Source: Oscillospiraceae bacterium (GTDB lineage Bacteria; Bacillota; Clostridia; Oscillospirales; Acutalibacteraceae). From it: 64,000 bases of DNA. The translations under genes were made by a program, and so were the position numbers. The notes under the pieces are model-generated. The model made no database searches. It saw only the letters and a list, made by a program, of their open reading frames with translations, and had not been told where the DNA came from. Below are positions 1-64,000 of the stretch, piece after piece. Numbering within the stretch: the first letter of the stretch is position 1; each line of letters begins with the position of its first letter. The stretch lies in contig CADABX010000002.1 in assembly GCA_902786285.1 (NCBI GenBank), positions 20,855-84,854 of the forward strand, written 5' to 3'.

Positions 1-491
1 CCGCCGGAGCCGATGTTGGACGCGCCCTCCTGTTCGTAGGCTTCGGGGTGTTCCATCCAGTAATGCACCTCGTCCGAGCCGATCGTTGTGCCGATCTTTT
101 CGCCGAGCAGATGGTTTTCTTCTGCCTGCGAATAATCGATCGAGGCGCCGGAGCTGCAGTAGGTGCTGCCCTGATGCACCAGAAACGCATACGCCCAGCA
201 GGCGGTGTCAATGTTTGTAGTCGGCAATTTGATTTCCTCTTTTGGAATCTCGACCCACAGTTCGGGCGGCAATCCGATCGTCGGCTCCAGCGTGGTCTGC
301 CAACCGGTCGGGTCGTTGGGCGCTTCCGGCTGCCGGCGCCCTGCAATCTGCCACACACCAACGCCGAGCACGGCAACCAGCACCAGTGCGCCGAGTGCCG
401 TGCCGAGCTGTCTGCGGCGCAGGGCGGTCTTTTTATGTGTCTCTTCCGCGCGGCAAAGGATGTCGGCGGTGAGCGTTTCAGTCGATTTCAT
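1..491 (-). CDS. putative anti-sigma factor / single-pass membrane protein (N-terminal part only; the gene runs off the window start)
   Basis: Not in the ORF track because it has no stop in the window. My translation from ATG 491 is MKSTETLTADILCRAEETHKKTALRRRQLGTALGALVLVAVLGVGVWQIAGRR..., a short cytoplasmic head followed by one TM helix. The start overlaps the stop of the upstream sigma gene by 14 nt. The anti-sigma role is inferred from position only. Confidence 0.45.
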   Translation of the reverse strand, partial: MKSTETLTADILCRAEETHKKTALRRRQLGTALGALVLVAVLGVGVWQIAGRRQPEAPNDPTGWQTTLEPTIGLPPELWVEIPKEEIKLPTTNIDTACWAYAFLVHQGSTYCSSGASIDYSQAEENHLLGEKIGTTIGSDEVHYWMEHPEAYEQEGASNIGSG

Positions 492-1035
492 ACGATGCAT
501 CCTCCTGTTCCAGTTTCGCTTTGAGCGTTTGTTTGGCGTGATACAGGAGCGACTCCACCTGCTTCGGTCGCCGGTGCAGCACGTTTGCGATCTCCCGCGG
601 CGGCAGATCTTCAAAATACCGCAGATACAATACTTGCCGGTACTGCGCCGGCAGCGTTTCCATCGCGCGGTGCAGACGGATCTTTGCTTCCTGCCGCAAA
701 TACTGCTGCTCCACCGACTGCTGTTCGCTTCGCGCGTTTGCTTTGTCGTCCAGCGGCACGGTGGGCGTCTTTTTCTGCCGGCGCAGATGGTCGCGCGCTA
801 TGTTTCGCGCAACGGCAAACAAAAACGTCTTAAAGCTGCTGCGGCCGGAAAAGCGCGGCCTTTTCACGGCGAGCTTGACAAACGTGTCTTCCATCCAGTC
901 CTCGGCGGTGAAAACGTCCGGCGCATAGGCGCAAAGATACAGCGTCAGCGTGTTTTTATACGCTTCGACCAGCGCGGAAAGTCCGTCGTTGTCGCCGCCT
1001 AAAAAACGCTGATAGTTTTGCGCGTCAACGTCCAT
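478..1035 (-). CDS. ECF-type sigma-70 family RNA polymerase sigma factor
   Basis: ORF 478..1116. Region 2 is recognisable (FKTFLFAVARNIARDHLRR) and so is the region 4 HTH (YRQVLYLRYFEDLPPREIANVLHRRPKQVESLLYHAK). ATG 1035 (MDVDAQNYQRF) is preceded by AAAGGAGG, so I prefer it to the longer track start. Confidence 0.85.
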   Translation of the reverse strand: MDVDAQNYQRFLGGDNDGLSALVEAYKNTLTLYLCAYAPDVFTAEDWMEDTFVKLAVKRPRFSGRSSFKTFLFAVARNIARDHLRRQKKTPTVPLDDKANARSEQQSVEQQYLRQEAKIRLHRAMETLPAQYRQVLYLRYFEDLPPREIANVLHRRPKQVESLLYHAKQTLKAKLEQEDASYEID

Positions 1036-1147
1036 GCACACGCCTCCTTTCGTTTGGGTTTTGTTGGCTGCCTTACAGGTCCTGCATCTGTTAGACGAAA
1101 AAAAGCCGGAAAACACGCAGTTGTTCCGGCTTTCGCTTTTTTCTTTT

Positions 1148-2083
1148 TTACAGCCACTTGCGCTTGTGCGCCACGATCCACAGCCCGGTGATCACGGCAA
1201 CGGACAGCCCGATCACATAGAGATAGCCGTATTTCCAGTGGAACTCCGGCATGGAATCGAAGTTCATGCCGTACCAGCCCACGATGATGGTCAGCGGGAA
1301 AAAGATCGTGGTGATCACAGTCAGCAGCCGCATGGATTTGTTCATTTTGGTGTCGATATAGGACGAATACGCGTCCTGCACGTGCACCAGCGAGCTGTGG
1401 AGCGAATCGACGTCTTCGCGCAGACGGGTGAGCTTTTGGGAAAGGTTGGAAATATACATCAGTCCGTCTTCGTCAAACAGCTCGTTTTCGTTTTCCTCCA
1501 TCGCGTCGGTGATATCGAGCATCTGGTCGTAAAAGTTGTGCATGGCGAGCAGATGCTTTTTCATCTGCAGAATGGAGATGTTGAACGAATCGTCCGCCTC
1601 GTCCTGAAACACCGTTTCCTCCAGCTCGGTGATCGCGTTGCCGGTGTCCTCAATAAAGCGCATGTCGCGCGATACAAGCAGATCGAGAAAGGCGAAGATC
1701 AGCTTTTCCATGCTGCAAAGGTGCGGCGCATAGCGGCGCAGGGCGGTGAAAAACTTTTGCTTGGTGGAGCCGTCGCGGTCGTCCACATCCACAACAAGCA
1801 GCAGATTCTTCATAATATACAGCGCCACACAGTCGGGCTTGCCGTCGATATTCGCGGAATCGATCACGCGCAGCTCCGTAAACGTGTAGTCGTCATAGAC
1901 CTCCACGCCGGAGCGGAAATTCTGGTTGGCGCGCTGACACGCCTGCACGGTGGCACGCGAAAAGCCGTAGCGCGGACCGAGCTCCACAAGGTCGGCGGCG
2001 CTGATATAGCCCACGGTCAGAACGTTCGGATCCAACTCGCTTCGCTCAATGGCATGAACCGTGGTGTCGATTGCGTAAAACAT
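1148..2083 (-). CDS. corA: CorA-family Mg2+/Co2+ transporter
   Basis: Two C-terminal TM helices carry the YGMNF signature (IIVGWYGMNFDSMPEF). ATG 2083 lies 8 nt after AAAGGTGG. The track start (GTG 2095) sits inside that RBS. Confidence 0.85.
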   Translation of the reverse strand: MFYAIDTTVHAIERSELDPNVLTVGYISAADLVELGPRYGFSRATVQACQRANQNFRSGVEVYDDYTFTELRVIDSANIDGKPDCVALYIMKNLLLVVDVDDRDGSTKQKFFTALRRYAPHLCSMEKLIFAFLDLLVSRDMRFIEDTGNAITELEETVFQDEADDSFNISILQMKKHLLAMHNFYDQMLDITDAMEENENELFDEDGLMYISNLSQKLTRLREDVDSLHSSLVHVQDAYSSYIDTKMNKSMRLLTVITTIFFPLTIIVGWYGMNFDSMPEFHWKYGYLYVIGLSVAVITGLWIVAHKRKWL

Positions 2084-2220
2084 GAAAAGAGCCACCTTTC
2101 ATTTTCGATGGAATAAATGCGATTATTTTGGAAAAAGGGTTGATTTCTTCGGACAAGTGGATTATAATAAACGAAACCGCTTGCAGGTTTTGTTTTTTTG
2201 AAGCTGTGCGCTTTAACGCT

Positions 2221-3027
2221 TTAAAGCAGATTAGTGCCGAGAATCTTCTGGGCATTGCGCCAAAGCATATCCTGCGTTGCTTCTTCGGAAAATCCGAAGC
2301 CCACAAGCCGGTCGGCAAAGTCGCGCTGGTTTTCCCACGGCGAATCGGAGCCGAACAATATCTTATCCGTGCCGTGCTTCTCGATGATCTGCCGGCACAG
2401 CGCGGGCCGCATGTGGATCACGGCGGCGGTGTCCATCCAAACGGGCTTGCCGCACAGCTTTTCGAGCACTTCCGTTTCCAGCGCAAAGCCGCCCAGATGC
2501 GCGAGGATCAGCTTATCGTCGATCAGACCCTTGAGCTGCTCAAGCACAAAGAGCACCATGTCCGGCGTGCAGTGCACATCGTTCATATAGGCGACGTCCT
2601 TGCCGGCGTGCGTGAGGATATAAAGATCGCGTTTCGCCGCTTCCTCCATAATCCGCAGATACCGCGGATCGTCGAAATAGACGCCCTGATAATCCGGGTG
2701 CAGCTTGATCCCGAACAGACCGCTCTCCTTGATATAATCGAGCAGCGCCGGCACGTCCGGGCAGTCCGGATGGATCGCCCCGGCAAAAAACAGGTGATCC
2801 TTGCCGTTCAGCGCGGCCGACACACGGTTGATCGTCTGTTCCTGTTTCGGACTGGTGGCCACAGGCAGCACCACACTGTAGTCGATCCCGCAATCTTTCA
2901 TGGATGCCTTCAGCGCATCGAGCGTGCCGACCCGGTGCGGCAAAACATGACCGGCCTCGGACAGATGAAAGATCGACCGTTGCGCGATCGCGTCGGGAAA
3001 TGTGTGGGTATGGAAATCAACGATCAA
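2221..3027 (-). CDS. amidohydrolase-family metal-dependent hydrolase (Amidohydro_2-like TIM barrel)
   Basis: N-terminal HxH motif (IVDFHTHTFPD) and a later DSPW motif. TTG 3027 lies 8 nt after GGAGGTG and is my preferred start; the track start is TTG 3045. Confidence 0.7.
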   Translation of the reverse strand: MIVDFHTHTFPDAIAQRSIFHLSEAGHVLPHRVGTLDALKASMKDCGIDYSVVLPVATSPKQEQTINRVSAALNGKDHLFFAGAIHPDCPDVPALLDYIKESGLFGIKLHPDYQGVYFDDPRYLRIMEEAAKRDLYILTHAGKDVAYMNDVHCTPDMVLFVLEQLKGLIDDKLILAHLGGFALETEVLEKLCGKPVWMDTAAVIHMRPALCRQIIEKHGTDKILFGSDSPWENQRDFADRLVGFGFSEEATQDMLWRNAQKILGTNLL

Positions 3028-3133
3028 GCAAAACACCTCCTGCAAATAACAGGACTATTATAGCACATTACGCGCCAAATGCAACGGCATTTGCGCAAAT
3101 CTGATAAAAAAGAAAAAAGGAAAAGGTGACCCC

Positions 3134-4768
3134 ATGACTATCGTAGATCTTTTGGAAAACAACGCGCGTCTGTATGGCAGTGAGACGGCGCTTGTGGAAC
3201 TCAACCCCGAACAAAAAAGCAAACGCAAGGTGACCTGGCACGAATATGAGCTGGTGCAGCCCAACGCCAACGCCCCGGCGCGCCGCGAGATCACCTGGTC
3301 GGTGTTTAACGAACGCGCCAACCGCTTTGCCAACGCGCTGCTTTCGCGCGGCATCGGCAAGGGCAACAAGGTCGCCATTCTGCTGATGAACTGCATCGAA
3401 TGGCTGCCGATCTATTTCGGCGTGCTCAAAACCGGCGCCATCGCCGTGCCGCTCAATTTCCGTTATGCATCGGATGAGATCAAGTACACGTTCGATCTGT
3501 CCGAGGCGGACATATTGCTGTTCGGCCCGGAATTCATCGGCCGCGTGGAGGACATTGCCGACGAGATCGACGAACGGCATCTGCTGCTGTATCTCGGCGA
3601 CGGCTGTCCGAGCTTTGCGGAAAGCTATCCGTCGTTTGTCGCGGAAAGCTCCAGCGCCAATCCGGAGATTCCGCTGACCGAAGACGATTATGCCGCCATC
3701 TATTTTTCCTCCGGCACCACGGGCTTCCCGAAGGCGATTCTGCATAAGCACCGCGCGCTGATCCATTCGTGCCGCGTGGAGCAAAACCACCACGGTCAGA
3801 CGCACGACGACGTGTTTTTGTGCATCCCGCCGCTGTATCACACCGGCGCCAAAATGCACTGGTTCGGTTCGCTCCTGTCCGGCTCCAAAGCCGTGCTGCT
3901 CAAGGGTACCAAGCCCGAATATATCCTCGACGCCGTGTCAAAGGAGGGCTGCACCATCGTGTGGCTGCTCGTGCCCTGGGCGCAGGACATTCTCAACGCG
4001 CTGGACGCCGGCACGCTGAAAATAGAGGATTACAAGCTCGACCAGTGGCGGCTCATGCATATCGGCGCGCAGCCGGTGCCGCAAAGTCTGATCAAGCACT
4101 GGCTGACCTATTTCCCGCATCATCAGTACGACACCAACTATGGCTTGTCGGAATCCATCGGCCCCGGCGCGGTGCACCTTGGCGTGGAAAACGTCCATAA
4201 GGTCGGCGCCATCGGTATCCCGGGCTACGGCTGGCAGGTCAAGATCGTGGACGAAGCCGGCAACGAAGTGGAGGGACAGCAGGTCGGCGAGCTGTGCGTC
4301 AAGGGCGACGGCGTGATGGTCTGCTATTACAACGACCCCGAGGCCACCGCCAAAACCCTCAAGGACGGCTGGCTGTATACCGGCGACATGGCCATGCGCG
4401 ACGAAGACGGCTTCATCTTCCTCGTTGACCGCAAAAAGGATGTCATCATCACCGGCGGCGAAAACCTCTATCCGGTGCAGATCGAAGACTTTATCCGCAC
4501 CAACAACGCTGTCAGCGACGTGGCGGTGATCGGTCTGCCCGATGAACGGCTCGGCGAGATCGCCGCGGCGATCATCCAACTCAAAGACGGATTCACCTGC
4601 ACGGTGGAGGAGATGGATGAATTTTGCAAAGCTTTGCCGCGCTACAAGCGTCCGCGCAAGATCATCTTTGCTTCTGTGCCGCGCAATCCGACCGGTAAGA
4701 TCGAAAAGCCGCTGCTTCGAAAGATCTACGGCGCCGATCATCTGGTCGACGCGCAGAATAAAAGCTGA
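3134..4768 (+). CDS. AMP-forming acyl-CoA synthetase (fatty-acid--CoA ligase family)
   Basis: AMP-binding signature YFSSGTTGFPKA, a YHTGA motif, and a C-terminal GEN..YP ... PRNPTGKI motif. Confidence 0.85.
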   Translation: MTIVDLLENNARLYGSETALVELNPEQKSKRKVTWHEYELVQPNANAPARREITWSVFNERANRFANALLSRGIGKGNKVAILLMNCIEWLPIYFGVLKTGAIAVPLNFRYASDEIKYTFDLSEADILLFGPEFIGRVEDIADEIDERHLLLYLGDGCPSFAESYPSFVAESSSANPEIPLTEDDYAAIYFSSGTTGFPKAILHKHRALIHSCRVEQNHHGQTHDDVFLCIPPLYHTGAKMHWFGSLLSGSKAVLLKGTKPEYILDAVSKEGCTIVWLLVPWAQDILNALDAGTLKIEDYKLDQWRLMHIGAQPVPQSLIKHWLTYFPHHQYDTNYGLSESIGPGAVHLGVENVHKVGAIGIPGYGWQVKIVDEAGNEVEGQQVGELCVKGDGVMVCYYNDPEATAKTLKDGWLYTGDMAMRDEDGFIFLVDRKKDVIITGGENLYPVQIEDFIRTNNAVSDVAVIGLPDERLGEIAAAIIQLKDGFTCTVEEMDEFCKALPRYKRPRKIIFASVPRNPTGKIEKPLLRKIYGADHLVDAQNKS

Positions 4769-4807
4769 ATCTGTTTTGTGAACAACCAACGAAAAGAGGA
4801 ATGAAAC

Positions 4808-6367
4808 ATGAACACTACCATGATTATCACGCTTGTGCTGATCGTCTGCTTTTTTGCGCTGATGGTCGGCATCGGCATCCGCTCACGCCGTCACGCAACG
4901 GACGTCAACGGCTTTGTCCTCGGATCCCGGTCGGTCGGCCCGTGGCTGAGCGCTTTCGCGTTCGGTACGTCCTATTTTTCCGCCGTCATCTTCGTCGGCT
5001 ATGCCGGCCAGTTCGGCTGGAACTTCGGTCTGGCGTCCACATGGATCGGCCTTGGCAACGCGTTTATCGGTTCGCTCCTGCCGTGGGTGATCCTCGGCCG
5101 GCGCACGCGCGTGATGACGCAGCACCTGTCGAGTAAGACGATGCCTGATTTCTTCGGCGCGCGCTACGGCTCCAAGGGACTCAAGATCGCCGCGTCGATG
5201 ATCACGTTTTTGTTCCTCATCCCGTATACCGCGTCGCTGTATAACGGTCTGTCGCGCCTGTTCTCCATGGCGTTCAACGGCGTGGATTACAGTGTGTGCG
5301 TCATCATCATGGCCGTGCTCACCGGTATCTATGTCATTGTCGGCGGCTATATGGCGACTGCGATCAACGACTTTATTCAGGGCATCATCATGCTGTTCGG
5401 CATCGTGGCGGTCATCCTCGCCGTGCTCAAGGACAACGGCGGCTTGATGGAGGCGATGCGCGGCCTTGCCGAAGGCGCCAACGGCGGCTGGCAATATGCG
5501 TCGTTTCTTGGCCCGCAGCCGCTGTTTTTGCTGTTCGTTGTGCTGCTCACGTCGCTCGGCACCTGGGGATTGCCGCAGATGGTCGGCAAATTCTATGCCA
5601 TCAAAAACGAAGACTCCATCAAAAAAGGCACCATCATCTCCACCTTCTTTGCCATTATCGTGGCGGGCGGCTGCTATTTCCTCGGCGGCTTCGGCCGGCT
5701 TTACAACGTCGATGTTGCGGCCAACGGCTTTGACGCCGTGATCCCGGAAATGCTCTCCACGCTGCCGTCGCTGATTATCGGCGTCGTGATCGTGCTGGTG
5801 CTCTCTGCGTCGATGTCCACGCTCTCGTCGCTGGTGCTGACGTCCGGCTCCACCATCACGCTCGACTTCCTCGCCCCGATGGCGAAAAAAGAGATGAGCG
5901 AAAAGAAAAAGATGACGATCATGCGCGCGTTCATCGTGGTGTTCATCGTCATTTCCGCCGTCATCGCCATCAAGCAGGCGAAATCCAGAAGCCTGTTTAT
6001 CGCGCAGATGATGGGCGTTTCCTGGGGTGCGCTGGCAGGCGCTTTCCTCGCGCCGTTCCTGTATGGTCTGTATTATAAAAAGACCACCAAAGCGGCGGTC
6101 ATCGTCTCGTTCCTGTTCGGCGTCGGCATGGAGCTGGTGCAGCTCGCCGTGTCGCTCGGCTGGCTGGATGTGTCGTCTGTTGCCGTGCTCGCGTTTGTGT
6201 TCAAGAATTCGCTGTATTCCGGTGTGTTCGCCATGGTCGGCGGCCTGATTCTGGTACCGCTGGTGTCGCTGGTTACGCAAAAGACGAAGCCCGAAAACGT
6301 GGACGCGATGTTCGAATGCTACAACGCGACCAAGACGGTGGAAATTACCGATTCGCTCGGAGACTGA
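4808..6367 (+). CDS. sodium:solute symporter (SSS) family transporter
   Basis: 519 aa with about 13 predicted TM segments and an SSS-like pattern (GSRSVGPWLSAFAFGTSYFSA; GLPQMVGKFYA). GAGGA lies 8 nt upstream of the ATG. Confidence 0.8.
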   Translation: MNTTMIITLVLIVCFFALMVGIGIRSRRHATDVNGFVLGSRSVGPWLSAFAFGTSYFSAVIFVGYAGQFGWNFGLASTWIGLGNAFIGSLLPWVILGRRTRVMTQHLSSKTMPDFFGARYGSKGLKIAASMITFLFLIPYTASLYNGLSRLFSMAFNGVDYSVCVIIMAVLTGIYVIVGGYMATAINDFIQGIIMLFGIVAVILAVLKDNGGLMEAMRGLAEGANGGWQYASFLGPQPLFLLFVVLLTSLGTWGLPQMVGKFYAIKNEDSIKKGTIISTFFAIIVAGGCYFLGGFGRLYNVDVAANGFDAVIPEMLSTLPSLIIGVVIVLVLSASMSTLSSLVLTSGSTITLDFLAPMAKKEMSEKKKMTIMRAFIVVFIVISAVIAIKQAKSRSLFIAQMMGVSWGALAGAFLAPFLYGLYYKKTTKAAVIVSFLFGVGMELVQLAVSLGWLDVSSVAVLAFVFKNSLYSGVFAMVGGLILVPLVSLVTQKTKPENVDAMFECYNATKTVEITDSLGD

Positions 6368-6372
6368 TCGGC

Positions 6373-6401
6373 TTGCAATACGGCGCTTATTGTGCTATAA
6401 T
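6373..6401 (+). promoter_or_regulatory. sigmaA-type promoter for the iorA operon
   Basis: TTGCAA (6373-6378), a 17-nt spacer, then TGC-TATAAT (TATAAT at 6396-6401, extended -10). It places the transcription start downstream of the ATGs at 6390 and 6405. Confidence 0.6.
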
Positions 6402-6449
6402 AGAATGAAAAAACATGGCAGTTCCGGCTGCATGGGAGGATCATACAAT

Positions 6450-8186
6450 TTGAAAAAGTTAATGTTGGGCAATGAAGCGATTGCCAGAGGCTTATATGAA
6501 GCCGGCGTCAACGTGGTGTCGAGCTATCCCGGCACACCGTCGACCGAAATCACGGAATTTGCGGCAAAGTACGACGAGATCTACTGTGAATGGGCGCCGA
6601 ACGAAAAAGTGGCGACCGAGGTTGCGTTCGGTGCGTCGCTGCGCGGCGCGCGCAGTGCCTGCGCGATGAAGCACGTCGGACTCAATGTGGCGGCGGATCC
6701 GCTGTTCACGCTGTCCTATACCGGTGTCAATGGCGGCCTCGTCATCTTTGTGGCCGACGACCCGGCCATGCACTCCTCGCAAAACGAGCAGGATTCGCGC
6801 CACTACGCCATTGCGGCCAAGGTGCCGATGCTGGAACCGGCCGATTCCGCCGAAGCCAAGGACTTCGTAAAAGCGGCGTTCGCGCTGTCGGAAGAATACG
6901 ACACCCCGGTCATCATCCGCATGTGCACGCGTATTGCGCATTCGCAGGGCGCAGTGGAGCTGTGCGAGCGCGAAGAACGCGCGATTCCGGCTTATGAAAA
7001 GAATCCGCAGAAATACATCATGGCGCCCGCCAACGCTGTGCGCCGCCATCCGTTTGTGGAGGAACGCACCAAAAAGCTTGCCGCCCTCGGCGAGGTCTCG
7101 CCGCTCAACCGTGTGGAAATGGGCGGCACCGAAAAGGGCATCATCTGCAGCGGTACGTGCTATCAATATGTGAAAGAAGTGTTCGGCGATACGGTGTCCG
7201 TGCTGAAACTCGGCATGGTGCATCCGCTGCCGACCAAGCTCATTCAAGATTTTGCTTCCAAAGTGGAGCAGGTCTATGTGATCGAAGAACTCGACGGCAT
7301 CATCGAACAGCATCTGCAGAGTATCGGCGTGCCGTGCATCGGCAAAGAGCTGTTCACACCCATCGGGGAATACAACCAGACGTCCATCCGCGCGGCCTTC
7401 GGGCTGCCGCAGCCGCCGTTTGTGTCCACCGACACGCCGGTGCCCGTGCGTCCACCGGTGATGTGTGCCGGCTGTCCGCACCGCGGCTTGTTCTATACGC
7501 TCGCGAAGCACAAGATTACCTGTCTGGGCGACATCGGCTGCTACACGCTCGGCTCCGCCGCGCCGCTGTTTGCGCTCGATTCCACGCTGTGCATGGGCGC
7601 GTCCGTCTCGGGTCTGCACGGCTTCAACAAAGCCGGAGGAACAGACAGTGCGCAAAAGACCGTTTGTGTCATCGGCGACAGCACGTTCATGCATTCCGGC
7701 ATGACGGGCCTCGTCAATATCGCATATAATGATTCCCATTCCACCGTCATCATCCTCGACAACTCCATCACCGGCATGACCGGCCATCAGCAGAACCCGA
7801 CCACCGGCAAAACCATCAAGGGCGACCCGGCGCTGGCAGTCGATCTCGAAGCGCTGTGCCACGCCATCGGCATCGAGCGTGTGCGCGTCGTCGATCCCTA
7901 TGACCTCAAGGCGTGCGAAGAGGCGGTGCTCGAAGAGCTCGCCGTTGACGCGCCGAGCGTGATCATCTCGCGCCGGCCGTGCATGCTGCTCAAGTATGTC
8001 AAGGCAAAGCCGCCGGTCAAGGTGAACGAAGACAAATGCGTCGGCTGCAAAATGTGCATGAAGCTCGGCTGCCCGGCGATCAGCATGAAAAACAAAAAGG
8101 CGCACGTGGACTTTACCCAGTGCGTCGGCTGCGATGTGTGCACCCAGCTTTGCAAAGTGGGCGCGATTGAGAAAGGGGAGCGGTAA
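6450..8186 (+). CDS. iorA: indolepyruvate:ferredoxin oxidoreductase subunit alpha
   Basis: N-terminus KKLMLGNEAIARGLYEAGV, a TPP-binding region (GDSTFMHSG), and two C-terminal 4Fe-4S motifs (CVGCKMCMKLGCPA; CVGCDVCTQLC). TTG 6450 follows GGAGG (6435-6439). The track ORF begins at 6390. Confidence 0.9.
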   Translation: MKKLMLGNEAIARGLYEAGVNVVSSYPGTPSTEITEFAAKYDEIYCEWAPNEKVATEVAFGASLRGARSACAMKHVGLNVAADPLFTLSYTGVNGGLVIFVADDPAMHSSQNEQDSRHYAIAAKVPMLEPADSAEAKDFVKAAFALSEEYDTPVIIRMCTRIAHSQGAVELCEREERAIPAYEKNPQKYIMAPANAVRRHPFVEERTKKLAALGEVSPLNRVEMGGTEKGIICSGTCYQYVKEVFGDTVSVLKLGMVHPLPTKLIQDFASKVEQVYVIEELDGIIEQHLQSIGVPCIGKELFTPIGEYNQTSIRAAFGLPQPPFVSTDTPVPVRPPVMCAGCPHRGLFYTLAKHKITCLGDIGCYTLGSAAPLFALDSTLCMGASVSGLHGFNKAGGTDSAQKTVCVIGDSTFMHSGMTGLVNIAYNDSHSTVIILDNSITGMTGHQQNPTTGKTIKGDPALAVDLEALCHAIGIERVRVVDPYDLKACEEAVLEELAVDAPSVIISRRPCMLLKYVKAKPPVKVNEDKCVGCKMCMKLGCPAISMKNKKAHVDFTQCVGCDVCTQLCKVGAIEKGER

Positions 8187-8188
8187 GC

Positions 8189-8761
8189 ATGGAAACGAAA
8201 AATGTCATGATCGTCGGCGTCGGCGGCCAGGGAAGTCTCCTCGCCAGCAAGCTTCTCGGCGCGCTGTTGACCAATGAGGGCTACGACGTCAAGGTCAGCG
8301 AAGTGCACGGCATGAGCCAGCGCGGCGGTTCCGTGGTGACCTATGTGCGTTTCGGCGATAAGGTCTATTCGCCCGTGATCGCACAGGGTGAAGCGGATTA
8401 CATCGTCTCGTTTGAAAAGATCGAGGCGGCACGCTATGCGCAAAACCTCAAGCAGGGCGGCAAGATCATTGTCAACAGCCAGATGATCGACCCGATGCCC
8501 GTCATCACCGGCGCGGCAGTCTATCCGGCAGACGTGCTTGATGAGCTGCGGGCTAAGGGTGTGTTCGTCGACGAGATCGACGCGCTCTCGCTCGCCCAAC
8601 AGGCGGGCAACGCCAAAAGCGTCAACATCGTATTGATGGGGCGCCTTGCAAAATATTTCGACATCGACCGCGACAAGTGGATCGAAGCGATCAAAGCGAC
8701 TGTCAAACCGCAGTTCGTCGACGTCAACCTCAAAGCGTTTGAACTTGGTTATTCAGTATAA
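8189..8761 (+). CDS. iorB: indolepyruvate oxidoreductase subunit beta
   Basis: 190 aa with the P-loop-like IVGVGGQGSLLASK typical of the IorB / 2-oxoacid:ferredoxin oxidoreductase gamma domain. It starts 3 nt after the iorA stop. Confidence 0.85.
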   Translation: METKNVMIVGVGGQGSLLASKLLGALLTNEGYDVKVSEVHGMSQRGGSVVTYVRFGDKVYSPVIAQGEADYIVSFEKIEAARYAQNLKQGGKIIVNSQMIDPMPVITGAAVYPADVLDELRAKGVFVDEIDALSLAQQAGNAKSVNIVLMGRLAKYFDIDRDKWIEAIKATVKPQFVDVNLKAFELGYSV

Positions 8762-8826
8762 CGGGGAACCAACGGCATAAAAATCGAGGGGAATGAAACG
8801 ATTTTTATTATGAAGGAGTGATACCC

Positions 8827-10134
8827 ATGGGCAACTATTACCAGCCCGAAATTGAAACGGCCTCCCGCGAGGAGATCCTCGCCATCCAGAACGAAAAGAT
8901 CGTCAAGCAGGTCAAGCATGTGTATGACAACGTGAAGTACTACCGTGACCTTATGGACGCCAAGGGTGTGAAACCCGAAGACATCCAAAGTGTTGACGAT
9001 ATCAAAAAGCTGCCGTTTCTCACCAAAGCCGACCTGCGCGAAGCCTATCCCTACGGCCTGCTCGGCACCGATCTCAAAAACTGTGTGCGCATCCATTCCA
9101 CCTCCGGCACCACCGGCAAGCGTGTAGTCGCGTTCTATACGCAGCACGACGTGGATCTTTGGAACGACTGCTGTGCCCGCGCCATTGTGGCGGCCGACGG
9201 CTCCAGCGAAGACGTTTGTCAGGTCGCGTACGGCTACGGTTTGTTTACCGGTGGCTTCGGCCTGCACGGCGGCTCGGAAAAAGTCGGCTGCCTGACGCTG
9301 CCGATGTCCTCGGGCAACACCGACCGCCAGATCCAGTTTATGATGGACCTCGGCGCAACGATTCTTTGCTGCACGCCGTCCTACGCCGCCTATATCGGCG
9401 AAACGCTCGCCGAAAAAGGCTACAAGCCGTCCGACAACAAGCTCAAAGCCGGCATCTTCGGCGCGGAGCCGTGGACGGAGGAAATGCGCCACAGCATCGA
9501 AGAAAGCCTCGGCATCAAGGCATACGACATCTACGGTCTGACCGAAACCAGCGGCCCGGGCGTCGCGTTCGAATGCTGCGCGCAGAGCGGCATGCATATC
9601 AACGAAGACCACTTCTATGCCGAGATCATCGACCCTGACACCGGCGAAGTGCTGCCCGAGGGCAGCAAGGGCGAACTGGTGTTCACGTCGCTCGACAAAG
9701 AAGCGTTCCCGCTTTTGCGCTACCGCACGCGCGACATCTGTGTGCTCACGCGTGAAAAATGCGCCTGCGGCCGCACGCATGTCAAGATGAGCAAGCCGAT
9801 GGGCCGCTCCGACGATATGATGATCATCCGCGGCGTCAACGTGTTCCCGAGCCAGATCGAGACCGTCCTGCTCAACGAGGGCTACACGCCGAACTATCAG
9901 ATCATCGTGGACCGTGTCAACAACTCCGACACGATCGACATCAACGTCGAAATTTCGCCCGACCAGTTCTCCGACATCGTCGGCGAGAACCAGGCCAAGG
10001 AACGCAAACTCGAAAGCGCGATGCGTACCATGCTGGGCATCGGCCCGAAGGTACACCTGGTCGCGCCCAAGAGCATTGTACGCAGCGAAGGCAAAGCCGT
10101 GCGCGTGATCGACAAGCGCAAGCTGCACGATTGA
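8827..10134 (+). CDS. paaK: phenylacetate-CoA ligase family protein
   Basis: YQPEIETASREE..., HSTSGTTGKRVV, and YGLTETSGPGVAFEC. ATG 8827 lies 8 nt after AGGAG. The track start GTG 8818 overlaps the RBS. Confidence 0.85.
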   Translation: MGNYYQPEIETASREEILAIQNEKIVKQVKHVYDNVKYYRDLMDAKGVKPEDIQSVDDIKKLPFLTKADLREAYPYGLLGTDLKNCVRIHSTSGTTGKRVVAFYTQHDVDLWNDCCARAIVAADGSSEDVCQVAYGYGLFTGGFGLHGGSEKVGCLTLPMSSGNTDRQIQFMMDLGATILCCTPSYAAYIGETLAEKGYKPSDNKLKAGIFGAEPWTEEMRHSIEESLGIKAYDIYGLTETSGPGVAFECCAQSGMHINEDHFYAEIIDPDTGEVLPEGSKGELVFTSLDKEAFPLLRYRTRDICVLTREKCACGRTHVKMSKPMGRSDDMMIIRGVNVFPSQIETVLLNEGYTPNYQIIVDRVNNSDTIDINVEISPDQFSDIVGENQAKERKLESAMRTMLGIGPKVHLVAPKSIVRSEGKAVRVIDKRKLHD

Positions 10135-10165
10135 TTGCCGCCGAAGCGGAGAAAGGAAGAAAGCC

Positions 10166-10594
10166 ATGGCAATTCAGCAATTATCCGTATTTGTGGAAAA
10201 CCAGAAAGGCAAGCTGCTCGGCACGGTGAAAGCCCTTGCGGACGCGGGCATCAACATCCGCGCAATGAGCATTGCCGACACCAAGGATTTCGGCATTCTG
10301 CGCCTGATCACCTCCGACAACCAAAAGGCGATGGAAGTGCTGGCGGACGAATCGATCGTGAACACGACGATGGTGATCGCGGCGAAGATGGAAGACCGGG
10401 CGGGCGCGCTGTATCAGGTGCTGCAGATTCTGTCCGACGCGCAGATCAACATCGAATACCTCTACGCCTTCACAGCGTCGGAGGACTTCGGCGCCTACGT
10501 GGTGTTCCGCGTGAGCGACGCCGCCGCCGCGCAGGAGATCCTCAACGCCCACGGCGTGGCCACACTCGACGACGCCGACATCATCGAAATCTGA
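10166..10594 (+). CDS. ACT domain-containing protein
   Basis: 142 aa with two ACT-like halves (QLSVFVENQKGKLLGTVKALADAGINIRAMS and IAAKMEDRAGALYQVLQILSDAQINIEY). Confidence 0.75.
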   Translation: MAIQQLSVFVENQKGKLLGTVKALADAGINIRAMSIADTKDFGILRLITSDNQKAMEVLADESIVNTTMVIAAKMEDRAGALYQVLQILSDAQINIEYLYAFTASEDFGAYVVFRVSDAAAAQEILNAHGVATLDDADIIEI

Positions 10595-10608
10595 CCGAAA
10601 CAAAAAGA

Positions 10609-10635
10609 ACGGCCGCCTTGTGCGGTCGTTTTTTT
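10609..10635 (+). terminator. rho-independent terminator of the iorA-iorB-paaK-ACT operon
   Basis: ACGGCCGC-cttgt-GCGGTCGT (one G-T wobble) followed by TTTTTT. Confidence 0.7.
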
Positions 10636-10691
10636 GTACGCGCCAAACGTGCCCGGCTGGGGAGAGAAACCGCCGCCGGGGGAACCACCCG

Positions 10692-10892
10692 GTAGCGCCG
10701 CACTCCGTGCGGCTATGTTGCCCCGCCATCCGCGCCCAGTCGATCGGTGATCGACGCTACGGGCGCTTGGTTTTTATATTGTAGCGCCGCTCATCGAGCG
10801 GCTATGTTGCCCCGCCATCCGCGCCCAGTCGATCTTGCCATCCGCGCCCAGTCGATCGGTGATCGACGCTACGGGCGCCTGGTTTTTATATT
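10692..10892. repeat. two tandem copies of a multi-hairpin intergenic repeat unit
   Basis: Copy 1 is 10692-10780 (89 nt). Copy 2 is 10781-10892 (112 nt) and carries an internal duplication of GCCATCCGCGCCCAGTCGATC. The unit is GTAGCGCCG-[hairpin]-CGGCTATGTTGCCCCGCCATCCGCGCCCAGTCGATCGGTGATCGACGCTACGGGCGCYTGGTTTTTATATT. The first hairpin differs between copies but keeps its pairing (GCCGCAC-tcc-GTGCGGC versus GCCGCTC-atc-GAGCGGC). Confidence 0.85.
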
Positions 10893-10990
10893 ATAGCGCC
10901 GCCCAAATCAAATGCTGCCGTAGGCAGCCACCATAGTCTTGGCTTCCCCGCTTGCGGGGGAGCTGGCATCGCCAACGGCGATGACTGAGG
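10893..10990. repeat. degenerate continuation of the hairpin-repeat mosaic
   Basis: It starts with ATAGCGCCGC, then has the hairpins GCTGCC-gta-GGCAGC and CCCCGC-tt-GCGGGG. The 23-mer at 10911-10933 is the reverse complement (22/23) of 27968-27990. Confidence 0.7.
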
Positions 10991-11115
10991 AGGGGGCGGC
11001 TCATTTTCGCGTACCCGGGTCGACGACTCGCCGACGCTGCAACACCTATTGTGATTTTCCACAAAAATCACTCCGAAATTTCTATCCGCAGAAACAATTT
11101 ATTCAACTTTCCTCA

Positions 11116-11144
11116 TTGACAACACAACCTTGTACAATTAAAAT
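11116..11144 (+). promoter_or_regulatory. candidate sigmaA promoter of the giant gene
   Basis: TTGACA (11116-11121), a 17-nt spacer, TAAAAT (11139-11144), with an AT-rich tract upstream. A second extended -10 (TGTATAAT, about 11305-11312) lies close to the RBS. Confidence 0.5.
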
Positions 11145-11340
11145 AATACTGTATAAGTGGCGGTGTATGCGTTTGCAAACGCGCCCCGCGCAGCAGAAAG
11201 AGGCAACCGTTTTTCCGCCGGGGAAAACGCCCGTGGTCAGAGGGCGTCCGGCAGGGGCGAAGGCCGCTTTTTGCGGCAGGGCAAAGCAGCGCAAACCCGC
11301 ATAACTGTATAATATTATTCTCCAGAAGGAGGACAATTAC

Positions 11341-14300
11341 ATGACAAAAAAAGCAAGAAAAACCGGAAAGCGCTGTCTTGCGCTGTTTATGACCGTGCTC
11401 ATGCTGATGAGCGCGTGGGTGTTCGTTGCGCCGACGGCGAGTGCGGCGGCTGGGAATTATACGCTCGTCTTGAACTATACGATTGATAATGCACCCGGCG
11501 GCAGTTCATATTTAAAGGTTAATATTACGTATAAAACGAATAATGGTACCGGATCTGAGACGTCAACTGGTGACATAAGCATTGCAACGAATAGTTCTCC
11601 TCAAACCGTTACAGTTGCTGGCTGGCCTACAAAAGTTTCGTGGAAAGCAAAAGGTCAGGCATGGGACATTTATAAGGGCCATTTTACCAGTGCTACTATT
11701 AATGGTGCACCAGCTTGGAGCGGCAATTCCGGTTGGGATTCCGGCGGTGGTTTTACTGCATTTGAAAAGAGCGGTAGTTTTGACTTGAGCGCTACTGCAC
11801 CCTATATGGCATCCTTGACTATCTCCGGCACGGGCAGTCATACAATTCCCAAGACCGGCGCGTCGAATCTTACCAGTAACTATACAGTTTCTGCTGCCTA
11901 CGATCAGTACGGCGTACAGTGGTATACGGAGCCGACCAGCACATTCTGGATCAATGCTTCTCAGCCTGCAAACGCGAGTGAAGCAGCCCATGATACCGCA
12001 ACCGGCTGCTCCATCAGCGGTTCAGGTACTTTGACCGTGACGTCATCTGCTCAGATCGCCGGAACGACAAACTCCAAAACAGTTTACGTCTCTTGCGTGA
12101 ACGGCAGTGCTTGGGGTACGAAAGCTGTGACCCTGAACGACCCGAAATATACCGTAAAGTTCTATGACGGCAACAATGCGCAGTTCGGCAGCACGCAAAG
12201 TATCTATTACGGATGCGATGCCACAAAGCCGTCCGGCACCCCGGTGAAGGACCCGGACGCCGATAATCACTATACGTTCTCAAGTTGGGGAACCTATACC
12301 AATATTACCACAGATACCAATGTGAATGCGAGCTTTAATTCTGCATCACATACAGGCACATGGGGAAACAACACGGCAACTTGTACGGCTGGAGGTACGG
12401 AAACACGTACCTGCCCCACCTGCGGCTATGTCAACACCAGAACATCGTCGGCCCTCGGTCATAACTGGGTCACAACGGTCAGCGCGGACCATCTGAAATC
12501 CGCTGCAACCTGCACCTCACCCGCAGTCTATTATAAGTGGTGTTCCCGCTGCGGCGCAAACCACCCGACTGATACCTTTACCAACGGCTCTGCCCTTGGC
12601 CATGATTTCACCGGCGCTTATCAGAATGTCTCCGACGGCAGACATAACAGAAAGTGCAGCCGCTGTAACGAATACGGTATTGGCTCAGGCACAAGCGCTA
12701 CGGTGAACGGCACCGAAGCCTGCTCCGGCGGCACGGCGAACTGCGTTGACAAAGCGGTCTGCCAGCATTGTAACACTGTCTATGGCGTCGTTGACCCCGC
12801 AAACCACAAGAGCACCGAAAACCGCGCCGCAGTTGCAAATAGCTGCGAAACCGACGGCTACACGGCGGGCGTGTACTGCACGGCCTGTAATCAGTGGGTC
12901 AGCGGCCATGAGCCTGTTGCCGCCAAGGGCCACGACTACACCGGCGCAATCCACAGCCTCGGCAACGGCACCCACAACTGGGCCTGTAAGAACAACTGCG
13001 GCACCTACGGTAAAGTGGAGAACGGCACGCAGGTTAAGGACGGAACGGTCTCCTGCGACGCGACCTATGGCGCGTGGAGCGACGACACCGCCACCTGTCT
13101 GGAAGGCGGCTCCCACAGCCGTACCTGCTCCGAATGCGGTTATACGCAGACGGAAGCGACCAGCCAGCTCGGCCACAACTGGGTGACAACGGTCAGCGCA
13201 GATCATCTGATTTCCGCTGCAAACTGCGAAACCCCGGCAACCTATCATAAATGGTGCTCCCGCTGCGGCGCGAACCACCCGAGCGAAACCTTCACCAACG
13301 GCGCCGCCCTCGGCCATAACTACACCGGCGCCGCGCACAACCTCGGCAACGGTACCCACAACTGGGCCTGTAAGAACGGTTGCGGCACTTACGGTAAAGT
13401 GGAGGGCGAGACCCAGGTCAAGAACGGCGTGGTCTCCTGCGACGCGACCTACGGCGCCTGGAGCGACGACACCGCCACCTGCACCGCCGCCGGTTCCCAG
13501 AGCAGAACCTGCTCCGTCTGCGGCTATGTGCAGACCCGGACGACGGATCCGCTCAATCACCATTGGGTAGAAACGGCAAACGAGAATCACAAGGTTTCCG
13601 ACGCGACCTGCGAAGTTGCAAAGACCTATCATAAATGGTGCGACCGCTGCGGTGATGATCACCCGACCGACACCTTCACGGTTGGCAACCCGCTCGGCCA
13701 CGATTATACCGGCGCCCCGCGCGACAACGGCGACGGCACCCACAGCTGGCTTTGCAAAAAAGGCTGCGGCACCTACGGTAAAGTGGAAGGCGATACTCAG
13801 GTAAAGAACGGCAAGACCGGCCATACCTACGGCGACTTCTACGACGTACACGATGCAACCTGTACGGAAGAAGGCTCCCAGACCCATAAGTGTACGGTTT
13901 GTAACAAGGTCGAAACCCTGCCGATTCCGACCAACGACAACCATGACTGGGATGACGGCGAAATCACCACGCCGGCCAATTGCCACGATCTGGGCGTCAA
14001 GACGTTTACCTGCTCCCGCTGCGGTGCAACCAAAACAGAAGACGTTGCAATCAATCCGAATAATCATAAGCATCTGGTCAGAACCGCTCCGGTCGATAAC
14101 GGCTGCGAAAACGACGGCAACATTGAATACTGGTTCTGCGACGGCTGCAACAAGTATTACAGCGATGCGGCTGCAACCCAGCAGATCACGCAGGCGGACA
14201 CCGTGCTTGCGGCGACCGGCCACGACTTCAGCGCCGATGCGTCCCGCATCCACAGTATGAACGACGGCACCCACAACTGGGTTTGCGCCAACGGCTGCGG

Positions 14301-17300
14301 CGCCTGCGGCAAGGTTGAAAACAACACCCAGGTCAAAGACGGCACAGTTTCCTGCGACGCGACCTACGGCAACTGGACGACCGACACGGCAACCTGCACC
14401 GCCGGCGGTTCCCACAGCCGCACCTGCTCTGCCTGCGGCTATGTGCAGACAGAGGAAACACCGGAGCTCGGCCACCGCTGGGTCACGACAGTCAGCGCTG
14501 CCCACAAGATCTCCGACGCAGACTGCGAACACGCAGCGAAGTATCATAAGTGGTGCTCCCGCTGCGGCATTGACCACGAGACCGACACCTTCACCGACGG
14601 CGACCCGCTCGGCCATGACTTCACCGACACGCCGCACGACCTCGGCAACGGCACCCATAACTGGAAGTGCTCTCGCTGCAACGAATACGGTATTGTGGAA
14701 AACGGCGAACAGGTCAAGAACGGTTCCGTTTCCTGCGCTGATACCTATGGCGATTGGGAAACCGTGGTGCAGAACGACTGCGTTAACGGCGGTTCCGAAA
14801 AGCGCACCTGCGCTGTCTGCGGTCACGTTGAAACCAAAGACACCAACCCGCTCGGTCACTTGTTCACGAAGCAGACCGTCAGCGACGCCACGCTTTATCA
14901 GGTTGCGACCTGCAACAGCAAGGCAAGATACTGGTACAGCTGCGCACGCTGCAACGAGATCGAACGCGACGACAATCATACCTTCGAAAGCGGCGAGTTT
15001 GACCCGAATAACCATAACTACGTCTTTGAGCGTACGGTGGATCCGTGGTGCGAAACCCAGGGCTACGACATTTACCGCTGTTCCCGCTGCGGCGACACGC
15101 AGAACCGGAACTTTGTTGACCCGCTCAACCACACCTGGGGCGCATGGGAATCCATCAGCAGCACCCAGCATAAGCGCGTCTGCGAACGCGACGCAAACCA
15201 CAGCGAGACCGAAAACCATGATATGCAGCTGATCGAAACGATCGCCCCGACCTGCGAAGCCATCGGCTATGAGGTCTGGACCTGCTCGGTCTGCGGCTAC
15301 AGCGAACACCGCGAAGAACAGGCGGCGCTCGGTCACGATTTCACAGGTGACGTCAGAGATAACGACAACGGTACCCACAGCTTCAAGTGTACACATGAAG
15401 GCTGCGGCAAATACGGTGTCGGTACGGGCGCTGGCGCCGAAGTCAATGGCAGTGAGAACTGTCAATATGGCGCATGGTCCGAAGACACGGCGACCTGCCT
15501 TGTCGGCGGCAGCCATACCAAGGTCTGCGACGTCTGCGGTCACTCGGTGACTGAAGCGACTCCACCGCTCGGCCATAAGTTTGACGCGGAAATCGTTTCG
15601 GCCGACACATTGGCAGTTCGCGCGACCTGTACAGAACAGGCAGAATACTATTATACCTGCTCTCGTGAAGGTTGCGGCGAGATTCAGCGCGACACAACGA
15701 AGACCTTCAAAGCCGGCGATCCGCTCGGCCATGATTGGGAAACTGAACCCCCGGTCTATCTTTGGGAGAATAACAATACCCGGATGACGGCAACGCTGTA
15801 TTGCGGAAATGATAAGAACCATTCGATTTCTGAGACCGTGACCGCTGCCAAGGTCGTGACGAAGGAACCGACCTGCACCGAAAAGGGCGTTGCAACCTAC
15901 ACGGCCACCTTCGCAAACGATCCGACGCAGAATGAATACAATTATACAACGTCGTTCACCACACAGACCACGACGTCCGATGTGGATAAGCTTCCGCATA
16001 CGCTGACGGATGATACGCACCATGCTGCTGTTGACCCGACCTGCACAGAACCCGGTAACATCGAATACTGGATCTGCGAAGTCTGCGGCGGCTACTTCGA
16101 AGACGTGGGCGGCTATTATCCGACGACTGCCGAAGGCGTTGTCCTTCCCATCGATCCCGACGCTCACAATTGGGGCGATTGGACCGATAACGGTGCAGAC
16201 AACCACAAGCGCGTCTGCTCGCGCGACGAAGAGAACCATGTCGAGACAGAAGCTCACTCCTGGAAGGACATCTATTCCGAAGATCTGATCGTCGGCGACA
16301 AGAACGTGGATCCCTGCACCGGCCGCATCGAATGCTACCAGACCTGCGAAGTCTGCGGCAGAACCAACGATGCAGATCATACCTTCGTCGTTTCCGAGGG
16401 CGAAGGCCACAAGATGCCACTGACTCACCACGAAGCGACCGTTGCCACCTGCGTCACCGCCGGCAACAGTGAATACTACGAATGCTCCGTCTGTGGCAAA
16501 TACTTCTCTGATGCAGAAGGCACCCAGCCGATCGCCGATAAGTCCAGCGTGATCGTTCAGCCGAGCGGCCACAACTGGGGCACCACTCCGGCCTGGTACT
16601 GGGTCAAGAACGGCGACTCCTATGATGTGACTGCAGTCTTCACCTGCACACGTGACATGAGCCACAAGCAAAACATCACTGCAACCGTGACACCGGATGC
16701 GGCCAACCATCCAGCAACCTGCGAAGAGGATGGCGCATCGACATGGAATGCAGTTGCAACGTTTAACGGTGTAGACTACACCGATTCCAAGAGCGAAACG
16801 ACACCGGCCATCGGCCACAAGTATATCCACGTGAAGGAAGGCTCCTGGGTCTGGACGGAATCTGACGGCGCCTACACTGTCAAGGTGACATTGGTTTGTG
16901 ACAACGACTCGACTCACGAAATTGAGCGCGACGCTTTGGTGTCCTATACAACCGACGCGCCGAATTGCACGACGCCCGGTACAAGACATTATACTGCTGC
17001 TGTAGCACTGGACAACGGCACCATGGAAACCGATACAAAGGACAGTGTTGTTCCGGTTGTCGGCCACAGCATGGTTGCAACGGCCAAGAAAGACGCGACC
17101 TGCGACGAAGCCGGTTATGAAGCTTACTGGACCTGCTCCGTCTGCGGCAAGCTGTTCAGTGATGCAAACGGTGAACACGAGATTACCGCACCGGTAGTTA
17201 TCAACGCCAAGGGTCACACCTGGGGCACTCCGGAATACAGTTGGGAGAAGCGCGGCAATGATTACTACGTCACCGCAACCGTGACCTGCACCACCGATAC

Positions 17301-20300
17301 AAGACACGTTGTGACCGAAACCGTGAAGGCGGTTGGCGAACAGACAAAGGATCCGACCTGCACCGAAAAAGGCGAAACCACCTATACCGCCACCTTTGCC
17401 AAAGAACAGTTCTCCACACAGACCAAGGACGTTCAGGATATCCCGACCGTCGCGCACACCCTGACGAAGACAGAGGCGGTGGAAGCGACCTGCACCGTAG
17501 AGGGCTTCGACGCCTACTGGACCTGCTCCGAGTGCGGCAAGATCTTCTCCGATGAAAACGGCGACCATGAGATCAGCGAAGTCACGAAAGCGCTGGATCC
17601 GGATAACCATAAGACGCTTGTTCACACCGCAAAGGTTGACGCGACCTGTCTGGTCAACGGCAACATCGAATACTGGACCTGCAACGACTGCCATCAGAAG
17701 CTCGTCTATAACGACGCGGGCAAGCTTGTGGAAGTGACCGACGTTGTGATTCCGGCCGGCCCGGCCCATCACCGCTTCACGACCCACGTTTCTGAAAAGG
17801 CAGCAACCTGCACACAGCAGGGCAACGTTGAATACTGGACCTGCTCGGTCTGCGGCAAGCACTTTAACGGCAACACCGAGAGCGCAACCGAACTGACCAA
17901 CGTCAGCACCGCTCCGCTCGGCCATGACGTCACAAAAACCGCTGCGAAGGCAGCAACCTGCACCGAAGACGGCAACCTGGAATATTGGTACTGCGCACGC
18001 TGCCATCAGTACTTCCTGGCAGACAGCATCACAGCAGAACCGGTTGCGTTCAGCGCAACGGTCGACCCAAAGAAGGGCCACACCGCTGTGAGCGTGGATG
18101 CGGTTGCGGTACAGTGCGAAGCCGACGGCAACAAGGCATACAGCTACTGCTCCGTCTGCGACACGATCCTGACGCTCGACGGCGTTGACGTTTCGCTCAA
18201 CGGCTGGACGAGGAGAGGCAATTCCGACGTTTATACTATCACCCAGACCGGTCACGCCTACGGCAATCCGACCTGGACCTGGAACGATGACCACACCAGC
18301 GCAACGGCGACCCGCATCTGCGCGAACGACCCGACGCACACCGTTTCGATGACGGACAACGAAATCGAATCCGTGATCATTGATAAGACTCATACCACCG
18401 ACGGCAAGGCGACCTACACGGCAGAGGTGACCTTCGCTTATGACAACAAGACCTTCACCGACGTTGTGGAGATCGTTGACACGGCAAGCGGTCACCACAC
18501 CACCAAGGTCGATGCGAAGGACGCGACCTGCGAAGCAACCGGTAACCTCGAATACTGGATCTGCAACGACGAAGGCTGCGGCAAGCTGTTCAAGGATGAA
18601 AACGCTCTGGTTGAGACCACCCTTGAGGCGGTCACGCTTGAAGCGCTTGGTCACAACTATGTCAACCCGACCTGGACCTGGACGCAGAACGGCAACTTCT
18701 ACACCGGCGCAACGCTGACCTTCACCTGCGCGAACGATGCAACGCACAAGCAGACGCCGGAAGTGACCTTCACCGCCGATCAGACGAACCCCGACTGCAC
18801 GAACGCAGGCAAGATCGTCTACACCGCAACTGCAACCTTCGAAGGCAAGACCTATACCGACACGAAGGAAGTCACACTCGAAAAGGCCGGTCATACGCTG
18901 AGCGCGACGGCTGCCAAGGATGCAACCTGTCTTGCTGACGGCAACATCGCCTATTGGACCTGCTCGGTCTGCAATAAGATCTTCAGCGACAAAAACGCGC
19001 GCTATGAGATCACAGCGGCTGACACCGTGATTCCGGCACTGGGCCACACCTACAACTACGCGAACGCAGCCTATAACTGGAACGCGGATCACAGCAGCTG
19101 CACCGCGACCGCAACCTGCATTCGCTGCGACGCAACGGATACCGAAACCAAAGCCTCGACCAACAACGTCAAGATCCCGGCCACCTGCGAAGCGCAGGGC
19201 ATCGGCATCTACACGGTTGACTTTGACAACGCAAACTTCGCGACCCAGACCTATGACGAGCTGATTCCGGCAACCGGTCACGGCACTGCTGTTATGCATG
19301 AAGGCAAAGCGGCCACCTGCGAAGCAGCAGGCTTCGAAGCCTACTGGACCTGCTCGGTCTGCGGCAAGCTGTTCAAGGCTGAAACGCTGACGGCAGAAAA
19401 CGAAATCGCGAACCCGATCGTGATTCCGGCGACGGGCCACGACTGGGATTACACCAAAGAAAACATCACCTACACCTGGAGCAATACCGAACCCTACACC
19501 TGCACGGCAACTGTGACCTGCAAGAACGACGGCACCCACACGAAGGACGTCACCGGCTCCGTCACGATCACCGATTCGACCGAAGCGAACTGCACGACAG
19601 ACGGTTCCCGCACTTACACGGCGACCTTCCCGGCAGACACCAGCATTCCGAACGACACCAAGACCGCCACAACGCCGGCGCTCGGTCATGACTTCTCCGA
19701 AAGCGTTGACCGCGCTCATGTGGTTGACGGTACGCACCACAATTACAAGTGCGTCCGCTGCGACGCCTACGGTATCATGGACGGCGAAGAAGCGAAGGCA
19801 AACGAATCTGTTGCCTGTACCTTCCACGGCGACTGGCTTGTCAGCGAAAACGAAACCTGCACCGAGGCGGGCAGCGAATGGCGCAAGTGCGACTTCTGCT
19901 CGAACAAGGAAACCAGAGAAAGAGAAGCGCTGAGCCACAAGGTCTTCTCCGTTGACGCAAAGGATGCGACCTGTGTCGCTATCGGCAACAAGGCCTACAC
20001 CTACTGCGAACGCTGCGGTCTGCTGCTGACGGTGGACGGCACAAGCGTGGAAGACCAAAACGTCAAGTTTAACACCCCCGAAGCCATCACATTGTATAAG
20101 ACCGAAGATCCGCTGGCACACAACCTGACGGCGACAGTGGCGAAGGCGGCAACCTGCGAGGAAGACGGCAACATCGCCTACTGGACCTGCTCACTTTGCG
20201 GCAAGATCTTCAACATTGAGAACCCGACGGCTGAAACGACTGCCATCACACTCACGGATACTGTGATTCCGGCAACGAAGCATGACTTCACCGGCGCTGT

Positions 20301-23300
20301 CCGCGACAACGGCGACAACACCCACTCCAAGAAGTGTACGAAGTGCGATGCCTACGGCATCATGGTCAACGGCACACCCGTCAAGGACGGCAAGGAAGCC
20401 TGCTACGGTGGCAATGCCACCTGCACCGATGACGCGATCTGCTCCGTCTGCGGTCATACCTATCAGGCAAAGTCCGGCCACAACTACGTGCTGCAGAGCT
20501 GGACGTGGACCGGCTACACCGCCGCAACCGCCCACTATGTCTGCGCGAACGATGCGACGCATAAGAAGGATGTGGAAGCGACCGTCAACAAGACCGATGC
20601 AACCGTGACCTGCACGGCTGCCGGCCAGAACACCTACGTTGCAACGGCAACCTTCACCGACGGCGACAAGACCTACACCGATACCGACACGAAGACCGAG
20701 GTCGTGAACGCGACCGGACACAACTGGGATTTCGAAAACGCAGTTTACAGCTGGGATGCGAACCAGAACTGCACAGTCACACTGAAGTGTCTGAACGATG
20801 AAGAACACGTCTACACCGAAATCGGCAAGAACACGACCGCAACAACGCCGGCCACCTGCGAAGGCACCGGCTCGGTCAAGTACACCGCAACCTTCACCAT
20901 CAACAGCACCTTGACAAGCGAACACACCGAAACGCTTGCGGCCCTCGGCCATAAGTGGGGCGATCCGGCCTGGACCTGGACCGGCAACGACACCGACGGC
21001 TACACCGCAACCGTGAAGCTGGTCTGCGACCGTGTTGCGTCTCACGAAGCAACACCGGATGTGACCGTCACGAAGGATACCGTGGCACCGACCTGCGAAA
21101 AGGACGGCAGAACCGTCTATACCGCAACGGCGACGCTCGACGGCAGAACCTATAAGGACACCAAGATTACGATCCAGCCCGCGAAGGGTCACGACTGGCA
21201 GGCGCCGGTCTTCACCTGGACCGAAGCTGAAAACGGCGGCTACTCCGCTGCCACCGCGCTGATCGCCTGCAACAACGATCCCGCGCATAATCAGACGCTC
21301 AACTGCGCGCTGACAACCGAAACGGACAACGCAACCTGCACCGAAGGCGGCACCGTGACCTATACGGCGACCGTGACCTTCAACGGTCGGACCTACACCG
21401 AAAAGAAGACGGCTGAAGTGACCGCGCTCGGACACAAGTATGCATTCGTTGACTTCACCTGGACCGGCAACGACGCCGACGGCTACACCGCCGCGGTTGC
21501 CAACTTCAAGTGCGCCAACGATCCGACCCATACCACCACGGCGGCTGCAACCGTGACAACCGAAAAGGTTGACGCAATCTGCGAAGCAGATGGCAAGATC
21601 ACCTATACCGCAAATGTCACCTTCGAGGGCAAGGAATACACCGACGAAAAGGTCGTTGTGCTTCCGATGCTCCACCACGATTGGGGCGACGCCACCTACA
21701 CCTGGGTCAAGGACGGCGATCAATACAAGGTCACCGCGCTGCGCGTCTGCGCCAACAACCCGGATGAACATCAGCAGACCGTCACCGTGACCACCACAAG
21801 CGAAATCACTGCAAGCTCCGGTTGCGAGAGCGAAGGCACTATCCTGTACACGGCGACCTTTGAGGCTCCGTTCGCAACCCAGACCAGAGAAGAATCTGTT
21901 GCGGTTGCCGGCCATACGCTGGTCCACACCGATTATCTCGATTCCACCTGCACCAAAGCCGGTAACATCGAATACTGGCGCTGCTCGGTCTGCGGCAAGA
22001 TCTTCACTGACGAAGCTGCAACAGGGGACTCCTATCTCGGCACGGATCTGGCTGCGACTGTGATCGCTGCCAAGGATCACGATTTCGTGATGGAAGGCAA
22101 AACGATGGTCGTTCTCGACAACGAAGACGGCACCCACTCCTTCAAGTGCTCGCGCTGCGACGCCTACGGCGCAGTGATCGACGGCGTTCAGACCATCAAA
22201 GAAAACGGCGGCTTTGTGCCATGCGTCTATGGTAAATGGACCGTTACCCGCAAACCGACCTGCATGGATCCGGGCGAACAGAAAGCCACCTGTAAGATCT
22301 GCGGTCATGTGGAATTTAAGGAAGTCGGCTATGCTGATCACGTGATCGTCAGAATTTCCGCGAAGTCCGCGAAGTGCGAAGCAGACGGCAACAAGGAATA
22401 CTTCAAGTGCAACGTCTGCGGCAAGCTCTTTGCCGACGCGGCTGCAACGACCGAAACCTCGCTTGAAGCAGTCACCCTGCCGAAGCTTGGCCACAACTTC
22501 ACCGGCGCCATCCATAACGACGGCAACGGCACGACCCACAGCTATCTGTGCGTCAACGGCTGCGGCACCTACGGCAATCCGCAGGCGCATGAATTCGATC
22601 AGCAGATCGCTTCGCAGACCTATCTGCGCAACGTTGCCACCTGCACCGAGCCCGCAACCTACTACCTGAGCTGTAAGTGCGGTCAGGCCAGTACGCAGAC
22701 CTTCACAAAGGGCAATGCGCTCGGTCATAACGACGTTGTTTACACCGGTCAGCCGGCAACCTGCACGCAGGCGGGACATACCGAGTATACGGAATGCACA
22801 CGCTGCCACAGACGTGACGGCTATCAGGTGATTGACGCCCTGAACCACGGCGCATACCTGCCCAACGGCACCGGCGCGTCCGCAGACGGCTCGCTGAAAT
22901 GGACGGTTTACAAGTGCGACCACAATTGCGGCGACTACTACGTCGTTCTGAACGTCACCTCGATCGATGCCCAGGGCACGCGCGTGCCGAACGTGAATGT
23001 TACCATCACCGGCAACAACACGAACATCACCGGCAAGACCGACGGCAACGGCGATCTGAAGCTGTCGGATGAAGCGAAGTACCGGCTGATGCCCGGCGTC
23101 TACACAGTTGCGCTTGAATACGTCAGAGACGGCAGCAACTACAACACCCGCGGCACGGTCACCGTGAAGGACGGCACCGTCACCGGTTCCTACGGCAAGC
23201 TGACGCCGTACGGCGGCAACGCTTCCGGCTCCATGGGCGGTGAACCGACAGGTGAATTCCGCTGCAGCATGTGCAATACGTACGAGAGCACGAAGAATGT

Positions 23301-23370
23301 TCCGGTCTACGGCTGGTTCATCTCGATCATCCACTTCTTCGTACATATGATAAGCCGCATCGGCAAATAA
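11341..23370 (+). CDS. giant (4009 aa) secreted Cys/His-rich modular repeat protein of unknown family
   Basis: Uninterrupted 12,030-nt ORF; GGAGG lies 8 nt before the ATG. Sec signal peptide MTKKARKTGKRCLALFMTVLMLMSAWVFVAPTASA|AAG. One InlB-B-repeat-like unit (YTVKFYDGNN...YTFSSWG, 12144-12336). It then has roughly 65-70 short modules, each closed by (L)GH and containing CxxC or C..H pairs. A beta-sandwich-like domain lies at 22936-23190. The C-terminal CxxC plus hydrophobic tail is at 23251-23367. Confidence 0.9.
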   Translation: MTKKARKTGKRCLALFMTVLMLMSAWVFVAPTASAAAGNYTLVLNYTIDNAPGGSSYLKVNITYKTNNGTGSETSTGDISIATNSSPQTVTVAGWPTKVSWKAKGQAWDIYKGHFTSATINGAPAWSGNSGWDSGGGFTAFEKSGSFDLSATAPYMASLTISGTGSHTIPKTGASNLTSNYTVSAAYDQYGVQWYTEPTSTFWINASQPANASEAAHDTATGCSISGSGTLTVTSSAQIAGTTNSKTVYVSCVNGSAWGTKAVTLNDPKYTVKFYDGNNAQFGSTQSIYYGCDATKPSGTPVKDPDADNHYTFSSWGTYTNITTDTNVNASFNSASHTGTWGNNTATCTAGGTETRTCPTCGYVNTRTSSALGHNWVTTVSADHLKSAATCTSPAVYYKWCSRCGANHPTDTFTNGSALGHDFTGAYQNVSDGRHNRKCSRCNEYGIGSGTSATVNGTEACSGGTANCVDKAVCQHCNTVYGVVDPANHKSTENRAAVANSCETDGYTAGVYCTACNQWVSGHEPVAAKGHDYTGAIHSLGNGTHNWACKNNCGTYGKVENGTQVKDGTVSCDATYGAWSDDTATCLEGGSHSRTCSECGYTQTEATSQLGHNWVTTVSADHLISAANCETPATYHKWCSRCGANHPSETFTNGAALGHNYTGAAHNLGNGTHNWACKNGCGTYGKVEGETQVKNGVVSCDATYGAWSDDTATCTAAGSQSRTCSVCGYVQTRTTDPLNHHWVETANENHKVSDATCEVAKTYHKWCDRCGDDHPTDTFTVGNPLGHDYTGAPRDNGDGTHSWLCKKGCGTYGKVEGDTQVKNGKTGHTYGDFYDVHDATCTEEGSQTHKCTVCNKVETLPIPTNDNHDWDDGEITTPANCHDLGVKTFTCSRCGATKTEDVAINPNNHKHLVRTAPVDNGCENDGNIEYWFCDGCNKYYSDAAATQQITQADTVLAATGHDFSADASRIHSMNDGTHNWVCANGCGACGKVENNTQVKDGTVSCDATYGNWTTDTATCTAGGSHSRTCSACGYVQTEETPELGHRWVTTVSAAHKISDADCEHAAKYHKWCSRCGIDHETDTFTDGDPLGHDFTDTPHDLGNGTHNWKCSRCNEYGIVENGEQVKNGSVSCADTYGDWETVVQNDCVNGGSEKRTCAVCGHVETKDTNPLGHLFTKQTVSDATLYQVATCNSKARYWYSCARCNEIERDDNHTFESGEFDPNNHNYVFERTVDPWCETQGYDIYRCSRCGDTQNRNFVDPLNHTWGAWESISSTQHKRVCERDANHSETENHDMQLIETIAPTCEAIGYEVWTCSVCGYSEHREEQAALGHDFTGDVRDNDNGTHSFKCTHEGCGKYGVGTGAGAEVNGSENCQYGAWSEDTATCLVGGSHTKVCDVCGHSVTEATPPLGHKFDAEIVSADTLAVRATCTEQAEYYYTCSREGCGEIQRDTTKTFKAGDPLGHDWETEPPVYLWENNNTRMTATLYCGNDKNHSISETVTAAKVVTKEPTCTEKGVATYTATFANDPTQNEYNYTTSFTTQTTTSDVDKLPHTLTDDTHHAAVDPTCTEPGNIEYWICEVCGGYFEDVGGYYPTTAEGVVLPIDPDAHNWGDWTDNGADNHKRVCSRDEENHVETEAHSWKDIYSEDLIVGDKNVDPCTGRIECYQTCEVCGRTNDADHTFVVSEGEGHKMPLTHHEATVATCVTAGNSEYYECSVCGKYFSDAEGTQPIADKSSVIVQPSGHNWGTTPAWYWVKNGDSYDVTAVFTCTRDMSHKQNITATVTPDAANHPATCEEDGASTWNAVATFNGVDYTDSKSETTPAIGHKYIHVKEGSWVWTESDGAYTVKVTLVCDNDSTHEIERDALVSYTTDAPNCTTPGTRHYTAAVALDNGTMETDTKDSVVPVVGHSMVATAKKDATCDEAGYEAYWTCSVCGKLFSDANGEHEITAPVVINAKGHTWGTPEYSWEKRGNDYYVTATVTCTTDTRHVVTETVKAVGEQTKDPTCTEKGETTYTATFAKEQFSTQTKDVQDIPTVAHTLTKTEAVEATCTVEGFDAYWTCSECGKIFSDENGDHEISEVTKALDPDNHKTLVHTAKVDATCLVNGNIEYWTCNDCHQKLVYNDAGKLVEVTDVVIPAGPAHHRFTTHVSEKAATCTQQGNVEYWTCSVCGKHFNGNTESATELTNVSTAPLGHDVTKTAAKAATCTEDGNLEYWYCARCHQYFLADSITAEPVAFSATVDPKKGHTAVSVDAVAVQCEADGNKAYSYCSVCDTILTLDGVDVSLNGWTRRGNSDVYTITQTGHAYGNPTWTWNDDHTSATATRICANDPTHTVSMTDNEIESVIIDKTHTTDGKATYTAEVTFAYDNKTFTDVVEIVDTASGHHTTKVDAKDATCEATGNLEYWICNDEGCGKLFKDENALVETTLEAVTLEALGHNYVNPTWTWTQNGNFYTGATLTFTCANDATHKQTPEVTFTADQTNPDCTNAGKIVYTATATFEGKTYTDTKEVTLEKAGHTLSATAAKDATCLADGNIAYWTCSVCNKIFSDKNARYEITAADTVIPALGHTYNYANAAYNWNADHSSCTATATCIRCDATDTETKASTNNVKIPATCEAQGIGIYTVDFDNANFATQTYDELIPATGHGTAVMHEGKAATCEAAGFEAYWTCSVCGKLFKAETLTAENEIANPIVIPATGHDWDYTKENITYTWSNTEPYTCTATVTCKNDGTHTKDVTGSVTITDSTEANCTTDGSRTYTATFPADTSIPNDTKTATTPALGHDFSESVDRAHVVDGTHHNYKCVRCDAYGIMDGEEAKANESVACTFHGDWLVSENETCTEAGSEWRKCDFCSNKETREREALSHKVFSVDAKDATCVAIGNKAYTYCERCGLLLTVDGTSVEDQNVKFNTPEAITLYKTEDPLAHNLTATVAKAATCEEDGNIAYWTCSLCGKIFNIENPTAETTAITLTDTVIPATKHDFTGAVRDNGDNTHSKKCTKCDAYGIMVNGTPVKDGKEACYGGNATCTDDAICSVCGHTYQAKSGHNYVLQSWTWTGYTAATAHYVCANDATHKKDVEATVNKTDATVTCTAAGQNTYVATATFTDGDKTYTDTDTKTEVVNATGHNWDFENAVYSWDANQNCTVTLKCLNDEEHVYTEIGKNTTATTPATCEGTGSVKYTATFTINSTLTSEHTETLAALGHKWGDPAWTWTGNDTDGYTATVKLVCDRVASHEATPDVTVTKDTVAPTCEKDGRTVYTATATLDGRTYKDTKITIQPAKGHDWQAPVFTWTEAENGGYSAATALIACNNDPAHNQTLNCALTTETDNATCTEGGTVTYTATVTFNGRTYTEKKTAEVTALGHKYAFVDFTWTGNDADGYTAAVANFKCANDPTHTTTAAATVTTEKVDAICEADGKITYTANVTFEGKEYTDEKVVVLPMLHHDWGDATYTWVKDGDQYKVTALRVCANNPDEHQQTVTVTTTSEITASSGCESEGTILYTATFEAPFATQTREESVAVAGHTLVHTDYLDSTCTKAGNIEYWRCSVCGKIFTDEAATGDSYLGTDLAATVIAAKDHDFVMEGKTMVVLDNEDGTHSFKCSRCDAYGAVIDGVQTIKENGGFVPCVYGKWTVTRKPTCMDPGEQKATCKICGHVEFKEVGYADHVIVRISAKSAKCEADGNKEYFKCNVCGKLFADAAATTETSLEAVTLPKLGHNFTGAIHNDGNGTTHSYLCVNGCGTYGNPQAHEFDQQIASQTYLRNVATCTEPATYYLSCKCGQASTQTFTKGNALGHNDVVYTGQPATCTQAGHTEYTECTRCHRRDGYQVIDALNHGAYLPNGTGASADGSLKWTVYKCDHNCGDYYVVLNVTSIDAQGTRVPNVNVTITGNNTNITGKTDGNGDLKLSDEAKYRLMPGVYTVALEYVRDGSNYNTRGTVTVKDGTVTGSYGKLTPYGGNASGSMGGEPTGEFRCSMCNTYESTKNVPVYGWFISIIHFFVHMISRIGK
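12350..15726 (+). repeat. intragenic super-repeat zone (about 384-nt, 128-aa three-module unit)
   Basis: The GGCACCCACAACTGG (GTHNW) landmark recurs at 12967, 13351, 13745, 14266 and 14650, with variants at 12637 and 15370. The spacings 12967->13351 and 14266->14650 are exactly 384 nt. Exact shared runs include ACCCACAACTGGGCCTGTAAGAAC (24 nt) and TGGAGCGACGACACCGCCACCTG (23 nt). Confidence 0.85.
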
Positions 23371-23398
23371 ACACCGCGTTGGCTTTGGCCAACAACAA

Positions 23399-23427
23399 AT
23401 GTCCCTGCTTCGGCGGGGACATTTTTG
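23399..23427 (+). terminator. rho-independent terminator of the giant gene
   Basis: ATGTCCCTGC-ttcg-GCGGGGACAT (one wobble) followed by TTTTT. A smaller hairpin, GTTGGC-ttt-GCCAAC, precedes it. Confidence 0.8.
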
Positions 23428-23461
23428 CTGCGTCTTTTCCCTTCGCAAACACTCGGACAAG

Positions 23462-23490
23462 TTGACTTTTTAGAAAAATCGTTGTATAAT
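23462..23490 (+). promoter_or_regulatory. sigmaA promoter
   Basis: TTGACT (23462-23467), a 17-nt spacer, then TG-TATAAT (TATAAT at 23485-23490). Confidence 0.65.
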
Positions 23491-23519
23491 AATGCAATCA
23501 AACAGGTTCGGAGGCACTT

Positions 23520-24749
23520 ATGGCAAAAGTATTGGTGATCGGCGGCGGCGCGGCAGGGTTGCTTGCGGCCGGAACAGCAGCGCAGCGCGGACACGAGGTG
23601 ACGATCCTCGAACGCAACGAACGCCCGGCGCGCAAGGTGATGATTACCGGCAAAGGCCGCTGCAATCTGACCAATCATTGCACGCTGATCAACGAACTTG
23701 TTGCCCAGGTGCCGACCAACGGCCGCTTTTTGCACGGCGCGTTTTCGCGCTTTATGCCGCAGGACATCATGGAACTGGTGGAAGCCGAGGGCGTGGAACT
23801 GAAGATCGAACGCGGCAACCGCGTGTTTCCCGTGTCGGACAAGGCGGTCGATATTGTCGACGCGCTGGTGCGCTTTGCAACGAAAAACGGCGCAAAGCTC
23901 CGGCAGGGCAGAGCCACGGCGCTGCTGCTCGAAGACGGCGCCGTCAAAGGCGTCAAAACCGAAGACGGCGACACGATCTTCGCCGACCGCGTCATCATTG
24001 CAACAGGCGGCATGTCCTATCCGCTGACCGGTTCCACCGGCGACGGCTACACGCTTGCCAAACAGGCCGGCCACACGATTGCCGATCCCAAACCGTCGCT
24101 GGTGCCGTTGGTGTGCCACGAGGGCTTTTGCTCCGATCTGCAGGGGCTTTCGCTGCGCAACGTGGCGATCACGGTGCGTGACATGACCAACTACAAGGAA
24201 GTCTACACCGATTTCGGCGAAATGTTGTTTACCCATTTCGGCGTCTCCGGCCCGATGATTTTGTCGGCCAGCACCCATTTGCGCCCGATGGAAAAGGGAC
24301 GCTACGAGATCCACATCGACCTCAAGCCGGCGCTCTCCCATGAACAGCTCGACGCCCGGGTGCAGCGCGAGTTTCTTGCCGCCTCCAACAAAAACTTCAT
24401 TAACGCGCTGGATTCGCTCCTGCCAAAAAAACTGGTGCCGGTGATCGTGCGGCTGTGCGGCGTCAAACCGTCGCTCAAGGTCAACCAGGTCACGCGTGAG
24501 ATGCGCGGCCGGCTGGTCAATCTGCTCAAGGATCTCAAGGTCACGGTCAACGGCTTCCGGCCGATCGAAGAGGCGATCGTCACCTCCGGCGGCGTCCATG
24601 TGAAGGAAGTGGATCCCAAAACGATGCAGTCCAAGCTGTGCGAAGGGCTGTACTTTGCCGGCGAGGTGCTCGACGTGGACGCCTACACCGGCGGCTTCAA
24701 TTTGCAAATCGCGTTTTCCACCGGCCATCTGGCAGGGGAGAGCGTCTGA
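23520..24749 (+). CDS. NAD(P)/FAD-dependent oxidoreductase, HI0933/BaiN family flavoprotein
   Basis: N-terminal Rossmann motif VLVIGGGAAGLLAAGTAAQRG followed by ITGKGRCNLTN, which is typical of the HI0933-like family. Confidence 0.8.
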   Translation: MAKVLVIGGGAAGLLAAGTAAQRGHEVTILERNERPARKVMITGKGRCNLTNHCTLINELVAQVPTNGRFLHGAFSRFMPQDIMELVEAEGVELKIERGNRVFPVSDKAVDIVDALVRFATKNGAKLRQGRATALLLEDGAVKGVKTEDGDTIFADRVIIATGGMSYPLTGSTGDGYTLAKQAGHTIADPKPSLVPLVCHEGFCSDLQGLSLRNVAITVRDMTNYKEVYTDFGEMLFTHFGVSGPMILSASTHLRPMEKGRYEIHIDLKPALSHEQLDARVQREFLAASNKNFINALDSLLPKKLVPVIVRLCGVKPSLKVNQVTREMRGRLVNLLKDLKVTVNGFRPIEEAIVTSGGVHVKEVDPKTMQSKLCEGLYFAGEVLDVDAYTGGFNLQIAFSTGHLAGESV

Positions 24750-24765
24750 TAAAAGGAGAACGATT

Positions 24766-25437
24766 ATGATCAATGTTGCGATCGACGGGCCTGCCGGCGC
24801 AGGCAAAAGCACCATCTCCCGCCGCGCTGCGGCTGCACTCGGCTATATCTACATCGACACCGGCGCGCTGTACCGCACCGTCGGCGTCCACGCGCTGCGT
24901 CTCGGCGTTGATACGCAGGACCCGGACGCGGTTGCCGCCTGCCTGACCGACGATCTGCAGGTGGAGCTGCGCTTTGTGAACGGTGAACAGCGTATGTTCC
25001 TTGGCGGAGAGGATGTGTCCGAAGCCATCCGCACGCCAGAAGCCTCGCTCGCCGCGTCCGCCGTGTCGGCGGTGCCGGCGGTGCGCGCCTATCTGTTTGA
25101 TCTGCAAAAGCAGCTCGCGCACGACAACAACTGCATCATGGACGGCCGCGATATCGGTACGGTTGTGTTGCCCGACGCACAGGTCAAGATCTTTCTGACC
25201 GCGTCGCCCGAAGCGCGCGCCGAACGCCGCTACAAAGAGCTTTGCGAAAAAGGTATGGACGTCAAGTATGAAGATGTGCTGGCCGACATGATTCAGCGCG
25301 ATTACAACGACAGCCACCGCGCCATTGCGCCGCTGAAACCGGCAGACGACGCCATCACGGTTGACACGAGCAACATCGGCCTTGAAGAGTCGGTCGCCCT
25401 GGTGATCCGGACGATCAAGGACAAACTTGAGAATTAA
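24766..25437 (+). CDS. cmk: cytidylate kinase
   Basis: MINVAIDGPAGAGKSTISRRAAAALGYIYIDTGALYR. ATG 24766 follows AAAAGGAG. The track ORF (24655) extends upstream into the preceding gene. Confidence 0.9.
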   Translation: MINVAIDGPAGAGKSTISRRAAAALGYIYIDTGALYRTVGVHALRLGVDTQDPDAVAACLTDDLQVELRFVNGEQRMFLGGEDVSEAIRTPEASLAASAVSAVPAVRAYLFDLQKQLAHDNNCIMDGRDIGTVVLPDAQVKIFLTASPEARAERRYKELCEKGMDVKYEDVLADMIQRDYNDSHRAIAPLKPADDAITVDTSNIGLEESVALVIRTIKDKLEN

Positions 25438-25488
25438 CGCTGATACAATTTTCACTTTTCAATTTTCAATTGAATCGAGGTGTGTTCC

Positions 25489-27687
25489 ATGCCGCCAACC
25501 ATCACGCTTGCCAAAACAGCCGGCTTTTGCTTCGGTGTGGACCGCGCGGTCAAAATGCTGTATGACCTTGTGGCGCAGGGCGATCCGGTCTGCACGCTCG
25601 GGCCGATCATTCACAATCCGCAGGTGATCGACGACCTGCGGCAAAAGGGCGTCGCCATTCTGGAAAAGGCGGAAGACGCTGTGCCGGGCGCCAAGGTTGT
25701 CATCCGCGCCCACGGTGTGCCGAAGCAGGTGTTTGACCTGTTTGCGGAAACAGGCATCGACTATGTCGATGCGACCTGCCCCTATGTGCTGAAGATCCAC
25801 CGTATCGTGGAGCAGCACACGTCGCCCGACACCGTGCTGATCATTGCCGGCGACGAACAGCACCCGGAGGTGCAGGGCTTTCGTAGCCGCAGCAAGGGCG
25901 TGTCCTACGTCTGCGGCGATCTGCAGCAGTTTCTGGCGCTGACGCAGGCACATCCGGAATTTTCCGAAAAAGAAGTTCTGCTCGTCGCGCAGACCACTTT
26001 TTCTGTAAAAGTTTTTCAAAAAATCCATGAAATTTTTGAAAAACTATATACAAATTCAAAATCTTTTGATACAATATGTAAAGCGACGCAAAATCGGCAA
26101 ATGGAAGCTGAAGCGCTCGCAAAGCGAAGCGACTGCATGATCGTGATCGGCGGACGCTTCAGTTCAAACACCGTTAAACTCTATCGTGTGTGCGAACCGT
26201 ATTGCAGGACTTATCTTGTCGAACGCGCCGAAGAGGTGCGCGAACTCGACCTTGCATCCTGCAACTGCATTGGGGTAACAGCAGGTGCGTCCACGCCTGC
26301 AGGTATTATAAAGGAGGTACTTTTTACCATGTCCGAAATCATCAACGAAAACAAAACAGAAGAAATGAATTGGGAGGCTGCGCTGGAAGAGAATCTCAAG
26401 GCAATGAGCTCTGACCAGGAAGTAACAGGCGTTGTTGTAGGTATTGCACCGAATGAAATACAGGTAGATATCGGCAGAAAATATGCTGGCTTCGTTCCCG
26501 TTGAGGAATACAGCAACGATCCGACTGCCGACCCGCAGAAAGAGCTGAAGATCGGGGACGAGATCAAGCTCATCATCATGAAGACAAACGATTCCGAAGG
26601 CACCATGATGCTTTCCAAGCGCCGCTACGATGCAAAGGCTGCGTGGGATCAGATCACCGAAGCGAAGGACAACGAGGAAATTCTCGAAGGCGTCATCGCG
26701 GAAGCCGTCAAGGGCGGCGTGCTGGTCTACACCAAGGGCGTGCGTGTGTTCATTCCGGGTTCTCTGACCGGCCTGCCGCGCGACGCTGAGCTGAGCGAAC
26801 TGGTCAAGCAGACCGTGAAGTTCCGCATCATCGACGTGGACAAGCAAAAGAAGCGTGCTGTCGGCTCCATCCGTTCCGTCCTGCGCGAAGAGCGCAAGGC
26901 TGCGACCGAAGCCTTCTGGAACGAGATCGAAGAAGGCAAGGAATACACCGGCACAGTGAAGAGCCTGACCTCCTATGGCGCATTTGTGGACCTCGGCGGC
27001 GTGGACGGCATGATCCACATTTCCGAGCTGAGCTGGAAGCGTATCAAGCATCCGAGCGAAGTGGTCAAGGAAGGCGACACGGTCAACGTGTATGTCAAGG
27101 CGCTCGATAAAGAAAACAAGCGCATTTCCCTGGGCTACAAGCGCGTGGAAGACAATCCGTGGGAGATCCTCAAGCGGGATTATCCTGTCGGCACCGTTTG
27201 CGAAGCGACCGTGGTCGGCCTGACCTCCTTCGGCGCATTCGCCAATGTCATCGACGGCATCGACGGTCTGATCCACATTTCCCAGATCGCGGACCGCCGC
27301 ATCGCATCCCCGGCAGAAGTGCTGCACGTGGGCGACGTTGTCACCGTGAAGATCACCGACATCGATTTCGAAAAGAAGCGCGTGAGCCTTTCCATCCGTG
27401 CGCTGCTTGAGCCGACCAACGGCATCGACCTGAGCGACGAAGCAGACGCGGAAGACGAGCAGGACATCGCCGACGCAGAGGAAGCGGTTGCGGAAGCGAT
27501 CGTGGACGAAGCGGAAGCTGCCCCGGTAGAGCCCGCAGAAGAAGCTGCAGCCGCCATCGCAGACGCCGAGCTGGTGGAGAAAGCCGAAGAAGCGGTTGCG
27601 GAAGCGATCGTGGAAGAAGCCGAAGCCGTCCCGGCCGAAGCAGCCGAAGAAGCTGCCGAAGCACTGGAAGCGACCGACGCCGAATAA
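25489..27687 (+). CDS. ispH: bifunctional 4-hydroxy-3-methylbut-2-enyl diphosphate reductase / 30S ribosomal protein S1
   Basis: The N-terminal ~280 aa are IspH/LytB ([25 protein letters not shown]). Four S1 domains follow (GVVVG..., [10 protein letters not shown]..., [15 protein letters not shown]..., [15 protein letters not shown]...), and then an acidic Ala/Glu tail. cmk-S1 linkage is typical. Confidence 0.9.
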
Positions 27688-27699
27688 CAAACAAAAATT

Positions 27700-27723
27700 G
27701 CCGTCCGTTTGGACGGCTTTTTT
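27700..27723 (+). terminator. rho-independent terminator
   Basis: GCCGTCC-gttt-GGACGGC followed by TTTTTT. Confidence 0.85.
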
Positions 27724-27837
27724 GTTTTAGAACCGAGCGAGGGCCAAGGGCCGAGGGACGCGCTGAACGCGGTCTGAAAACGCGACGGCGGGTGAGGTTT
27801 GAACCCGACCATTGCGCACCGTTTCCGGCAAAGCACA

Positions 27838-28042
27838 TTGTAGCGCCGATCAGTGATCGGCTATTGTGCCTCGCCGTCCGCGCCAAGTCGATCGACCTTC
27901 CGTCAGTGCGCTTTGGCGCACTGCCACCTTCCCCAACGCGCACTGCGTGCGCTGGGGACGGCATCTTTGGTGGCTGCCTGCGGCAGCATTGTATACTGCA
28001 GCGATCGTTTGCGCTTATAGCGGCCCTCGGGGCCGCCGCTAC
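27838..28042. repeat. second locus of the multi-hairpin mosaic repeat
   Basis: ATTGTAGCGCCGATCAGTGATCGGCTATTGTGCCTCGCCGTCCGCGCCAAGTCGATCGAC matches the 10692 unit, with a third compensated hairpin (GCCGATCA-g-TGATCGGC). Further hairpins follow: CAGTGCGC-tttg-GCGCACTG, GCTGCC-tgc-GGCAGC and GCGGCCC-tcg-GGGCCGC. The segment 28017-28042 is an inverted copy of the GTAGCG...GCTAT module. Confidence 0.8.
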
Positions 28043-28075
28043 AGGAGCAGCGTGGTCTAAATTTTCTCGACCCCC

Positions 28076-28104
28076 TTGCATTTTTCCGTGAAATATGGTA
28101 CATT
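28076..28104 (+). promoter_or_regulatory. candidate sigmaA promoter of the 856-aa paralog
   Basis: TTGCAT (28076-28081), a 17-nt spacer, then TGG-TACATT (28099-28104, extended -10-like). Confidence 0.5.
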
Positions 28105-28110
28105 GAAAGA

Positions 28111-28270
28111 GCCAAACAATAACCGGAATCCATTGGAATTCCTATACACATCAAATAAGGACACACTATGAAAAAAGTGCGTCCTAATCCTTGTTTGGTG
28201 TGTCCGATAAGGTTATTGTTTGGCGACAATGGGACGGCATTTTTTGTGCGTCCCTCGTGGACGCATTTTT
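28111..28270 (+). promoter_or_regulatory. structured 5' leader with terminator/antiterminator alternative (class unknown)
   Basis: A 14-bp closing stem, GCCAAACAATAACC (28111-28124) with GGTTATTGTTTGGC (28211-28224). An inner stem, GGACACAC (28159-28166) with GTGTGTCC (28198-28205). A terminator, TGCGTCC-ctcgt-GGACGCA-TTTTT (28247-28270), ends 6 nt before the RBS GAGGAGG. GGGACG (28231-28236) can pair with CGTCCC (28249-28254) instead. Confidence 0.55.
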
Positions 28271-28290
28271 GCTTTGAGGAGGAATACGAA

Positions 28291-30861
28291 ATGAAAACAA
28301 CAAAACGACTGCTTGCTGTGCTGATGGCGGCGGTGTTGCTGTGCGTCGGTGTGCCGTTTGCGGCGCAGGCAGAAGGCGAAACATCATATCAAGTTGGTGA
28401 TTTGATTCAATTTGGGAACTATCCGCAAACAAGAGTAGATGAAACGCCTGAATTAAAAGCCGCTGTGGATGCAGCAGTTTGGGCAAGTTATAAATACTAC
28501 ACAGGAACAGGATCTAATTCAGATGGAAAGATGAAACCAAGTGATTATATGCGTTTTGCTGATTTCTATTGTGATGAAGGGAAATATCGGGCAGTAACTT
28601 TTAACACATACCGTCCGCAGAGTACGGGTGATATTTCCAATCCTGAAAACTCGTGGCAAGACGATAATGGGTATTATGTGAATCAAGTTTATTATTTTAA
28701 ATATGAGCCGTTGATTTGGCGCATTTTAGATCCATCTTCTGGTTTGATTATATGTGAAAGCATAATTGATAGTCAAGCATTTCAAAATACGATTTATTTA
28801 AAGAATTCTGGCTCAGATGTTTCATATCAGTCTGTCACTTCTAGTGTTTATTCGAATGATTATTCAAAATCATCAATTCGAGATTGGTTAAACAATGTTT
28901 TTTTCACAACATCTTTTTCTGATTCCCAAAAGCTGTCAATTCTATCAACAACACTTAATAACAGTGCATACAACGAGAATTATAACCAATATGATTCAGC
29001 ATCAACAACAGATAAACTCTATTTATTGTCTTTTTTTGATGTGACTAATCGTAATTACGGTTTTAGCAGTTCCTCCTCTCAGAACAAGAGCAGAATTGCG
29101 AATAATAGTACAGACTATGCAAAATGTCAAGGATTATATGTTTCAAAAAGCGAGGGTTCTGTAGATAATTCTTTTTGGCGTTTGCGTTCCCCAGGCGGTC
29201 AATTTGGCGGAATGTTAATGGCTTGCTCAGTGAATCCAAAGGGTTCGGTGATTGACGATAGCTATCTGTCGACTACAAGCAGAGGAATAAGACCGGCTTG
29301 TTGCATTGCACCAGTTAAGAATAATAATGATTCATCAAGTGTGTTGTTCTCCTTGGTTGCACATAAACAGCAAGGTCATGTCAATGGCGCTGTTGTTAAG
29401 GATAACGAAATTCCTTCCACCTGCACACAGAAAGGTAGCTATGATGAAGTCGTATATTGCACCGAGTGTGGCGAAGAGCTTTCAAGAACACCGCACGAAA
29501 CCACAATGCTTAACCATACCCCCGGTGAAACGGTGATCGAAAACGAAGTCGCCGCCACCTGTACACAGGAAGGCCGCTATGACGAGGTTGTAAATTGCAC
29601 CGCATGCGGTGCAGAAATCAGCCGAGAAACCAAACCCATCGAAAAGCTTCCACACACTCCCCAAACCTACACCACCTCATCCACCTGCGCCGAAAATGGC
29701 TTCACCATCACCATCTGCACCCGCTGCGGCGAAACGCTCAGCAAAGAGATTCTCCCGCGCCTTGACCACAACTGGACCAGCGAAGTGACACAGAACCCCA
29801 CCTGCACGGCACAGGGTGTGAAGACCTACACTTGTGCGGATTGCGGCGAAACCTATACCGAGCCGGTGGACGTCCTCGCCCATGAATGGGATGGCGGCAA
29901 AATGACCAAAGAGCCATCCTGCACCGAGGCGGGCGAAATGACCTATACCTGCGCGACCGGCGGCGAAACAAGAACCGAACCGATCGACAAACTCGACCAT
30001 GAAATCGTGCTTGTTGCAGGCAAGGCGGCAAGCTGCACCGAACCCGGCCTGACCGACGGCTGGCAGTGTAAAAATTGCAAAAAGTGGTTCGCTGAACAGC
30101 AGACCATTCCTGCCCTCGGCCACGACTCGCAAATCGGCAAGGTTGTGGAACCCACCTGCGAGGACCCCGGCTACACGCCGTTCATCTGCACGCGCTGCGG
30201 CGAAACCGTCAGCAAAACCGACCCGACCGACGCCCTCGGCCACAACATGCAGCCCACCTACGTTTGGGCGAAGGATGACAGCACCGTAACGGCAACGATG
30301 GTCTGCACCCGCTGCGACAAGACGGGTATGACAGAGACCGCAGAGATCAAAACCGAAGTGACCGTGAAACCCACCTGCAGCACCGAAGGCGAGCTGACCT
30401 TGATCGCCGCGTTCAACAACAAGTCATTTTACGGACAGACCAAAACCAAGACCTTGCCGCGCGACCCGAACGCCCACGTGTTCAAAGTCACCGTGACGCC
30501 GCCGACCTGCATGGACGACGGCTACACCACCCACGCCTGCACGCTTTGCCGCTACGGCTACAGCGACGAGATCGTTGCCGCCCTCGGCCACGATTATCAG
30601 CACTACGATGCCAAGGCGCCGACCTGCGAAGCGCCCGGCTGGGACGCCTACGATACCTGCAGCCGCTGCGATTACACGACCTACAGCGAGCTTGCAACAG
30701 TGGATCATGATGACGCCGACAACGACGGCAAATGCGATATGTGCGGCGATCAGATGCAGGGCGGCAGCCATTGCAAATACTGTGGCAAGGTGCACAACGG
30801 CAATTTCTTCGACAAGCTGACCGGCTTCTTCCACCGGATTCTTGCCATTTTCAAACGATAA
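28291..30861 (+). CDS. secreted DUF6273-like domain protein fused to the same Cys/His module repeats (paralog of the giant protein C-terminal architecture)
   Basis: ATG 28291 follows GAGGAGG; signal peptide MKTTKRLLAVLMAAVLLCVGVPFAAQA. DUF6273-like hallmarks are present (FGNYPQ, YEPLIWRILD, IRDWLN, LYLLSFFD, FWRLRSPG, GIRPACCI). About 11 modules of the form xTCTxxGx5-6CxxCG...H follow. The tail is CKYCGKVHNGNFFDKLTGFFHRILAIFKR. The track start 28168 would add 41 aa in front of the signal peptide. Confidence 0.85.
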   Translation: MKTTKRLLAVLMAAVLLCVGVPFAAQAEGETSYQVGDLIQFGNYPQTRVDETPELKAAVDAAVWASYKYYTGTGSNSDGKMKPSDYMRFADFYCDEGKYRAVTFNTYRPQSTGDISNPENSWQDDNGYYVNQVYYFKYEPLIWRILDPSSGLIICESIIDSQAFQNTIYLKNSGSDVSYQSVTSSVYSNDYSKSSIRDWLNNVFFTTSFSDSQKLSILSTTLNNSAYNENYNQYDSASTTDKLYLLSFFDVTNRNYGFSSSSSQNKSRIANNSTDYAKCQGLYVSKSEGSVDNSFWRLRSPGGQFGGMLMACSVNPKGSVIDDSYLSTTSRGIRPACCIAPVKNNNDSSSVLFSLVAHKQQGHVNGAVVKDNEIPSTCTQKGSYDEVVYCTECGEELSRTPHETTMLNHTPGETVIENEVAATCTQEGRYDEVVNCTACGAEISRETKPIEKLPHTPQTYTTSSTCAENGFTITICTRCGETLSKEILPRLDHNWTSEVTQNPTCTAQGVKTYTCADCGETYTEPVDVLAHEWDGGKMTKEPSCTEAGEMTYTCATGGETRTEPIDKLDHEIVLVAGKAASCTEPGLTDGWQCKNCKKWFAEQQTIPALGHDSQIGKVVEPTCEDPGYTPFICTRCGETVSKTDPTDALGHNMQPTYVWAKDDSTVTATMVCTRCDKTGMTETAEIKTEVTVKPTCSTEGELTLIAAFNNKSFYGQTKTKTLPRDPNAHVFKVTVTPPTCMDDGYTTHACTLCRYGYSDEIVAALGHDYQHYDAKAPTCEAPGWDAYDTCSRCDYTTYSELATVDHDDADNDGKCDMCGDQMQGGSHCKYCGKVHNGNFFDKLTGFFHRILAIFKR

Positions 30862-30877
30862 CTCCACAATCCACGCT

Positions 30878-30905
30878 GACCGTCCTCCCCGAGGACGGTC
30901 TTTTT
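30878..30905 (+). terminator. rho-independent terminator
   Basis: GACCGTCCTC-ccc-GAGGACGGTC followed by TTTTT. It abuts the stop of the convergent spoIID. Confidence 0.85.
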
Positions 30906-31854
30906 AATTCACCGCATCGCCCGCCGTCAGCACCGTGTCCGGGTAAAAGTGGGCGAGGATCTCCCGGTAATCGCTGCCCTGCCGCGCCATGAAATCGGCG
31001 CTGTTCTGGCTCATCCCAACGCCGTGGCCGCGCCCGCGCACGGTAAACGTGAACGTGTCGCCGCTTTGCGATAGCGTGAAAAACGGACTCGGCAAATCGA
31101 ACGCCGCACGGACGTCCGGACCGCTGAACGCCGCGTCGCCGATGCGGATCTTTTGCACATAGCCGGTGTCGCGCACCACACACTTGCCGACCCATTTGCG
31201 CGCCGTTTCTTTCAGATTCGCGCCGTCCAGGGCGGCTGCCTTTTCCAAAAACGCCGCCTTTGTCAGTTCCAGCGTCGTTTCCAGCTTCGGCGACAGCACA
31301 TCACCGTCGGCTGTGACGGACGGCAGATAGGACAGCCTTTTGCCCCAAACGGCAGCGGCGCTTTCGGTTTTGCCGGGGGAGAGCGCGTGATAGGCGGCGA
31401 GGATCGGCACGCCGTCATACAGCAGCACCTCGTCCTTCACACTGTCCACCGCTTGCGAGAGCCTTGCCTGCCGCTGGAGATAGTTGTCGCCCCACGCGGC
31501 GCGCAGCTCGTCGTCGCTGAGAAACCCCTGACAGGTGTCCGGATCGTCGGTCAGCGTGTCGCCCTGCCGCAGCCGGTACAGCGCATAGGTGTGCGCGGCA
31601 ACCGTCTGCGCCTTGAGCGCTTCCATCTCCAGATCGGGCGCGATCTCTGCGGCCAGCACACCGCAAAGATAGTCGCGCCATGAAAGCGTCAGGGTGCTGC
31701 CGTTCGCCGTGCGGTGCAGCGTAACGGTCTGCGGGCGGCCGGCGTCTGCCTGTTTTGCATCTGCGGGGAGCAGCTTTGCCATTGGAACGGCGAAAAACGG
31801 ACACGCGGCGACGGCCAGCAGCAAAATGAGCACAAGAACCAAGGAAAACTTCAT
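30904..31854 (-). CDS. spoIID: stage II sporulation protein D (SpoIID/LytB domain)
   Basis: Signal/TM start MKFSLVLVLILLLAVAA, then EALKAQTVAAHTYALY and GHGVGMSQNSADFMARQG, which are SpoIID hallmarks. ATG 31854 is preferred to the longer track ORF. Confidence 0.85.
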   Translation of the reverse strand: MKFSLVLVLILLLAVAACPFFAVPMAKLLPADAKQADAGRPQTVTLHRTANGSTLTLSWRDYLCGVLAAEIAPDLEMEALKAQTVAAHTYALYRLRQGDTLTDDPDTCQGFLSDDELRAAWGDNYLQRQARLSQAVDSVKDEVLLYDGVPILAAYHALSPGKTESAAAVWGKRLSYLPSVTADGDVLSPKLETTLELTKAAFLEKAAALDGANLKETARKWVGKCVVRDTGYVQKIRIGDAAFSGPDVRAAFDLPSPFFTLSQSGDTFTFTVRGRGHGVGMSQNSADFMARQGSDYREILAHFYPDTVLTAGDAVN

Positions 31855-32001
31855 TTTACTTTCATCCTTTGTTGATTCAGTGAATTGACTTTCTTTCTCA
31901 GATGAAATATAATAAATAGAACATCTATTTTTACTATATTTTATTTTCCTGTGCAATGATAAAGAACAAGCAGGAGGAAAAAGAAGAACAGGAGGCACTG
32001 C

Positions 32002-33444
32002 ATGGCGAACCAATTATTCAATCCGATGTCGCCGGATCTGCTCGAAGCCATGTGCAGCAAGATTGAACGCAAGAGCCAGATCAATCCGGACGATTTTTGG
32101 AAATACGGCGTCAAGCGCGGTTTGCGCAACCACGACGGCACCGGCGTGATGGCGGGTCTGACCAAGATCTGCGCCGTGGAAGGCTACTATGTGGACGACG
32201 GTGAACGTGTGCCAAAAAAAGGTAAACTGAAATACCGCGGTATCAATATTCAGGAGATCGTGGACGCGTGTGAAAAAGAGAACCGCTTCGGCTTTGAAGA
32301 GGTGGCTTATCTGCTGATTTTCGGCTCGCTGCCGTCGCAGGAGCAGCTCGATCTGTTTCGCAACGCACTCGGCCTTTGCCGCCGGCTGCCGGAGGATTTC
32401 ATCGAGGACGTCATTATGAAAAACGCGTCGTTCGACGTGATGAACGAGATGGCGCGCTGCGTGCTCGCGCTGTATTCCTACGACGAGACCGCCGATGATA
32501 CCGGCCTCGAAAATGTGCTGCGCCAAAGCGTGCAAATCATTTCCCAGATGCCGCTGATCATGTCCTATGCCTATCAGGTCAAGCGCCATAAGTATTACGG
32601 CAAAAGCATGTATTTCCACCCGGACAAGCCCGAGCTTTCCACCGCAGAACTGATATTGCGCTCCATCCGCTCCGACCGGCACTATACCGACGACGAAGCG
32701 AAACTGCTCGACTTTTGTCTGATGCTCCACGCCGAACACGGCGGCGGCAACAACTCCACCTTTACCTGCCGTGTGCTGACCTCCAGCGGCACCGATTCCT
32801 ACGCGGCCTATTCCTCCGCCATCGGCGCGCTCAAAGGCCCGCGTCACGGCGGCGCGAACCTCAAGGTTTGCCGTATGCTCGACGATATGCTTGCGCATAT
32901 CGAAGACGTGACGGACGAGGCGCAGGTGGCGGCGTATCTCGAAAAGATCATCCGCAAAGAGGCGGGCGACCGCAGCGGTCTGGTCTACGGTATGGGTCAC
33001 GCGGTCTATACGATCAGCGACCCGCGGGCGCAGATTTTGAAGGAGAAAGCGCGTAAATTTGCCGAAAGCTCCGGGTTCCATAAGGAATTCACACTCGCGT
33101 GCCTGATTGAAAAGCTGACGCCGGAAATCTTCCGCCGCGTCACAGGCAGCAGCAAACCGCTGTGTGCCAACGTCGATCTGTATTCCGGCATCGTGTATAA
33201 GCTGCTCGACATCCCCGAAGATCTCTTCACACCCCTGTTCGCCACGGCCCGCATCGCCGGCTGGTCGGCGCACCGGATGGAAGAACTGCTCACCGGCGGC
33301 CGCATCATCCGCCCGGCGTATAAGAGCGTGGCGCTGCCGAAAAAGTATGTCCCGATCAGCGAGCGTATTTCCAACTATCTGACGACCACGACCTATGTGC
33401 CGGCGGAAGACAGAATCTTTACGGAGGGAGAAGAGGTCTTATGA
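32002..33444 (+). CDS. citrate synthase family protein
   Basis: LHAEHGGGNNSTF and the GMGHAVY motif of citrate/2-methylcitrate synthases. AGGAGG lies upstream of the ATG. Confidence 0.85.
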   Translation: MANQLFNPMSPDLLEAMCSKIERKSQINPDDFWKYGVKRGLRNHDGTGVMAGLTKICAVEGYYVDDGERVPKKGKLKYRGINIQEIVDACEKENRFGFEEVAYLLIFGSLPSQEQLDLFRNALGLCRRLPEDFIEDVIMKNASFDVMNEMARCVLALYSYDETADDTGLENVLRQSVQIISQMPLIMSYAYQVKRHKYYGKSMYFHPDKPELSTAELILRSIRSDRHYTDDEAKLLDFCLMLHAEHGGGNNSTFTCRVLTSSGTDSYAAYSSAIGALKGPRHGGANLKVCRMLDDMLAHIEDVTDEAQVAAYLEKIIRKEAGDRSGLVYGMGHAVYTISDPRAQILKEKARKFAESSGFHKEFTLACLIEKLTPEIFRRVTGSSKPLCANVDLYSGIVYKLLDIPEDLFTPLFATARIAGWSAHRMEELLTGGRIIRPAYKSVALPKKYVPISERISNYLTTTTYVPAEDRIFTEGEEVL

Positions 33445-34331
33445 AAAAGAACAGCAAAGACACCCTGACGATCCAGAAGGCGCTGCTTGCGTTTTTGGTT
33501 TTCTTCGTCTGCTTCACCGTGATCCGCATCATTGAGGTTGCGGTCGGCATCGACGCCGCCACCGGATTTTTCAAACAATCGAGTCCGCTGCACGGCCTGT
33601 TTTATGCGCTGGTCATCTGCGGCTGTGCGGTGCTCGCCGTCTATAGCTTTTTGAGCAAACCGGCGTCCAAACTGCGCACGATCGGCTTTCGTTCCGTGGC
33701 GCTGTGCATCATGGCGGCGCTGCTCGGCCTTGCGTTTCTGGGCGACGGCATCGCGTCGTTCGGCCAGATCAGCGATCTGCACGCGGCCGGCGGCTCGTTT
33801 CGCGAACGGATGAGCTCCGGCGAGCTGCCGCTGACACTGCGCGGCATCTTCGGCATTTTGTCTGCGGCCTATTTCTTTGTACTGGCCCATTCCTACCGCA
33901 CCGGCAAAACCACGGCCGCCAAAGCGCGTATCCTGGCGCTGTCGCCCATCTGCTGGGCGGCGTTCCGGATGGTCCATCATTTCGTGCGCAAAATCAGCTT
34001 TACCAAGGTGTCCGACCTGTTTTTCGAACTGCTGATGCTCGGCGCGATGCTGCTGTTTTTCATGGCGTTTGCCTCTGTCACAAGCGGTATCTATTCCGAC
34101 GGCACGGCGTGGCGGCTGTGCGGGTTCGGGCTTCCGGCGGCACTGATCGCCGGCATGCTGTCGCTCCCGCGATTGGTGTTCACGCTGATCGACAAAGCGG
34201 CCTATATCAACGAAAACCACCCGTTCCAGGCGGTGGACTGCATCTTTTGCTGCTTCGTGCTGCTGCTTTGCATCACCAATTTGCGCAATGACGCAAAACA
34301 GCCGCAGCCGGAAACCATACCGGAAGCTTAA
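33441..34331 (+). CDS. hypothetical polytopic membrane protein
   Basis: 296 aa with about 7-8 hydrophobic segments. An ATGA overlap with the citrate synthase stop indicates translational coupling. I recognise no family. Confidence 0.6.
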   Translation: MKKNSKDTLTIQKALLAFLVFFVCFTVIRIIEVAVGIDAATGFFKQSSPLHGLFYALVICGCAVLAVYSFLSKPASKLRTIGFRSVALCIMAALLGLAFLGDGIASFGQISDLHAAGGSFRERMSSGELPLTLRGIFGILSAAYFFVLAHSYRTGKTTAAKARILALSPICWAAFRMVHHFVRKISFTKVSDLFFELLMLGAMLLFFMAFASVTSGIYSDGTAWRLCGFGLPAALIAGMLSLPRLVFTLIDKAAYINENHPFQAVDCIFCCFVLLLCITNLRNDAKQPQPETIPEA

Positions 34332-34366
34332 CCTTTTCAATGACGCAAAACGGACGTGAGTAAACA

Positions 34367-35299
34367 GTGTTTCTTGAAAATATGAAATCGGCCGCCGGTC
34401 AGGTGGCGATCCTATATCTGATCGTGCTGGTCGGGTTTATATGCGACAAGGTCAAGCTGTTTACCGAAGCGACGGCCAAGGCCACGATCAATCTTCTGCT
34501 CTATATCATTACCCCTTGCATCATTATCGACTCCTTTTTAAAGATGGAGTATTCACCTGCACGCGCCAAAAAGTTCTTTCTGGCGCTGGGTCTGATGTTC
34601 TTGCTGCACATCGTTGCGATCGTGCTCAACCTCCCTTTTTTCCGCAAAAAAGGCGGGCCGTACAACCCGATCTATAAATACGCGAGCATCTATGGCAACG
34701 TCGGCTTCATGGCGCTGCCGCTGGCCAAAGCGGTGCTCGGCGCCAAGGGCGTGTTTTACTGCTCCAGCGGTCTGATCGCGTTCAACGTCATCACCTTCAC
34801 CCACGGGGTACGCGTGATGGCGGGTGACAACTACAAATTCGACTGGAAAAAGCTGATCGTCAATCCCGGCGTTCTCGGCGTTGCCATCGGCCTGCCGCTG
34901 TTTTTGCTGGACGTGCAGGTGCCCACGGTGATCGCGCAGCCGATCTCGCTGATCGCCGGACTCAACACGGCGGTCGCCATGCTGATTTTCGGCACCTATC
35001 TTGCGAACACCGATCTGAAAACGATGTTTTTGGCCAAGGGCATCTATCTGGTGGCGCTGTTCAAGCTGATCGTGCTGCCGGTGAGCTGCATCCTGTTGTT
35101 CAAGCTGATGGGGATCCAGGGTGCGCTGCTCGTGGCTTGCGCCATTTCGGCCAGCGTGCCGTCGGGCAACAACACGTTTATGTTTTCGTCCAAATACGGC
35201 CTTGACGTCGGCATGGCGTCCAAGACCGTGGCGCTCGTTTCCGTGTTTTCCATTTTCACCATGCCGGTCATCATCGCGTTCGCGCAGAGTATGGCATAA
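34367..35299 (+). CDS. AEC (auxin efflux carrier) family transporter
   Basis: 310 aa with about 10 TM segments. The N-terminus VAILYLIVLVGFICDK...LLLYIITPCIIIDSF is typical of AEC. The start is uncertain (GTG 34367 or ATG 34382). Confidence 0.75.
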   Translation: MFLENMKSAAGQVAILYLIVLVGFICDKVKLFTEATAKATINLLLYIITPCIIIDSFLKMEYSPARAKKFFLALGLMFLLHIVAIVLNLPFFRKKGGPYNPIYKYASIYGNVGFMALPLAKAVLGAKGVFYCSSGLIAFNVITFTHGVRVMAGDNYKFDWKKLIVNPGVLGVAIGLPLFLLDVQVPTVIAQPISLIAGLNTAVAMLIFGTYLANTDLKTMFLAKGIYLVALFKLIVLPVSCILLFKLMGIQGALLVACAISASVPSGNNTFMFSSKYGLDVGMASKTVALVSVFSIFTMPVIIAFAQSMA

Positions 35300-35327
35300 A
35301 AACTATCGTACATAGGAGGCTTTTCCA

Positions 35328-36386
35328 ATGGACGCTTTTACCGTTCCCGTTCATTTTGCCGGGATCGCGAAGGAATTTATCGTTTCCAACACGCTGAATC
35401 TCGGCTTCACCACCGTGCGCTGGTACGGCGTCATCATCGCGTTCGGCTTTCTGCTGGCCGCGCTGTTCGGCGGTCGTATCGCCTATACGTGGAAGATCAA
35501 TCTCGATAAAATGATCGACGTGCTGCTTTACGGCACCATCTTCGGCATCATCGGCGCCCGGCTGTATTATGTGGCGTTCCGCTGGGACTACTACGGCAGC
35601 CATCTGTCCGAGATCCCCAAAATCTGGGAGGGCGGGCTTGCCATCTACGGCGGTATCATCGGCGGCATTCTCGCCGGGTTCATCGTCAGCAAGCTCGAAA
35701 AGCTCAATTTCTTTAACCTGCTCGACATGGTCGCCATGTCGCTGCTGATCGGGCAGGGGATCGGCCGTTGGGGCAACTTTGCCAACCAGGAGGCCTTCGG
35801 CACGATCACCCATAAGAACTGGGGCATGATGAGCGAGATCGTCGCGCAGTATATCAGCGAGCATCCGGCGTCGTTCGGCCTGGAAAACGTGACGGACATT
35901 CCGCAGTATATCGCCGACAACGATCTGTATGTCCACCCGACGTTCTTTTATGAATCGGTCTGGTGTCTGCTGGGCTTCGGTTTGCTGTATCTTATCCTCA
36001 AAAAATGCCGCCGCTTCAGCGGACAACTCTTCCTTTGCTACGGCGTTTGGTACGGCTTCGGCCGCATGATCATCGAAGGCATGCGCACCGATTCGCTCTA
36101 TATCGGCAATACGTCCATCCGCGTGTCGCAGGTGCTTTCGGGCGTGCTGATGCTGATCTGTCTGGTGCTGCTCGTCACGCTGACGATCCACTATAAACGC
36201 CACCCGAAGCCGATCGAAGGCATCGACTTTTTCCCGCCGAAAACCGAAAAAGAACTGGCCGCGGAGGAAAAGAAGCGCCAGCGCAAAGCGCTGCGGCAAA
36301 AGGCGAAGGAGATGCGCATCCGCGACGGTAAGGCGACCAACAAACCGGAAAGACCTCAGGAGGAAGAACCCCATGCAGATAATTGA
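35328..36386 (+). CDS. lgt: prolipoprotein diacylglyceryl transferase
   Basis: [24 protein letters not shown], and the [13 protein letters not shown] signature. It has a long basic C-terminal extension. Confidence 0.9.
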
Positions 36387-37215
36387 CGGCAAAGCAGTAT
36401 CCCTCGCCGTAAAAACCGACGTGCGCGACGCCATCGCCAAAGCCGGCATCGAGCCGTGCCTTGCGGTGATTTTGGTCGGCAACGACCCGGCGTCCCGCGT
36501 GTATGTCAACAATAAAAAGAAAGCCTGCGCCTTTTGTGGCATCCGCTCGCTCGAATATGCGCTGCCGGAGGAGACGACGCAGGAGGAGCTGCTCGATCTG
36601 ATCGACAAGCTCAACCGCGACCCAGCGGTCAACGGCATTTTGTGCCAGCTGCCGGTGCCCGGGCAGATCAGCGAAAAAGAGGTCATCGCAAAGATCGACC
36701 CCAAAAAGGACGTCGACTGCTTCCACAACGAAAACGTGGGCCGGCTTTGGACGGGCAGCTACCGGATTTTGCCGTGCACGCCTGCCGGCGTGATGGCGCT
36801 GCTCGACCATTACCACATCGACCCCGCGGGCAAGCACTGCGTGATCGTGGGCCGCAGCAACATCGTGGGCAAGCCCATGGCGGCGCTGATGCTTGCGCGT
36901 AACGCGACCGTGACGATCTGCCATTCGCACACGGCCGATCTCAAGGCGCAGTGTCTGCAGGCGGACATCCTTGTGGCGGCTGTGGGCAAGGCGAAGTTCA
37001 TCACCGCCGATATGGTCAAGGACGGCGCCGTGGTGCTCGACGTGGGGATCAACCGCAACGACGACGGCAAGCTGTGCGGCGACGTGGATTTTGAAAAAGT
37101 CAAAGACAAGGTGTCCTGGATCACACCGGTGCCCGGCGGCTGCGGCCCGATGACCATCGCCGTGCTGATGCAGAACACCCTGACTGCGTACAAAATACAA
37201 ACGAAAACCTTATAA
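36373..37215 (+). CDS. folD: bifunctional methylenetetrahydrofolate dehydrogenase / methenyl-THF cyclohydrolase
   Basis: [10 protein letters not shown]..., [31 protein letters not shown], and [15 protein letters not shown]. Confidence 0.92.
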
Positions 37216-37233
37216 AGAAAAGGAGCGATTCTT

Positions 37234-37785
37234 ATGGAAAAAAGACTCTATTGTTCCCCCGAAAAGAAGCTGTGCGGCGTTTGCGGCGGCATCGCGGATT
37301 ATTTCGGCATCGACCCGTCCATTGTGCGTCTGATCGTTGTCGAGATCGCGCTGCTGACAGCCATCGTGCCTGCGCTGATCGCCTATTTCATCGTTGCGCT
37401 GATCATTCCCCAGCCCACGCCGGAGTATGAGCAGATGTTCCAGAACAACAGCAAGCGCATCTATAAGAGCAACGACAAAAAGATCGCCGGCGTCTGCGCG
37501 GGTATCGCGGAGTATTTCGATATCGACCCGACGCTCGTGCGTCTGCTGTTCTTTTTGCTGGTCTTCCTGGTCGGCAACGGCATTCTGACCTACATCGCCT
37601 GCGCCGTCATCTTCCCGCGCGCCCCGCAGACCGCGACCTATCAGGACTACGGCTACACCGAACCCTATACGCCGCCGCAGGACGCAGCGTATGAACAGGC
37701 CGCGCCGCAGCCGGAACAGTCCGAGCAGCCCGAACAGCCCCAGGAGGCATCGTTCGAGCAGCAGCCGTTTGACAATCAACAGTAA
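37234..37785 (+). CDS. PspC domain-containing membrane protein (two PspC domains)
   Basis: Two copies of the PspC motif (LYCSPEKKLCGVCGGIADYFGIDPSIVRLI and IYKSNDKKIAGVCAGIAEYFDIDPTLVRLLFF), followed by a Pro/Gln-rich tail. Confidence 0.8.
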   Translation: MEKRLYCSPEKKLCGVCGGIADYFGIDPSIVRLIVVEIALLTAIVPALIAYFIVALIIPQPTPEYEQMFQNNSKRIYKSNDKKIAGVCAGIAEYFDIDPTLVRLLFFLLVFLVGNGILTYIACAVIFPRAPQTATYQDYGYTEPYTPPQDAAYEQAAPQPEQSEQPEQPQEASFEQQPFDNQQ

Positions 37786-37793
37786 ATAACAAA

Positions 37794-37817
37794 GGGTTGC
37801 GTTTGCAGCCCTTTTTT
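37794..37817 (+). terminator. rho-independent terminator
   Basis: GGGTTGC-gttt-GCAGCCC (one wobble) followed by TTTTTT. Confidence 0.7.
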
Positions 37818-37827
37818 GGAGTATGCC

Positions 37828-38478
37828 ATGATCTATTACGCCGATCCACGCGCGTTCCCTGACGCGCCGCTGCAAAAAGTGTTTCCGCTGCTGCCAAAAG
37901 AAAAGCAGACCGCTATCGCAAAAATCGTCCATCAGCCGACAAAACGGCAGTCGATCACGGCGTGGGCGCTGCTGCTTTATGCTCTGTGTGCACAAAACCG
38001 GGACTTGCCGCCGCTGTCGTTTGCCAAAACGGGCAAACCGTATTTTGAAGGCAGCGCCCTGCACTTCAACCTCAGCCATACCGACACGCTCGTGTGCGCC
38101 GCCGTTGCCGACTGCCCGGTCGGCGTCGATGCGCAGATGCTGACGGCACCGTCAGACGGCGTGATTCGCCGTGTGCTGTCCGAAAGGGAACAGGATCTGC
38201 TGCACCGGTCGGACGACAAGAAGGCGCTTTTTACGCGTTTCTGGACGCAAAAGGAGGCCTATGCCAAATGGACGGGCGAAGGGTTGTCGTGCATCTTTTC
38301 GTCGCTCGATTTTTCGCCCTTTGCCCCGGCCGATGCGTTTTCGGCGTTCGGCGCCGCGTTTCGTGTGTGGCGGTTTCCGAAAACACTGATGACCGTTTGC
38401 AGTGAAAGCCCGATCGAAGAAGCGCAGCTTGTCACCCCGCAGATGCTGGAAGCAATGCTTTTCCAAAATGATGGTTGA
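37828..38478 (+). CDS. 4'-phosphopantetheinyl transferase (Sfp type)
   Basis: FNLSHTDTLVCAAVADCPVGVDAQ and WTQKEAYAKWTGEGL motifs. ATG 37828 lies 6 nt after GGAG. The track start (TTG 37816) lies inside the terminator. Confidence 0.75.
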   Translation: MIYYADPRAFPDAPLQKVFPLLPKEKQTAIAKIVHQPTKRQSITAWALLLYALCAQNRDLPPLSFAKTGKPYFEGSALHFNLSHTDTLVCAAVADCPVGVDAQMLTAPSDGVIRRVLSEREQDLLHRSDDKKALFTRFWTQKEAYAKWTGEGLSCIFSSLDFSPFAPADAFSAFGAAFRVWRFPKTLMTVCSESPIEEAQLVTPQMLEAMLFQNDG

Positions 38479-38534
38479 CGGATGCCGTATTTTACGGTAG
38501 AATAAAAGGGCAGTAAACAAAGGAGAGAAAAGCT

Positions 38535-39950
38535 ATGAACGCACTCAAGTTTATCAAAGGCAAGCTCGGCTACGGCGTCGGCGCGGTCGGTCTCGATCTG
38601 AGCTACGGCATGTTTTATTCGTTCCTCGCCAAATATCTGACCGACGTGCTGGGTATGAAATCGTCGTTTTTGCTGGTGCTCACGCCGATTGCCCGCATCT
38701 GGGACGGCGTCAACGACCCGATGATGGGCACCATCGTGGACAACACCCACACCAAAATGGGCAAATACCGCCCGTGGATTCTGACCGGCGCCATTCTCAA
38801 CGCGATCGTGCTGGTGTTTCTGTTCACCAATCCGTTCCATCTCTCCGGCGTCGGCATCGCCATCTATGTGGCCGCAACCTACATTCTGTGGGGCATGACG
38901 AACACGCTCGCCGATATTCCCTATTGGTCGATGGTGCCGTCGTTCACGAGCGACCCGAAGGAGCGCAATCTGATTTCGACGGTCGCACGCGCGTTCTCCG
39001 GTCTTGGCCAGGGCATCGTGTCCATCGGCGCACCGCTGCTGATGACGGCGTTCAGTATCACAACCGTGGTGGATAACGAAACCGGCGAAGCCGTCAAGGT
39101 GCACGACGCGCGTTCGTTCATGGTCACGGCGCTGGTTTGTGCGGCGTGTCTGATTTTGTTTGCCGGCATCTGCGTCGGCACCACCAAGGAGCGCATTACG
39201 ACCGCTGCGGGCGAAAAATTCTCGCTCAAGCGCAGCCTTTCCATCATCAAATCCAACGATCAGCTTCTGGTGTTCATGCTCTTTGCCATGATCTCCAACG
39301 CGGGCTGGTATCTGACGTCCGGCGTCGCCACCTATTACTTCGACGTCGTGGTCGGCGACCCGAACAAGCAGTCCACATTTTCCACCAGCTCCGCGGTCGG
39401 CTCTGTGGTCGGTATGCTGCTGCTGCCGATCCTCACAAAATACATGAGCAAGCGCCGCGCCTATCAGGTGTCGCTGGGCGTTGCCGCGCTGGGCTATGCC
39501 GGCATGGCGGTCTGCTCGTTTGCGGGCCAGTTGATGCTGATGAATCTGTTCTACATCATCGGCGCCATCGGCATCTCCTCGATGTTCATCGCGCAGACGA
39601 TCTTCCTTGCCGACATCGTGGACTACGGCGAAGTGAAGATGGGCTTCCGCGCGGAATCCATCACGTTCTCGATGAAGGGCTTTTTGCAAAAGATGGCCTA
39701 TACGCTGCAAACGATCATCCTGTTTGCGACGCTCGGTCTCACCGGCTATGACAGCGAGCTGCATATGAACAACTCCGGCGCTGCCAAGACGGGCATCACG
39801 CTGATGCTCTGCGTGATCCCGCCCGTGCTGTTTATCGTGTCACTGATCATCTTCTCCACGAAGTTCAAGCTCCACGGCCCGTATATGGACGAGATCACGA
39901 AGACGGTGATTGCAAATAAAGAGAAACGCGAAGCGCTGGAAGCGCAGTAA
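38535..39950 (+). CDS. glycoside-pentoside-hexuronide (GPH):cation symporter family MFS transporter
   Basis: GPH signature ARIWDGVNDPMMGTIVDNTHTKMGKYRPW; 12 TM-like segments. Confidence 0.85.
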   Translation: MNALKFIKGKLGYGVGAVGLDLSYGMFYSFLAKYLTDVLGMKSSFLLVLTPIARIWDGVNDPMMGTIVDNTHTKMGKYRPWILTGAILNAIVLVFLFTNPFHLSGVGIAIYVAATYILWGMTNTLADIPYWSMVPSFTSDPKERNLISTVARAFSGLGQGIVSIGAPLLMTAFSITTVVDNETGEAVKVHDARSFMVTALVCAACLILFAGICVGTTKERITTAAGEKFSLKRSLSIIKSNDQLLVFMLFAMISNAGWYLTSGVATYYFDVVVGDPNKQSTFSTSSAVGSVVGMLLLPILTKYMSKRRAYQVSLGVAALGYAGMAVCSFAGQLMLMNLFYIIGAIGISSMFIAQTIFLADIVDYGEVKMGFRAESITFSMKGFLQKMAYTLQTIILFATLGLTGYDSELHMNNSGAAKTGITLMLCVIPPVLFIVSLIIFSTKFKLHGPYMDEITKTVIANKEKREALEAQ

Positions 39951-39991
39951 AACTGCAAGATTGCAAGAAGCAAGAAGGCAAGATAACAAGA

Positions 39992-40024
39992 ACGCCTGCG
40001 GAAAAACCCGCAGGCGTTTTGCGT
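39992..40024. terminator. terminator hairpin between convergent genes
   Basis: ACGCCTGCGG-aaaaac-CCGCAGGCGT followed by TTTTGCGTTTT on the + strand. Confidence 0.7.
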
Positions 40025-40029
40025 TTTGT

Positions 40030-40548
40030 TTATTTGCAATACCCTTCTTTTATCAGCAGCTCCAGCACCCGCGCTTCGCGCTCAAACATCATGCGGTTGT
40101 AAGGGCTTTCTTTGACGTTGCGGTTCTTTTCGATTGCAAGCAGCGGATCGACCCATGCCAGCGTATAGTGCTCGTTTGCTTCATAGCCGTCCAGTCTTTG
40201 CGCAACCGCAGTCGCTTCCGCTTCGCAAAGATAGTAGTAATTATCCTGGATGAAGATCTCCGTCGGGTCGCGGTCGCTGCGCTGGGCGCGGTGCACATAG
40301 CCATAGGGGCGGATTGATTCCGGCACAACAACCAACCCGGCTTCCTCCCGCGTTTCGCGGATCATAGCCGCCACCGGGTCTTCGCCGTCTTCGATCCCGC
40401 CGCCGGGGAACTTGTAGTAGTCATACAGCAGCGAGTGGATCATGGCGATTTTTCCATTTTGCACAATCACGCTGCAGGCAGAGTTGCGCACAAAGCTGTG
40501 GTCGCAGTCGTCATAATCCTTCAGATCCATCGAAAACAGCAATCGCAT
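40030..40548 (-). CDS. NUDIX hydrolase
   Basis: Nudix box GGGIEDGEDPVAAMIRETREEAGL. ATG 40548 lies 6 nt after GGAGG; the track start is GTG 40575. Confidence 0.85.
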   Translation of the reverse strand: MRLLFSMDLKDYDDCDHSFVRNSACSVIVQNGKIAMIHSLLYDYYKFPGGGIEDGEDPVAAMIRETREEAGLVVVPESIRPYGYVHRAQRSDRDPTEIFIQDNYYYLCEAEATAVAQRLDGYEANEHYTLAWVDPLLAIEKNRNVKESPYNRMMFEREARVLELLIKEGYCK

Positions 40549-40618
40549 AACAAACCTCCTTTGCACAAGAGGCACCGCGTTGCGCAGTGCCTCTTCTTAT
40601 TTTTTGTTTTTTGCAATC

Positions 40619-41818
40619 TTATTTCAGATGGAACCGCTGCAGGTAGCTCTGGATCTTCTTCATCGGGTTCAGATACGGGCTGACGGTTTCGTCGTGGTTC
40701 AGAGCGTTGATGATGAGGGCCACATATTTGGACAGATCCACCGAATAGTACCATTCACGCTGGAACAGCTTGTCGGGGGTATAGATCAGGTTGGTGGTGA
40801 AGATCTTGTCAAAATAGCCTTCTGCATACGCTTCGTCAAAGCGTTCCACACCGGAGGAGAACAGACCAAACGTGGCAAACACAAAGATGCGGCGCGCCTT
40901 GAGCGCTTTGAGCTGGCGGCACACGTCGATCATGGAGTCGCCGCTGGCGATCATATCGTCCGCCACGATCACGTCCTTGCCTTCCACATCGCTGCCGAGG
41001 AACTCGTGGGCAATGATCGGGCTGCGGCCGTTGACCACTTTGCTGTAGTCGCGGCGCTTATAGAACATGCCGAGGTTGATGCCGAGCACGTGGGAATAAT
41101 AGACGCACCGGCCCATGCCGCCTTCGTCGGGCGAGATCATCATGGTATTTTCCGGCTGGAACTTGATATCGTTGTTGACCGCCTTTGCCAGCGCCTTGAT
41201 CATCTGATACGTGGGGGAGACGCTTTCAAAGCCGATGCCGATCGCGTTTTGCACGCGCGGATCGTGGGCGTCAAAGGTGATGATGTTTTCCACGCCCATC
41301 GCTTCCAGCTCCTTGAGCGCCACGGCGCAGTCGAGCGATTCGCGCATGGAGCGCTTGTGCTGCCGGCCTTCATACAGCATCGGCATAATGACGTTGATGC
41401 GCTTGGCTTTGCCGGCGCAGGCGGAAATGATGCGCTTGAGATCGGCGAAATGGTTGTCGGGACTCATAGGTACCTGCAAGGGTGCGCCGGCGCTGTCTTT
41501 GAGATCGTACATCGTGTAGGTCTCGCAGTAGTTGAAGCAGTCGGCGATGATGAACAGATCGTAACCGCGGATGGAATCGTTGATCACGCATTTGCCTTCA
41601 CCGGTGGAAAACCGCGGGAATTCTACGTTGATCAGATAGGAATCCTTGTGATAGCCGTCGAAGACGATGGCGTTTTCGTGCTCGATTTCAAAGTTCTTGC
41701 GGCAGGCCACGATCGCGTCGTTGATTTTTTGCGCCAGCGTTTCGCTGCCGCGCAGCGCAATCAGGCCGAGTTTTCCCTGCGGGATGTTTGTGAATTCCGA
41801 TACTTTGATACTTGCCAT
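40619..41818 (-). CDS. prs: ribose-phosphate diphosphokinase (PRPP synthetase family, long form)
   Basis: Prs-like motifs FSTGEGK, NVIMPMLYEGRQHKR, ITFDAHDPRVQNA and VIVADDMIASGDS. ATG 41818 gives the start MASIKVSEF. Confidence 0.8.
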   Translation of the reverse strand: MASIKVSEFTNIPQGKLGLIALRGSETLAQKINDAIVACRKNFEIEHENAIVFDGYHKDSYLINVEFPRFSTGEGKCVINDSIRGYDLFIIADCFNYCETYTMYDLKDSAGAPLQVPMSPDNHFADLKRIISACAGKAKRINVIMPMLYEGRQHKRSMRESLDCAVALKELEAMGVENIITFDAHDPRVQNAIGIGFESVSPTYQMIKALAKAVNNDIKFQPENTMMISPDEGGMGRCVYYSHVLGINLGMFYKRRDYSKVVNGRSPIIAHEFLGSDVEGKDVIVADDMIASGDSMIDVCRQLKALKARRIFVFATFGLFSSGVERFDEAYAEGYFDKIFTTNLIYTPDKLFQREWYYSVDLSKYVALIINALNHDETVSPYLNPMKKIQSYLQRFHLK

Positions 41819-41876
41819 AAGAGAAAGCCCCCATTTCTTTTCCTTCTCAATTCTGCAAAAATCTGTTTGCTTTCTT

Positions 41877-41906
41877 ATTATACATGATAACCGCAATCCA
41901 TTGCAA
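41877..41906 (-). promoter_or_regulatory. candidate sigmaA promoter for prs
   Basis: On the minus strand: TTGCAA (41901-41906), an 18-nt spacer, then TG-TATAAT (41877-41882). Confidence 0.5.
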
Positions 41907-42056
41907 TCGGTTTTACCATTTTTGACAATAAAACTTCTGTACGAATTTTCGACATATTTTCGTGAAATTTGACGAAGTTACCGGACGCAAACTCTGATTG
42001 TAAAAAATGTTTCTTTTGTAAACGAAAACAGGCGCCTTTGCAGGCGCCCGACGGTG

Positions 42057-42977
42057 TTATTTGTGATCGACCAGATGCACGTCCACCTGGGTAAACGGAA
42101 TGTCGATGCCGCCCTTGTCAAAGTTGAGCTTGACGTTTTCCTGCATGGCGAAGAATACCGTCCAGTAGTCGGCAGTTTCGCACCACACGCGGCAAAACAG
42201 GTCGATGCTGCTTGCGGAATGCGCGCCGACTGTCACCTCCGGCAGCGGATGGCGCAAAATCTGTTCGTTTTGCAGCGCGGTCTGCATCACGATGTCCTTC
42301 GCTTTGGCAATATCGGCGGCGTAGCTGATGGAAAACGTCAGATCCACGCGGCGTGTTTTTTCGGCGGAAAAATTGATGATGCGGTTTTTCGTGATATCGG
42401 AATTCGGGATAATGATCCGCTTGTTGTCATAGGACGTGATGATGGTCGTCATAAACCCGATCTCCGACACAAAGCCGCCTTCGCCGCCGATCTCCACATA
42501 GTCGCCGGCCTTGAACGGATGGTTGATCAGAATCTGCACACCCGACGCAAACTGCGACACGCTGTCCTGCAAGCCGAGACCGATGGCAACACCGGCGGCG
42601 GACAGGGCGGCGATGAGCGAATTGATTTTGATAAACATCGACAGCGCAATCAGGATAAACGTGATACGGATCACGAAGCGCGTGATTTTGGCAATGAAGT
42701 TGTAGACCGCGAAATCGACCTTGCGCCGCTTCATTGCCTTGCATAGGATCTTTGATACAAGACTCGCCAGCAAAAAGCCAAACACCAAAACGGCAACCGC
42801 CAGAACGATCTTCGGCAGATTGTCGAGCAGCTTGTCCCAAAGCGCCCATTCCTTCCACAGCGACGCAAAATTCCGCACCGCTTCCTCGGGTTTTACAAAT
42901 TGCCCGTCTTCGTTCAGCAGCGGATTTGTCGTGCTCGACGCCTCCAGTCCGATCTCCAGTAAACGCAGCATGCGCAT
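42057..42977 (-). CDS. mechanosensitive ion channel (MscS family)
   Basis: TM3-beta domain pattern IGLGLQDSVSQFASGVQILINHPFKAGDYVEIGGEGGFVSEIGFMTTIITSYDNKRIIIPNS. ATG 42977 follows GGAGGTG. Confidence 0.85.
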   Translation of the reverse strand: MRMLRLLEIGLEASSTTNPLLNEDGQFVKPEEAVRNFASLWKEWALWDKLLDNLPKIVLAVAVLVFGFLLASLVSKILCKAMKRRKVDFAVYNFIAKITRFVIRITFILIALSMFIKINSLIAALSAAGVAIGLGLQDSVSQFASGVQILINHPFKAGDYVEIGGEGGFVSEIGFMTTIITSYDNKRIIIPNSDITKNRIINFSAEKTRRVDLTFSISYAADIAKAKDIVMQTALQNEQILRHPLPEVTVGAHSASSIDLFCRVWCETADYWTVFFAMQENVKLNFDKGGIDIPFTQVDVHLVDHK

Positions 42978-43050
42978 ACGACACCTCCCGTGAGAATTCG
43001 CTTTATTATACCATGAAGCCAACGATATTTCAATGAACGAACGATAAAAG

Positions 43051-44832
43051 TTACGCGCTTTGCAGCGCACGCAGATTGCGCTGCATCAGCGACACATAGG
43101 TTTCGCCATTTTCAAAATCCGCGGCGGAGATCACATGGCACGACCAGAGCGTGTCCACTTTTGCGCCGGTCGCATCGGCGATGGTCTGCGCCACATTGCC
43201 CGGACTGAGATCGACCTTGAACACGGTTTTGATCTTTTCGCTTTGCGCCTTGCGAATCAGATAGCCGATCGTCGCCGGGTTCGCTTCGGTTTCGGCCGCA
43301 CAGCCGGGAAACGCAGCGGCAAACGAAAAGCCGTATTCCTTTTGCAAATATAAAAACGGGAACCGGTCGCCGACCAAAAACGTTTTGCCCTGCGCCTGTT
43401 TAGCGGTTTGGCGAAACGCGCTGTCAATCGCCGAAAGCTGCGATTGATAGTCAGAATTGTTGTTGCCGTAAACATCCGCGTTTGCCGCGTCCGCGTCGCT
43501 CAGCGCCCGGCAGACCGCGTCGCAAATCAGCATCGCGTTGCGCACGCTGGTCCACACATGCTCGTCGTATTCGGCTTCCTCTTCGCCCTCTTCGTCATCG
43601 TCCGGCTGCATCCCGTCGAGCAGTTGCTCCTGCTGCAGATCCACGCAGTCCATCATGCGCACGATGTGCGTTTTGCTTTCGTCCAACGATTCCAGTATGC
43701 TGTCCACCCACGTGTCGCTTTCGCCGCCGCCATAGACAAAGACGTCGCTTTGCTGGATGAGGGCAATGTCCTGCGGCGTGGGCTCAAAGGTGTGGCTCTC
43801 TTCGCCGGGCTTGAGCAGCATCGTGACGTCGGCGCAATCTCCGGCGATCTGCCGCGCAAAGTCATACGGCGCAAAGCCCGTGGCAACCACCTGCGGCTTG
43901 TGCGCCTGCAGCGGATTGTTGCCGCCGAAAAACGGCACTGTGACGCCGCACAGCAGCACAAGCGCCAAACCGGCGGCCAGCACCTTTTTATAGCGGAACA
44001 GCCGGTTCTTTTCCCGCAGGTTCAACACCGCGCCGAACAGGCTGAAAAACGCCAGACACGCGATATTGACACAGACCACGGACGCGCCGGTCGGCGCTTC
44101 AAACCGCACCGACACGAGCAGTCCGATAAAAAAGCAGACGAGCGACACACCCACGCTCATGCCGATCACGCGGCGAAAGCTTTTGCAAACGCGCATAGCC
44201 GTGACCGTCGGAAAGATGATGAGGCTCGAAATCAGCAGCGCGCCCATCATCCGCATGCCGACCACGATGGTGACCGCCGTCAGTGCCGCCAGCAGCATGT
44301 TGTAGGCGCCGACCTTCGTGCCGGTCGCCTTGGCGAAACTTTCATCAAACGTGACGGCAAAAATCTCGTCGTAGAACACGCAGAACAGCGCGATCACCGC
44401 CACCGACAGCACCACGGACAGCACCACGTCCGAACGGCTCATGGCAAGGATGGAGCCGAACATATAGTTGTAGATATCGACGTTCATGCCCGTGGTCATC
44501 GACGTGACCATCACGCCGACCGCCAGCGCGCCGGTGGAGATGAGGGCGATCGCCGCGTCGCCCTTGAGTTTGCCTTTTTCGTTCATCGCAAGCAGTGCAA
44601 ACGCCGCGAGGATGACGATTGGAATTGAGAAATACAGCGGCGCAATGTTGGCCGCGCAGGCGATGGCGAGCGCACCGAATCCGACGTGCGAAAGACCGTC
44701 GCCGATCATGGAAAAGCGTTTGAGCACCAGGCTCACGCCCAGCAGCGCGCAGCACAGCGAGATCAGACCGCCCACCACCAGCGCACGCACCATAAACGCG
44801 TGGGAAAACAGGAACGAGAGCGTGTCAAGCAT
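43051..44832 (-). CDS. fused zinc/metal ABC transporter permease (ZnuB-like, N-terminal) and cluster A-I substrate-binding protein (ZnuA-like, C-terminal)
   Basis: The first ~270 aa are ABC-3 permease-like (LVLKRFSMIGDGLSHVGFGALAIA...). An extra TM segment follows (KKVLAAGLALVLLCGVTVPFF). Then comes a ZnuA-like domain (VVATGFAPYDFARQI, GEESHTFEPTPQD, acidic loop DDDEEGEEEAEYDEHVW, DRFPFLYL). ATG 44832 follows GGGAGGTG. Confidence 0.8.
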   Translation of the reverse strand: MLDTLSFLFSHAFMVRALVVGGLISLCCALLGVSLVLKRFSMIGDGLSHVGFGALAIACAANIAPLYFSIPIVILAAFALLAMNEKGKLKGDAAIALISTGALAVGVMVTSMTTGMNVDIYNYMFGSILAMSRSDVVLSVVLSVAVIALFCVFYDEIFAVTFDESFAKATGTKVGAYNMLLAALTAVTIVVGMRMMGALLISSLIIFPTVTAMRVCKSFRRVIGMSVGVSLVCFFIGLLVSVRFEAPTGASVVCVNIACLAFFSLFGAVLNLREKNRLFRYKKVLAAGLALVLLCGVTVPFFGGNNPLQAHKPQVVATGFAPYDFARQIAGDCADVTMLLKPGEESHTFEPTPQDIALIQQSDVFVYGGGESDTWVDSILESLDESKTHIVRMMDCVDLQQEQLLDGMQPDDDEEGEEEAEYDEHVWTSVRNAMLICDAVCRALSDADAANADVYGNNNSDYQSQLSAIDSAFRQTAKQAQGKTFLVGDRFPFLYLQKEYGFSFAAAFPGCAAETEANPATIGYLIRKAQSEKIKTVFKVDLSPGNVAQTIADATGAKVDTLWSCHVISAADFENGETYVSLMQRNLRALQSA

Positions 44833-45535
44833 GGTTGTCACCTCCCGTAAACGCGCGGTAGACGTCGCTTTGCAGGTATTCCTGCTTTGTGCCGAAAAAC
44901 GCGCCGCTTTGCTTCATGTGTAAAATATGCGTGGCGAGCGAAAGCGCGTCCTGCAGATCGTGCGACACCATGATGACCGTGATGCCGTAGTCGCGGTTGA
45001 TGCGGCGGATCAGTTTGTAAAAATCGGCCGTCGCCAGCGGATCGAGCCCGGAGACCGGCTCGTCCAATACCAGAAGCGTCGTTGTGGCGCACAGCGCCCG
45101 CGCCAAAAGGACCCGCTGCTGCTGGCCGCCCGAAAGCTCGCGGTAGCAGCGATTCCGGTAGGGGAGCATGTCCAGCTTTTGCAAGCTGTCGGTTGCCCGC
45201 TGCCGCAGCGCTTTGTTGTAAAAGATGCTGTGCTTTTTCGACGACAGACAGCCCGAGAGCACGACCTCAAACACACTCGCCGGAAAATCGCGCTGCGCCG
45301 TGGTCTGCTGCGGCAGATAGCCGACCTGCTTGGCGGTCAGCCCGTCGCCGTAGTGCAAATGGCCGCTCTCCGTGTCCTTGAGTCCGAGGATGGCTTTCAT
45401 CAGCGTACTTTTGCCGCTGCCGTTTTCGCCCACGATGCACAGCAGATCGCCCTTGTTGACCTGAAAATTGATATCCTGTGCCACGATCCGGTTTTCATAC
45501 CCGAGCGACACCTGCTTGCAGTCAATCAGTGCCAT
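44825..45535 (-). CDS. znuC: zinc/metal ABC transporter ATP-binding protein
   Basis: Walker A GENGSGKST, signature LSGGQQQRV, Walker B LLVLDEP. ATG 45535 gives MALIDCKQVSLGY. It overlaps both neighbouring genes. Confidence 0.85.
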   Translation of the reverse strand: MALIDCKQVSLGYENRIVAQDINFQVNKGDLLCIVGENGSGKSTLMKAILGLKDTESGHLHYGDGLTAKQVGYLPQQTTAQRDFPASVFEVVLSGCLSSKKHSIFYNKALRQRATDSLQKLDMLPYRNRCYRELSGGQQQRVLLARALCATTTLLVLDEPVSGLDPLATADFYKLIRRINRDYGITVIMVSHDLQDALSLATHILHMKQSGAFFGTKQEYLQSDVYRAFTGGDNHA

Positions 45536-45953
45536 GGCGCGCCTCCTGTTCCATACAGTCGCTGCAAAGGCCGAACAGCAGCGATTTTGTGTTGTCCACC
45601 CGAAACCCGTGGTGCTCAAGGATATGTTCGTTCACACCGGCCATCACATCGCATTCCAGATGAATGAATTTGCCGCAGCGCACGCATTTGAGATGCAGGT
45701 GATCTTCGCAGTTGTGGTGGTGCTCCATCAGTTGAAACGTGGCGCTCTGGCCGCGCTCGGCGGTAAATTTGCGCACCTCGCCGCTTTGTACCAGCTTGTC
45801 CACCCGGCGGTAGACGGTTGTTTTGCCCACCGGTTCGCCCTGCAGATACAATAGCTGGGTCACTTCGTCGATCGTCAGTGCGCGGTCGGCGTTTTCGCGC
45901 AGACACCGCAGCACGCAGTCCTTTTGTTTTGTGTTGTATTCCTGATTCGGCAA
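45522..45953 (-). CDS. zur: Fur-family transcriptional regulator (Zur-like)
   Basis: Winged-helix region TIDEVTQLLYLQGEPVGKTTVYRRVDKL, plus HHHNCEDHLHLKCVRCG and LCSDC metal sites. I prefer TTG 45953, which lies 7 nt after GGAGG. The ATG at 45995 lies inside the operator, at the predicted transcription start. Confidence 0.75.
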   Translation of the reverse strand: MPNQEYNTKQKDCVLRCLRENADRALTIDEVTQLLYLQGEPVGKTTVYRRVDKLVQSGEVRKFTAERGQSATFQLMEHHHNCEDHLHLKCVRCGKFIHLECDVMAGVNEHILEHHGFRVDNTKSLLFGLCSDCMEQEARHGTD

Positions 45954-45970
45954 AACGGCTGCCTCCTTCG

Positions 45971-45997
45971 ATATGAAACTGAAATTCATTTTCATAT
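45971..45997 (-). promoter_or_regulatory. Fur-family (Zur) operator, imperfect 27-bp palindrome containing a 7-1-7 box
   Basis: The minus strand reads ATATGAAAATGAATTTCAGTTTCATAT. The core TGAAAAT-G-AATTTCA is a one-mismatch 7-1-7 inverted repeat lying directly downstream of, and overlapping, the -10 box. Confidence 0.6.
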
Positions 45998-46024
45998 TAT
46001 AGCCGCTTTGTCGTCGTTTGTCAA
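45996..46024 (-). promoter_or_regulatory. consensus sigmaA promoter of the zur-znuC-znuBA operon
   Basis: On the minus strand: TTGACA (46019-46024), a 17-nt spacer, then TATAAT (45996-46001). Confidence 0.75.
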
Positions 46025-46908
46025 GTCCCGCCGGCCGGTTTTGGGATGCCGAGCTTTTGAAAAAACGCCGCACTGCTTTCGCCTGCTGCACGGTTGAACC
46101 GGCCGAGCGAAAACAGGCTTTCCGTGTCGCCCCGGGTGATGGTGTTGACGGTTTGCGCGCAGGTGAGAATCGCCTGAAAACCGCAGTCCTTCGCAATCTG
46201 CGGTGTGCTGTCGCTGCACGCGCCGAAGGGATAGGTCAGCGCCGTTGGCGTCTGTCCGGTGTATTGGCGGATCGCGTTCTGGTTTTTCGTCAGATCCTCC
46301 GTCAGCATCGCGCGGTAGGCGTCGAGCGTTTCGCCGCGCTTTTGCGCCAATCCTTTGCGGCTGCCGCCGTTTTTGTGCAGATCGTAGGTGTGGTTCTGCA
46401 GCTCAAACGATCCGCTGTCCGCAAGCCGCCGCAGCGCCTCCCACGACAGACACGCATAGCGCACGTTGGTGTCGCCGGAATCGCTGTAGGTTTGCGCAAA
46501 CTGCCCGACAACGGAGAGCACGGCTTTCATCCCGTATTCCTGCAGCAGCGGCAAAACATAAGTCTCCATACTCTGATAGCCGTCGTCGAAGGTGAGCATC
46601 ACAATCTTTTCCGGCAGCTCTTTTTCGCCCTTCACAAACGCCAGCACGTCGCCGACTGTCACGCTCGTATAGCCACACTGTTTCAGATAGGCGAGATCCT
46701 CTCGCAGGGTTTCTTCCGGCAGCACATATTTTCCGGCGCGGCGCGGGTCGCGCAGCACATGGTGATACATCACAACCGGCAGCGTGCGCGATTGCACCGG
46801 GGAGAGCGCCTGCTTTGCCGGGTCGGCGCGGACCGCGAGCAAAAACAGCACGCCGCAAAGCAAAGTCAGAAACGCAAATAGATGGATCTTTCTCAGACGG
46901 ATAATCAT
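46021..46908 (-). CDS. polysaccharide deacetylase family protein (NodB homology domain)
   Basis: N-terminal TM segment (IHLFAFLTLLCGVLFLLAV), PVVMYHHV, and the VMLTFDDGYQS motif. ATG 46908 follows GGAGTTG. Confidence 0.85.
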   Translation of the reverse strand: MIIRLRKIHLFAFLTLLCGVLFLLAVRADPAKQALSPVQSRTLPVVMYHHVLRDPRRAGKYVLPEETLREDLAYLKQCGYTSVTVGDVLAFVKGEKELPEKIVMLTFDDGYQSMETYVLPLLQEYGMKAVLSVVGQFAQTYSDSGDTNVRYACLSWEALRRLADSGSFELQNHTYDLHKNGGSRKGLAQKRGETLDAYRAMLTEDLTKNQNAIRQYTGQTPTALTYPFGACSDSTPQIAKDCGFQAILTCAQTVNTITRGDTESLFSLGRFNRAAGESSAAFFQKLGIPKPAGGT

Positions 46909-46977
46909 AGCATCAACTCCGCTTTCTTCTATCCGGATTATATGCGGCGCCGGATTTTGAAATTCCTGCGCGAACGG

Positions 46978-47006
46978 TTGATTTTGCAATGAAAATATAG
47001 TATAAT
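46978..47006 (+). promoter_or_regulatory. candidate sigmaA promoter for lon
   Basis: TTGATT (46978-46983), a 17-nt spacer, then TATAAT (47001-47006). Confidence 0.55.
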
Positions 47007-47067
47007 ACTCGATATTAAAAAAACACACGCTGGATCATCCGGCGTTTTTCAAGAACAGGAGTTTCCC

Positions 47068-49479
47068 ATGGCAGTACATTTGATTTATAAATCCCTTCCG
47101 ACCGTCGCTTTGCGCGGCATGGTCGTATTTCCCGGCATGCGTCTGCATTTCGAGGTGGGACGCGACAAATCGATCCAGGCGATCCAGGCCGCCGTCCGCG
47201 AAGGTCAGCGCGTCTTTTTGGTCACCCAGCGCAGCGTGGCGGTGGAGGATCCCGACCGGGACGACCTTTTTGAAATGGGCGTCATTGCGTCCGTCAAGCA
47301 ATTGGTGCAGTCACCCGACAACAAAAACGTCCGCGTCATTGTGGAGGGCCTCTCCCGCGCGGTGATCACCGACTTCATCAAGGGCAGCGCCTATCTCGTC
47401 AGCGACGTCAAGGAGCGCCGCAGCACGTCGCTGCGTTCTGCCAACGCCGACTATGTGGACGCGCTGATCCGCAAGACGAAGGACATCTTTGAAGAATATG
47501 TGGAGCTGACGGAAAAGAAAGCGCCGGATGTGGCGCTCGAAGTCTATCTCAGCCAGGATCCCGGCCATCTGGCCGATTTCATCGCCGGCAATGCGCTTTC
47601 GAGCTTTGAAGACCGCCAGCGCGTGCTCGAGGAACTCAATCCGATCAAACGGCTCGAACTGCTTTGCGCGATTCTGAGCCACGAAATGACCATCTACCGC
47701 ATCGAAGATCAGATCGATCAGAAGGTACAGGATTCGATGGATCAAAACCAGCACGAATACTATCTGCGTGAACAGCTCAAGGTGATCTCCGACGAGCTGG
47801 GCGACACCGAAGACGGCGTCAGCGAAGCGCAGACCTATCGCGAAAAGATTCTTGCGCTGCAGCTCGAATCGTCGATCGAAGAAAAGCTGCTCAAGGAATG
47901 CAGCCGCCTTGGCAAAATGCAGGGCACGTCGCCCGACGCCAACGTGATCCGCACGTATCTTGACACCTGTCTCGATCTGCCGTGGCACCAATATACCGAA
48001 GACCGGCTCGATCTCGACCGCGCCAAAGCAATCCTCGACCGCGACCACTACGGCATGGACAAGATCAAGGAACGCTTCCTCGAAATGCTCGCCGTGCGCG
48101 CCATGACCGACAATACCCGTGCCCAGATCATCTGTCTGGTCGGCCCGCCGGGTGTGGGCAAAACGTCGATCGTCCGTTCTGTGGCCGAAGCGATGGGCCG
48201 CAAATATGTGCGTATGTCGCTCGGCGGTGTGCGCGACGAAGCCGAGATCCGCGGCCACCGCAAAACCTACATCGGTGCCATGCCGGGCCGGATTGCCGCT
48301 GCGCTGACACAGGCGGGCTCGATGAACCCGATCATGCTGCTCGACGAAGTGGATAAACTCGGCGCCGACTATAAAGGCGATCCGTCCTCCGCGCTGCTCG
48401 AAGCGCTGGACCCCGAACAAAACAATACCTTCCGCGATCATTTTCTCGAGTTTCCGCTCGATCTGAGCCGCGTGCTGTTTATCACCACAGCCAACGACGC
48501 GTCCACGATCCCGGCGCCGCTGTATGACCGGATGGAGGTTATCGAACTGCCATCATACACCGCACAGGAAAAATTCATGATCGCAAAGCAGCATCTGCTC
48601 AAAAAGCAACTGCATCTGCACGGCCTGACAAGCGCCAAAGTGCGCGTGCGCGACGACGTGCTGCAGCTTCTGATCTCCGGCTATACACGCGAAGCCGGCG
48701 TCCGGCGGCTCGAACAGCTGCTTGCATCCATTTGCCGCAAAAGTGCTGTTCGGCTGCTGCGCGAAAAAAGGGCGAGCCTCACGGTGAACCGCGCATTGCT
48801 CGAAGAGATGCTCGGCCCGGTGAAGTTCAAAGACGACCGTTTGCCGAAAACCGACCTGGTCGGCGTTGTCAACGGCCTTGCGTGGACGAGCGTCGGCGGC
48901 GAACTGCTGCAGGTGGAGGCCGTCACCATGGACGGCAGCGGCAAGCTCGAGCTGACCGGCTCGCTCGGCGACGTGATGAAGGAATCCGCCAAAGCCGCCC
49001 ACAGCTATGTGCGCGCTGTGGCGGCCCGCTACAAGATCGATCCGCGCGTGTTCAAAGAGCGCGATATCCATATCCATGTGCCGCAGGGCGCGGTGCCCAA
49101 AGACGGTCCATCCGCCGGCGTCACGATGGCAACGGCGCTGCTTTCCGCACTGACCGGCCGCCCGGTACGCAAAGATGTGGCGATGACCGGCGAAATCTCG
49201 CTGACCGGCCGGGTGATGGCGATCGGCGGGCTCAAAGAAAAGAGTATGGCCGCCTATAAGCACGGCATCGCCGAGGTGCTGATCCCGCTGGAAAACGAAA
49301 GCGATCTGTGGGAGGTCGATCCCGTGGTCAAGGAGCATGTGGCCTTTTTCCCGGTCGACCGGCTTGAAGACGTGTTCCGCCACGCGCTGCTGCCCGAACA
49401 GAGCGAACAAAAAGAAGACGCCCATCCGCCGCTTGTCAATCCGCAACAAAAGACGAAGCGCGATACTCTCGCACAGTGA
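47068..49479 (+). CDS. lon: ATP-dependent Lon protease (endopeptidase La)
   Basis: The Lon N-terminal domain, the AAA+ Walker A GPPGVGKTS, and the proteolytic-domain motif PKDGPSAGVTMATAL are all present. Confidence 0.95.
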   Translation: MAVHLIYKSLPTVALRGMVVFPGMRLHFEVGRDKSIQAIQAAVREGQRVFLVTQRSVAVEDPDRDDLFEMGVIASVKQLVQSPDNKNVRVIVEGLSRAVITDFIKGSAYLVSDVKERRSTSLRSANADYVDALIRKTKDIFEEYVELTEKKAPDVALEVYLSQDPGHLADFIAGNALSSFEDRQRVLEELNPIKRLELLCAILSHEMTIYRIEDQIDQKVQDSMDQNQHEYYLREQLKVISDELGDTEDGVSEAQTYREKILALQLESSIEEKLLKECSRLGKMQGTSPDANVIRTYLDTCLDLPWHQYTEDRLDLDRAKAILDRDHYGMDKIKERFLEMLAVRAMTDNTRAQIICLVGPPGVGKTSIVRSVAEAMGRKYVRMSLGGVRDEAEIRGHRKTYIGAMPGRIAAALTQAGSMNPIMLLDEVDKLGADYKGDPSSALLEALDPEQNNTFRDHFLEFPLDLSRVLFITTANDASTIPAPLYDRMEVIELPSYTAQEKFMIAKQHLLKKQLHLHGLTSAKVRVRDDVLQLLISGYTREAGVRRLEQLLASICRKSAVRLLREKRASLTVNRALLEEMLGPVKFKDDRLPKTDLVGVVNGLAWTSVGGELLQVEAVTMDGSGKLELTGSLGDVMKESAKAAHSYVRAVAARYKIDPRVFKERDIHIHVPQGAVPKDGPSAGVTMATALLSALTGRPVRKDVAMTGEISLTGRVMAIGGLKEKSMAAYKHGIAEVLIPLENESDLWEVDPVVKEHVAFFPVDRLEDVFRHALLPEQSEQKEDAHPPLVNPQQKTKRDTLAQ

Positions 49480-49488
49480 GGACAAACC

Positions 49489-50073
49489 ATGAATTTCAAC
49501 TCTGCCGTTTTTGAATGTGCCGCAGGCACCGACGCACAACTGATCGCGTCCGATTTGCCGGAGATCGCTTTTTCCGGCCGCTCCAATGTCGGCAAATCGT
49601 CGCTGCTCAACCGGCTGCTTTCCCGCAAAGCGCTCGCCCGCGTCAGCTCTGTGCCGGGCAAGACTGTGACGGTCAACTTTTTTCGGTTGGACGATTGCCG
49701 CTTTGTCGATCTGCCGGGCTATGGCTATGCCAAGGTCAGCCACAGCGAAAAGCAGCGCTGGGCGGCGCTGATGGAGCATTATTTCTCCACCGGCCGCGAT
49801 CTGCGGCTGGTGGTGCAGCTGATCGATATGCGTCACCCCATGAGCGAACAGGATGCGCAGATGCTTTCGTTTCTGCAGCAAAGCGGCATCCCTTGCGTGG
49901 TAGCGCTGACCAAATGCGACAAACTGAACAAAACCGAGCGTGCGGCCATGATGCTGCAGCACTGCGAACAGATCACCGCCTACGGCGCCATCCCCGTGAT
50001 CGCGTTTTCCGCGGTCAAGGGCGACGGTGTCGAGGAACTGCGCGCAGCCGTTGCGCGTGCGCTCGAAAACTGA
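49489..50073 (+). CDS. yihA: ribosome biogenesis GTP-binding protein YihA/YsxC (EngB)
   Basis: G1 motif GRSNVGKSSLLN, then DLPGYGYAK and LTKCDK. It lies directly downstream of lon, as in many Firmicutes. Confidence 0.9.
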   Translation: MNFNSAVFECAAGTDAQLIASDLPEIAFSGRSNVGKSSLLNRLLSRKALARVSSVPGKTVTVNFFRLDDCRFVDLPGYGYAKVSHSEKQRWAALMEHYFSTGRDLRLVVQLIDMRHPMSEQDAQMLSFLQQSGIPCVVALTKCDKLNKTERAAMMLQHCEQITAYGAIPVIAFSAVKGDGVEELRAAVARALEN

Positions 50074-50098
50074 TTATCGGAAAGGAAGGAAAGCGAAT

Positions 50099-50674
50099 AT
50101 GAAAGAGCTGTTTCGCCAAAAGCTGCTGGAAAACCCCGTGATCGCGGCGGTCAAAAATGTCGATCATGTGGACGCCGCGCTCGCGTCCGACTGCACGGTA
50201 CTCTTTCTGCTGTGCGGCAATATCTTTAATCTCAAAGAGATCGTACAAAAGGCAAAGGCAAAGGGCAAGCTGATCTTTTTGCATGTCGATCTGATCGATG
50301 GCTTTTCGCGCGACGCGGTGGCGCTGCGCTATATCGCCGAGGAGATCAAACCGGACGGCATCATTTCCACCAAAAACAACCAGCTCAAGGTCGCCAAGGA
50401 GCTCGGTCTTCTGACGGTGCAGCGGCTGTTTATCATCGATTCGCTGTCCATCCAGACCACGGTCAAGGCGTCGAACCTCATCAATCCCGACACCATCGAG
50501 ATCATGCCGGGCATCATGCCGCGTATCACGCGCCAGCTCTCGCAAAAGCTCGATGTGCCCATCATTGTCGGCGGGTTGGTCAGTGAGCCGCAGGATATCG
50601 ACAACGCGCTGGCTGCCGGAGCGCGTGGTGTGTCGTCGTCGTGCCAGTCGCTGTGGCGCAAACCGTCATGCTGA
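50099..50674 (+). CDS. glpP: glycerol-3-phosphate responsive antiterminator (GlpP family)
   Basis: MKELFRQKLLENPVIAAVKN ... PDTIEIMPGIMPRITRQLSQKLDVPIIVGGLV resembles the G3P_antiterm family. ATG 50099 follows AGGAAGGAAAG. Confidence 0.7.
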   Translation: MKELFRQKLLENPVIAAVKNVDHVDAALASDCTVLFLLCGNIFNLKEIVQKAKAKGKLIFLHVDLIDGFSRDAVALRYIAEEIKPDGIISTKNNQLKVAKELGLLTVQRLFIIDSLSIQTTVKASNLINPDTIEIMPGIMPRITRQLSQKLDVPIIVGGLVSEPQDIDNALAAGARGVSSSCQSLWRKPSC

Positions 50675-51225
50675 CCGTTCGTCCGTACAAAGAAACGGAT
50701 CTCGGACGGCTGCGTGAGATCTGTCTGGAAACGTCGTCGTTCAAACGAAACGACGCAAAAACGACCGCCTTTCTCTATCTGATGTTCTGCGATTACTATG
50801 CGCTGTGTGAACCCGAAAGCGTGTTTGTTGCGGCAGACGAAACCGACACGGCGCAGGGCTATATCCTTTGCGCCAAGGATTTCAAAACCTACCGCCGCCG
50901 CTTTCGCGCGTTTTTTCAGCCGCAGGCGGACGCGCTCGGACCCTATTTTTTCGGCATCGTGCGCGGCGAAATGTTTGTGCACGGGCTGCTTTCCCGTCGC
51001 TATCCGGCACATCTGCACATCGATCTGTCCGCCGCCGCCCGCCATCAGGGCACCGGCACGCGGCTGATGGACGCGCTTAAGGCACATCTCAAGGCAACCG
51101 GCTGCCCGGGCGTGATGCTTTCGTGCGGCGCCGATAACGAAAACGCCGTGCAGTTCTATCTGCGCAACGGCTTTCGGATCCGGTATAAGCTGTTTGGCTC
51201 ATATCTGATGACGTTCGATTTTTAA
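50668..51225 (+). CDS. GNAT family N-acetyltransferase
   Basis: Acetyl-CoA binding region HIDLSAAARHQGTGTRLMDAL and the C-terminal NAVQFYLRNGF. It overlaps the glpP stop by 7 nt. Confidence 0.75.
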   Translation: MLTVRPYKETDLGRLREICLETSSFKRNDAKTTAFLYLMFCDYYALCEPESVFVAADETDTAQGYILCAKDFKTYRRRFRAFFQPQADALGPYFFGIVRGEMFVHGLLSRRYPAHLHIDLSAAARHQGTGTRLMDALKAHLKATGCPGVMLSCGADNENAVQFYLRNGFRIRYKLFGSYLMTFDF

Positions 51226-51279
51226 ACTGTTTGCATATTTTTCTTTCTGCTGTCCATACTAAGGGCAAAGGAGTGAAGA

Positions 51280-51519
51280 ATGATGCTGGATAAAATTGCT
51301 TTGGTACTCACCATTATCGGCGGGATCAATTGGGGTCTGATCGGCCTGTTTCAGTTCGATCTGGTCGCCTGGATCTTCGGCGGACAGGATGCGATCGTCA
51401 GCCGTGTGATCTACACGATCGTTGCGCTGGCGAGTATCTGGTGTATTACGCTGCTGTTTCAGGAAACCCGTCTGGCCCGCCGCGAAGAGGACCGCGACGT
51501 GCAGGACCGCGCAGCGTAA
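51280..51519 (+). CDS. DUF378 domain-containing small membrane protein
   Basis: IALVLTIIGGINWGLIGLFQFDLVAWIFGG is the DUF378 pattern. Confidence 0.8.
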   Translation: MMLDKIALVLTIIGGINWGLIGLFQFDLVAWIFGGQDAIVSRVIYTIVALASIWCITLLFQETRLARREEDRDVQDRAA

Positions 51520-51538
51520 CATCCGGGCAAATGAAAAA

Positions 51539-51575
51539 ACGCCTTTCCAAACGGAGGGCGTTTTGCCTTTTTATG
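51539..51575. terminator. terminator hairpin between convergent genes
   Basis: ACGCCTTTCC-aaac-GGAGGGCGT (wobbles and one bulge) followed by TTTTGCCTTTTT. Confidence 0.5.
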
Positions 51576-51582
51576 CAGACGG

Positions 51583-51960
51583 TCAGCCGCCGAAGCAGAA
51601 CGCGCACGGCTCATAGCCGAGCGACTGTGCTTCTTCCAAAGAAATGCTTTCTTTAGAATCGTTGAGATACGAGCAGCCGGCTTTGTGATACTTTGTGCCG
51701 GCGTGGGTCACGTAGACCACGTTGCCGCTGTCTGCTGCCGCGGTGGACGATGTCTGCGCGGTATAGGCTGCGGGCGCGGTCAGTGCCTGCTCTTTGCTGA
51801 GTCGCGTTCCCAAAACCAGAACAGCGGCAAAAACGGCGCAGGCGAGCAGCACCGCAACCAGCAAAAAGAAGGAAAACCGGCGTTTGCGCTGGTCGGCGCC
51901 GCAGACCGGACAGCTTTGCTTGCAAATATCGATTTTGACGCCGCACGATCTGCAATACAT
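51583..51960 (-). CDS. zinc-ribbon / TM / C-terminal Cys-His domain protein
   Basis: The N-terminus MYCRSCGVKIDICKQSCPVCG has two CxxC pairs. One TM helix follows (FSFFLLVAVLLACAVFAAVLVLG). The C-terminus is VYVTHAGTKYHKAGCSYL...GYEPCAFC. ATG 51960 follows GGAGG. Confidence 0.65.
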   Translation of the reverse strand: MYCRSCGVKIDICKQSCPVCGADQRKRRFSFFLLVAVLLACAVFAAVLVLGTRLSKEQALTAPAAYTAQTSSTAAADSGNVVYVTHAGTKYHKAGCSYLNDSKESISLEEAQSLGYEPCAFCFGG

Positions 51961-52060
51961 ACCGACGCCTCCCATTGGTTTCATTACACCGAGTATAGCA
52001 TATTCTTCGCCCGATTGCAAGAAAAAGTCCCGCGCTCATTGGAACGCGGGATGTGTTTTT

Positions 52061-52333
52061 TCAATGCCAGATCAGCGTCAGCAATGCGATCACGATGGCA
52101 CCTGCGCCGATGAACGCGCCGGCGATCAGCAGCGCTGCAGACAGCGCGCCGCCCACGGCAGCCTTGCGCTGGTCGCGGGTATAGTCCTCTTGGGGCGTTT
52201 CGTCGTCGTCGGGCTTGCGGAACGTGCTGTTTTTTTTGAAGCTGCGGAACGTAAACATACCGCTGCGTCCGACGCCGCTCATATCGGCAATCGTCCTGCC
52301 GTCGTCATCGTCATACGTTTTCTGCTTTTTCAT
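52061..52333 (-). CDS. small hypothetical membrane protein (90 aa)
   Basis: MKKQKTYDDDDGRTIADMSG... with a C-terminal TM segment (AAVGGALSAALLIAGAFIGAGAIVIALLTLIW). ATG 52333 lies downstream of GGAGGG and overlaps the end of the upstream ATPase gene. Confidence 0.5.
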   Translation of the reverse strand: MKKQKTYDDDDGRTIADMSGVGRSGMFTFRSFKKNSTFRKPDDDETPQEDYTRDQRKAAVGGALSAALLIAGAFIGAGAIVIALLTLIWH

Positions 52334-53346
52334 CCGTCGTGCCCTCCTTGTCATACAAATGGCAAACGACATAGTGGCCGGGCTCGATCTCCCGCTGTAC
52401 CGGGGTTTCGTGCTTGCATTTTTCCATGCAGTAGCGGCAGCGTGTGTGGAACTTGCAGCCCTTCGGCGGATTGGCGGGCGAGGGGATGGAGCCTTCCAGC
52501 ACAATGCGGTTCATCTTGACTGTGGGATCGGGAATCGGGATCGCGGAAAACAGCGCTTTGGTGTACGGGTGCAGCGGATTGCGGAAGATGTCCTCCGTTG
52601 CGCCGTATTCCACCAGCGAGCCGAGATACATCACGCCCACCGCGTCGGAGATGTGTTCCACCACGGACAGATCGTGCGAGATGAACAGATAGGTCAGATT
52701 ATATTTTTCCTGCAGATCCTTGAGCAGATTGATGATCTGCGCCTGAATCGACACGTCCAGCGCAGAGACCGGCTCGTCGCAGACGATGAATTCGGGATTC
52801 AGCGCCAGCGCGCGGGCGATGCAGATACGCTGCCGCTGGCCGCCGGAAAACTCATGGGGATAGCGCTGGCGGTGGAACGGCTGCAGACCGCAGTTGTCCA
52901 TCACCTGATCGATATAATCGTTGTATTCCGCCTTCGGCACCAGATTATGTTCGCGCACTGCTTCGCCGATAATCTCGCCGACCGGCATACGCGGCGACAG
53001 CGAGGAGAACGGATCCTGGAAGATGATCTGCATCTTGGTGCGCAGCGCACGCAGCGCCTTGTTCGACAGGTCATACACTTCCTGGCCGTTAAACAGCACC
53101 TGGCCGTCGGTCTTTTCGTCATACAGCCGCAAAATCGTGCGGCCGGTGGTCGTTTTGCCGCAGCCGGATTCGCCCACAAGGCCCATCGTGTGGCCGCGTT
53201 TGAGGTTAAACGTAACGCCGTCCACGGCCTTCACATGGCCGGTGATGCGCACGCCGTTTTTGATCGGAAAATACTTTTTCAGCGCGTTGACCTGCAAAAT
53301 ATACTGCGGATCGGGCGTGACGGGGGTGAAGGACTGCGTGTCCGTT

Positions 53347-53360
<14 letters not shown>
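52311..53360 (-). CDS. oligopeptide/dipeptide ABC transporter ATP-binding protein (OppF-like)
   Basis: Walker A GESGCGKTT, signature FSGGQRQRI, and the C-terminal Cys motif CKFHTRCRYCMEKC. ATG 53360 gives MAKNKTDTQ. Confidence 0.88.
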
Positions 53361-54513
<1,153 letters not shown>

Positions 54514-54530
54514 ATCTGTCCTCTCCTTTC

Positions 54531-56084
54531 TCAGCGTTTCATCTTCGGGTCAAACGCGTCGCGCAGACCGTCGCCGATGAAGTTGAATCCGAGCACGGTG
54601 ATCAGCAAACAGATGCCGGCGGGGATCCAGATGAACCAGTAGTTCGTCATGACGAAGGAGTTGTTGACGTCGTTGATGATGTTGCCCCAGGAGGCGAACG
54701 GGAATTTGACGCCGAGGCCGAGGAACGACAGCGTCGCTTCGGTCAAAATCGTGGAGCCGAGATCCATTGTGCAGATCACGATGAGCTGCGGGATCACGTT
54801 CGGGATCAGATGGTGGAAGATGCGGCGCGGAATGCTGATGCCGCACGCTTCGGTGGCGGTCATGAATTCCTGCTCGCGCAGCGACAGGATCTGGCCGCGG
54901 ATCAGTCTTGCGATGCCCGGCCAGCTCAAAAAGCCGAGAATCAGCATCAGATAGAGCATCCGGATGCGCGGCTCCACCTGCATCGCGTCCATCGCAGCGC
55001 CGAGGATGATGATCAGCGGGGTGGAGGGGATGCAGTAGAACACGTCGACGATACGCATGATGAGGTTGTCGACCCAGCCGCCGAAATAGCCGGAGATACC
55101 GCCGAACAGCACACCGAGGAACGCGGCAATGAACACGACGATAAAGCCGATCACCAGCGACACACGGCCGCCGTACATCAGACGGGTGAGCATATCCATG
55201 CCGTTGCCGTCGGTGCCGAGCAGGTGCGCTTTGGACGGTGCGCCGTAGGTGTCTTTGACATAGGTGCTCTTATCCTGTAAAATATTCCAGGTCATGGAAT
55301 CCGGCTTGTATTCGAGCGCATAAACGGCCTCTTCGCCGCTCTCGTCCGTGAAGCGGAACTCTTCGTCCTTGTTGTTGATCGCGTCTTCCAGCCGTTCCTT
55401 GAATTCACGGGTGATATTGATGCCCGGCTCCGCCGCCTGTACGATAAAGCGGCTGATATAAGCGATGTCTTTGCCGCCCAGCGTGACGTTGCTGTCTTTG
55501 TCGATTTTATAGGTTCTGCCGTCGAGGGAGAAGCTGTTTTCGCCGTTGGTATACGCCTGCAGCGCTGCGCGTTTGACCGCGTAGGAGACTGCGTCGCCGT
55601 CGTCCGGGGCGTTGACGATATCCTGATACGCGATAGCAAGCTCGGTGCCGTTTGCGGAGATGGCATAGAAATCCTTGCCCAGCTCTTCCACATCATAGTT
55701 CACGCCCTGATATTCAAAGCTGTCCTTTTTCTGGTTATACGCCAGCTGGAATTTCGCCTGCAGGGTAGAGCTGAACGACTGGCCGTCCGCGCTCTGATAG
55801 CGGAAGACCTTGTTTTCCGTGGCGGAAACGTAGTTCTTTTTCATGTCGGTGTAGGTATAGAAGATTTCGTCTTCGCCGTAGGGACTGATAAAGCCGCCCA
55901 CAAACGAGAATACGAACATCACGATCAGCATGACAAGACCCACCACAGACAGCGTGTTGCGGAAAAAGCGTTTGGCAACCAGCGCGCCGGGTGAAAGCAC
56001 CTTGACGCGGCGGTCGTCGTTGAGGGAATAGGTTTCCTTCTGCTCGGGAGCCGGCGCATTGGTTTTTTCGTTTTTGTCACTCAT
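54531..56084 (-). CDS. ABC transporter permease (OppC-like) with a long extracytoplasmic insertion after TM1
   Basis: BPD_transp_1 region with an EAA-like loop (ATEACGISIPRRIFHHLIPN). About 250 aa of soluble sequence lie between TM1 and TM2. Confidence 0.85.
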   Translation of the reverse strand: MSDKNEKTNAPAPEQKETYSLNDDRRVKVLSPGALVAKRFFRNTLSVVGLVMLIVMFVFSFVGGFISPYGEDEIFYTYTDMKKNYVSATENKVFRYQSADGQSFSSTLQAKFQLAYNQKKDSFEYQGVNYDVEELGKDFYAISANGTELAIAYQDIVNAPDDGDAVSYAVKRAALQAYTNGENSFSLDGRTYKIDKDSNVTLGGKDIAYISRFIVQAAEPGINITREFKERLEDAINNKDEEFRFTDESGEEAVYALEYKPDSMTWNILQDKSTYVKDTYGAPSKAHLLGTDGNGMDMLTRLMYGGRVSLVIGFIVVFIAAFLGVLFGGISGYFGGWVDNLIMRIVDVFYCIPSTPLIIILGAAMDAMQVEPRIRMLYLMLILGFLSWPGIARLIRGQILSLREQEFMTATEACGISIPRRIFHHLIPNVIPQLIVICTMDLGSTILTEATLSFLGLGVKFPFASWGNIINDVNNSFVMTNYWFIWIPAGICLLITVLGFNFIGDGLRDAFDPKMKR

Positions 56085-56098
56085 GTGTCAGCCCTCCT

Positions 56099-57085
56099 TT
56101 AAGCGATACGCACGCGCGGATCGACCACAGCGTACAAAATGTCGGAAATCAGGTTGCCCAGCAGCGTCAGCACCGCCAGGAACGTCAGGTAGAACATCGA
56201 AAACGGAATGTCGCCGATGACCATCGCGTAATACGACGCGTAGCCGATGCCCGGGATGCCGAACATCTGCTCGGTGATCAGCGCGCCCGAAAACAGACCG
56301 GGCAGTGAGCCGCCGATGATGGTGACCAGCGGGATCAGCGTATTGCGAAACGCGTGGTGATAGATGACCTTGCGCTCGGAAAGACCCTTGGCGCGTGCGG
56401 TACGGATGTAGTCCGCGTTGAGCACCTCCAGCATGTTTGTGCGCACATAACGCATCAGCGAACCGATGGACACGATCGTCAGCGTGACGATGGGCAGCAC
56501 AAGATGGTTCGCCTTGTCCATAAACTGGCCGAAGGGCGTGAGCTGGTTATAGTTGCGGCTGACCAGACCGACCAGATCGAACCAGCCGAGCTTGACCGAA
56601 AAGAACAGCTTTAAAAGCGTCGCAAAGAAGAATGACGGCAGCGAAATGCCGATCAGCGCGAACGTGGAGATCGCGTAGTCCGTGCGGGAATACTGCTTCG
56701 TTGCGGCGATCACGCCGAGCGGCACGGCGATGATGATCTCGAAGAAAAACGAGATCGCGCCCATGATGAACGAGAGCCACACGGTGTCGTTGAACTTTTC
56801 AACCACGGGTACCGTGTACTTCCACGATTCGCCGAAATTGCCGGTAAAGAAATCCTTGACCCAGCTGAAATAGCCGGCAAAGATGTTCTTGTCCAGTCCG
56901 TACATGGCGTTGAGCTGCGCCAGCCACTCCTCATAGGGCTTGGCGCCCGGGGCGGTTGAAAGCTGGATCGCGCGCGATTCCACAAAGGAGCCGGGCAGAC
57001 AGCGCATGATCAGATAGATGATGAATGTTACGCAAAACAAGATCAGCACTGACAGCGCCAGACGCTTCAAAATAAACTTGCGCAT
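56099..57085 (-). CDS. ABC transporter permease (OppB-like)
   Basis: MRKFILKRLALSVLILF..., and ADYIRTARAKGLSERKVIYHHAFRNTLIP is the EAA loop. Confidence 0.88.
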   Translation of the reverse strand: MRKFILKRLALSVLILFCVTFIIYLIMRCLPGSFVESRAIQLSTAPGAKPYEEWLAQLNAMYGLDKNIFAGYFSWVKDFFTGNFGESWKYTVPVVEKFNDTVWLSFIMGAISFFFEIIIAVPLGVIAATKQYSRTDYAISTFALIGISLPSFFFATLLKLFFSVKLGWFDLVGLVSRNYNQLTPFGQFMDKANHLVLPIVTLTIVSIGSLMRYVRTNMLEVLNADYIRTARAKGLSERKVIYHHAFRNTLIPLVTIIGGSLPGLFSGALITEQMFGIPGIGYASYYAMVIGDIPFSMFYLTFLAVLTLLGNLISDILYAVVDPRVRIA

Positions 57086-57130
57086 GCGATCACTCCGTTT
57101 TCATTTGGTTTCGTTATGTCCATCATAGAC

Positions 57131-57213
57131 ATATCCGGCACCCGGCAGTGACGGGTGTCGGATATAGCTATGAACCGATTCACAAGGATCACCGCCCTTG
57201 CGGGCGGCGATCC
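57131..57213 (-). promoter_or_regulatory. two strong intercistronic stem-loops between the binding-protein gene and the permease genes
   Basis: The 57131-57165 hairpin is ATATCCGGCACCCG/CGGGTGTCGGATAT (14 bp, one wobble). The 57186-57213 hairpin is GGATCACCGCCC-ttgc-GGGCGGCGATCC (12 bp, one mismatch). Neither has a clear U-tract on the minus strand. Confidence 0.55.
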
Positions 57214-57228
57214 GGTTGCGGATAAGGG

Positions 57229-59472
57229 TTATGCCATTTCGATGGTTTCCACTTCGTTCATCCAGCTCCAATACGGGGTCATATCGGGCGTGAGGGTGTC
57301 AACCTTCACACGCTGGGTGGACACGGTGTAAACTTCAGAACGCTGATAGATGGGAATCTCAACGGCCCAATCCATCACGATTTCCATCGCAGCCTTATAC
57401 AGACCCTTTCTGTAGGTCTGATCGCTGGACTTGCGGGCGTCAAGGATCAGCTGGTCAAGCTCTTTATCATAGATGCCGTAATAGTTCGTGGAGCCCTTGC
57501 TGTGATAGATCTGATACATGTCGGGATCGCTCGTTGCGCCCCAGGCAGCGCACCAGATTTCGGCCTGGCCGCTCTGATAGGAAGCATACAGGTCGCTCGC
57601 CTGTGCGATATCGTTGACGGTCAGGGTGAAGCCGATCGTCTTGAGCGCGTCGGAAGCGGTCTTGAGAAGCAGGAACGACGGATGGTCGCCGCTGCCGCCG
57701 GCGCCGATATTGACGGTGTATTCCAACTTTGCGCCCTTCGGAGCGGAAACGAGCTTGCCGTCCTTGACGGTGTAGCCGGCCTTCTCAAAGAAGCCGAGTG
57801 CAGCCTGGAGCGCAGCTTCATAGCGCTGTTCGGCGGTCATCTGCGCGGTGTAGATCGGGTTGCCGTTCACGTCGACAGAGTATGCCACTGTGTAACCGTC
57901 GTCGGTCACCTGCGGCGCAGCCCAGGACGTGGAGGAGATCGGGTAGTTGATGACGGAAGCGGTCTCGCCGTAATAGGAGTCGATCGCCTCGTCGCGGTAT
58001 GCCGCGATCACGGTTGCGATGGCCTTACGCAGATTCTTGGAAGCGTCGGAATCAATCTTGCCGTTGACGGAAACGTTCTTGGAGTTCATGGCGATATAGC
58101 CGTAGCCAAGGAAGTCATACAGCTTCGTGGTAATCACGTCGCCGGTGATGTTGCCGCCGTTGTAGGATTCGATCTGCGACACAACGTCCTTGGAGTAGGA
58201 CGGGTCGGAGATGTCGAAGGTGCCGGCTTCGATGCCGGGTACCTTATCGTCGTCCTGGGTTTCCAGGAACTGGAGATACTTGGTCTTCGGTTCGCCCTTG
58301 AAATAATCCTTGTTGGATTCCAGATACACGATACCGTTGGTATAATCGCTGAACGTGTAGGGGCCTGCGCCGAGCGGCTTCGTGGTCTTCGCACGGATGG
58401 AGGAAAGGTCGCCCTTCGGGAAGCCGAACTGGTTGTTGTCGTAATCATACGCGTCCTTGCTGCCGTAGTAGTGCAGCGGCGCGATCTGAACGGCGAGCTG
58501 ATAAATCATGTTTGCGGAAACCTCGGTGGAGGTCACGCGCATGGTGTAATCGTCGATCTTTTCAATACCTTCGATGTTTGCGGCGGAGTTACCGGTCTGC
58601 ACGCCGGCCTGATAGTCCGCCCAAGCGTCGCCGAGCTCTGCTTCCATTGCATCCGTGAAACCGAGGTTGCCTTTTTCAGCGTTGATGCCGTCGTCGGACA
58701 CATCATAGCCGTAGGTTTCAACGATGGTCTTGAAGAAATCCGCTTCCGTTGCGTCGTCCGCAAGATCATAGCCCCAGTTGGCGGCCCAGGTCTTGACGGA
58801 ATCCTCTTCGGTGTTGTAGCCTGCGTCAAGCAGATACTGACGGATGCCGTCGACAAATGCCACACCGGCCTTGTCAAACGCAGCCCAGAAGGCGTTGTAC
58901 TGCTCTTCGGTGAAGAAGTCGTTGGCTTCATACTTGTCCGGACCTGCCGCAAGGATCAGGTTCATGCGGGATTCCATACCGCTTCTGTATGCTTCCATGC
59001 CTTTGATCGGCTGGCTGTACAGGGTGGAGGAACCGTCATAGGTCGGGTCGCTGAGCACGTACATCGAGAAGATGACGTCGTCGATGGTGACAGGCTCGCC
59101 GTCGGAGAACACAAGGTCGTCGCGCAGCTTGATATCATAGGTGACAGTGCCGTCGGCATTTTCAGTCACTTCGACATCGCTCGTGCCCTTGTAGGTGTAG
59201 TCCGTGCCGTTGTAGGAACGGGTTTCACCTTCGATACCCTTGAGCACCGGTGCGCCCACACGGTCGAGATACAGCACGCTGATCTGCGTCATGTCCACGA
59301 TGTGCATATCTTCTGCACTGGCCGCAAAGAACGGAGAGAACTTGTTCTCAAAGTGTGCGGAAGACACAACGAGGGGTTTGCTGTTTGCGCCGCCCTTGCC
59401 GCAAGCTGCAAACAGCGTCAGGCAAAGAACAGCGGCCAAAACAAGCGCGATGATTCGTTTTGCATTTTTCAC
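57229..59472 (-). CDS. ABC transporter substrate-binding lipoprotein, family 5 (peptide/nickel type)
   Basis: 747 aa with the lipobox LTLFAACGK. It has a GTG start 9 nt after AAGGAG and is the first gene of the five-gene operon. Confidence 0.85.
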   Translation of the reverse strand: MKNAKRIIALVLAAVLCLTLFAACGKGGANSKPLVVSSAHFENKFSPFFAASAEDMHIVDMTQISVLYLDRVGAPVLKGIEGETRSYNGTDYTYKGTSDVEVTENADGTVTYDIKLRDDLVFSDGEPVTIDDVIFSMYVLSDPTYDGSSTLYSQPIKGMEAYRSGMESRMNLILAAGPDKYEANDFFTEEQYNAFWAAFDKAGVAFVDGIRQYLLDAGYNTEEDSVKTWAANWGYDLADDATEADFFKTIVETYGYDVSDDGINAEKGNLGFTDAMEAELGDAWADYQAGVQTGNSAANIEGIEKIDDYTMRVTSTEVSANMIYQLAVQIAPLHYYGSKDAYDYDNNQFGFPKGDLSSIRAKTTKPLGAGPYTFSDYTNGIVYLESNKDYFKGEPKTKYLQFLETQDDDKVPGIEAGTFDISDPSYSKDVVSQIESYNGGNITGDVITTKLYDFLGYGYIAMNSKNVSVNGKIDSDASKNLRKAIATVIAAYRDEAIDSYYGETASVINYPISSTSWAAPQVTDDGYTVAYSVDVNGNPIYTAQMTAEQRYEAALQAALGFFEKAGYTVKDGKLVSAPKGAKLEYTVNIGAGGSGDHPSFLLLKTASDALKTIGFTLTVNDIAQASDLYASYQSGQAEIWCAAWGATSDPDMYQIYHSKGSTNYYGIYDKELDQLILDARKSSDQTYRKGLYKAAMEIVMDWAVEIPIYQRSEVYTVSTQRVKVDTLTPDMTPYWSWMNEVETIEMA

Positions 59473-59617
59473 AGAAAAACACTCCTTTTCTTTTTTGGAC
59501 GGATTCGCCGCCCGCGATTTTTATAATGACAGCCTTCGCTGCAATTACCGAAAAATATGCGCAATACCAATGGTATTGCATGAGAAGGGGTACCCCTTCT
59601 CATGATGGTCTTTGTTG

Positions 59618-60151
59618 TCACACGCTTTCCCATGCTGCGCGCTTTAGGACTTTCAATTCCAAAAGCGCCAAGGCGCACACTGCCGCCTGCAGCAGCAGAT
59701 AGATGATGACCGGCGCGGGAAAGCTCTTTTCGATCGCGCTGAGGACGACCACACTGCCGAACGTGAGTATCGCCGCCAAAGCGTCGATGACCGCCAAAAC
59801 CGGCAGCCGTTTTGCGGTCTGTTTAAAAATGTAGCTGCGCACCACACTGCCCTGCAGCAGCAAGCGTACCGCCGACCAGGCGAATGCCGCGGTGAAAACG
59901 ACCTCGAGCATATACGGCACGAGCACCCACACGGTGTTGTCGAGTGTACCGACATTCAGACAGCCGGTGGCCGCAACACACACGGCAAGGCATGCCGTCA
60001 AAACGCCGTTTGTCAGCCGGAACCGCCGGAATGCCGCTTCCTCGCCGCCGAATTTCATGTGGCTGCCGCGGTAGGCGTACTGTCCGTCGCCGCCGAGCCG
60101 GATCTCATCGAGCCACGGCCGTCTGCCGCGCGGCTTTTTGTCCGCCATCAT
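59618..60151 (-). CDS. hypothetical membrane protein (4 TM)
   Basis: 177 aa with four hydrophobic segments. An ATGA overlap with the pepF stop indicates translational coupling. I recognise no family. Confidence 0.55.
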   Translation of the reverse strand: MMADKKPRGRRPWLDEIRLGGDGQYAYRGSHMKFGGEEAAFRRFRLTNGVLTACLAVCVAATGCLNVGTLDNTVWVLVPYMLEVVFTAAFAWSAVRLLLQGSVVRSYIFKQTAKRLPVLAVIDALAAILTFGSVVVLSAIEKSFPAPVIIYLLLQAAVCALALLELKVLKRAAWESV

Positions 60152-61851
60152 GCGATCCCGGAAAGGTCAAATGCGTCAAGATACGCTTTGGCCTTTTCGC
60201 AAACGCCGCGCAGACATGCTTCGTCAAAGGGCGAATCGAGACCGGCGGTTTTCAGCAGTTCGGTAAACACCTTGCTGCCGCCCTGCTCGGTATAGGCGAG
60301 GTAGTAGCGCCAGGCGTCGTCTTTGTCGGCCTGGATCTTCGCCCAGAATTCGAGCGCCACGGTCTGCGCCAGACAGTAGTCGATATAATAGAAGGGGAAG
60401 GAATAGATGTGGTGCTGACGCTGCCAGCCTTCGCCCTCGCTGTAAAACGGAATATCGCCGTCGAGCTTCTGCCACGGCATATACACGCCCAACAGCCGCT
60501 TCCAGCAATCGTGGCGCTCGCGCGGCGTCCAGTCGGGATGCTCAAATACCTCGTGCTGGAAATGGTCGACCATCGTGCCGTAGGGGATGAAGGTCAGCGC
60601 CCCGGCGAGATGGCTGTATTTGAATTTCTGCGTGTCCTTGCCAAAGAACAGCTCCGCCCACGGCCAGGAGAAAAACTCCATCGACATGGAGTGCACTTCG
60701 CAGCCCTCCATGCTCGGCAAAATCGTGTCGACCGGGATGCGGTGGATGTTTTTCCACGCGGCAAAGGCATGGCCCGCTTCGTGGATCACCGTCTCCACAT
60801 CGTCGCGCGTGCCGTTGAAGTTGGCAAAGATGAACGGCACTTCGTAGTCGATCAACTCGGTGCAGTAGCCGCCGCCCTGCTTGCCCTCGGTCGACAGCAC
60901 GTCCATCAGCTCGTTGTCGAGCATCATGCGGAAGAATTTGCCGGTTTCGGGAGAGAGCGCGTCATAAAACGCCTTGCCGGCGTTCAGCGTGTCCTGCGGC
61001 GTGCCGGTCGGCTTTGCCTCGCCGGTGCGGAACATCACGGCGTTGTCGGCAAAGCTCATGGGGTACTCTTTGCCGAATCGTTTGGCCTTGTCGCGGAAAA
61101 TGCGGTCGGCCAGCGGCACCAGATAGGTGCGCACGGCGGCGCGGAACTGTTCCACGTCGTTCTGGTCATAGCAGTTACGGCCCATGCGGTAATAACCGAG
61201 CGGGATATAGCCGCCGTAGCCGAGCTTTTTGCCCATCGTGTCGCGCAGATGCACCAGCTTGTCATACAATTCGTCAAGCTGCGCCTGATTGTCTTTGTAC
61301 CACTGCCCTTCGGCCTTCCACGCGGCAAGTCTTCTTTCGTCGTCGGGGTCCTGTTTGAGCGGGCCGATCTGCGCGATGGTATAGGTCTTGCCCTCAAACG
61401 GGATCTGCGCGCTCGCCAGCAGCTTTTCATACGCTTGTACCAGATCGTTTTCCTGCTGCAGCTCGGGGATGATCTCCGGCGAAAACGTCTTGAGCTCGAT
61501 CTGGGCGTTGAGAAACATCACGCTGCCGTACTCTTTTTCGAAGTCCGCGCGAAACGGACTTTCGAGCAGCGCCCTTGTCCATGTTTGCTGATCCTCCTGC
61601 ACCTCGGGCAAAACGGCATTGAAGAAATCCGCCTCCGCTTCATAGAACGCGTCGCGCGTGTCGATCGAATGGCGCACTTCCACAAGCGTGCTCAGGGTGG
61701 ACAGGTGCTTTTCCAGCTCCTGCTGCTGCAAAAAGGCGGCTTTCGCCGCGCTGAAATCCGGCGCTTTTTTGAGCGTTTCGGTCAGATCTCTGAGTTGTTT
61801 GCGAAACGCGTCAACGTCCGGACGGGTATAGGGCATGTCGGAAAATTTCAT
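60148..61851 (-). CDS. pepF: M3 family oligoendopeptidase (PepF-like)
   Basis: Zinc motif VIHEAGHAF with a downstream E. ATG 61851 (MKFSDMPYTRPDV) lies downstream of AGAGGAA; the track start is TTG 61872. Confidence 0.88.
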   Translation of the reverse strand: MKFSDMPYTRPDVDAFRKQLRDLTETLKKAPDFSAAKAAFLQQQELEKHLSTLSTLVEVRHSIDTRDAFYEAEADFFNAVLPEVQEDQQTWTRALLESPFRADFEKEYGSVMFLNAQIELKTFSPEIIPELQQENDLVQAYEKLLASAQIPFEGKTYTIAQIGPLKQDPDDERRLAAWKAEGQWYKDNQAQLDELYDKLVHLRDTMGKKLGYGGYIPLGYYRMGRNCYDQNDVEQFRAAVRTYLVPLADRIFRDKAKRFGKEYPMSFADNAVMFRTGEAKPTGTPQDTLNAGKAFYDALSPETGKFFRMMLDNELMDVLSTEGKQGGGYCTELIDYEVPFIFANFNGTRDDVETVIHEAGHAFAAWKNIHRIPVDTILPSMEGCEVHSMSMEFFSWPWAELFFGKDTQKFKYSHLAGALTFIPYGTMVDHFQHEVFEHPDWTPRERHDCWKRLLGVYMPWQKLDGDIPFYSEGEGWQRQHHIYSFPFYYIDYCLAQTVALEFWAKIQADKDDAWRYYLAYTEQGGSKVFTELLKTAGLDSPFDEACLRGVCEKAKAYLDAFDLSGIA

Positions 61852-61895
61852 GAGTTTCGGTTCCTCTTTCAAAATGGAAAATCTTAAGATATATT

Positions 61896-61924
61896 ATTAT
61901 ACCATGTAGAAAAGCCGAGTGCAA
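61896..61924 (-). promoter_or_regulatory. candidate sigmaA promoter for pepF
   Basis: On the minus strand: TTGCAC (61919-61924), a 17-nt spacer, then TGG-TATAAT (61896-61901). Confidence 0.6.
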
Positions 61925-62073
61925 TCTTTTTTGAAAAAAGAGTTGCATTTTGTCCTTGACGCACAAAAAAACGAACATAAAATCGTGAACAATCACAAAT
62001 GCTTGTTTCAATCCGAAAAAACGCAAGAGCCGTTTGCCTCGTTTTTGAGACAAACGGCCCGAATCTGTCAGAA

Positions 62074-62871
62074 TCAAACGGTTGCTGCTGCCGGTGCGTC
62101 CGCCGTGGCTGCGGCCTCTTCTTCGATCATGCGGTTGATATCGCCCTTGCCGCGGTGGCGGTAGGGAACAAAGCGCAAGATCACATACATCACAACGCCG
62201 CCCACAAAGTTCATGATGATATCCGCCATCGTGTCCATCAGCGGGAAGCGCTTGGAAAACAGTTCGGGATCCTTGATCGGGATCATCTGGAAAATCCGCT
62301 GAATGTCGCCGCCGACGGTGTCCAGCGCGGCCTGCAGATTCCAGTGCTGTGCGTCGCCGCCGAAAAACTGGTCATAGGTGAACTCAAACAGCTCCCACGC
62401 CGACGACAGGATGAACCCGAAGCCGAATGCGCAAAGCACGGCAATCTGTGCAGGGCAGGTCTTTTTCAGCTTGAGCTGCGTGGCGCAGGTGTATTCATAG
62501 CCGATATAAACGGCCTCCGCGGTGCCCAGCGCATGGAGAATCTTGTCGTACATCGGTAAAATGTAATAAAGATTCAGATAAGCGCCGCCAAACGAGCCGA
62601 GGAAAAAGCCGAGTGCCGTGATATTTTGGAACCGCGGCGAAAAAAATTGCAGCCGGCTCTTTTTGGGAAACAGAAACACGATGATCTCATAGGCAAACAT
62701 GCCGACAAGGTTGGCAAAAATCTGAATCGGCGGGTTGCTGGCGGTGTAGCTGCTGCCGCTGAAAATCGTGTCAAACAGCGCGTAGATCATCGCGCACCGC
62801 AAAATCCACCAGTAAACAAGCTCCCACTTGTGGACAGAACTGAAGATTGTATTGAAGCGTTCTCGAATCAT
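62074..62871 (-). CDS. hypothetical polytopic membrane protein
   Basis: About 6-7 hydrophobic segments and an acidic/Ala tail. ATG 62871 follows GGAGGG. I recognise no family. Confidence 0.55.
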   Translation of the reverse strand: MIRERFNTIFSSVHKWELVYWWILRCAMIYALFDTIFSGSSYTASNPPIQIFANLVGMFAYEIIVFLFPKKSRLQFFSPRFQNITALGFFLGSFGGAYLNLYYILPMYDKILHALGTAEAVYIGYEYTCATQLKLKKTCPAQIAVLCAFGFGFILSSAWELFEFTYDQFFGGDAQHWNLQAALDTVGGDIQRIFQMIPIKDPELFSKRFPLMDTMADIIMNFVGGVVMYVILRFVPYRHRGKGDINRMIEEEAAATADAPAAATV

Positions 62872-63052
62872 AGCATCGCCCTCCATGGCGCACATTATAG
62901 CATAGAACCCCGAGAAAAGCAAGGTCGAATTGTGACGGTTCTATAACAATTCGGTTAAAAAAGGGCAAAGCCGGGCGAAATGATTCGATTTTGGAATGAT
63001 AACCACGAACAGGCGCCAATGATGACAGATGGAAAAATTTTTTAAAACAGTA

Positions 63053-63103
63053 TTGACACAGTGTCAATGTCATGCTATAATGACATTGTTGACATGGTGT
63101 CAA
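63053..63103 (+). promoter_or_regulatory. consensus promoter with twin palindromic operators upstream of the TetR gene
   Basis: TTGACA (63053-63058), a 17-nt spacer, then TATAAT (63076-63081). Operator 1 is TTGACAcagTGTCAA (63053-63067) and covers the -35 box. Operator 2 is TTGACAtggTGTCAA (63089-63103) and lies just downstream of the -10 box. A third inverted repeat, ATGTCAT...ATGACAT, brackets the -10 box. Confidence 0.7.
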
Positions 63104-63130
63104 TGAAAAGAGAGCAGAGGAGGAGCCGGT

Positions 63131-63760
63131 ATGATCAAAGGAACACCGGAACTGATTGCGGATCGCCGGGAAACGATCATCAACGCCTGCGAACAGCTTT
63201 ATGCAACCATGCCCTTTCGCGAGATCACGCTCAAGGAGATCGGCGCGCTTGTGCCGTTTTCGCGCCCGACCATCTACAATTATTTCCAGACGAAGGAAGA
63301 AATCTTCCTCGCCCTGTTCACACGCGAATACGACCGCTGGAACGCAGACCTCGACGCGCTGCTGCAAGAGAACCGCGCGCTGTCCAAGCCGCAGCTTGCC
63401 GGCAAGATCGCCGAAACGCTGACAAAACGGCCGCAGCTTCTCCGGCTGCTTGCCATGAACAACTTCGACATGGAGGCCAACAGCCGTCCCGAGCTGCTCA
63501 CGGCGTTTAAAACGTCCTACGGCCGGTCGCTGTCTTTGGTGCAACGCCTGCTTCGCAAGTTTTGTCCCGCACTTTCCGACGCCGAAGTTCAAACCGTTTT
63601 GTATGTCTTCTTTCCATTCATGTTCGGTATCTACCCCTATACGGCGGTGACGGACAAGCAAAAAGAAGCGATGAAACAGGCGGGTGTGGATTTCGCCTAT
63701 GCGTCGGTCTATGAACTCGTATACAATTGTCTGATTCGTCTGATTGGCGAATCAGCTTAA
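63131..63760 (+). CDS. TetR/AcrR family transcriptional regulator
   Basis: N-terminal HTH region (FREITLKEIGALVPFSRPTIYNYFQTKEEIF). A GGAGGAGG RBS is present. Confidence 0.88.
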   Translation: MIKGTPELIADRRETIINACEQLYATMPFREITLKEIGALVPFSRPTIYNYFQTKEEIFLALFTREYDRWNADLDALLQENRALSKPQLAGKIAETLTKRPQLLRLLAMNNFDMEANSRPELLTAFKTSYGRSLSLVQRLLRKFCPALSDAEVQTVLYVFFPFMFGIYPYTAVTDKQKEAMKQAGVDFAYASVYELVYNCLIRLIGESA

Positions 63761-63789
63761 ACGATCTTATCTGCAAAGAAGTCATCACA

Positions 63790-64000
63790 ATGAAAACTTT
63801 ACCGAAAATTGCGCTCGGCGCGTGTGCGTGGGGCAACGACGGCACCTTCGGCGGCGATCTGAGTGCCGAAACACTGCGGCCGATCTTTGATACGGCTATG
63901 GCGCACGGCCTCAACCTTTGGGACACCGCCTACGCCTACGGCATGGGCACCTCCGAAAAGGTGCTGGCCGGCTTTTTAAAAGATCTGCCGCGTGACAATT
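63790..64000 (+). CDS. aldo/keto reductase (N-terminal fragment; the gene continues past the window end)
   Basis: My translation is MKTLPKIALGACAWGNDGTFGGDLSAETLRPIFDTAMAHGLNLWDTAYAYGMGTSEKVLAGFLKDLPRDN. It contains the AKR signature LWDTAxxYGxGxSExxLG. It is absent from the track because it has no stop in the window. Confidence 0.75.
   Translation, partial: MKTLPKIALGACAWGNDGTFGGDLSAETLRPIFDTAMAHGLNLWDTAYAYGMGTSEKVLAGFLKDLPRDN

Follow-up and report, generated by a model that had tools for sequence, protein, structure and literature searches.

A 64,000-nucleotide window from an uncultured rumen Oscillospirales (Ruminococcaceae-like) bacterium encodes a 4009-amino-acid product, probably a giant fibrillar protein of the cell surface, in which a polymorphic head with a putative ligand would stand on a long rod stapled by presumptive zinc sites and held at the cell by a candidate anchor. 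As an earlier note made from the DNA letters alone had proposed, the protein appears to be secreted and consists almost entirely of mini-modules punctuated by cysteine and histidine. Profile comparisons indicate that these modules are homologous to the zinc-binding domain (ZBD) region of the Thomasclavelia ramosa IgA protease (IgAse; UniProt Q9AES2; PDB 9qa6). The module type, probably zinc-bound, is known since 2025 from one gut-bacterial IgA protease; it proves to be very widespread and is absent from domain databases.

The reading frame, which starts with ATG, is a real, monocistronic gene (Table 1). The exact 4009-aa protein is present on three independent contigs (NCBI, ENA and Logan), the longest of 172 kb. 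DNA repeats inside the gene are just 60-84% identical, the best tandem array repeating 2.3 times at a period of 384 nt with 76% matches, and the module order is the same in orthologues. An assembly artefact, which the earlier note had raised as a threat to its own reading, and a recent repeat expansion were both rejected on these grounds. Two antisense reading frames of 2478 and 1089 aa were rejected as shadow ORFs because TTA, CTA or TCA account for just 10 of the 4010 sense codons.

The expression signals described earlier for this 12,030-nt frame, a clean ribosome-binding site, promoter and terminator, are all present as consensus matches only. The ribosome-binding site AGAAGGAGGA lies 7-8 nt upstream of the ATG. 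The promoter-like site falls within sequence conserved at 81-87% in three orthologous loci (L003, L005 and L008), and the GC-rich terminator-like hairpin precedes the promoter of the next gene; a terminator scan returned a weaker overlapping site at 23411-23430. Within the leader, AGAAGGAGGA can pair with an upstream UUCUCC according to the alignment and RNAalifold, and since the pairs are invariant they carry no covariation support. Searching Rfam with the leader and gene region gave no real match. The neighbours are housekeeping genes, with indolepyruvate:ferredoxin oxidoreductase genes adjoining, and the genes present suggest a strict anaerobe.

Table 1. Features of the giant gene and its product (window positions)
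Feature	Positions	Strand	Basis
Promoter-like site TTGACA-17-TAAAAT, sigma-70-like	11116..11144	+	11/12 positions match; consensus match only
Conserved leader, ~195 nt, with ribosome-binding site AGAAGGAGGA	11145..11340	+	Sequence, alignment, RNAalifold
Giant ORF, 4009 aa	11341..23370	+	
Sec signal peptide, aa 1-35, predicted cleavage ASA|AAG	11341..11445	+	Read from sequence
Head domain D1, aa ~38-150, predicted beta-sandwich	11452..11790	+	AlphaFold2, pLDDT 73-84, 9 strands
Head domain D2, aa ~155-265, conserved motif DQYGVxW	11803..12135	+	Alignment with relatives
Head unit D3, aa 268-335, resembling Flg_new/InlB-B repeats in pattern only	12142..12345	+	phmmer
Stalk, aa 336-3880, five types of Cys/His mini-module, 63 in all, plus ~5 degenerate	12346..22980	+	HMM segmentation
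C-terminal beta-sandwich-like domain, aa ~3881-3960	22981..23220	+	Conserved in orthologues
Conserved tail, aa ~3970-4009: PTGEFRCSMC, 20 residues, IIHxFVHxISRIGK	23248..23367	+	Conserved in relatives
Terminator-like hairpin TGTCCCTGC-TTCG-GCGGGGACA, then TTTTT	~23400..23432	+	Read from sequence; consensus match only

Segmentation of the stalk yielded module types T1 (18 copies), T2 (14), T3 (12), T4 (11) and T5 (8), which together span 3266 of its 3545 residues. With the roughly five degenerate units in the gaps, this agrees with an earlier hand count of 65-70 modules. Arrangements seen in the stalk include a 128-aa T3-T4-T5 supermodule, alternating T1 and T2, and a run of six T2 (aa 3048-3525). 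The modules contain 179 of the 195 cysteines, and GH dipeptides number 44. By hhalign, T1, T4 and T5 have related cores (probabilities 74-90%). T2 is an 80-aa type with the ligand order H-C-H-C. An AlphaFold2 model of aa 2306-2569 (T2-T1-T2-T1; mean pLDDT 95.4, pTM 0.58) consists of beta strands save two 4-residue helices. Foldseek found no fold match for this four-module model in the PDB, only noise (TM <= 0.17). Against viral structures, the same model matched an SLH-bearing protein from a viral-binned contig (E = 2e-9) and gave weak tail-fibre-like matches, none of which is informative.

Every one of the 18 T1 and 8 T5 modules has exactly three cysteines. Across relatives, the T1 ligands are conserved at 95% (H0), 97% (C1), 99% (C2) and 99% (C3) (n=744), and those of T2 at 97% (H0), 98% (C), 85% (H) and 95% (C) (n=771). 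The commonest ligand patterns are HCCCH, in 653 of 744 T1, and HCHCH, in 617 of 771 T2, and at ligand positions a cysteine is in some cases exchanged for a histidine, as the T2 module at aa 2306-2385 illustrates. This pattern and its conservation suggest that a single tetrahedral site, composed of the boundary histidine and three more cysteines or histidines (H-C-C-C in T1, T4 and T5; H-C-H-C in T2), holds each module boundary together, and that the metal is most likely structural Zn2+. Such sites would replace the disulfides found in the EGF-like modules of aerobes.

Covalent cross-linking of the cysteines, by disulfides or otherwise, or rubredoxin-like iron binding is a highly unlikely alternative. 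Weak, partial Pfam matches to rubredoxin-type knuckles in the giant protein and its relatives are consistent with such chemistry, and AlphaFold2, which models no metals, cannot separate the options. However, T1, T4 and T5 pair an odd number of cysteines (three) with a nearly invariant histidine, and the swaps at ligand positions, the strict-anaerobe gene content with its adjoining oxidoreductase genes, and IgAse structures without disulfides despite 24 cysteines (PMC12237041) all argue against it.

T1 contains a Y-x-C-x2-C-G-K-x-F hairpin with partial matches to classical zinc knuckles, ribbons and fingers (zf-C2H2, zf_UBZ, PF23674, rubredoxin-type). Pfam and NCBIfam gave no significant match to the whole protein, where the one sub-threshold Pfam match was zf-A20 (E = 0.036; 14.4 bits against a 21.6-bit cut-off). 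With a T1-only segment, zf_UBZ scored 25.9 bits (cut-off 25.6), covering only positions 2-16 of 32, and Zf_2nd_IFT121 scored 25.2 (cut-off 25), both being sums barely above the cut-off; RYYR-CCHC (PF23674) stayed at 22.4 bits, under its cut-off of 27, and zf-C2H2 matched another segment at E = 8e-4. We rejected membership in the Pfam zinc-finger families (zf-C2H2, zf_UBZ, RYYR-CCHC), since no match reached a gathering score over the domain. The matches span only ~12-24 knuckle residues, and T1 differs from the classical knuckles in its ligand order (H...C-x10-C-x2-C), its beta-only context and its extracellular tandem arrays. A literature search on zinc stalk domains in fibrillar adhesins and on RYYR-CCHC found nothing.

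The modules had been called unassigned, and indeed no curated library names them, but profiles built from them match the T. ramosa IgA protease. Profile A1 (T2-T1-T2-T1) matches residues 844-964 of 9qa6_A (E = 1.2e-13), read as a T1 unit followed by T3-like and T4-like units. For profile A5 (T3-T4), 9qa6_A is the top match (E = 6.4e-4) over residues 914-974 and 1105-1133, in ZBD1 and ZBD2. Profiles alone reach 9qa6; single-sequence PDB searches, including phmmer, with the whole protein, the T3-T4-T5 region and the C-terminal region gave no match.

ZBD1 and ZBD2 were named as putative zinc-binding domains in 2025 (PMC12237041), and the same region was described that year as CTD2/CTD4, "metal-associated periscope domains" (PMC12415215). 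Zinc sites of 2His+2Cys and 3Cys+His were predicted at the subdomain interfaces and presented as putative, "pending experimental validation" (PMC12237041), and for CTD2 the SAXS data agree with a rod at full extension that serves as a stalk (PMC12415215). Both papers report no structural homologue of these domains (PMC12237041, PMC12415215), in agreement with the Foldseek result for the four-module model. The earlier note would have given up the novelty of its modules for HMM matches to a characterised family. That case applies in part: profile matches exist, though to domains that are themselves known from predictions and SAXS only.

Both proteins share sequence-homologous modules with Cys/His quartets at the boundaries of subdomains that, in the giant protein, are predicted to be small beta sheets, and both have an extracellular location (predicted for the giant protein) in a gut Firmicute and a proposed stalk ("periscope") role. 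In IgAse, five such subdomains form an accessory stalk under an M64 catalytic domain and the protein ends in a sortase signal, whereas in the giant protein ~65 modules make up almost everything, without an enzyme domain or a sortase motif. T2, 14 of the 63 modules, has no counterpart in IgAse, and T5 is not described there either. By homology with the rod-like IgAse domain and from the almost all-beta prediction, ~3,500 residues of the giant protein would fold into roughly 65 small beta-sheet modules set end to end. We roughly estimate that such a rod, fully extended, would measure of the order of 0.1-0.3 micrometres, holding the N-terminal head away from the cell.

Export would proceed through Sec, followed by signal peptide cleavage. 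The predicted peptide, already recognized in the earlier note, has the expected layout (MTKKARKTGKR, a hydrophobic core and TASA|AAG), is almost identical in the orthologues P0129, L003, L005 and L008, and is modelled by AlphaFold2 with a helix at residues 10-26. Behind it lies a Cys-poor head of ~300 aa, modelled by AlphaFold2 from an alignment of five sequences. This head is probably the ligand-binding end, and its first domain, D1, would lie at the tip. The predicted D1 fold resembles PLAT/LH2 domains and DUF4425 (PDB 3u6g, 4qey): Foldseek gave weak PLAT/LH2-like matches, with DUF4425 3u6g/4qey at probability 0.99-1.0 and TM 0.46-0.52 (target-normalised), and also matched lipoxygenase PLAT domains. 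This resemblance is tempered by E-values of only ~5e-3, sequence identities of 8-14% and a D1 model of moderate confidence. D2 aligns with six relatives (P0002, P0129, P0147, L002, L004 and L014), and its AlphaFold2 model failed (pLDDT 25-40).

D3 had been taken for an InlB-B-repeat-like unit, a likeness of pattern only: Pfam Flg_new / InlB B-repeat (PF09479) does not match aa 268-335 at E <= 10, and BLASTP against the genuine Flg_new domain of the orthologue P0129 gave E = 0.42. By phmmer, D3 links to units repeated five-fold in SLH proteins of L009 and L010, and also to P0002 and P0237. Pfam found no match in aa 36-335 at E <= 10, and thus no recognised adhesive domain. A head-only search of 5.8 billion proteins returned 2 matches, from an index that apparently lacks long proteins. 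Comparison with L003 locates the divergence in the head: the flanks are 93.8% identical, the leader 87% and the modules after the head 82%, while the heads share ~31-34% amino acid identity and the head-coding DNA cannot be aligned. The gene is therefore a likely site of strain-level selection, as its head differs between genomes with 94% identical flanking DNA, and the head is a candidate for interaction with host, particles or phage.

The module family extends far beyond this gene. At E <= 1e-3, a module profile matched 35,170 protein clusters (50% identity) in a set of 1.84 billion representatives, and 6,560 of these pass E <= 1e-30. Among the 150 best-scoring relatives, the median length is 1930 aa and 36 are at least 3,000 aa long; by motif rules, 22 of these 150 have sortase-signal-like, 8 SLH-like and 8 dockerin-like C-terminal ends. 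Pfam found SLH, cohesin, LRR_5 and Big_2 among the relatives scanned. These ends and domains favour a stalk role for the modules. Given the number of clusters, these surface-type ends and the SLH, cohesin and LRR_5 domains, Cys-rich surface proteins are common in such anaerobes, and the earlier statement that a protein of this kind is unusual for a strict anaerobe was wrong, many members being giant. The suggestion that went with it, of a surface fibre, an adhesin or a metal-loaded scaffold, pointed to the right neighbourhood. As Pfam and NCBIfam have no model for this missing domain family, large surface proteins stay "hypothetical" by the thousand in gut and rumen Clostridia, and the five module alignments could seed curated families. 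If the sites hold zinc, they would reveal a way for strict anaerobes to keep slender extracellular rods stable in the absence of disulfides, and would tie surface architecture to the zinc supply of the gut, at ~65 metal ions per giant protein.

The protein ends, as first described, in a beta-sandwich-like domain and an unusual tail, both conserved in orthologues. The domain is conserved in P0129, P0130, P0133 and P0147 (E 1e-27 to 1e-123) and has only sub-threshold Pfam matches (Big_1, E = 0.011; CarboxypepD_reg, E = 0.022). In the tail, CxxC-x20-HxxxH lies on a helix that is hydrophobic or amphipathic and whose end is basic. It is of identical type in P0129, P0130, P0133, P0147 and P0235, with related tails in P0123, P0124 and L007. 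Its best 18-residue window has a Kyte-Doolittle hydrophobicity of 1.64, and the hydrophobic moment is 0.30-0.57; the tail is a borderline case that could be either a transmembrane or an amphipathic helix. As had been noted, standard anchors are missing: Pfam and NCBIfam recognised no SLH, dockerin, choline-binding or LPXTG anchor, and inspection of the C-terminal sequence by eye found no canonical LPXTG. An "EPTGE" in the tail was rejected as an LPXTG, as its spacing is wrong and it is not a five-residue LPXTG-type motif. The conserved CxxC...HxxxH hydrophobic tail may itself anchor the protein, its helix and basic end keeping it at the membrane as a stop-transfer sequence, an in-plane anchor or a sorting signal. 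This may represent a new anchoring mode in Gram-positive bacteria.

By analogy with LPXTG/sortase or MYXO-CTERM, it is conceivable, if somewhat unlikely, that the tail, with its motif, hydrophobic helix and basic end, acts as a new type of sorting signal, which a dedicated enzyme would process to attach the protein covalently to wall or lipid. The three-part layout is conserved, from PTGEFRCSMC through a spacer and hydrophobic helix to SRIGK. Other giant module proteins have a second tail family of similar style (CxCxCH, an amphipathic helix and CxC..H[YW]), and there is no match in NCBIfam, where the known C-terminal sorting domains are collected. Yet no candidate processing enzyme adjoins the gene among its housekeeping neighbours, and the CxxC...HxxxH spacing could equally make one last zinc site.

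We also considered a protein without an anchor, released or embedded in a matrix, in which the tail would play no anchoring role and ~65 Cys/His sites would serve as a buffer, sink or store for zinc or another metal, or the fibre as part of a biofilm matrix. The lack of a canonical LPXTG, SLH or dockerin anchor and the very many potential metal sites would fit this, as would the finding of IgAse, with the same modules, mostly in culture supernatant (PMC12237041). We regard it as quite improbable, however, because orthologues ranging from 3113 to 6448 aa strictly retain the tail with its motif, hydrophobic helix and basic end, and because many same-module relatives end in the surface-type sequences described above. 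Furthermore, sites coordinated entirely by cysteine and histidine are typical of structural rather than exchangeable metal (PMC12415215).

The giant protein shares several features with fibrillar adhesins (PMC8286594, PMC9210967; Monzon and Bateman) and Periscope Proteins (SasG/Aap, with G5-E repeats): a signal peptide, a long stalk of beta-rich repeats, a separate head at one terminus and relatives that differ in length. By the usual marks of a fibrillar adhesin, the giant protein has the signal peptide and long tandem stalk and lacks, in Pfam and NCBIfam, an adhesive domain and a recognised anchor; its stalk modules match no catalogued stalk domain. SasG/Aap use zinc for dimerisation through pliable His/Asp sites, in contrast to the putative sites here, which are fully Cys/His and within one chain. 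A functional analogy, without homology, can be drawn with eukaryotic disulfide-rich modules of the EGF-like, TSP1 and LDLa types, likewise units of 40-80 residues with little hydrophobic core, cross-linked and strung like beads; the giant protein probably has a metal site as its cross-link, in keeping with a reducing, anaerobic habitat. The same analogy was drawn for the ZBDs of IgAse (PMC12237041). A broader reading, tentative and rather less than probable, makes the protein an extreme member of a large uncurated class in which metal staples substitute for disulfides in rods of up to a few hundred nanometres in anaerobic Firmicutes, with both tail families forming a new anchoring or sorting signal and the PLAT-like head a swappable, diversifying recognition cassette. 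Canonical Periscope Proteins require near-identical tandem DNA repeats, and rapid slippage of their kind is unlikely in this gene because its repeats are so diverged. Module number nevertheless differs between relatives: P0130, over the part that it covers, has 12 modules more than the giant protein.

The 4009-aa protein is the product of a single unbroken open reading frame that starts at an ATG. Consensus matches upstream and a hairpin with T-run downstream bear out the earlier note's proposal of a ribosome-binding site, promoter and terminator. The flanking genes are housekeeping genes: indolepyruvate:ferredoxin oxidoreductase subunits, a PaaK-like AMP-binding ligase and an ACT-pair protein lie upstream, and an HI0933-like flavoprotein, cytidylate kinase and an IspH-S1 fusion lie downstream. 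Given its own promoter and terminator and these neighbors, the gene looks monocistronic, and the neighboring gene content marks the host genome as that of an anaerobe. The ORF is genuine: three contigs (NCBI, ENA and Logan), the longest of 172 kb, encode the identical product. The best internal tandem DNA array has a period of 384 nt, 2.3 copies and 76% matches, and the remaining repeat copies are 60-84% identical; the repeats are thus old. Two antisense shadow ORFs inside the gene, which could mislead gene callers, were rejected as genes, as their length results from sense-strand codon usage (TTA, CTA or TCA make up only 10 of 4010 sense codons).

Features of the gene and its product (nucleotide positions refer to the window, aa positions to the 4009-aa protein)
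Feature	Position	Strand	Description
Sigma-70-like promoter	11116-11144	+	TTGACA-17-TAAAAT, 11/12 matches to consensus
Leader, ~195 nt	11145-11340	+	3' end AGAAGGAGGA, 7-8 nt from ATG
ORF	11341-23370	+	4009 aa
GC-rich hairpin and T-run	~23400-23432	+	directly before next gene's promoter
Antisense shadow ORF	12685-20121	-	2478 aa
Antisense shadow ORF	20191-23460	-	1089 aa
Sec signal peptide	N-terminus		MTKKARKTGKR, hydrophobic core, TASA/AAG (slash, cleavage); standard type, by inspection
Head part D1	aa ~38-150		from alignment with relatives
Head part D2	aa ~155-265		motif DQYGVxW
Head part D3	aa 268-335		from alignment with relatives
Module T1, ~51 aa			H-x11-C-x10-C-x2-C...GH; 18 copies
Module T2, ~80 aa			W.W...C-x5-H...C...GH; 14 copies
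Module T3, ~41 aa			DFTG..dGTH-x3-C-x2/3-C..yG...C; 12 copies
Module T4, ~39 aa			yG.W...aTC-x9-C-x2-CG...LGH; 11 copies
Module T5, ~47 aa			...H...C-x9-C-x2-CG..H...GH; 8 copies

The leader is 81-87% conserved in three related loci (L003, L005 and L008), and the coding DNA after the signal peptide is unalignable. RNAalifold predicts a leader hairpin, UUCUCC-AGAA-GGAGGA, that would hide the ribosome-binding site; it lacks covariation support because every pair is invariant, and the leader had no match in Rfam. It may be regulatory. Further upstream, the intergenic region at 10640-11050 holds imperfect direct repeats of ~45-55 nt, and a 23-nt unit occurs in 1.9 perfect tandem copies at 10814-10857. 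Across 10298-11047, which contains these repeats, synteny with L003 (elsewhere 93.8% identical) shrinks to one 218-nt match, and the repeat region may represent a repeat element or a small mobile one.

Behind the signal peptide is a head with only three Cys in aa 36-335, which we split into D1, D2 and D3 by alignment with relatives. We then scanned the protein with module HMMs built from hand-picked seeds, and found 63 non-overlapping modules of five types between aa 336 and 3880, with ~5 degenerate units between them. This segmentation agrees with the earlier description of a protein built from Cys/His mini-modules, for which 65-70 had been counted by hand. Assigned modules take up 3266 of the 3545 residues in this region and hold 179 of the protein's 195 Cys. 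Module order is non-random: a 128-aa T3-T4-T5 supermodule occurs in the first third, T1 and T2 alternate in the middle, and six consecutive T2 modules occupy aa 3048-3525. The last 130 aa comprise a beta-sandwich-like domain, which gave only sub-threshold matches to Big_1 and CarboxypepD_reg in Pfam, and a tail ending ...PTGEFRCSMCNTYESTKNVPVYGWFISIIHFFVHMISRIGK.

The modules had been described as unassigned to any named family. This holds for curated libraries, as the whole protein has no significant match in Pfam or NCBIfam. When segments were scanned, the only matches were partial ones to zinc-finger families in Pfam and covered a ‘knuckle’ of 12-24 residues, with summed scores just over cut-off for zf_UBZ (25.9 bits) and Zf_2nd_IFT121 (25.2 bits) and under it for RYYR-CCHC (22.4 bits). 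Profile-profile comparison related the T1, T4 and T5 cores (C-x9/10-C-x2-C; hhalign probabilities 74-90%). An AlphaFold2 model of aa 2306-2569 (T2-T1-T2-T1), built on an alignment whose 33 rows comprise internal copies and database relatives, consists of beta strands except for two 4-residue helices (mean pLDDT 95.4, pTM 0.58); Foldseek found no fold match to it in the PDB. At the level of sequence, profile searches against the PDB were decisive. The T2-T1-T2-T1 profile matched residues 844-964 of the Thomasclavelia ramosa IgA protease (9qa6_A, E = 1.2e-13), which was also the best match of the T3-T4 profile, at two places (E = 6.4e-4). The matched region is the subject of two 2025 papers (PMC12237041, PMC12415215). 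In our nomenclature, its putative zinc-binding region ZBD1 is T1 plus T3-like plus T4-like and ZBD2 is T3-like plus T4-like, whereas T2 and T5 have no counterpart in either.

First noticed in one protease in 2025, the module type is not new as a category. The finding is nonetheless real and the gene remarkable in scale. What is new is that such modules can form nearly all of a 4009-aa protein, that two more types (T2 and T5) exist, that the family is large and absent from domain databases, and that the head is polymorphic and the non-canonical tail conserved. Our claims on zinc binding, on the length of the rod, and on adhesion and anchoring are inferences.

All 18 T1 and all eight T5 modules of the protein contain exactly three Cys. 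In a set of 744 non-identical T1 modules, drawn from this protein and from 278 database proteins, the three Cys are conserved in 97-99% and a His just upstream in 95%; in T2 (n=771), H, C, H, C and H are conserved in 97, 98, 85, 95 and 98%. A few modules, among them the T2 at aa 2306-2385, have His in place of a Cys ligand, and a His also precedes the first module of the array here and in several relatives. An odd Cys number and a near-invariant His in an anaerobe do not fit disulfides; they do fit a single tetrahedral Cys/His site in each module, in which the boundary His would join three ligands of the next module. Chemistry and the IgA protease papers suggest zinc as the metal.

The earlier note considered such a Cys-rich protein unusual for an anaerobe. 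An exhaustive search of 1.84 billion cluster representatives with the T2-T1-T2-T1 profile indicates otherwise, matching 35,170 proteins at E <= 1e-3, of which 20,538 also pass E <= 1e-10 and 6,560 pass E <= 1e-30. The best 150 relatives have a median length of 1930 aa; 36 have at least 3000 aa and the longest 6448 aa. By our own motif rules, their C-termini comprise 22 sortase-signal-like ends (transmembrane segment plus basic tail), eight SLH-like, eight dockerin-like, five with the tail type of the 4009-aa protein, four with a second Cys/His-amphipathic tail and 103 not classified, truncated sequences included. SLH, cohesin, LRR_5 (BspA-type), Big_2 and Flg_new domains adjoin the modules in Pfam searches of relatives. 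These varied ends and partners mark the modules as a generic extracellular spacer in gut and rumen Firmicutes. The T2-T1 model also matched BFVD entry A0A8S5QLF9 (Podoviridae sp. ctdRZ1; Foldseek E = 2e-9), an annotated SLH-domain fragment from a viral-binned contig; unless this contig is mis-binned, phages too carry such modules.

N-terminal relatives in species-representative genomes all come from rumen or gut Oscillospiraceae, Ruminococcaceae, Acutalibacteraceae or unclassified Clostridia MAGs. Compared with the window region by region, L003 (Ruminococcaceae bacterium RUG10646) has DNA identities of 93.8% over the 8.6-kb upstream flank, 87% over promoter, leader and signal peptide, and 82% over the first modules, while the head-coding DNA (11444-12718) is unalignable (31-34% aa identity). 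Giant orthologues (loci L005 and L008; proteins P0129, P0130, P0133 and P0147) range from at least 3113 up to 6448 aa. Those with the C-terminal end present keep the last 13 modules in the same order and match in C-terminal domain and tail. L005 is 86-96% identical in the covered C-terminal half and only 40-48% in the head, and P0130 has 12 more modules within its covered part. The overall pattern is one of conserved base and stalk, module indels and a polymorphic tip, as expected of a surface protein that faces a variable ligand, phage or host factor at its distal end.

Besides being variable, the head is modular. Its at least two sequence types share the motifs AG.Y, ..NG.G.E, G[WF]PT and DQYGV.W, and the heads of P0129 and P0147, at ~900 aa, contain extra domains (aa ~300-900 and ~290-860, respectively). 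Some stretches of the orthologue heads, ‘KWY.F.P...G.Y.FF’ for example, look like pre-peptidase C-terminal (PPC) domains. P0129 also has a genuine Flg_new domain (aa 628-701), with which D3 aligned at E = 0.42 only; D3, proposed earlier as an InlB-B-repeat-like unit, had no Pfam match even at E <= 10. AlphaFold2 modeled aa 1-268 from a five-sequence alignment, with D1 as a nine-strand beta-sandwich (pLDDT 73-84) and no confident fold for D2. The nearest Foldseek matches of D1 were PLAT/LH2-like sandwiches, best the DUF4425 structures 3u6g and 4qey (probability 0.99-1.0, TM 0.46-0.52 per target, E about 5e-3), followed by lipoxygenase and lipase PLAT domains and the C. perfringens alpha-toxin C-domain. 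We take a PLAT/LH2-like D1 as a lead, not an assignment.

Orthologues keep the tail pattern [FW]RC..C-x19/20-H-x3-H-...-basic. The tail's best 18-residue window has a Kyte-Doolittle hydrophobicity of 1.64 and a hydrophobic moment of 0.30, against 2.02 and 0.05 for a sortase-signal control; the moment of the last 18 residues is 0.57. The tail may act as an anchor, either of the stop-transfer kind or amphipathic and in-plane, or else form a last zinc site or a new sorting signal; we favor a membrane anchor with modest confidence. Eighteen residues before the hydrophobic tail, (E/Q/K)PTGEFRCSMC (aa 3970-3979, window ~23248-23280) is strictly conserved and the same in P0129, P0130 and P0133; it looks like the motif portion of a C-terminal sorting signal, though not LPXTG. 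Other giant module proteins (L011, L014, L015 and L017; P0152, P0237, P0245 and P0263) carry the second tail type, which has no name in the libraries searched: CxCxCH or a close variant, a strongly amphipathic F/K-rich helix (hydrophobic moment 0.6-0.74) and, in the last few positions, CxC or CC plus an aromatic residue.

Elsewhere in the window, G+C falls to 0.446 at 28001-30000, against ~0.57 elsewhere. The drop, which may mark foreign DNA, lies inside an 897-aa ORF (28168-30861, + strand) whose sole Pfam match is DUF6273 (E = 5e-18).
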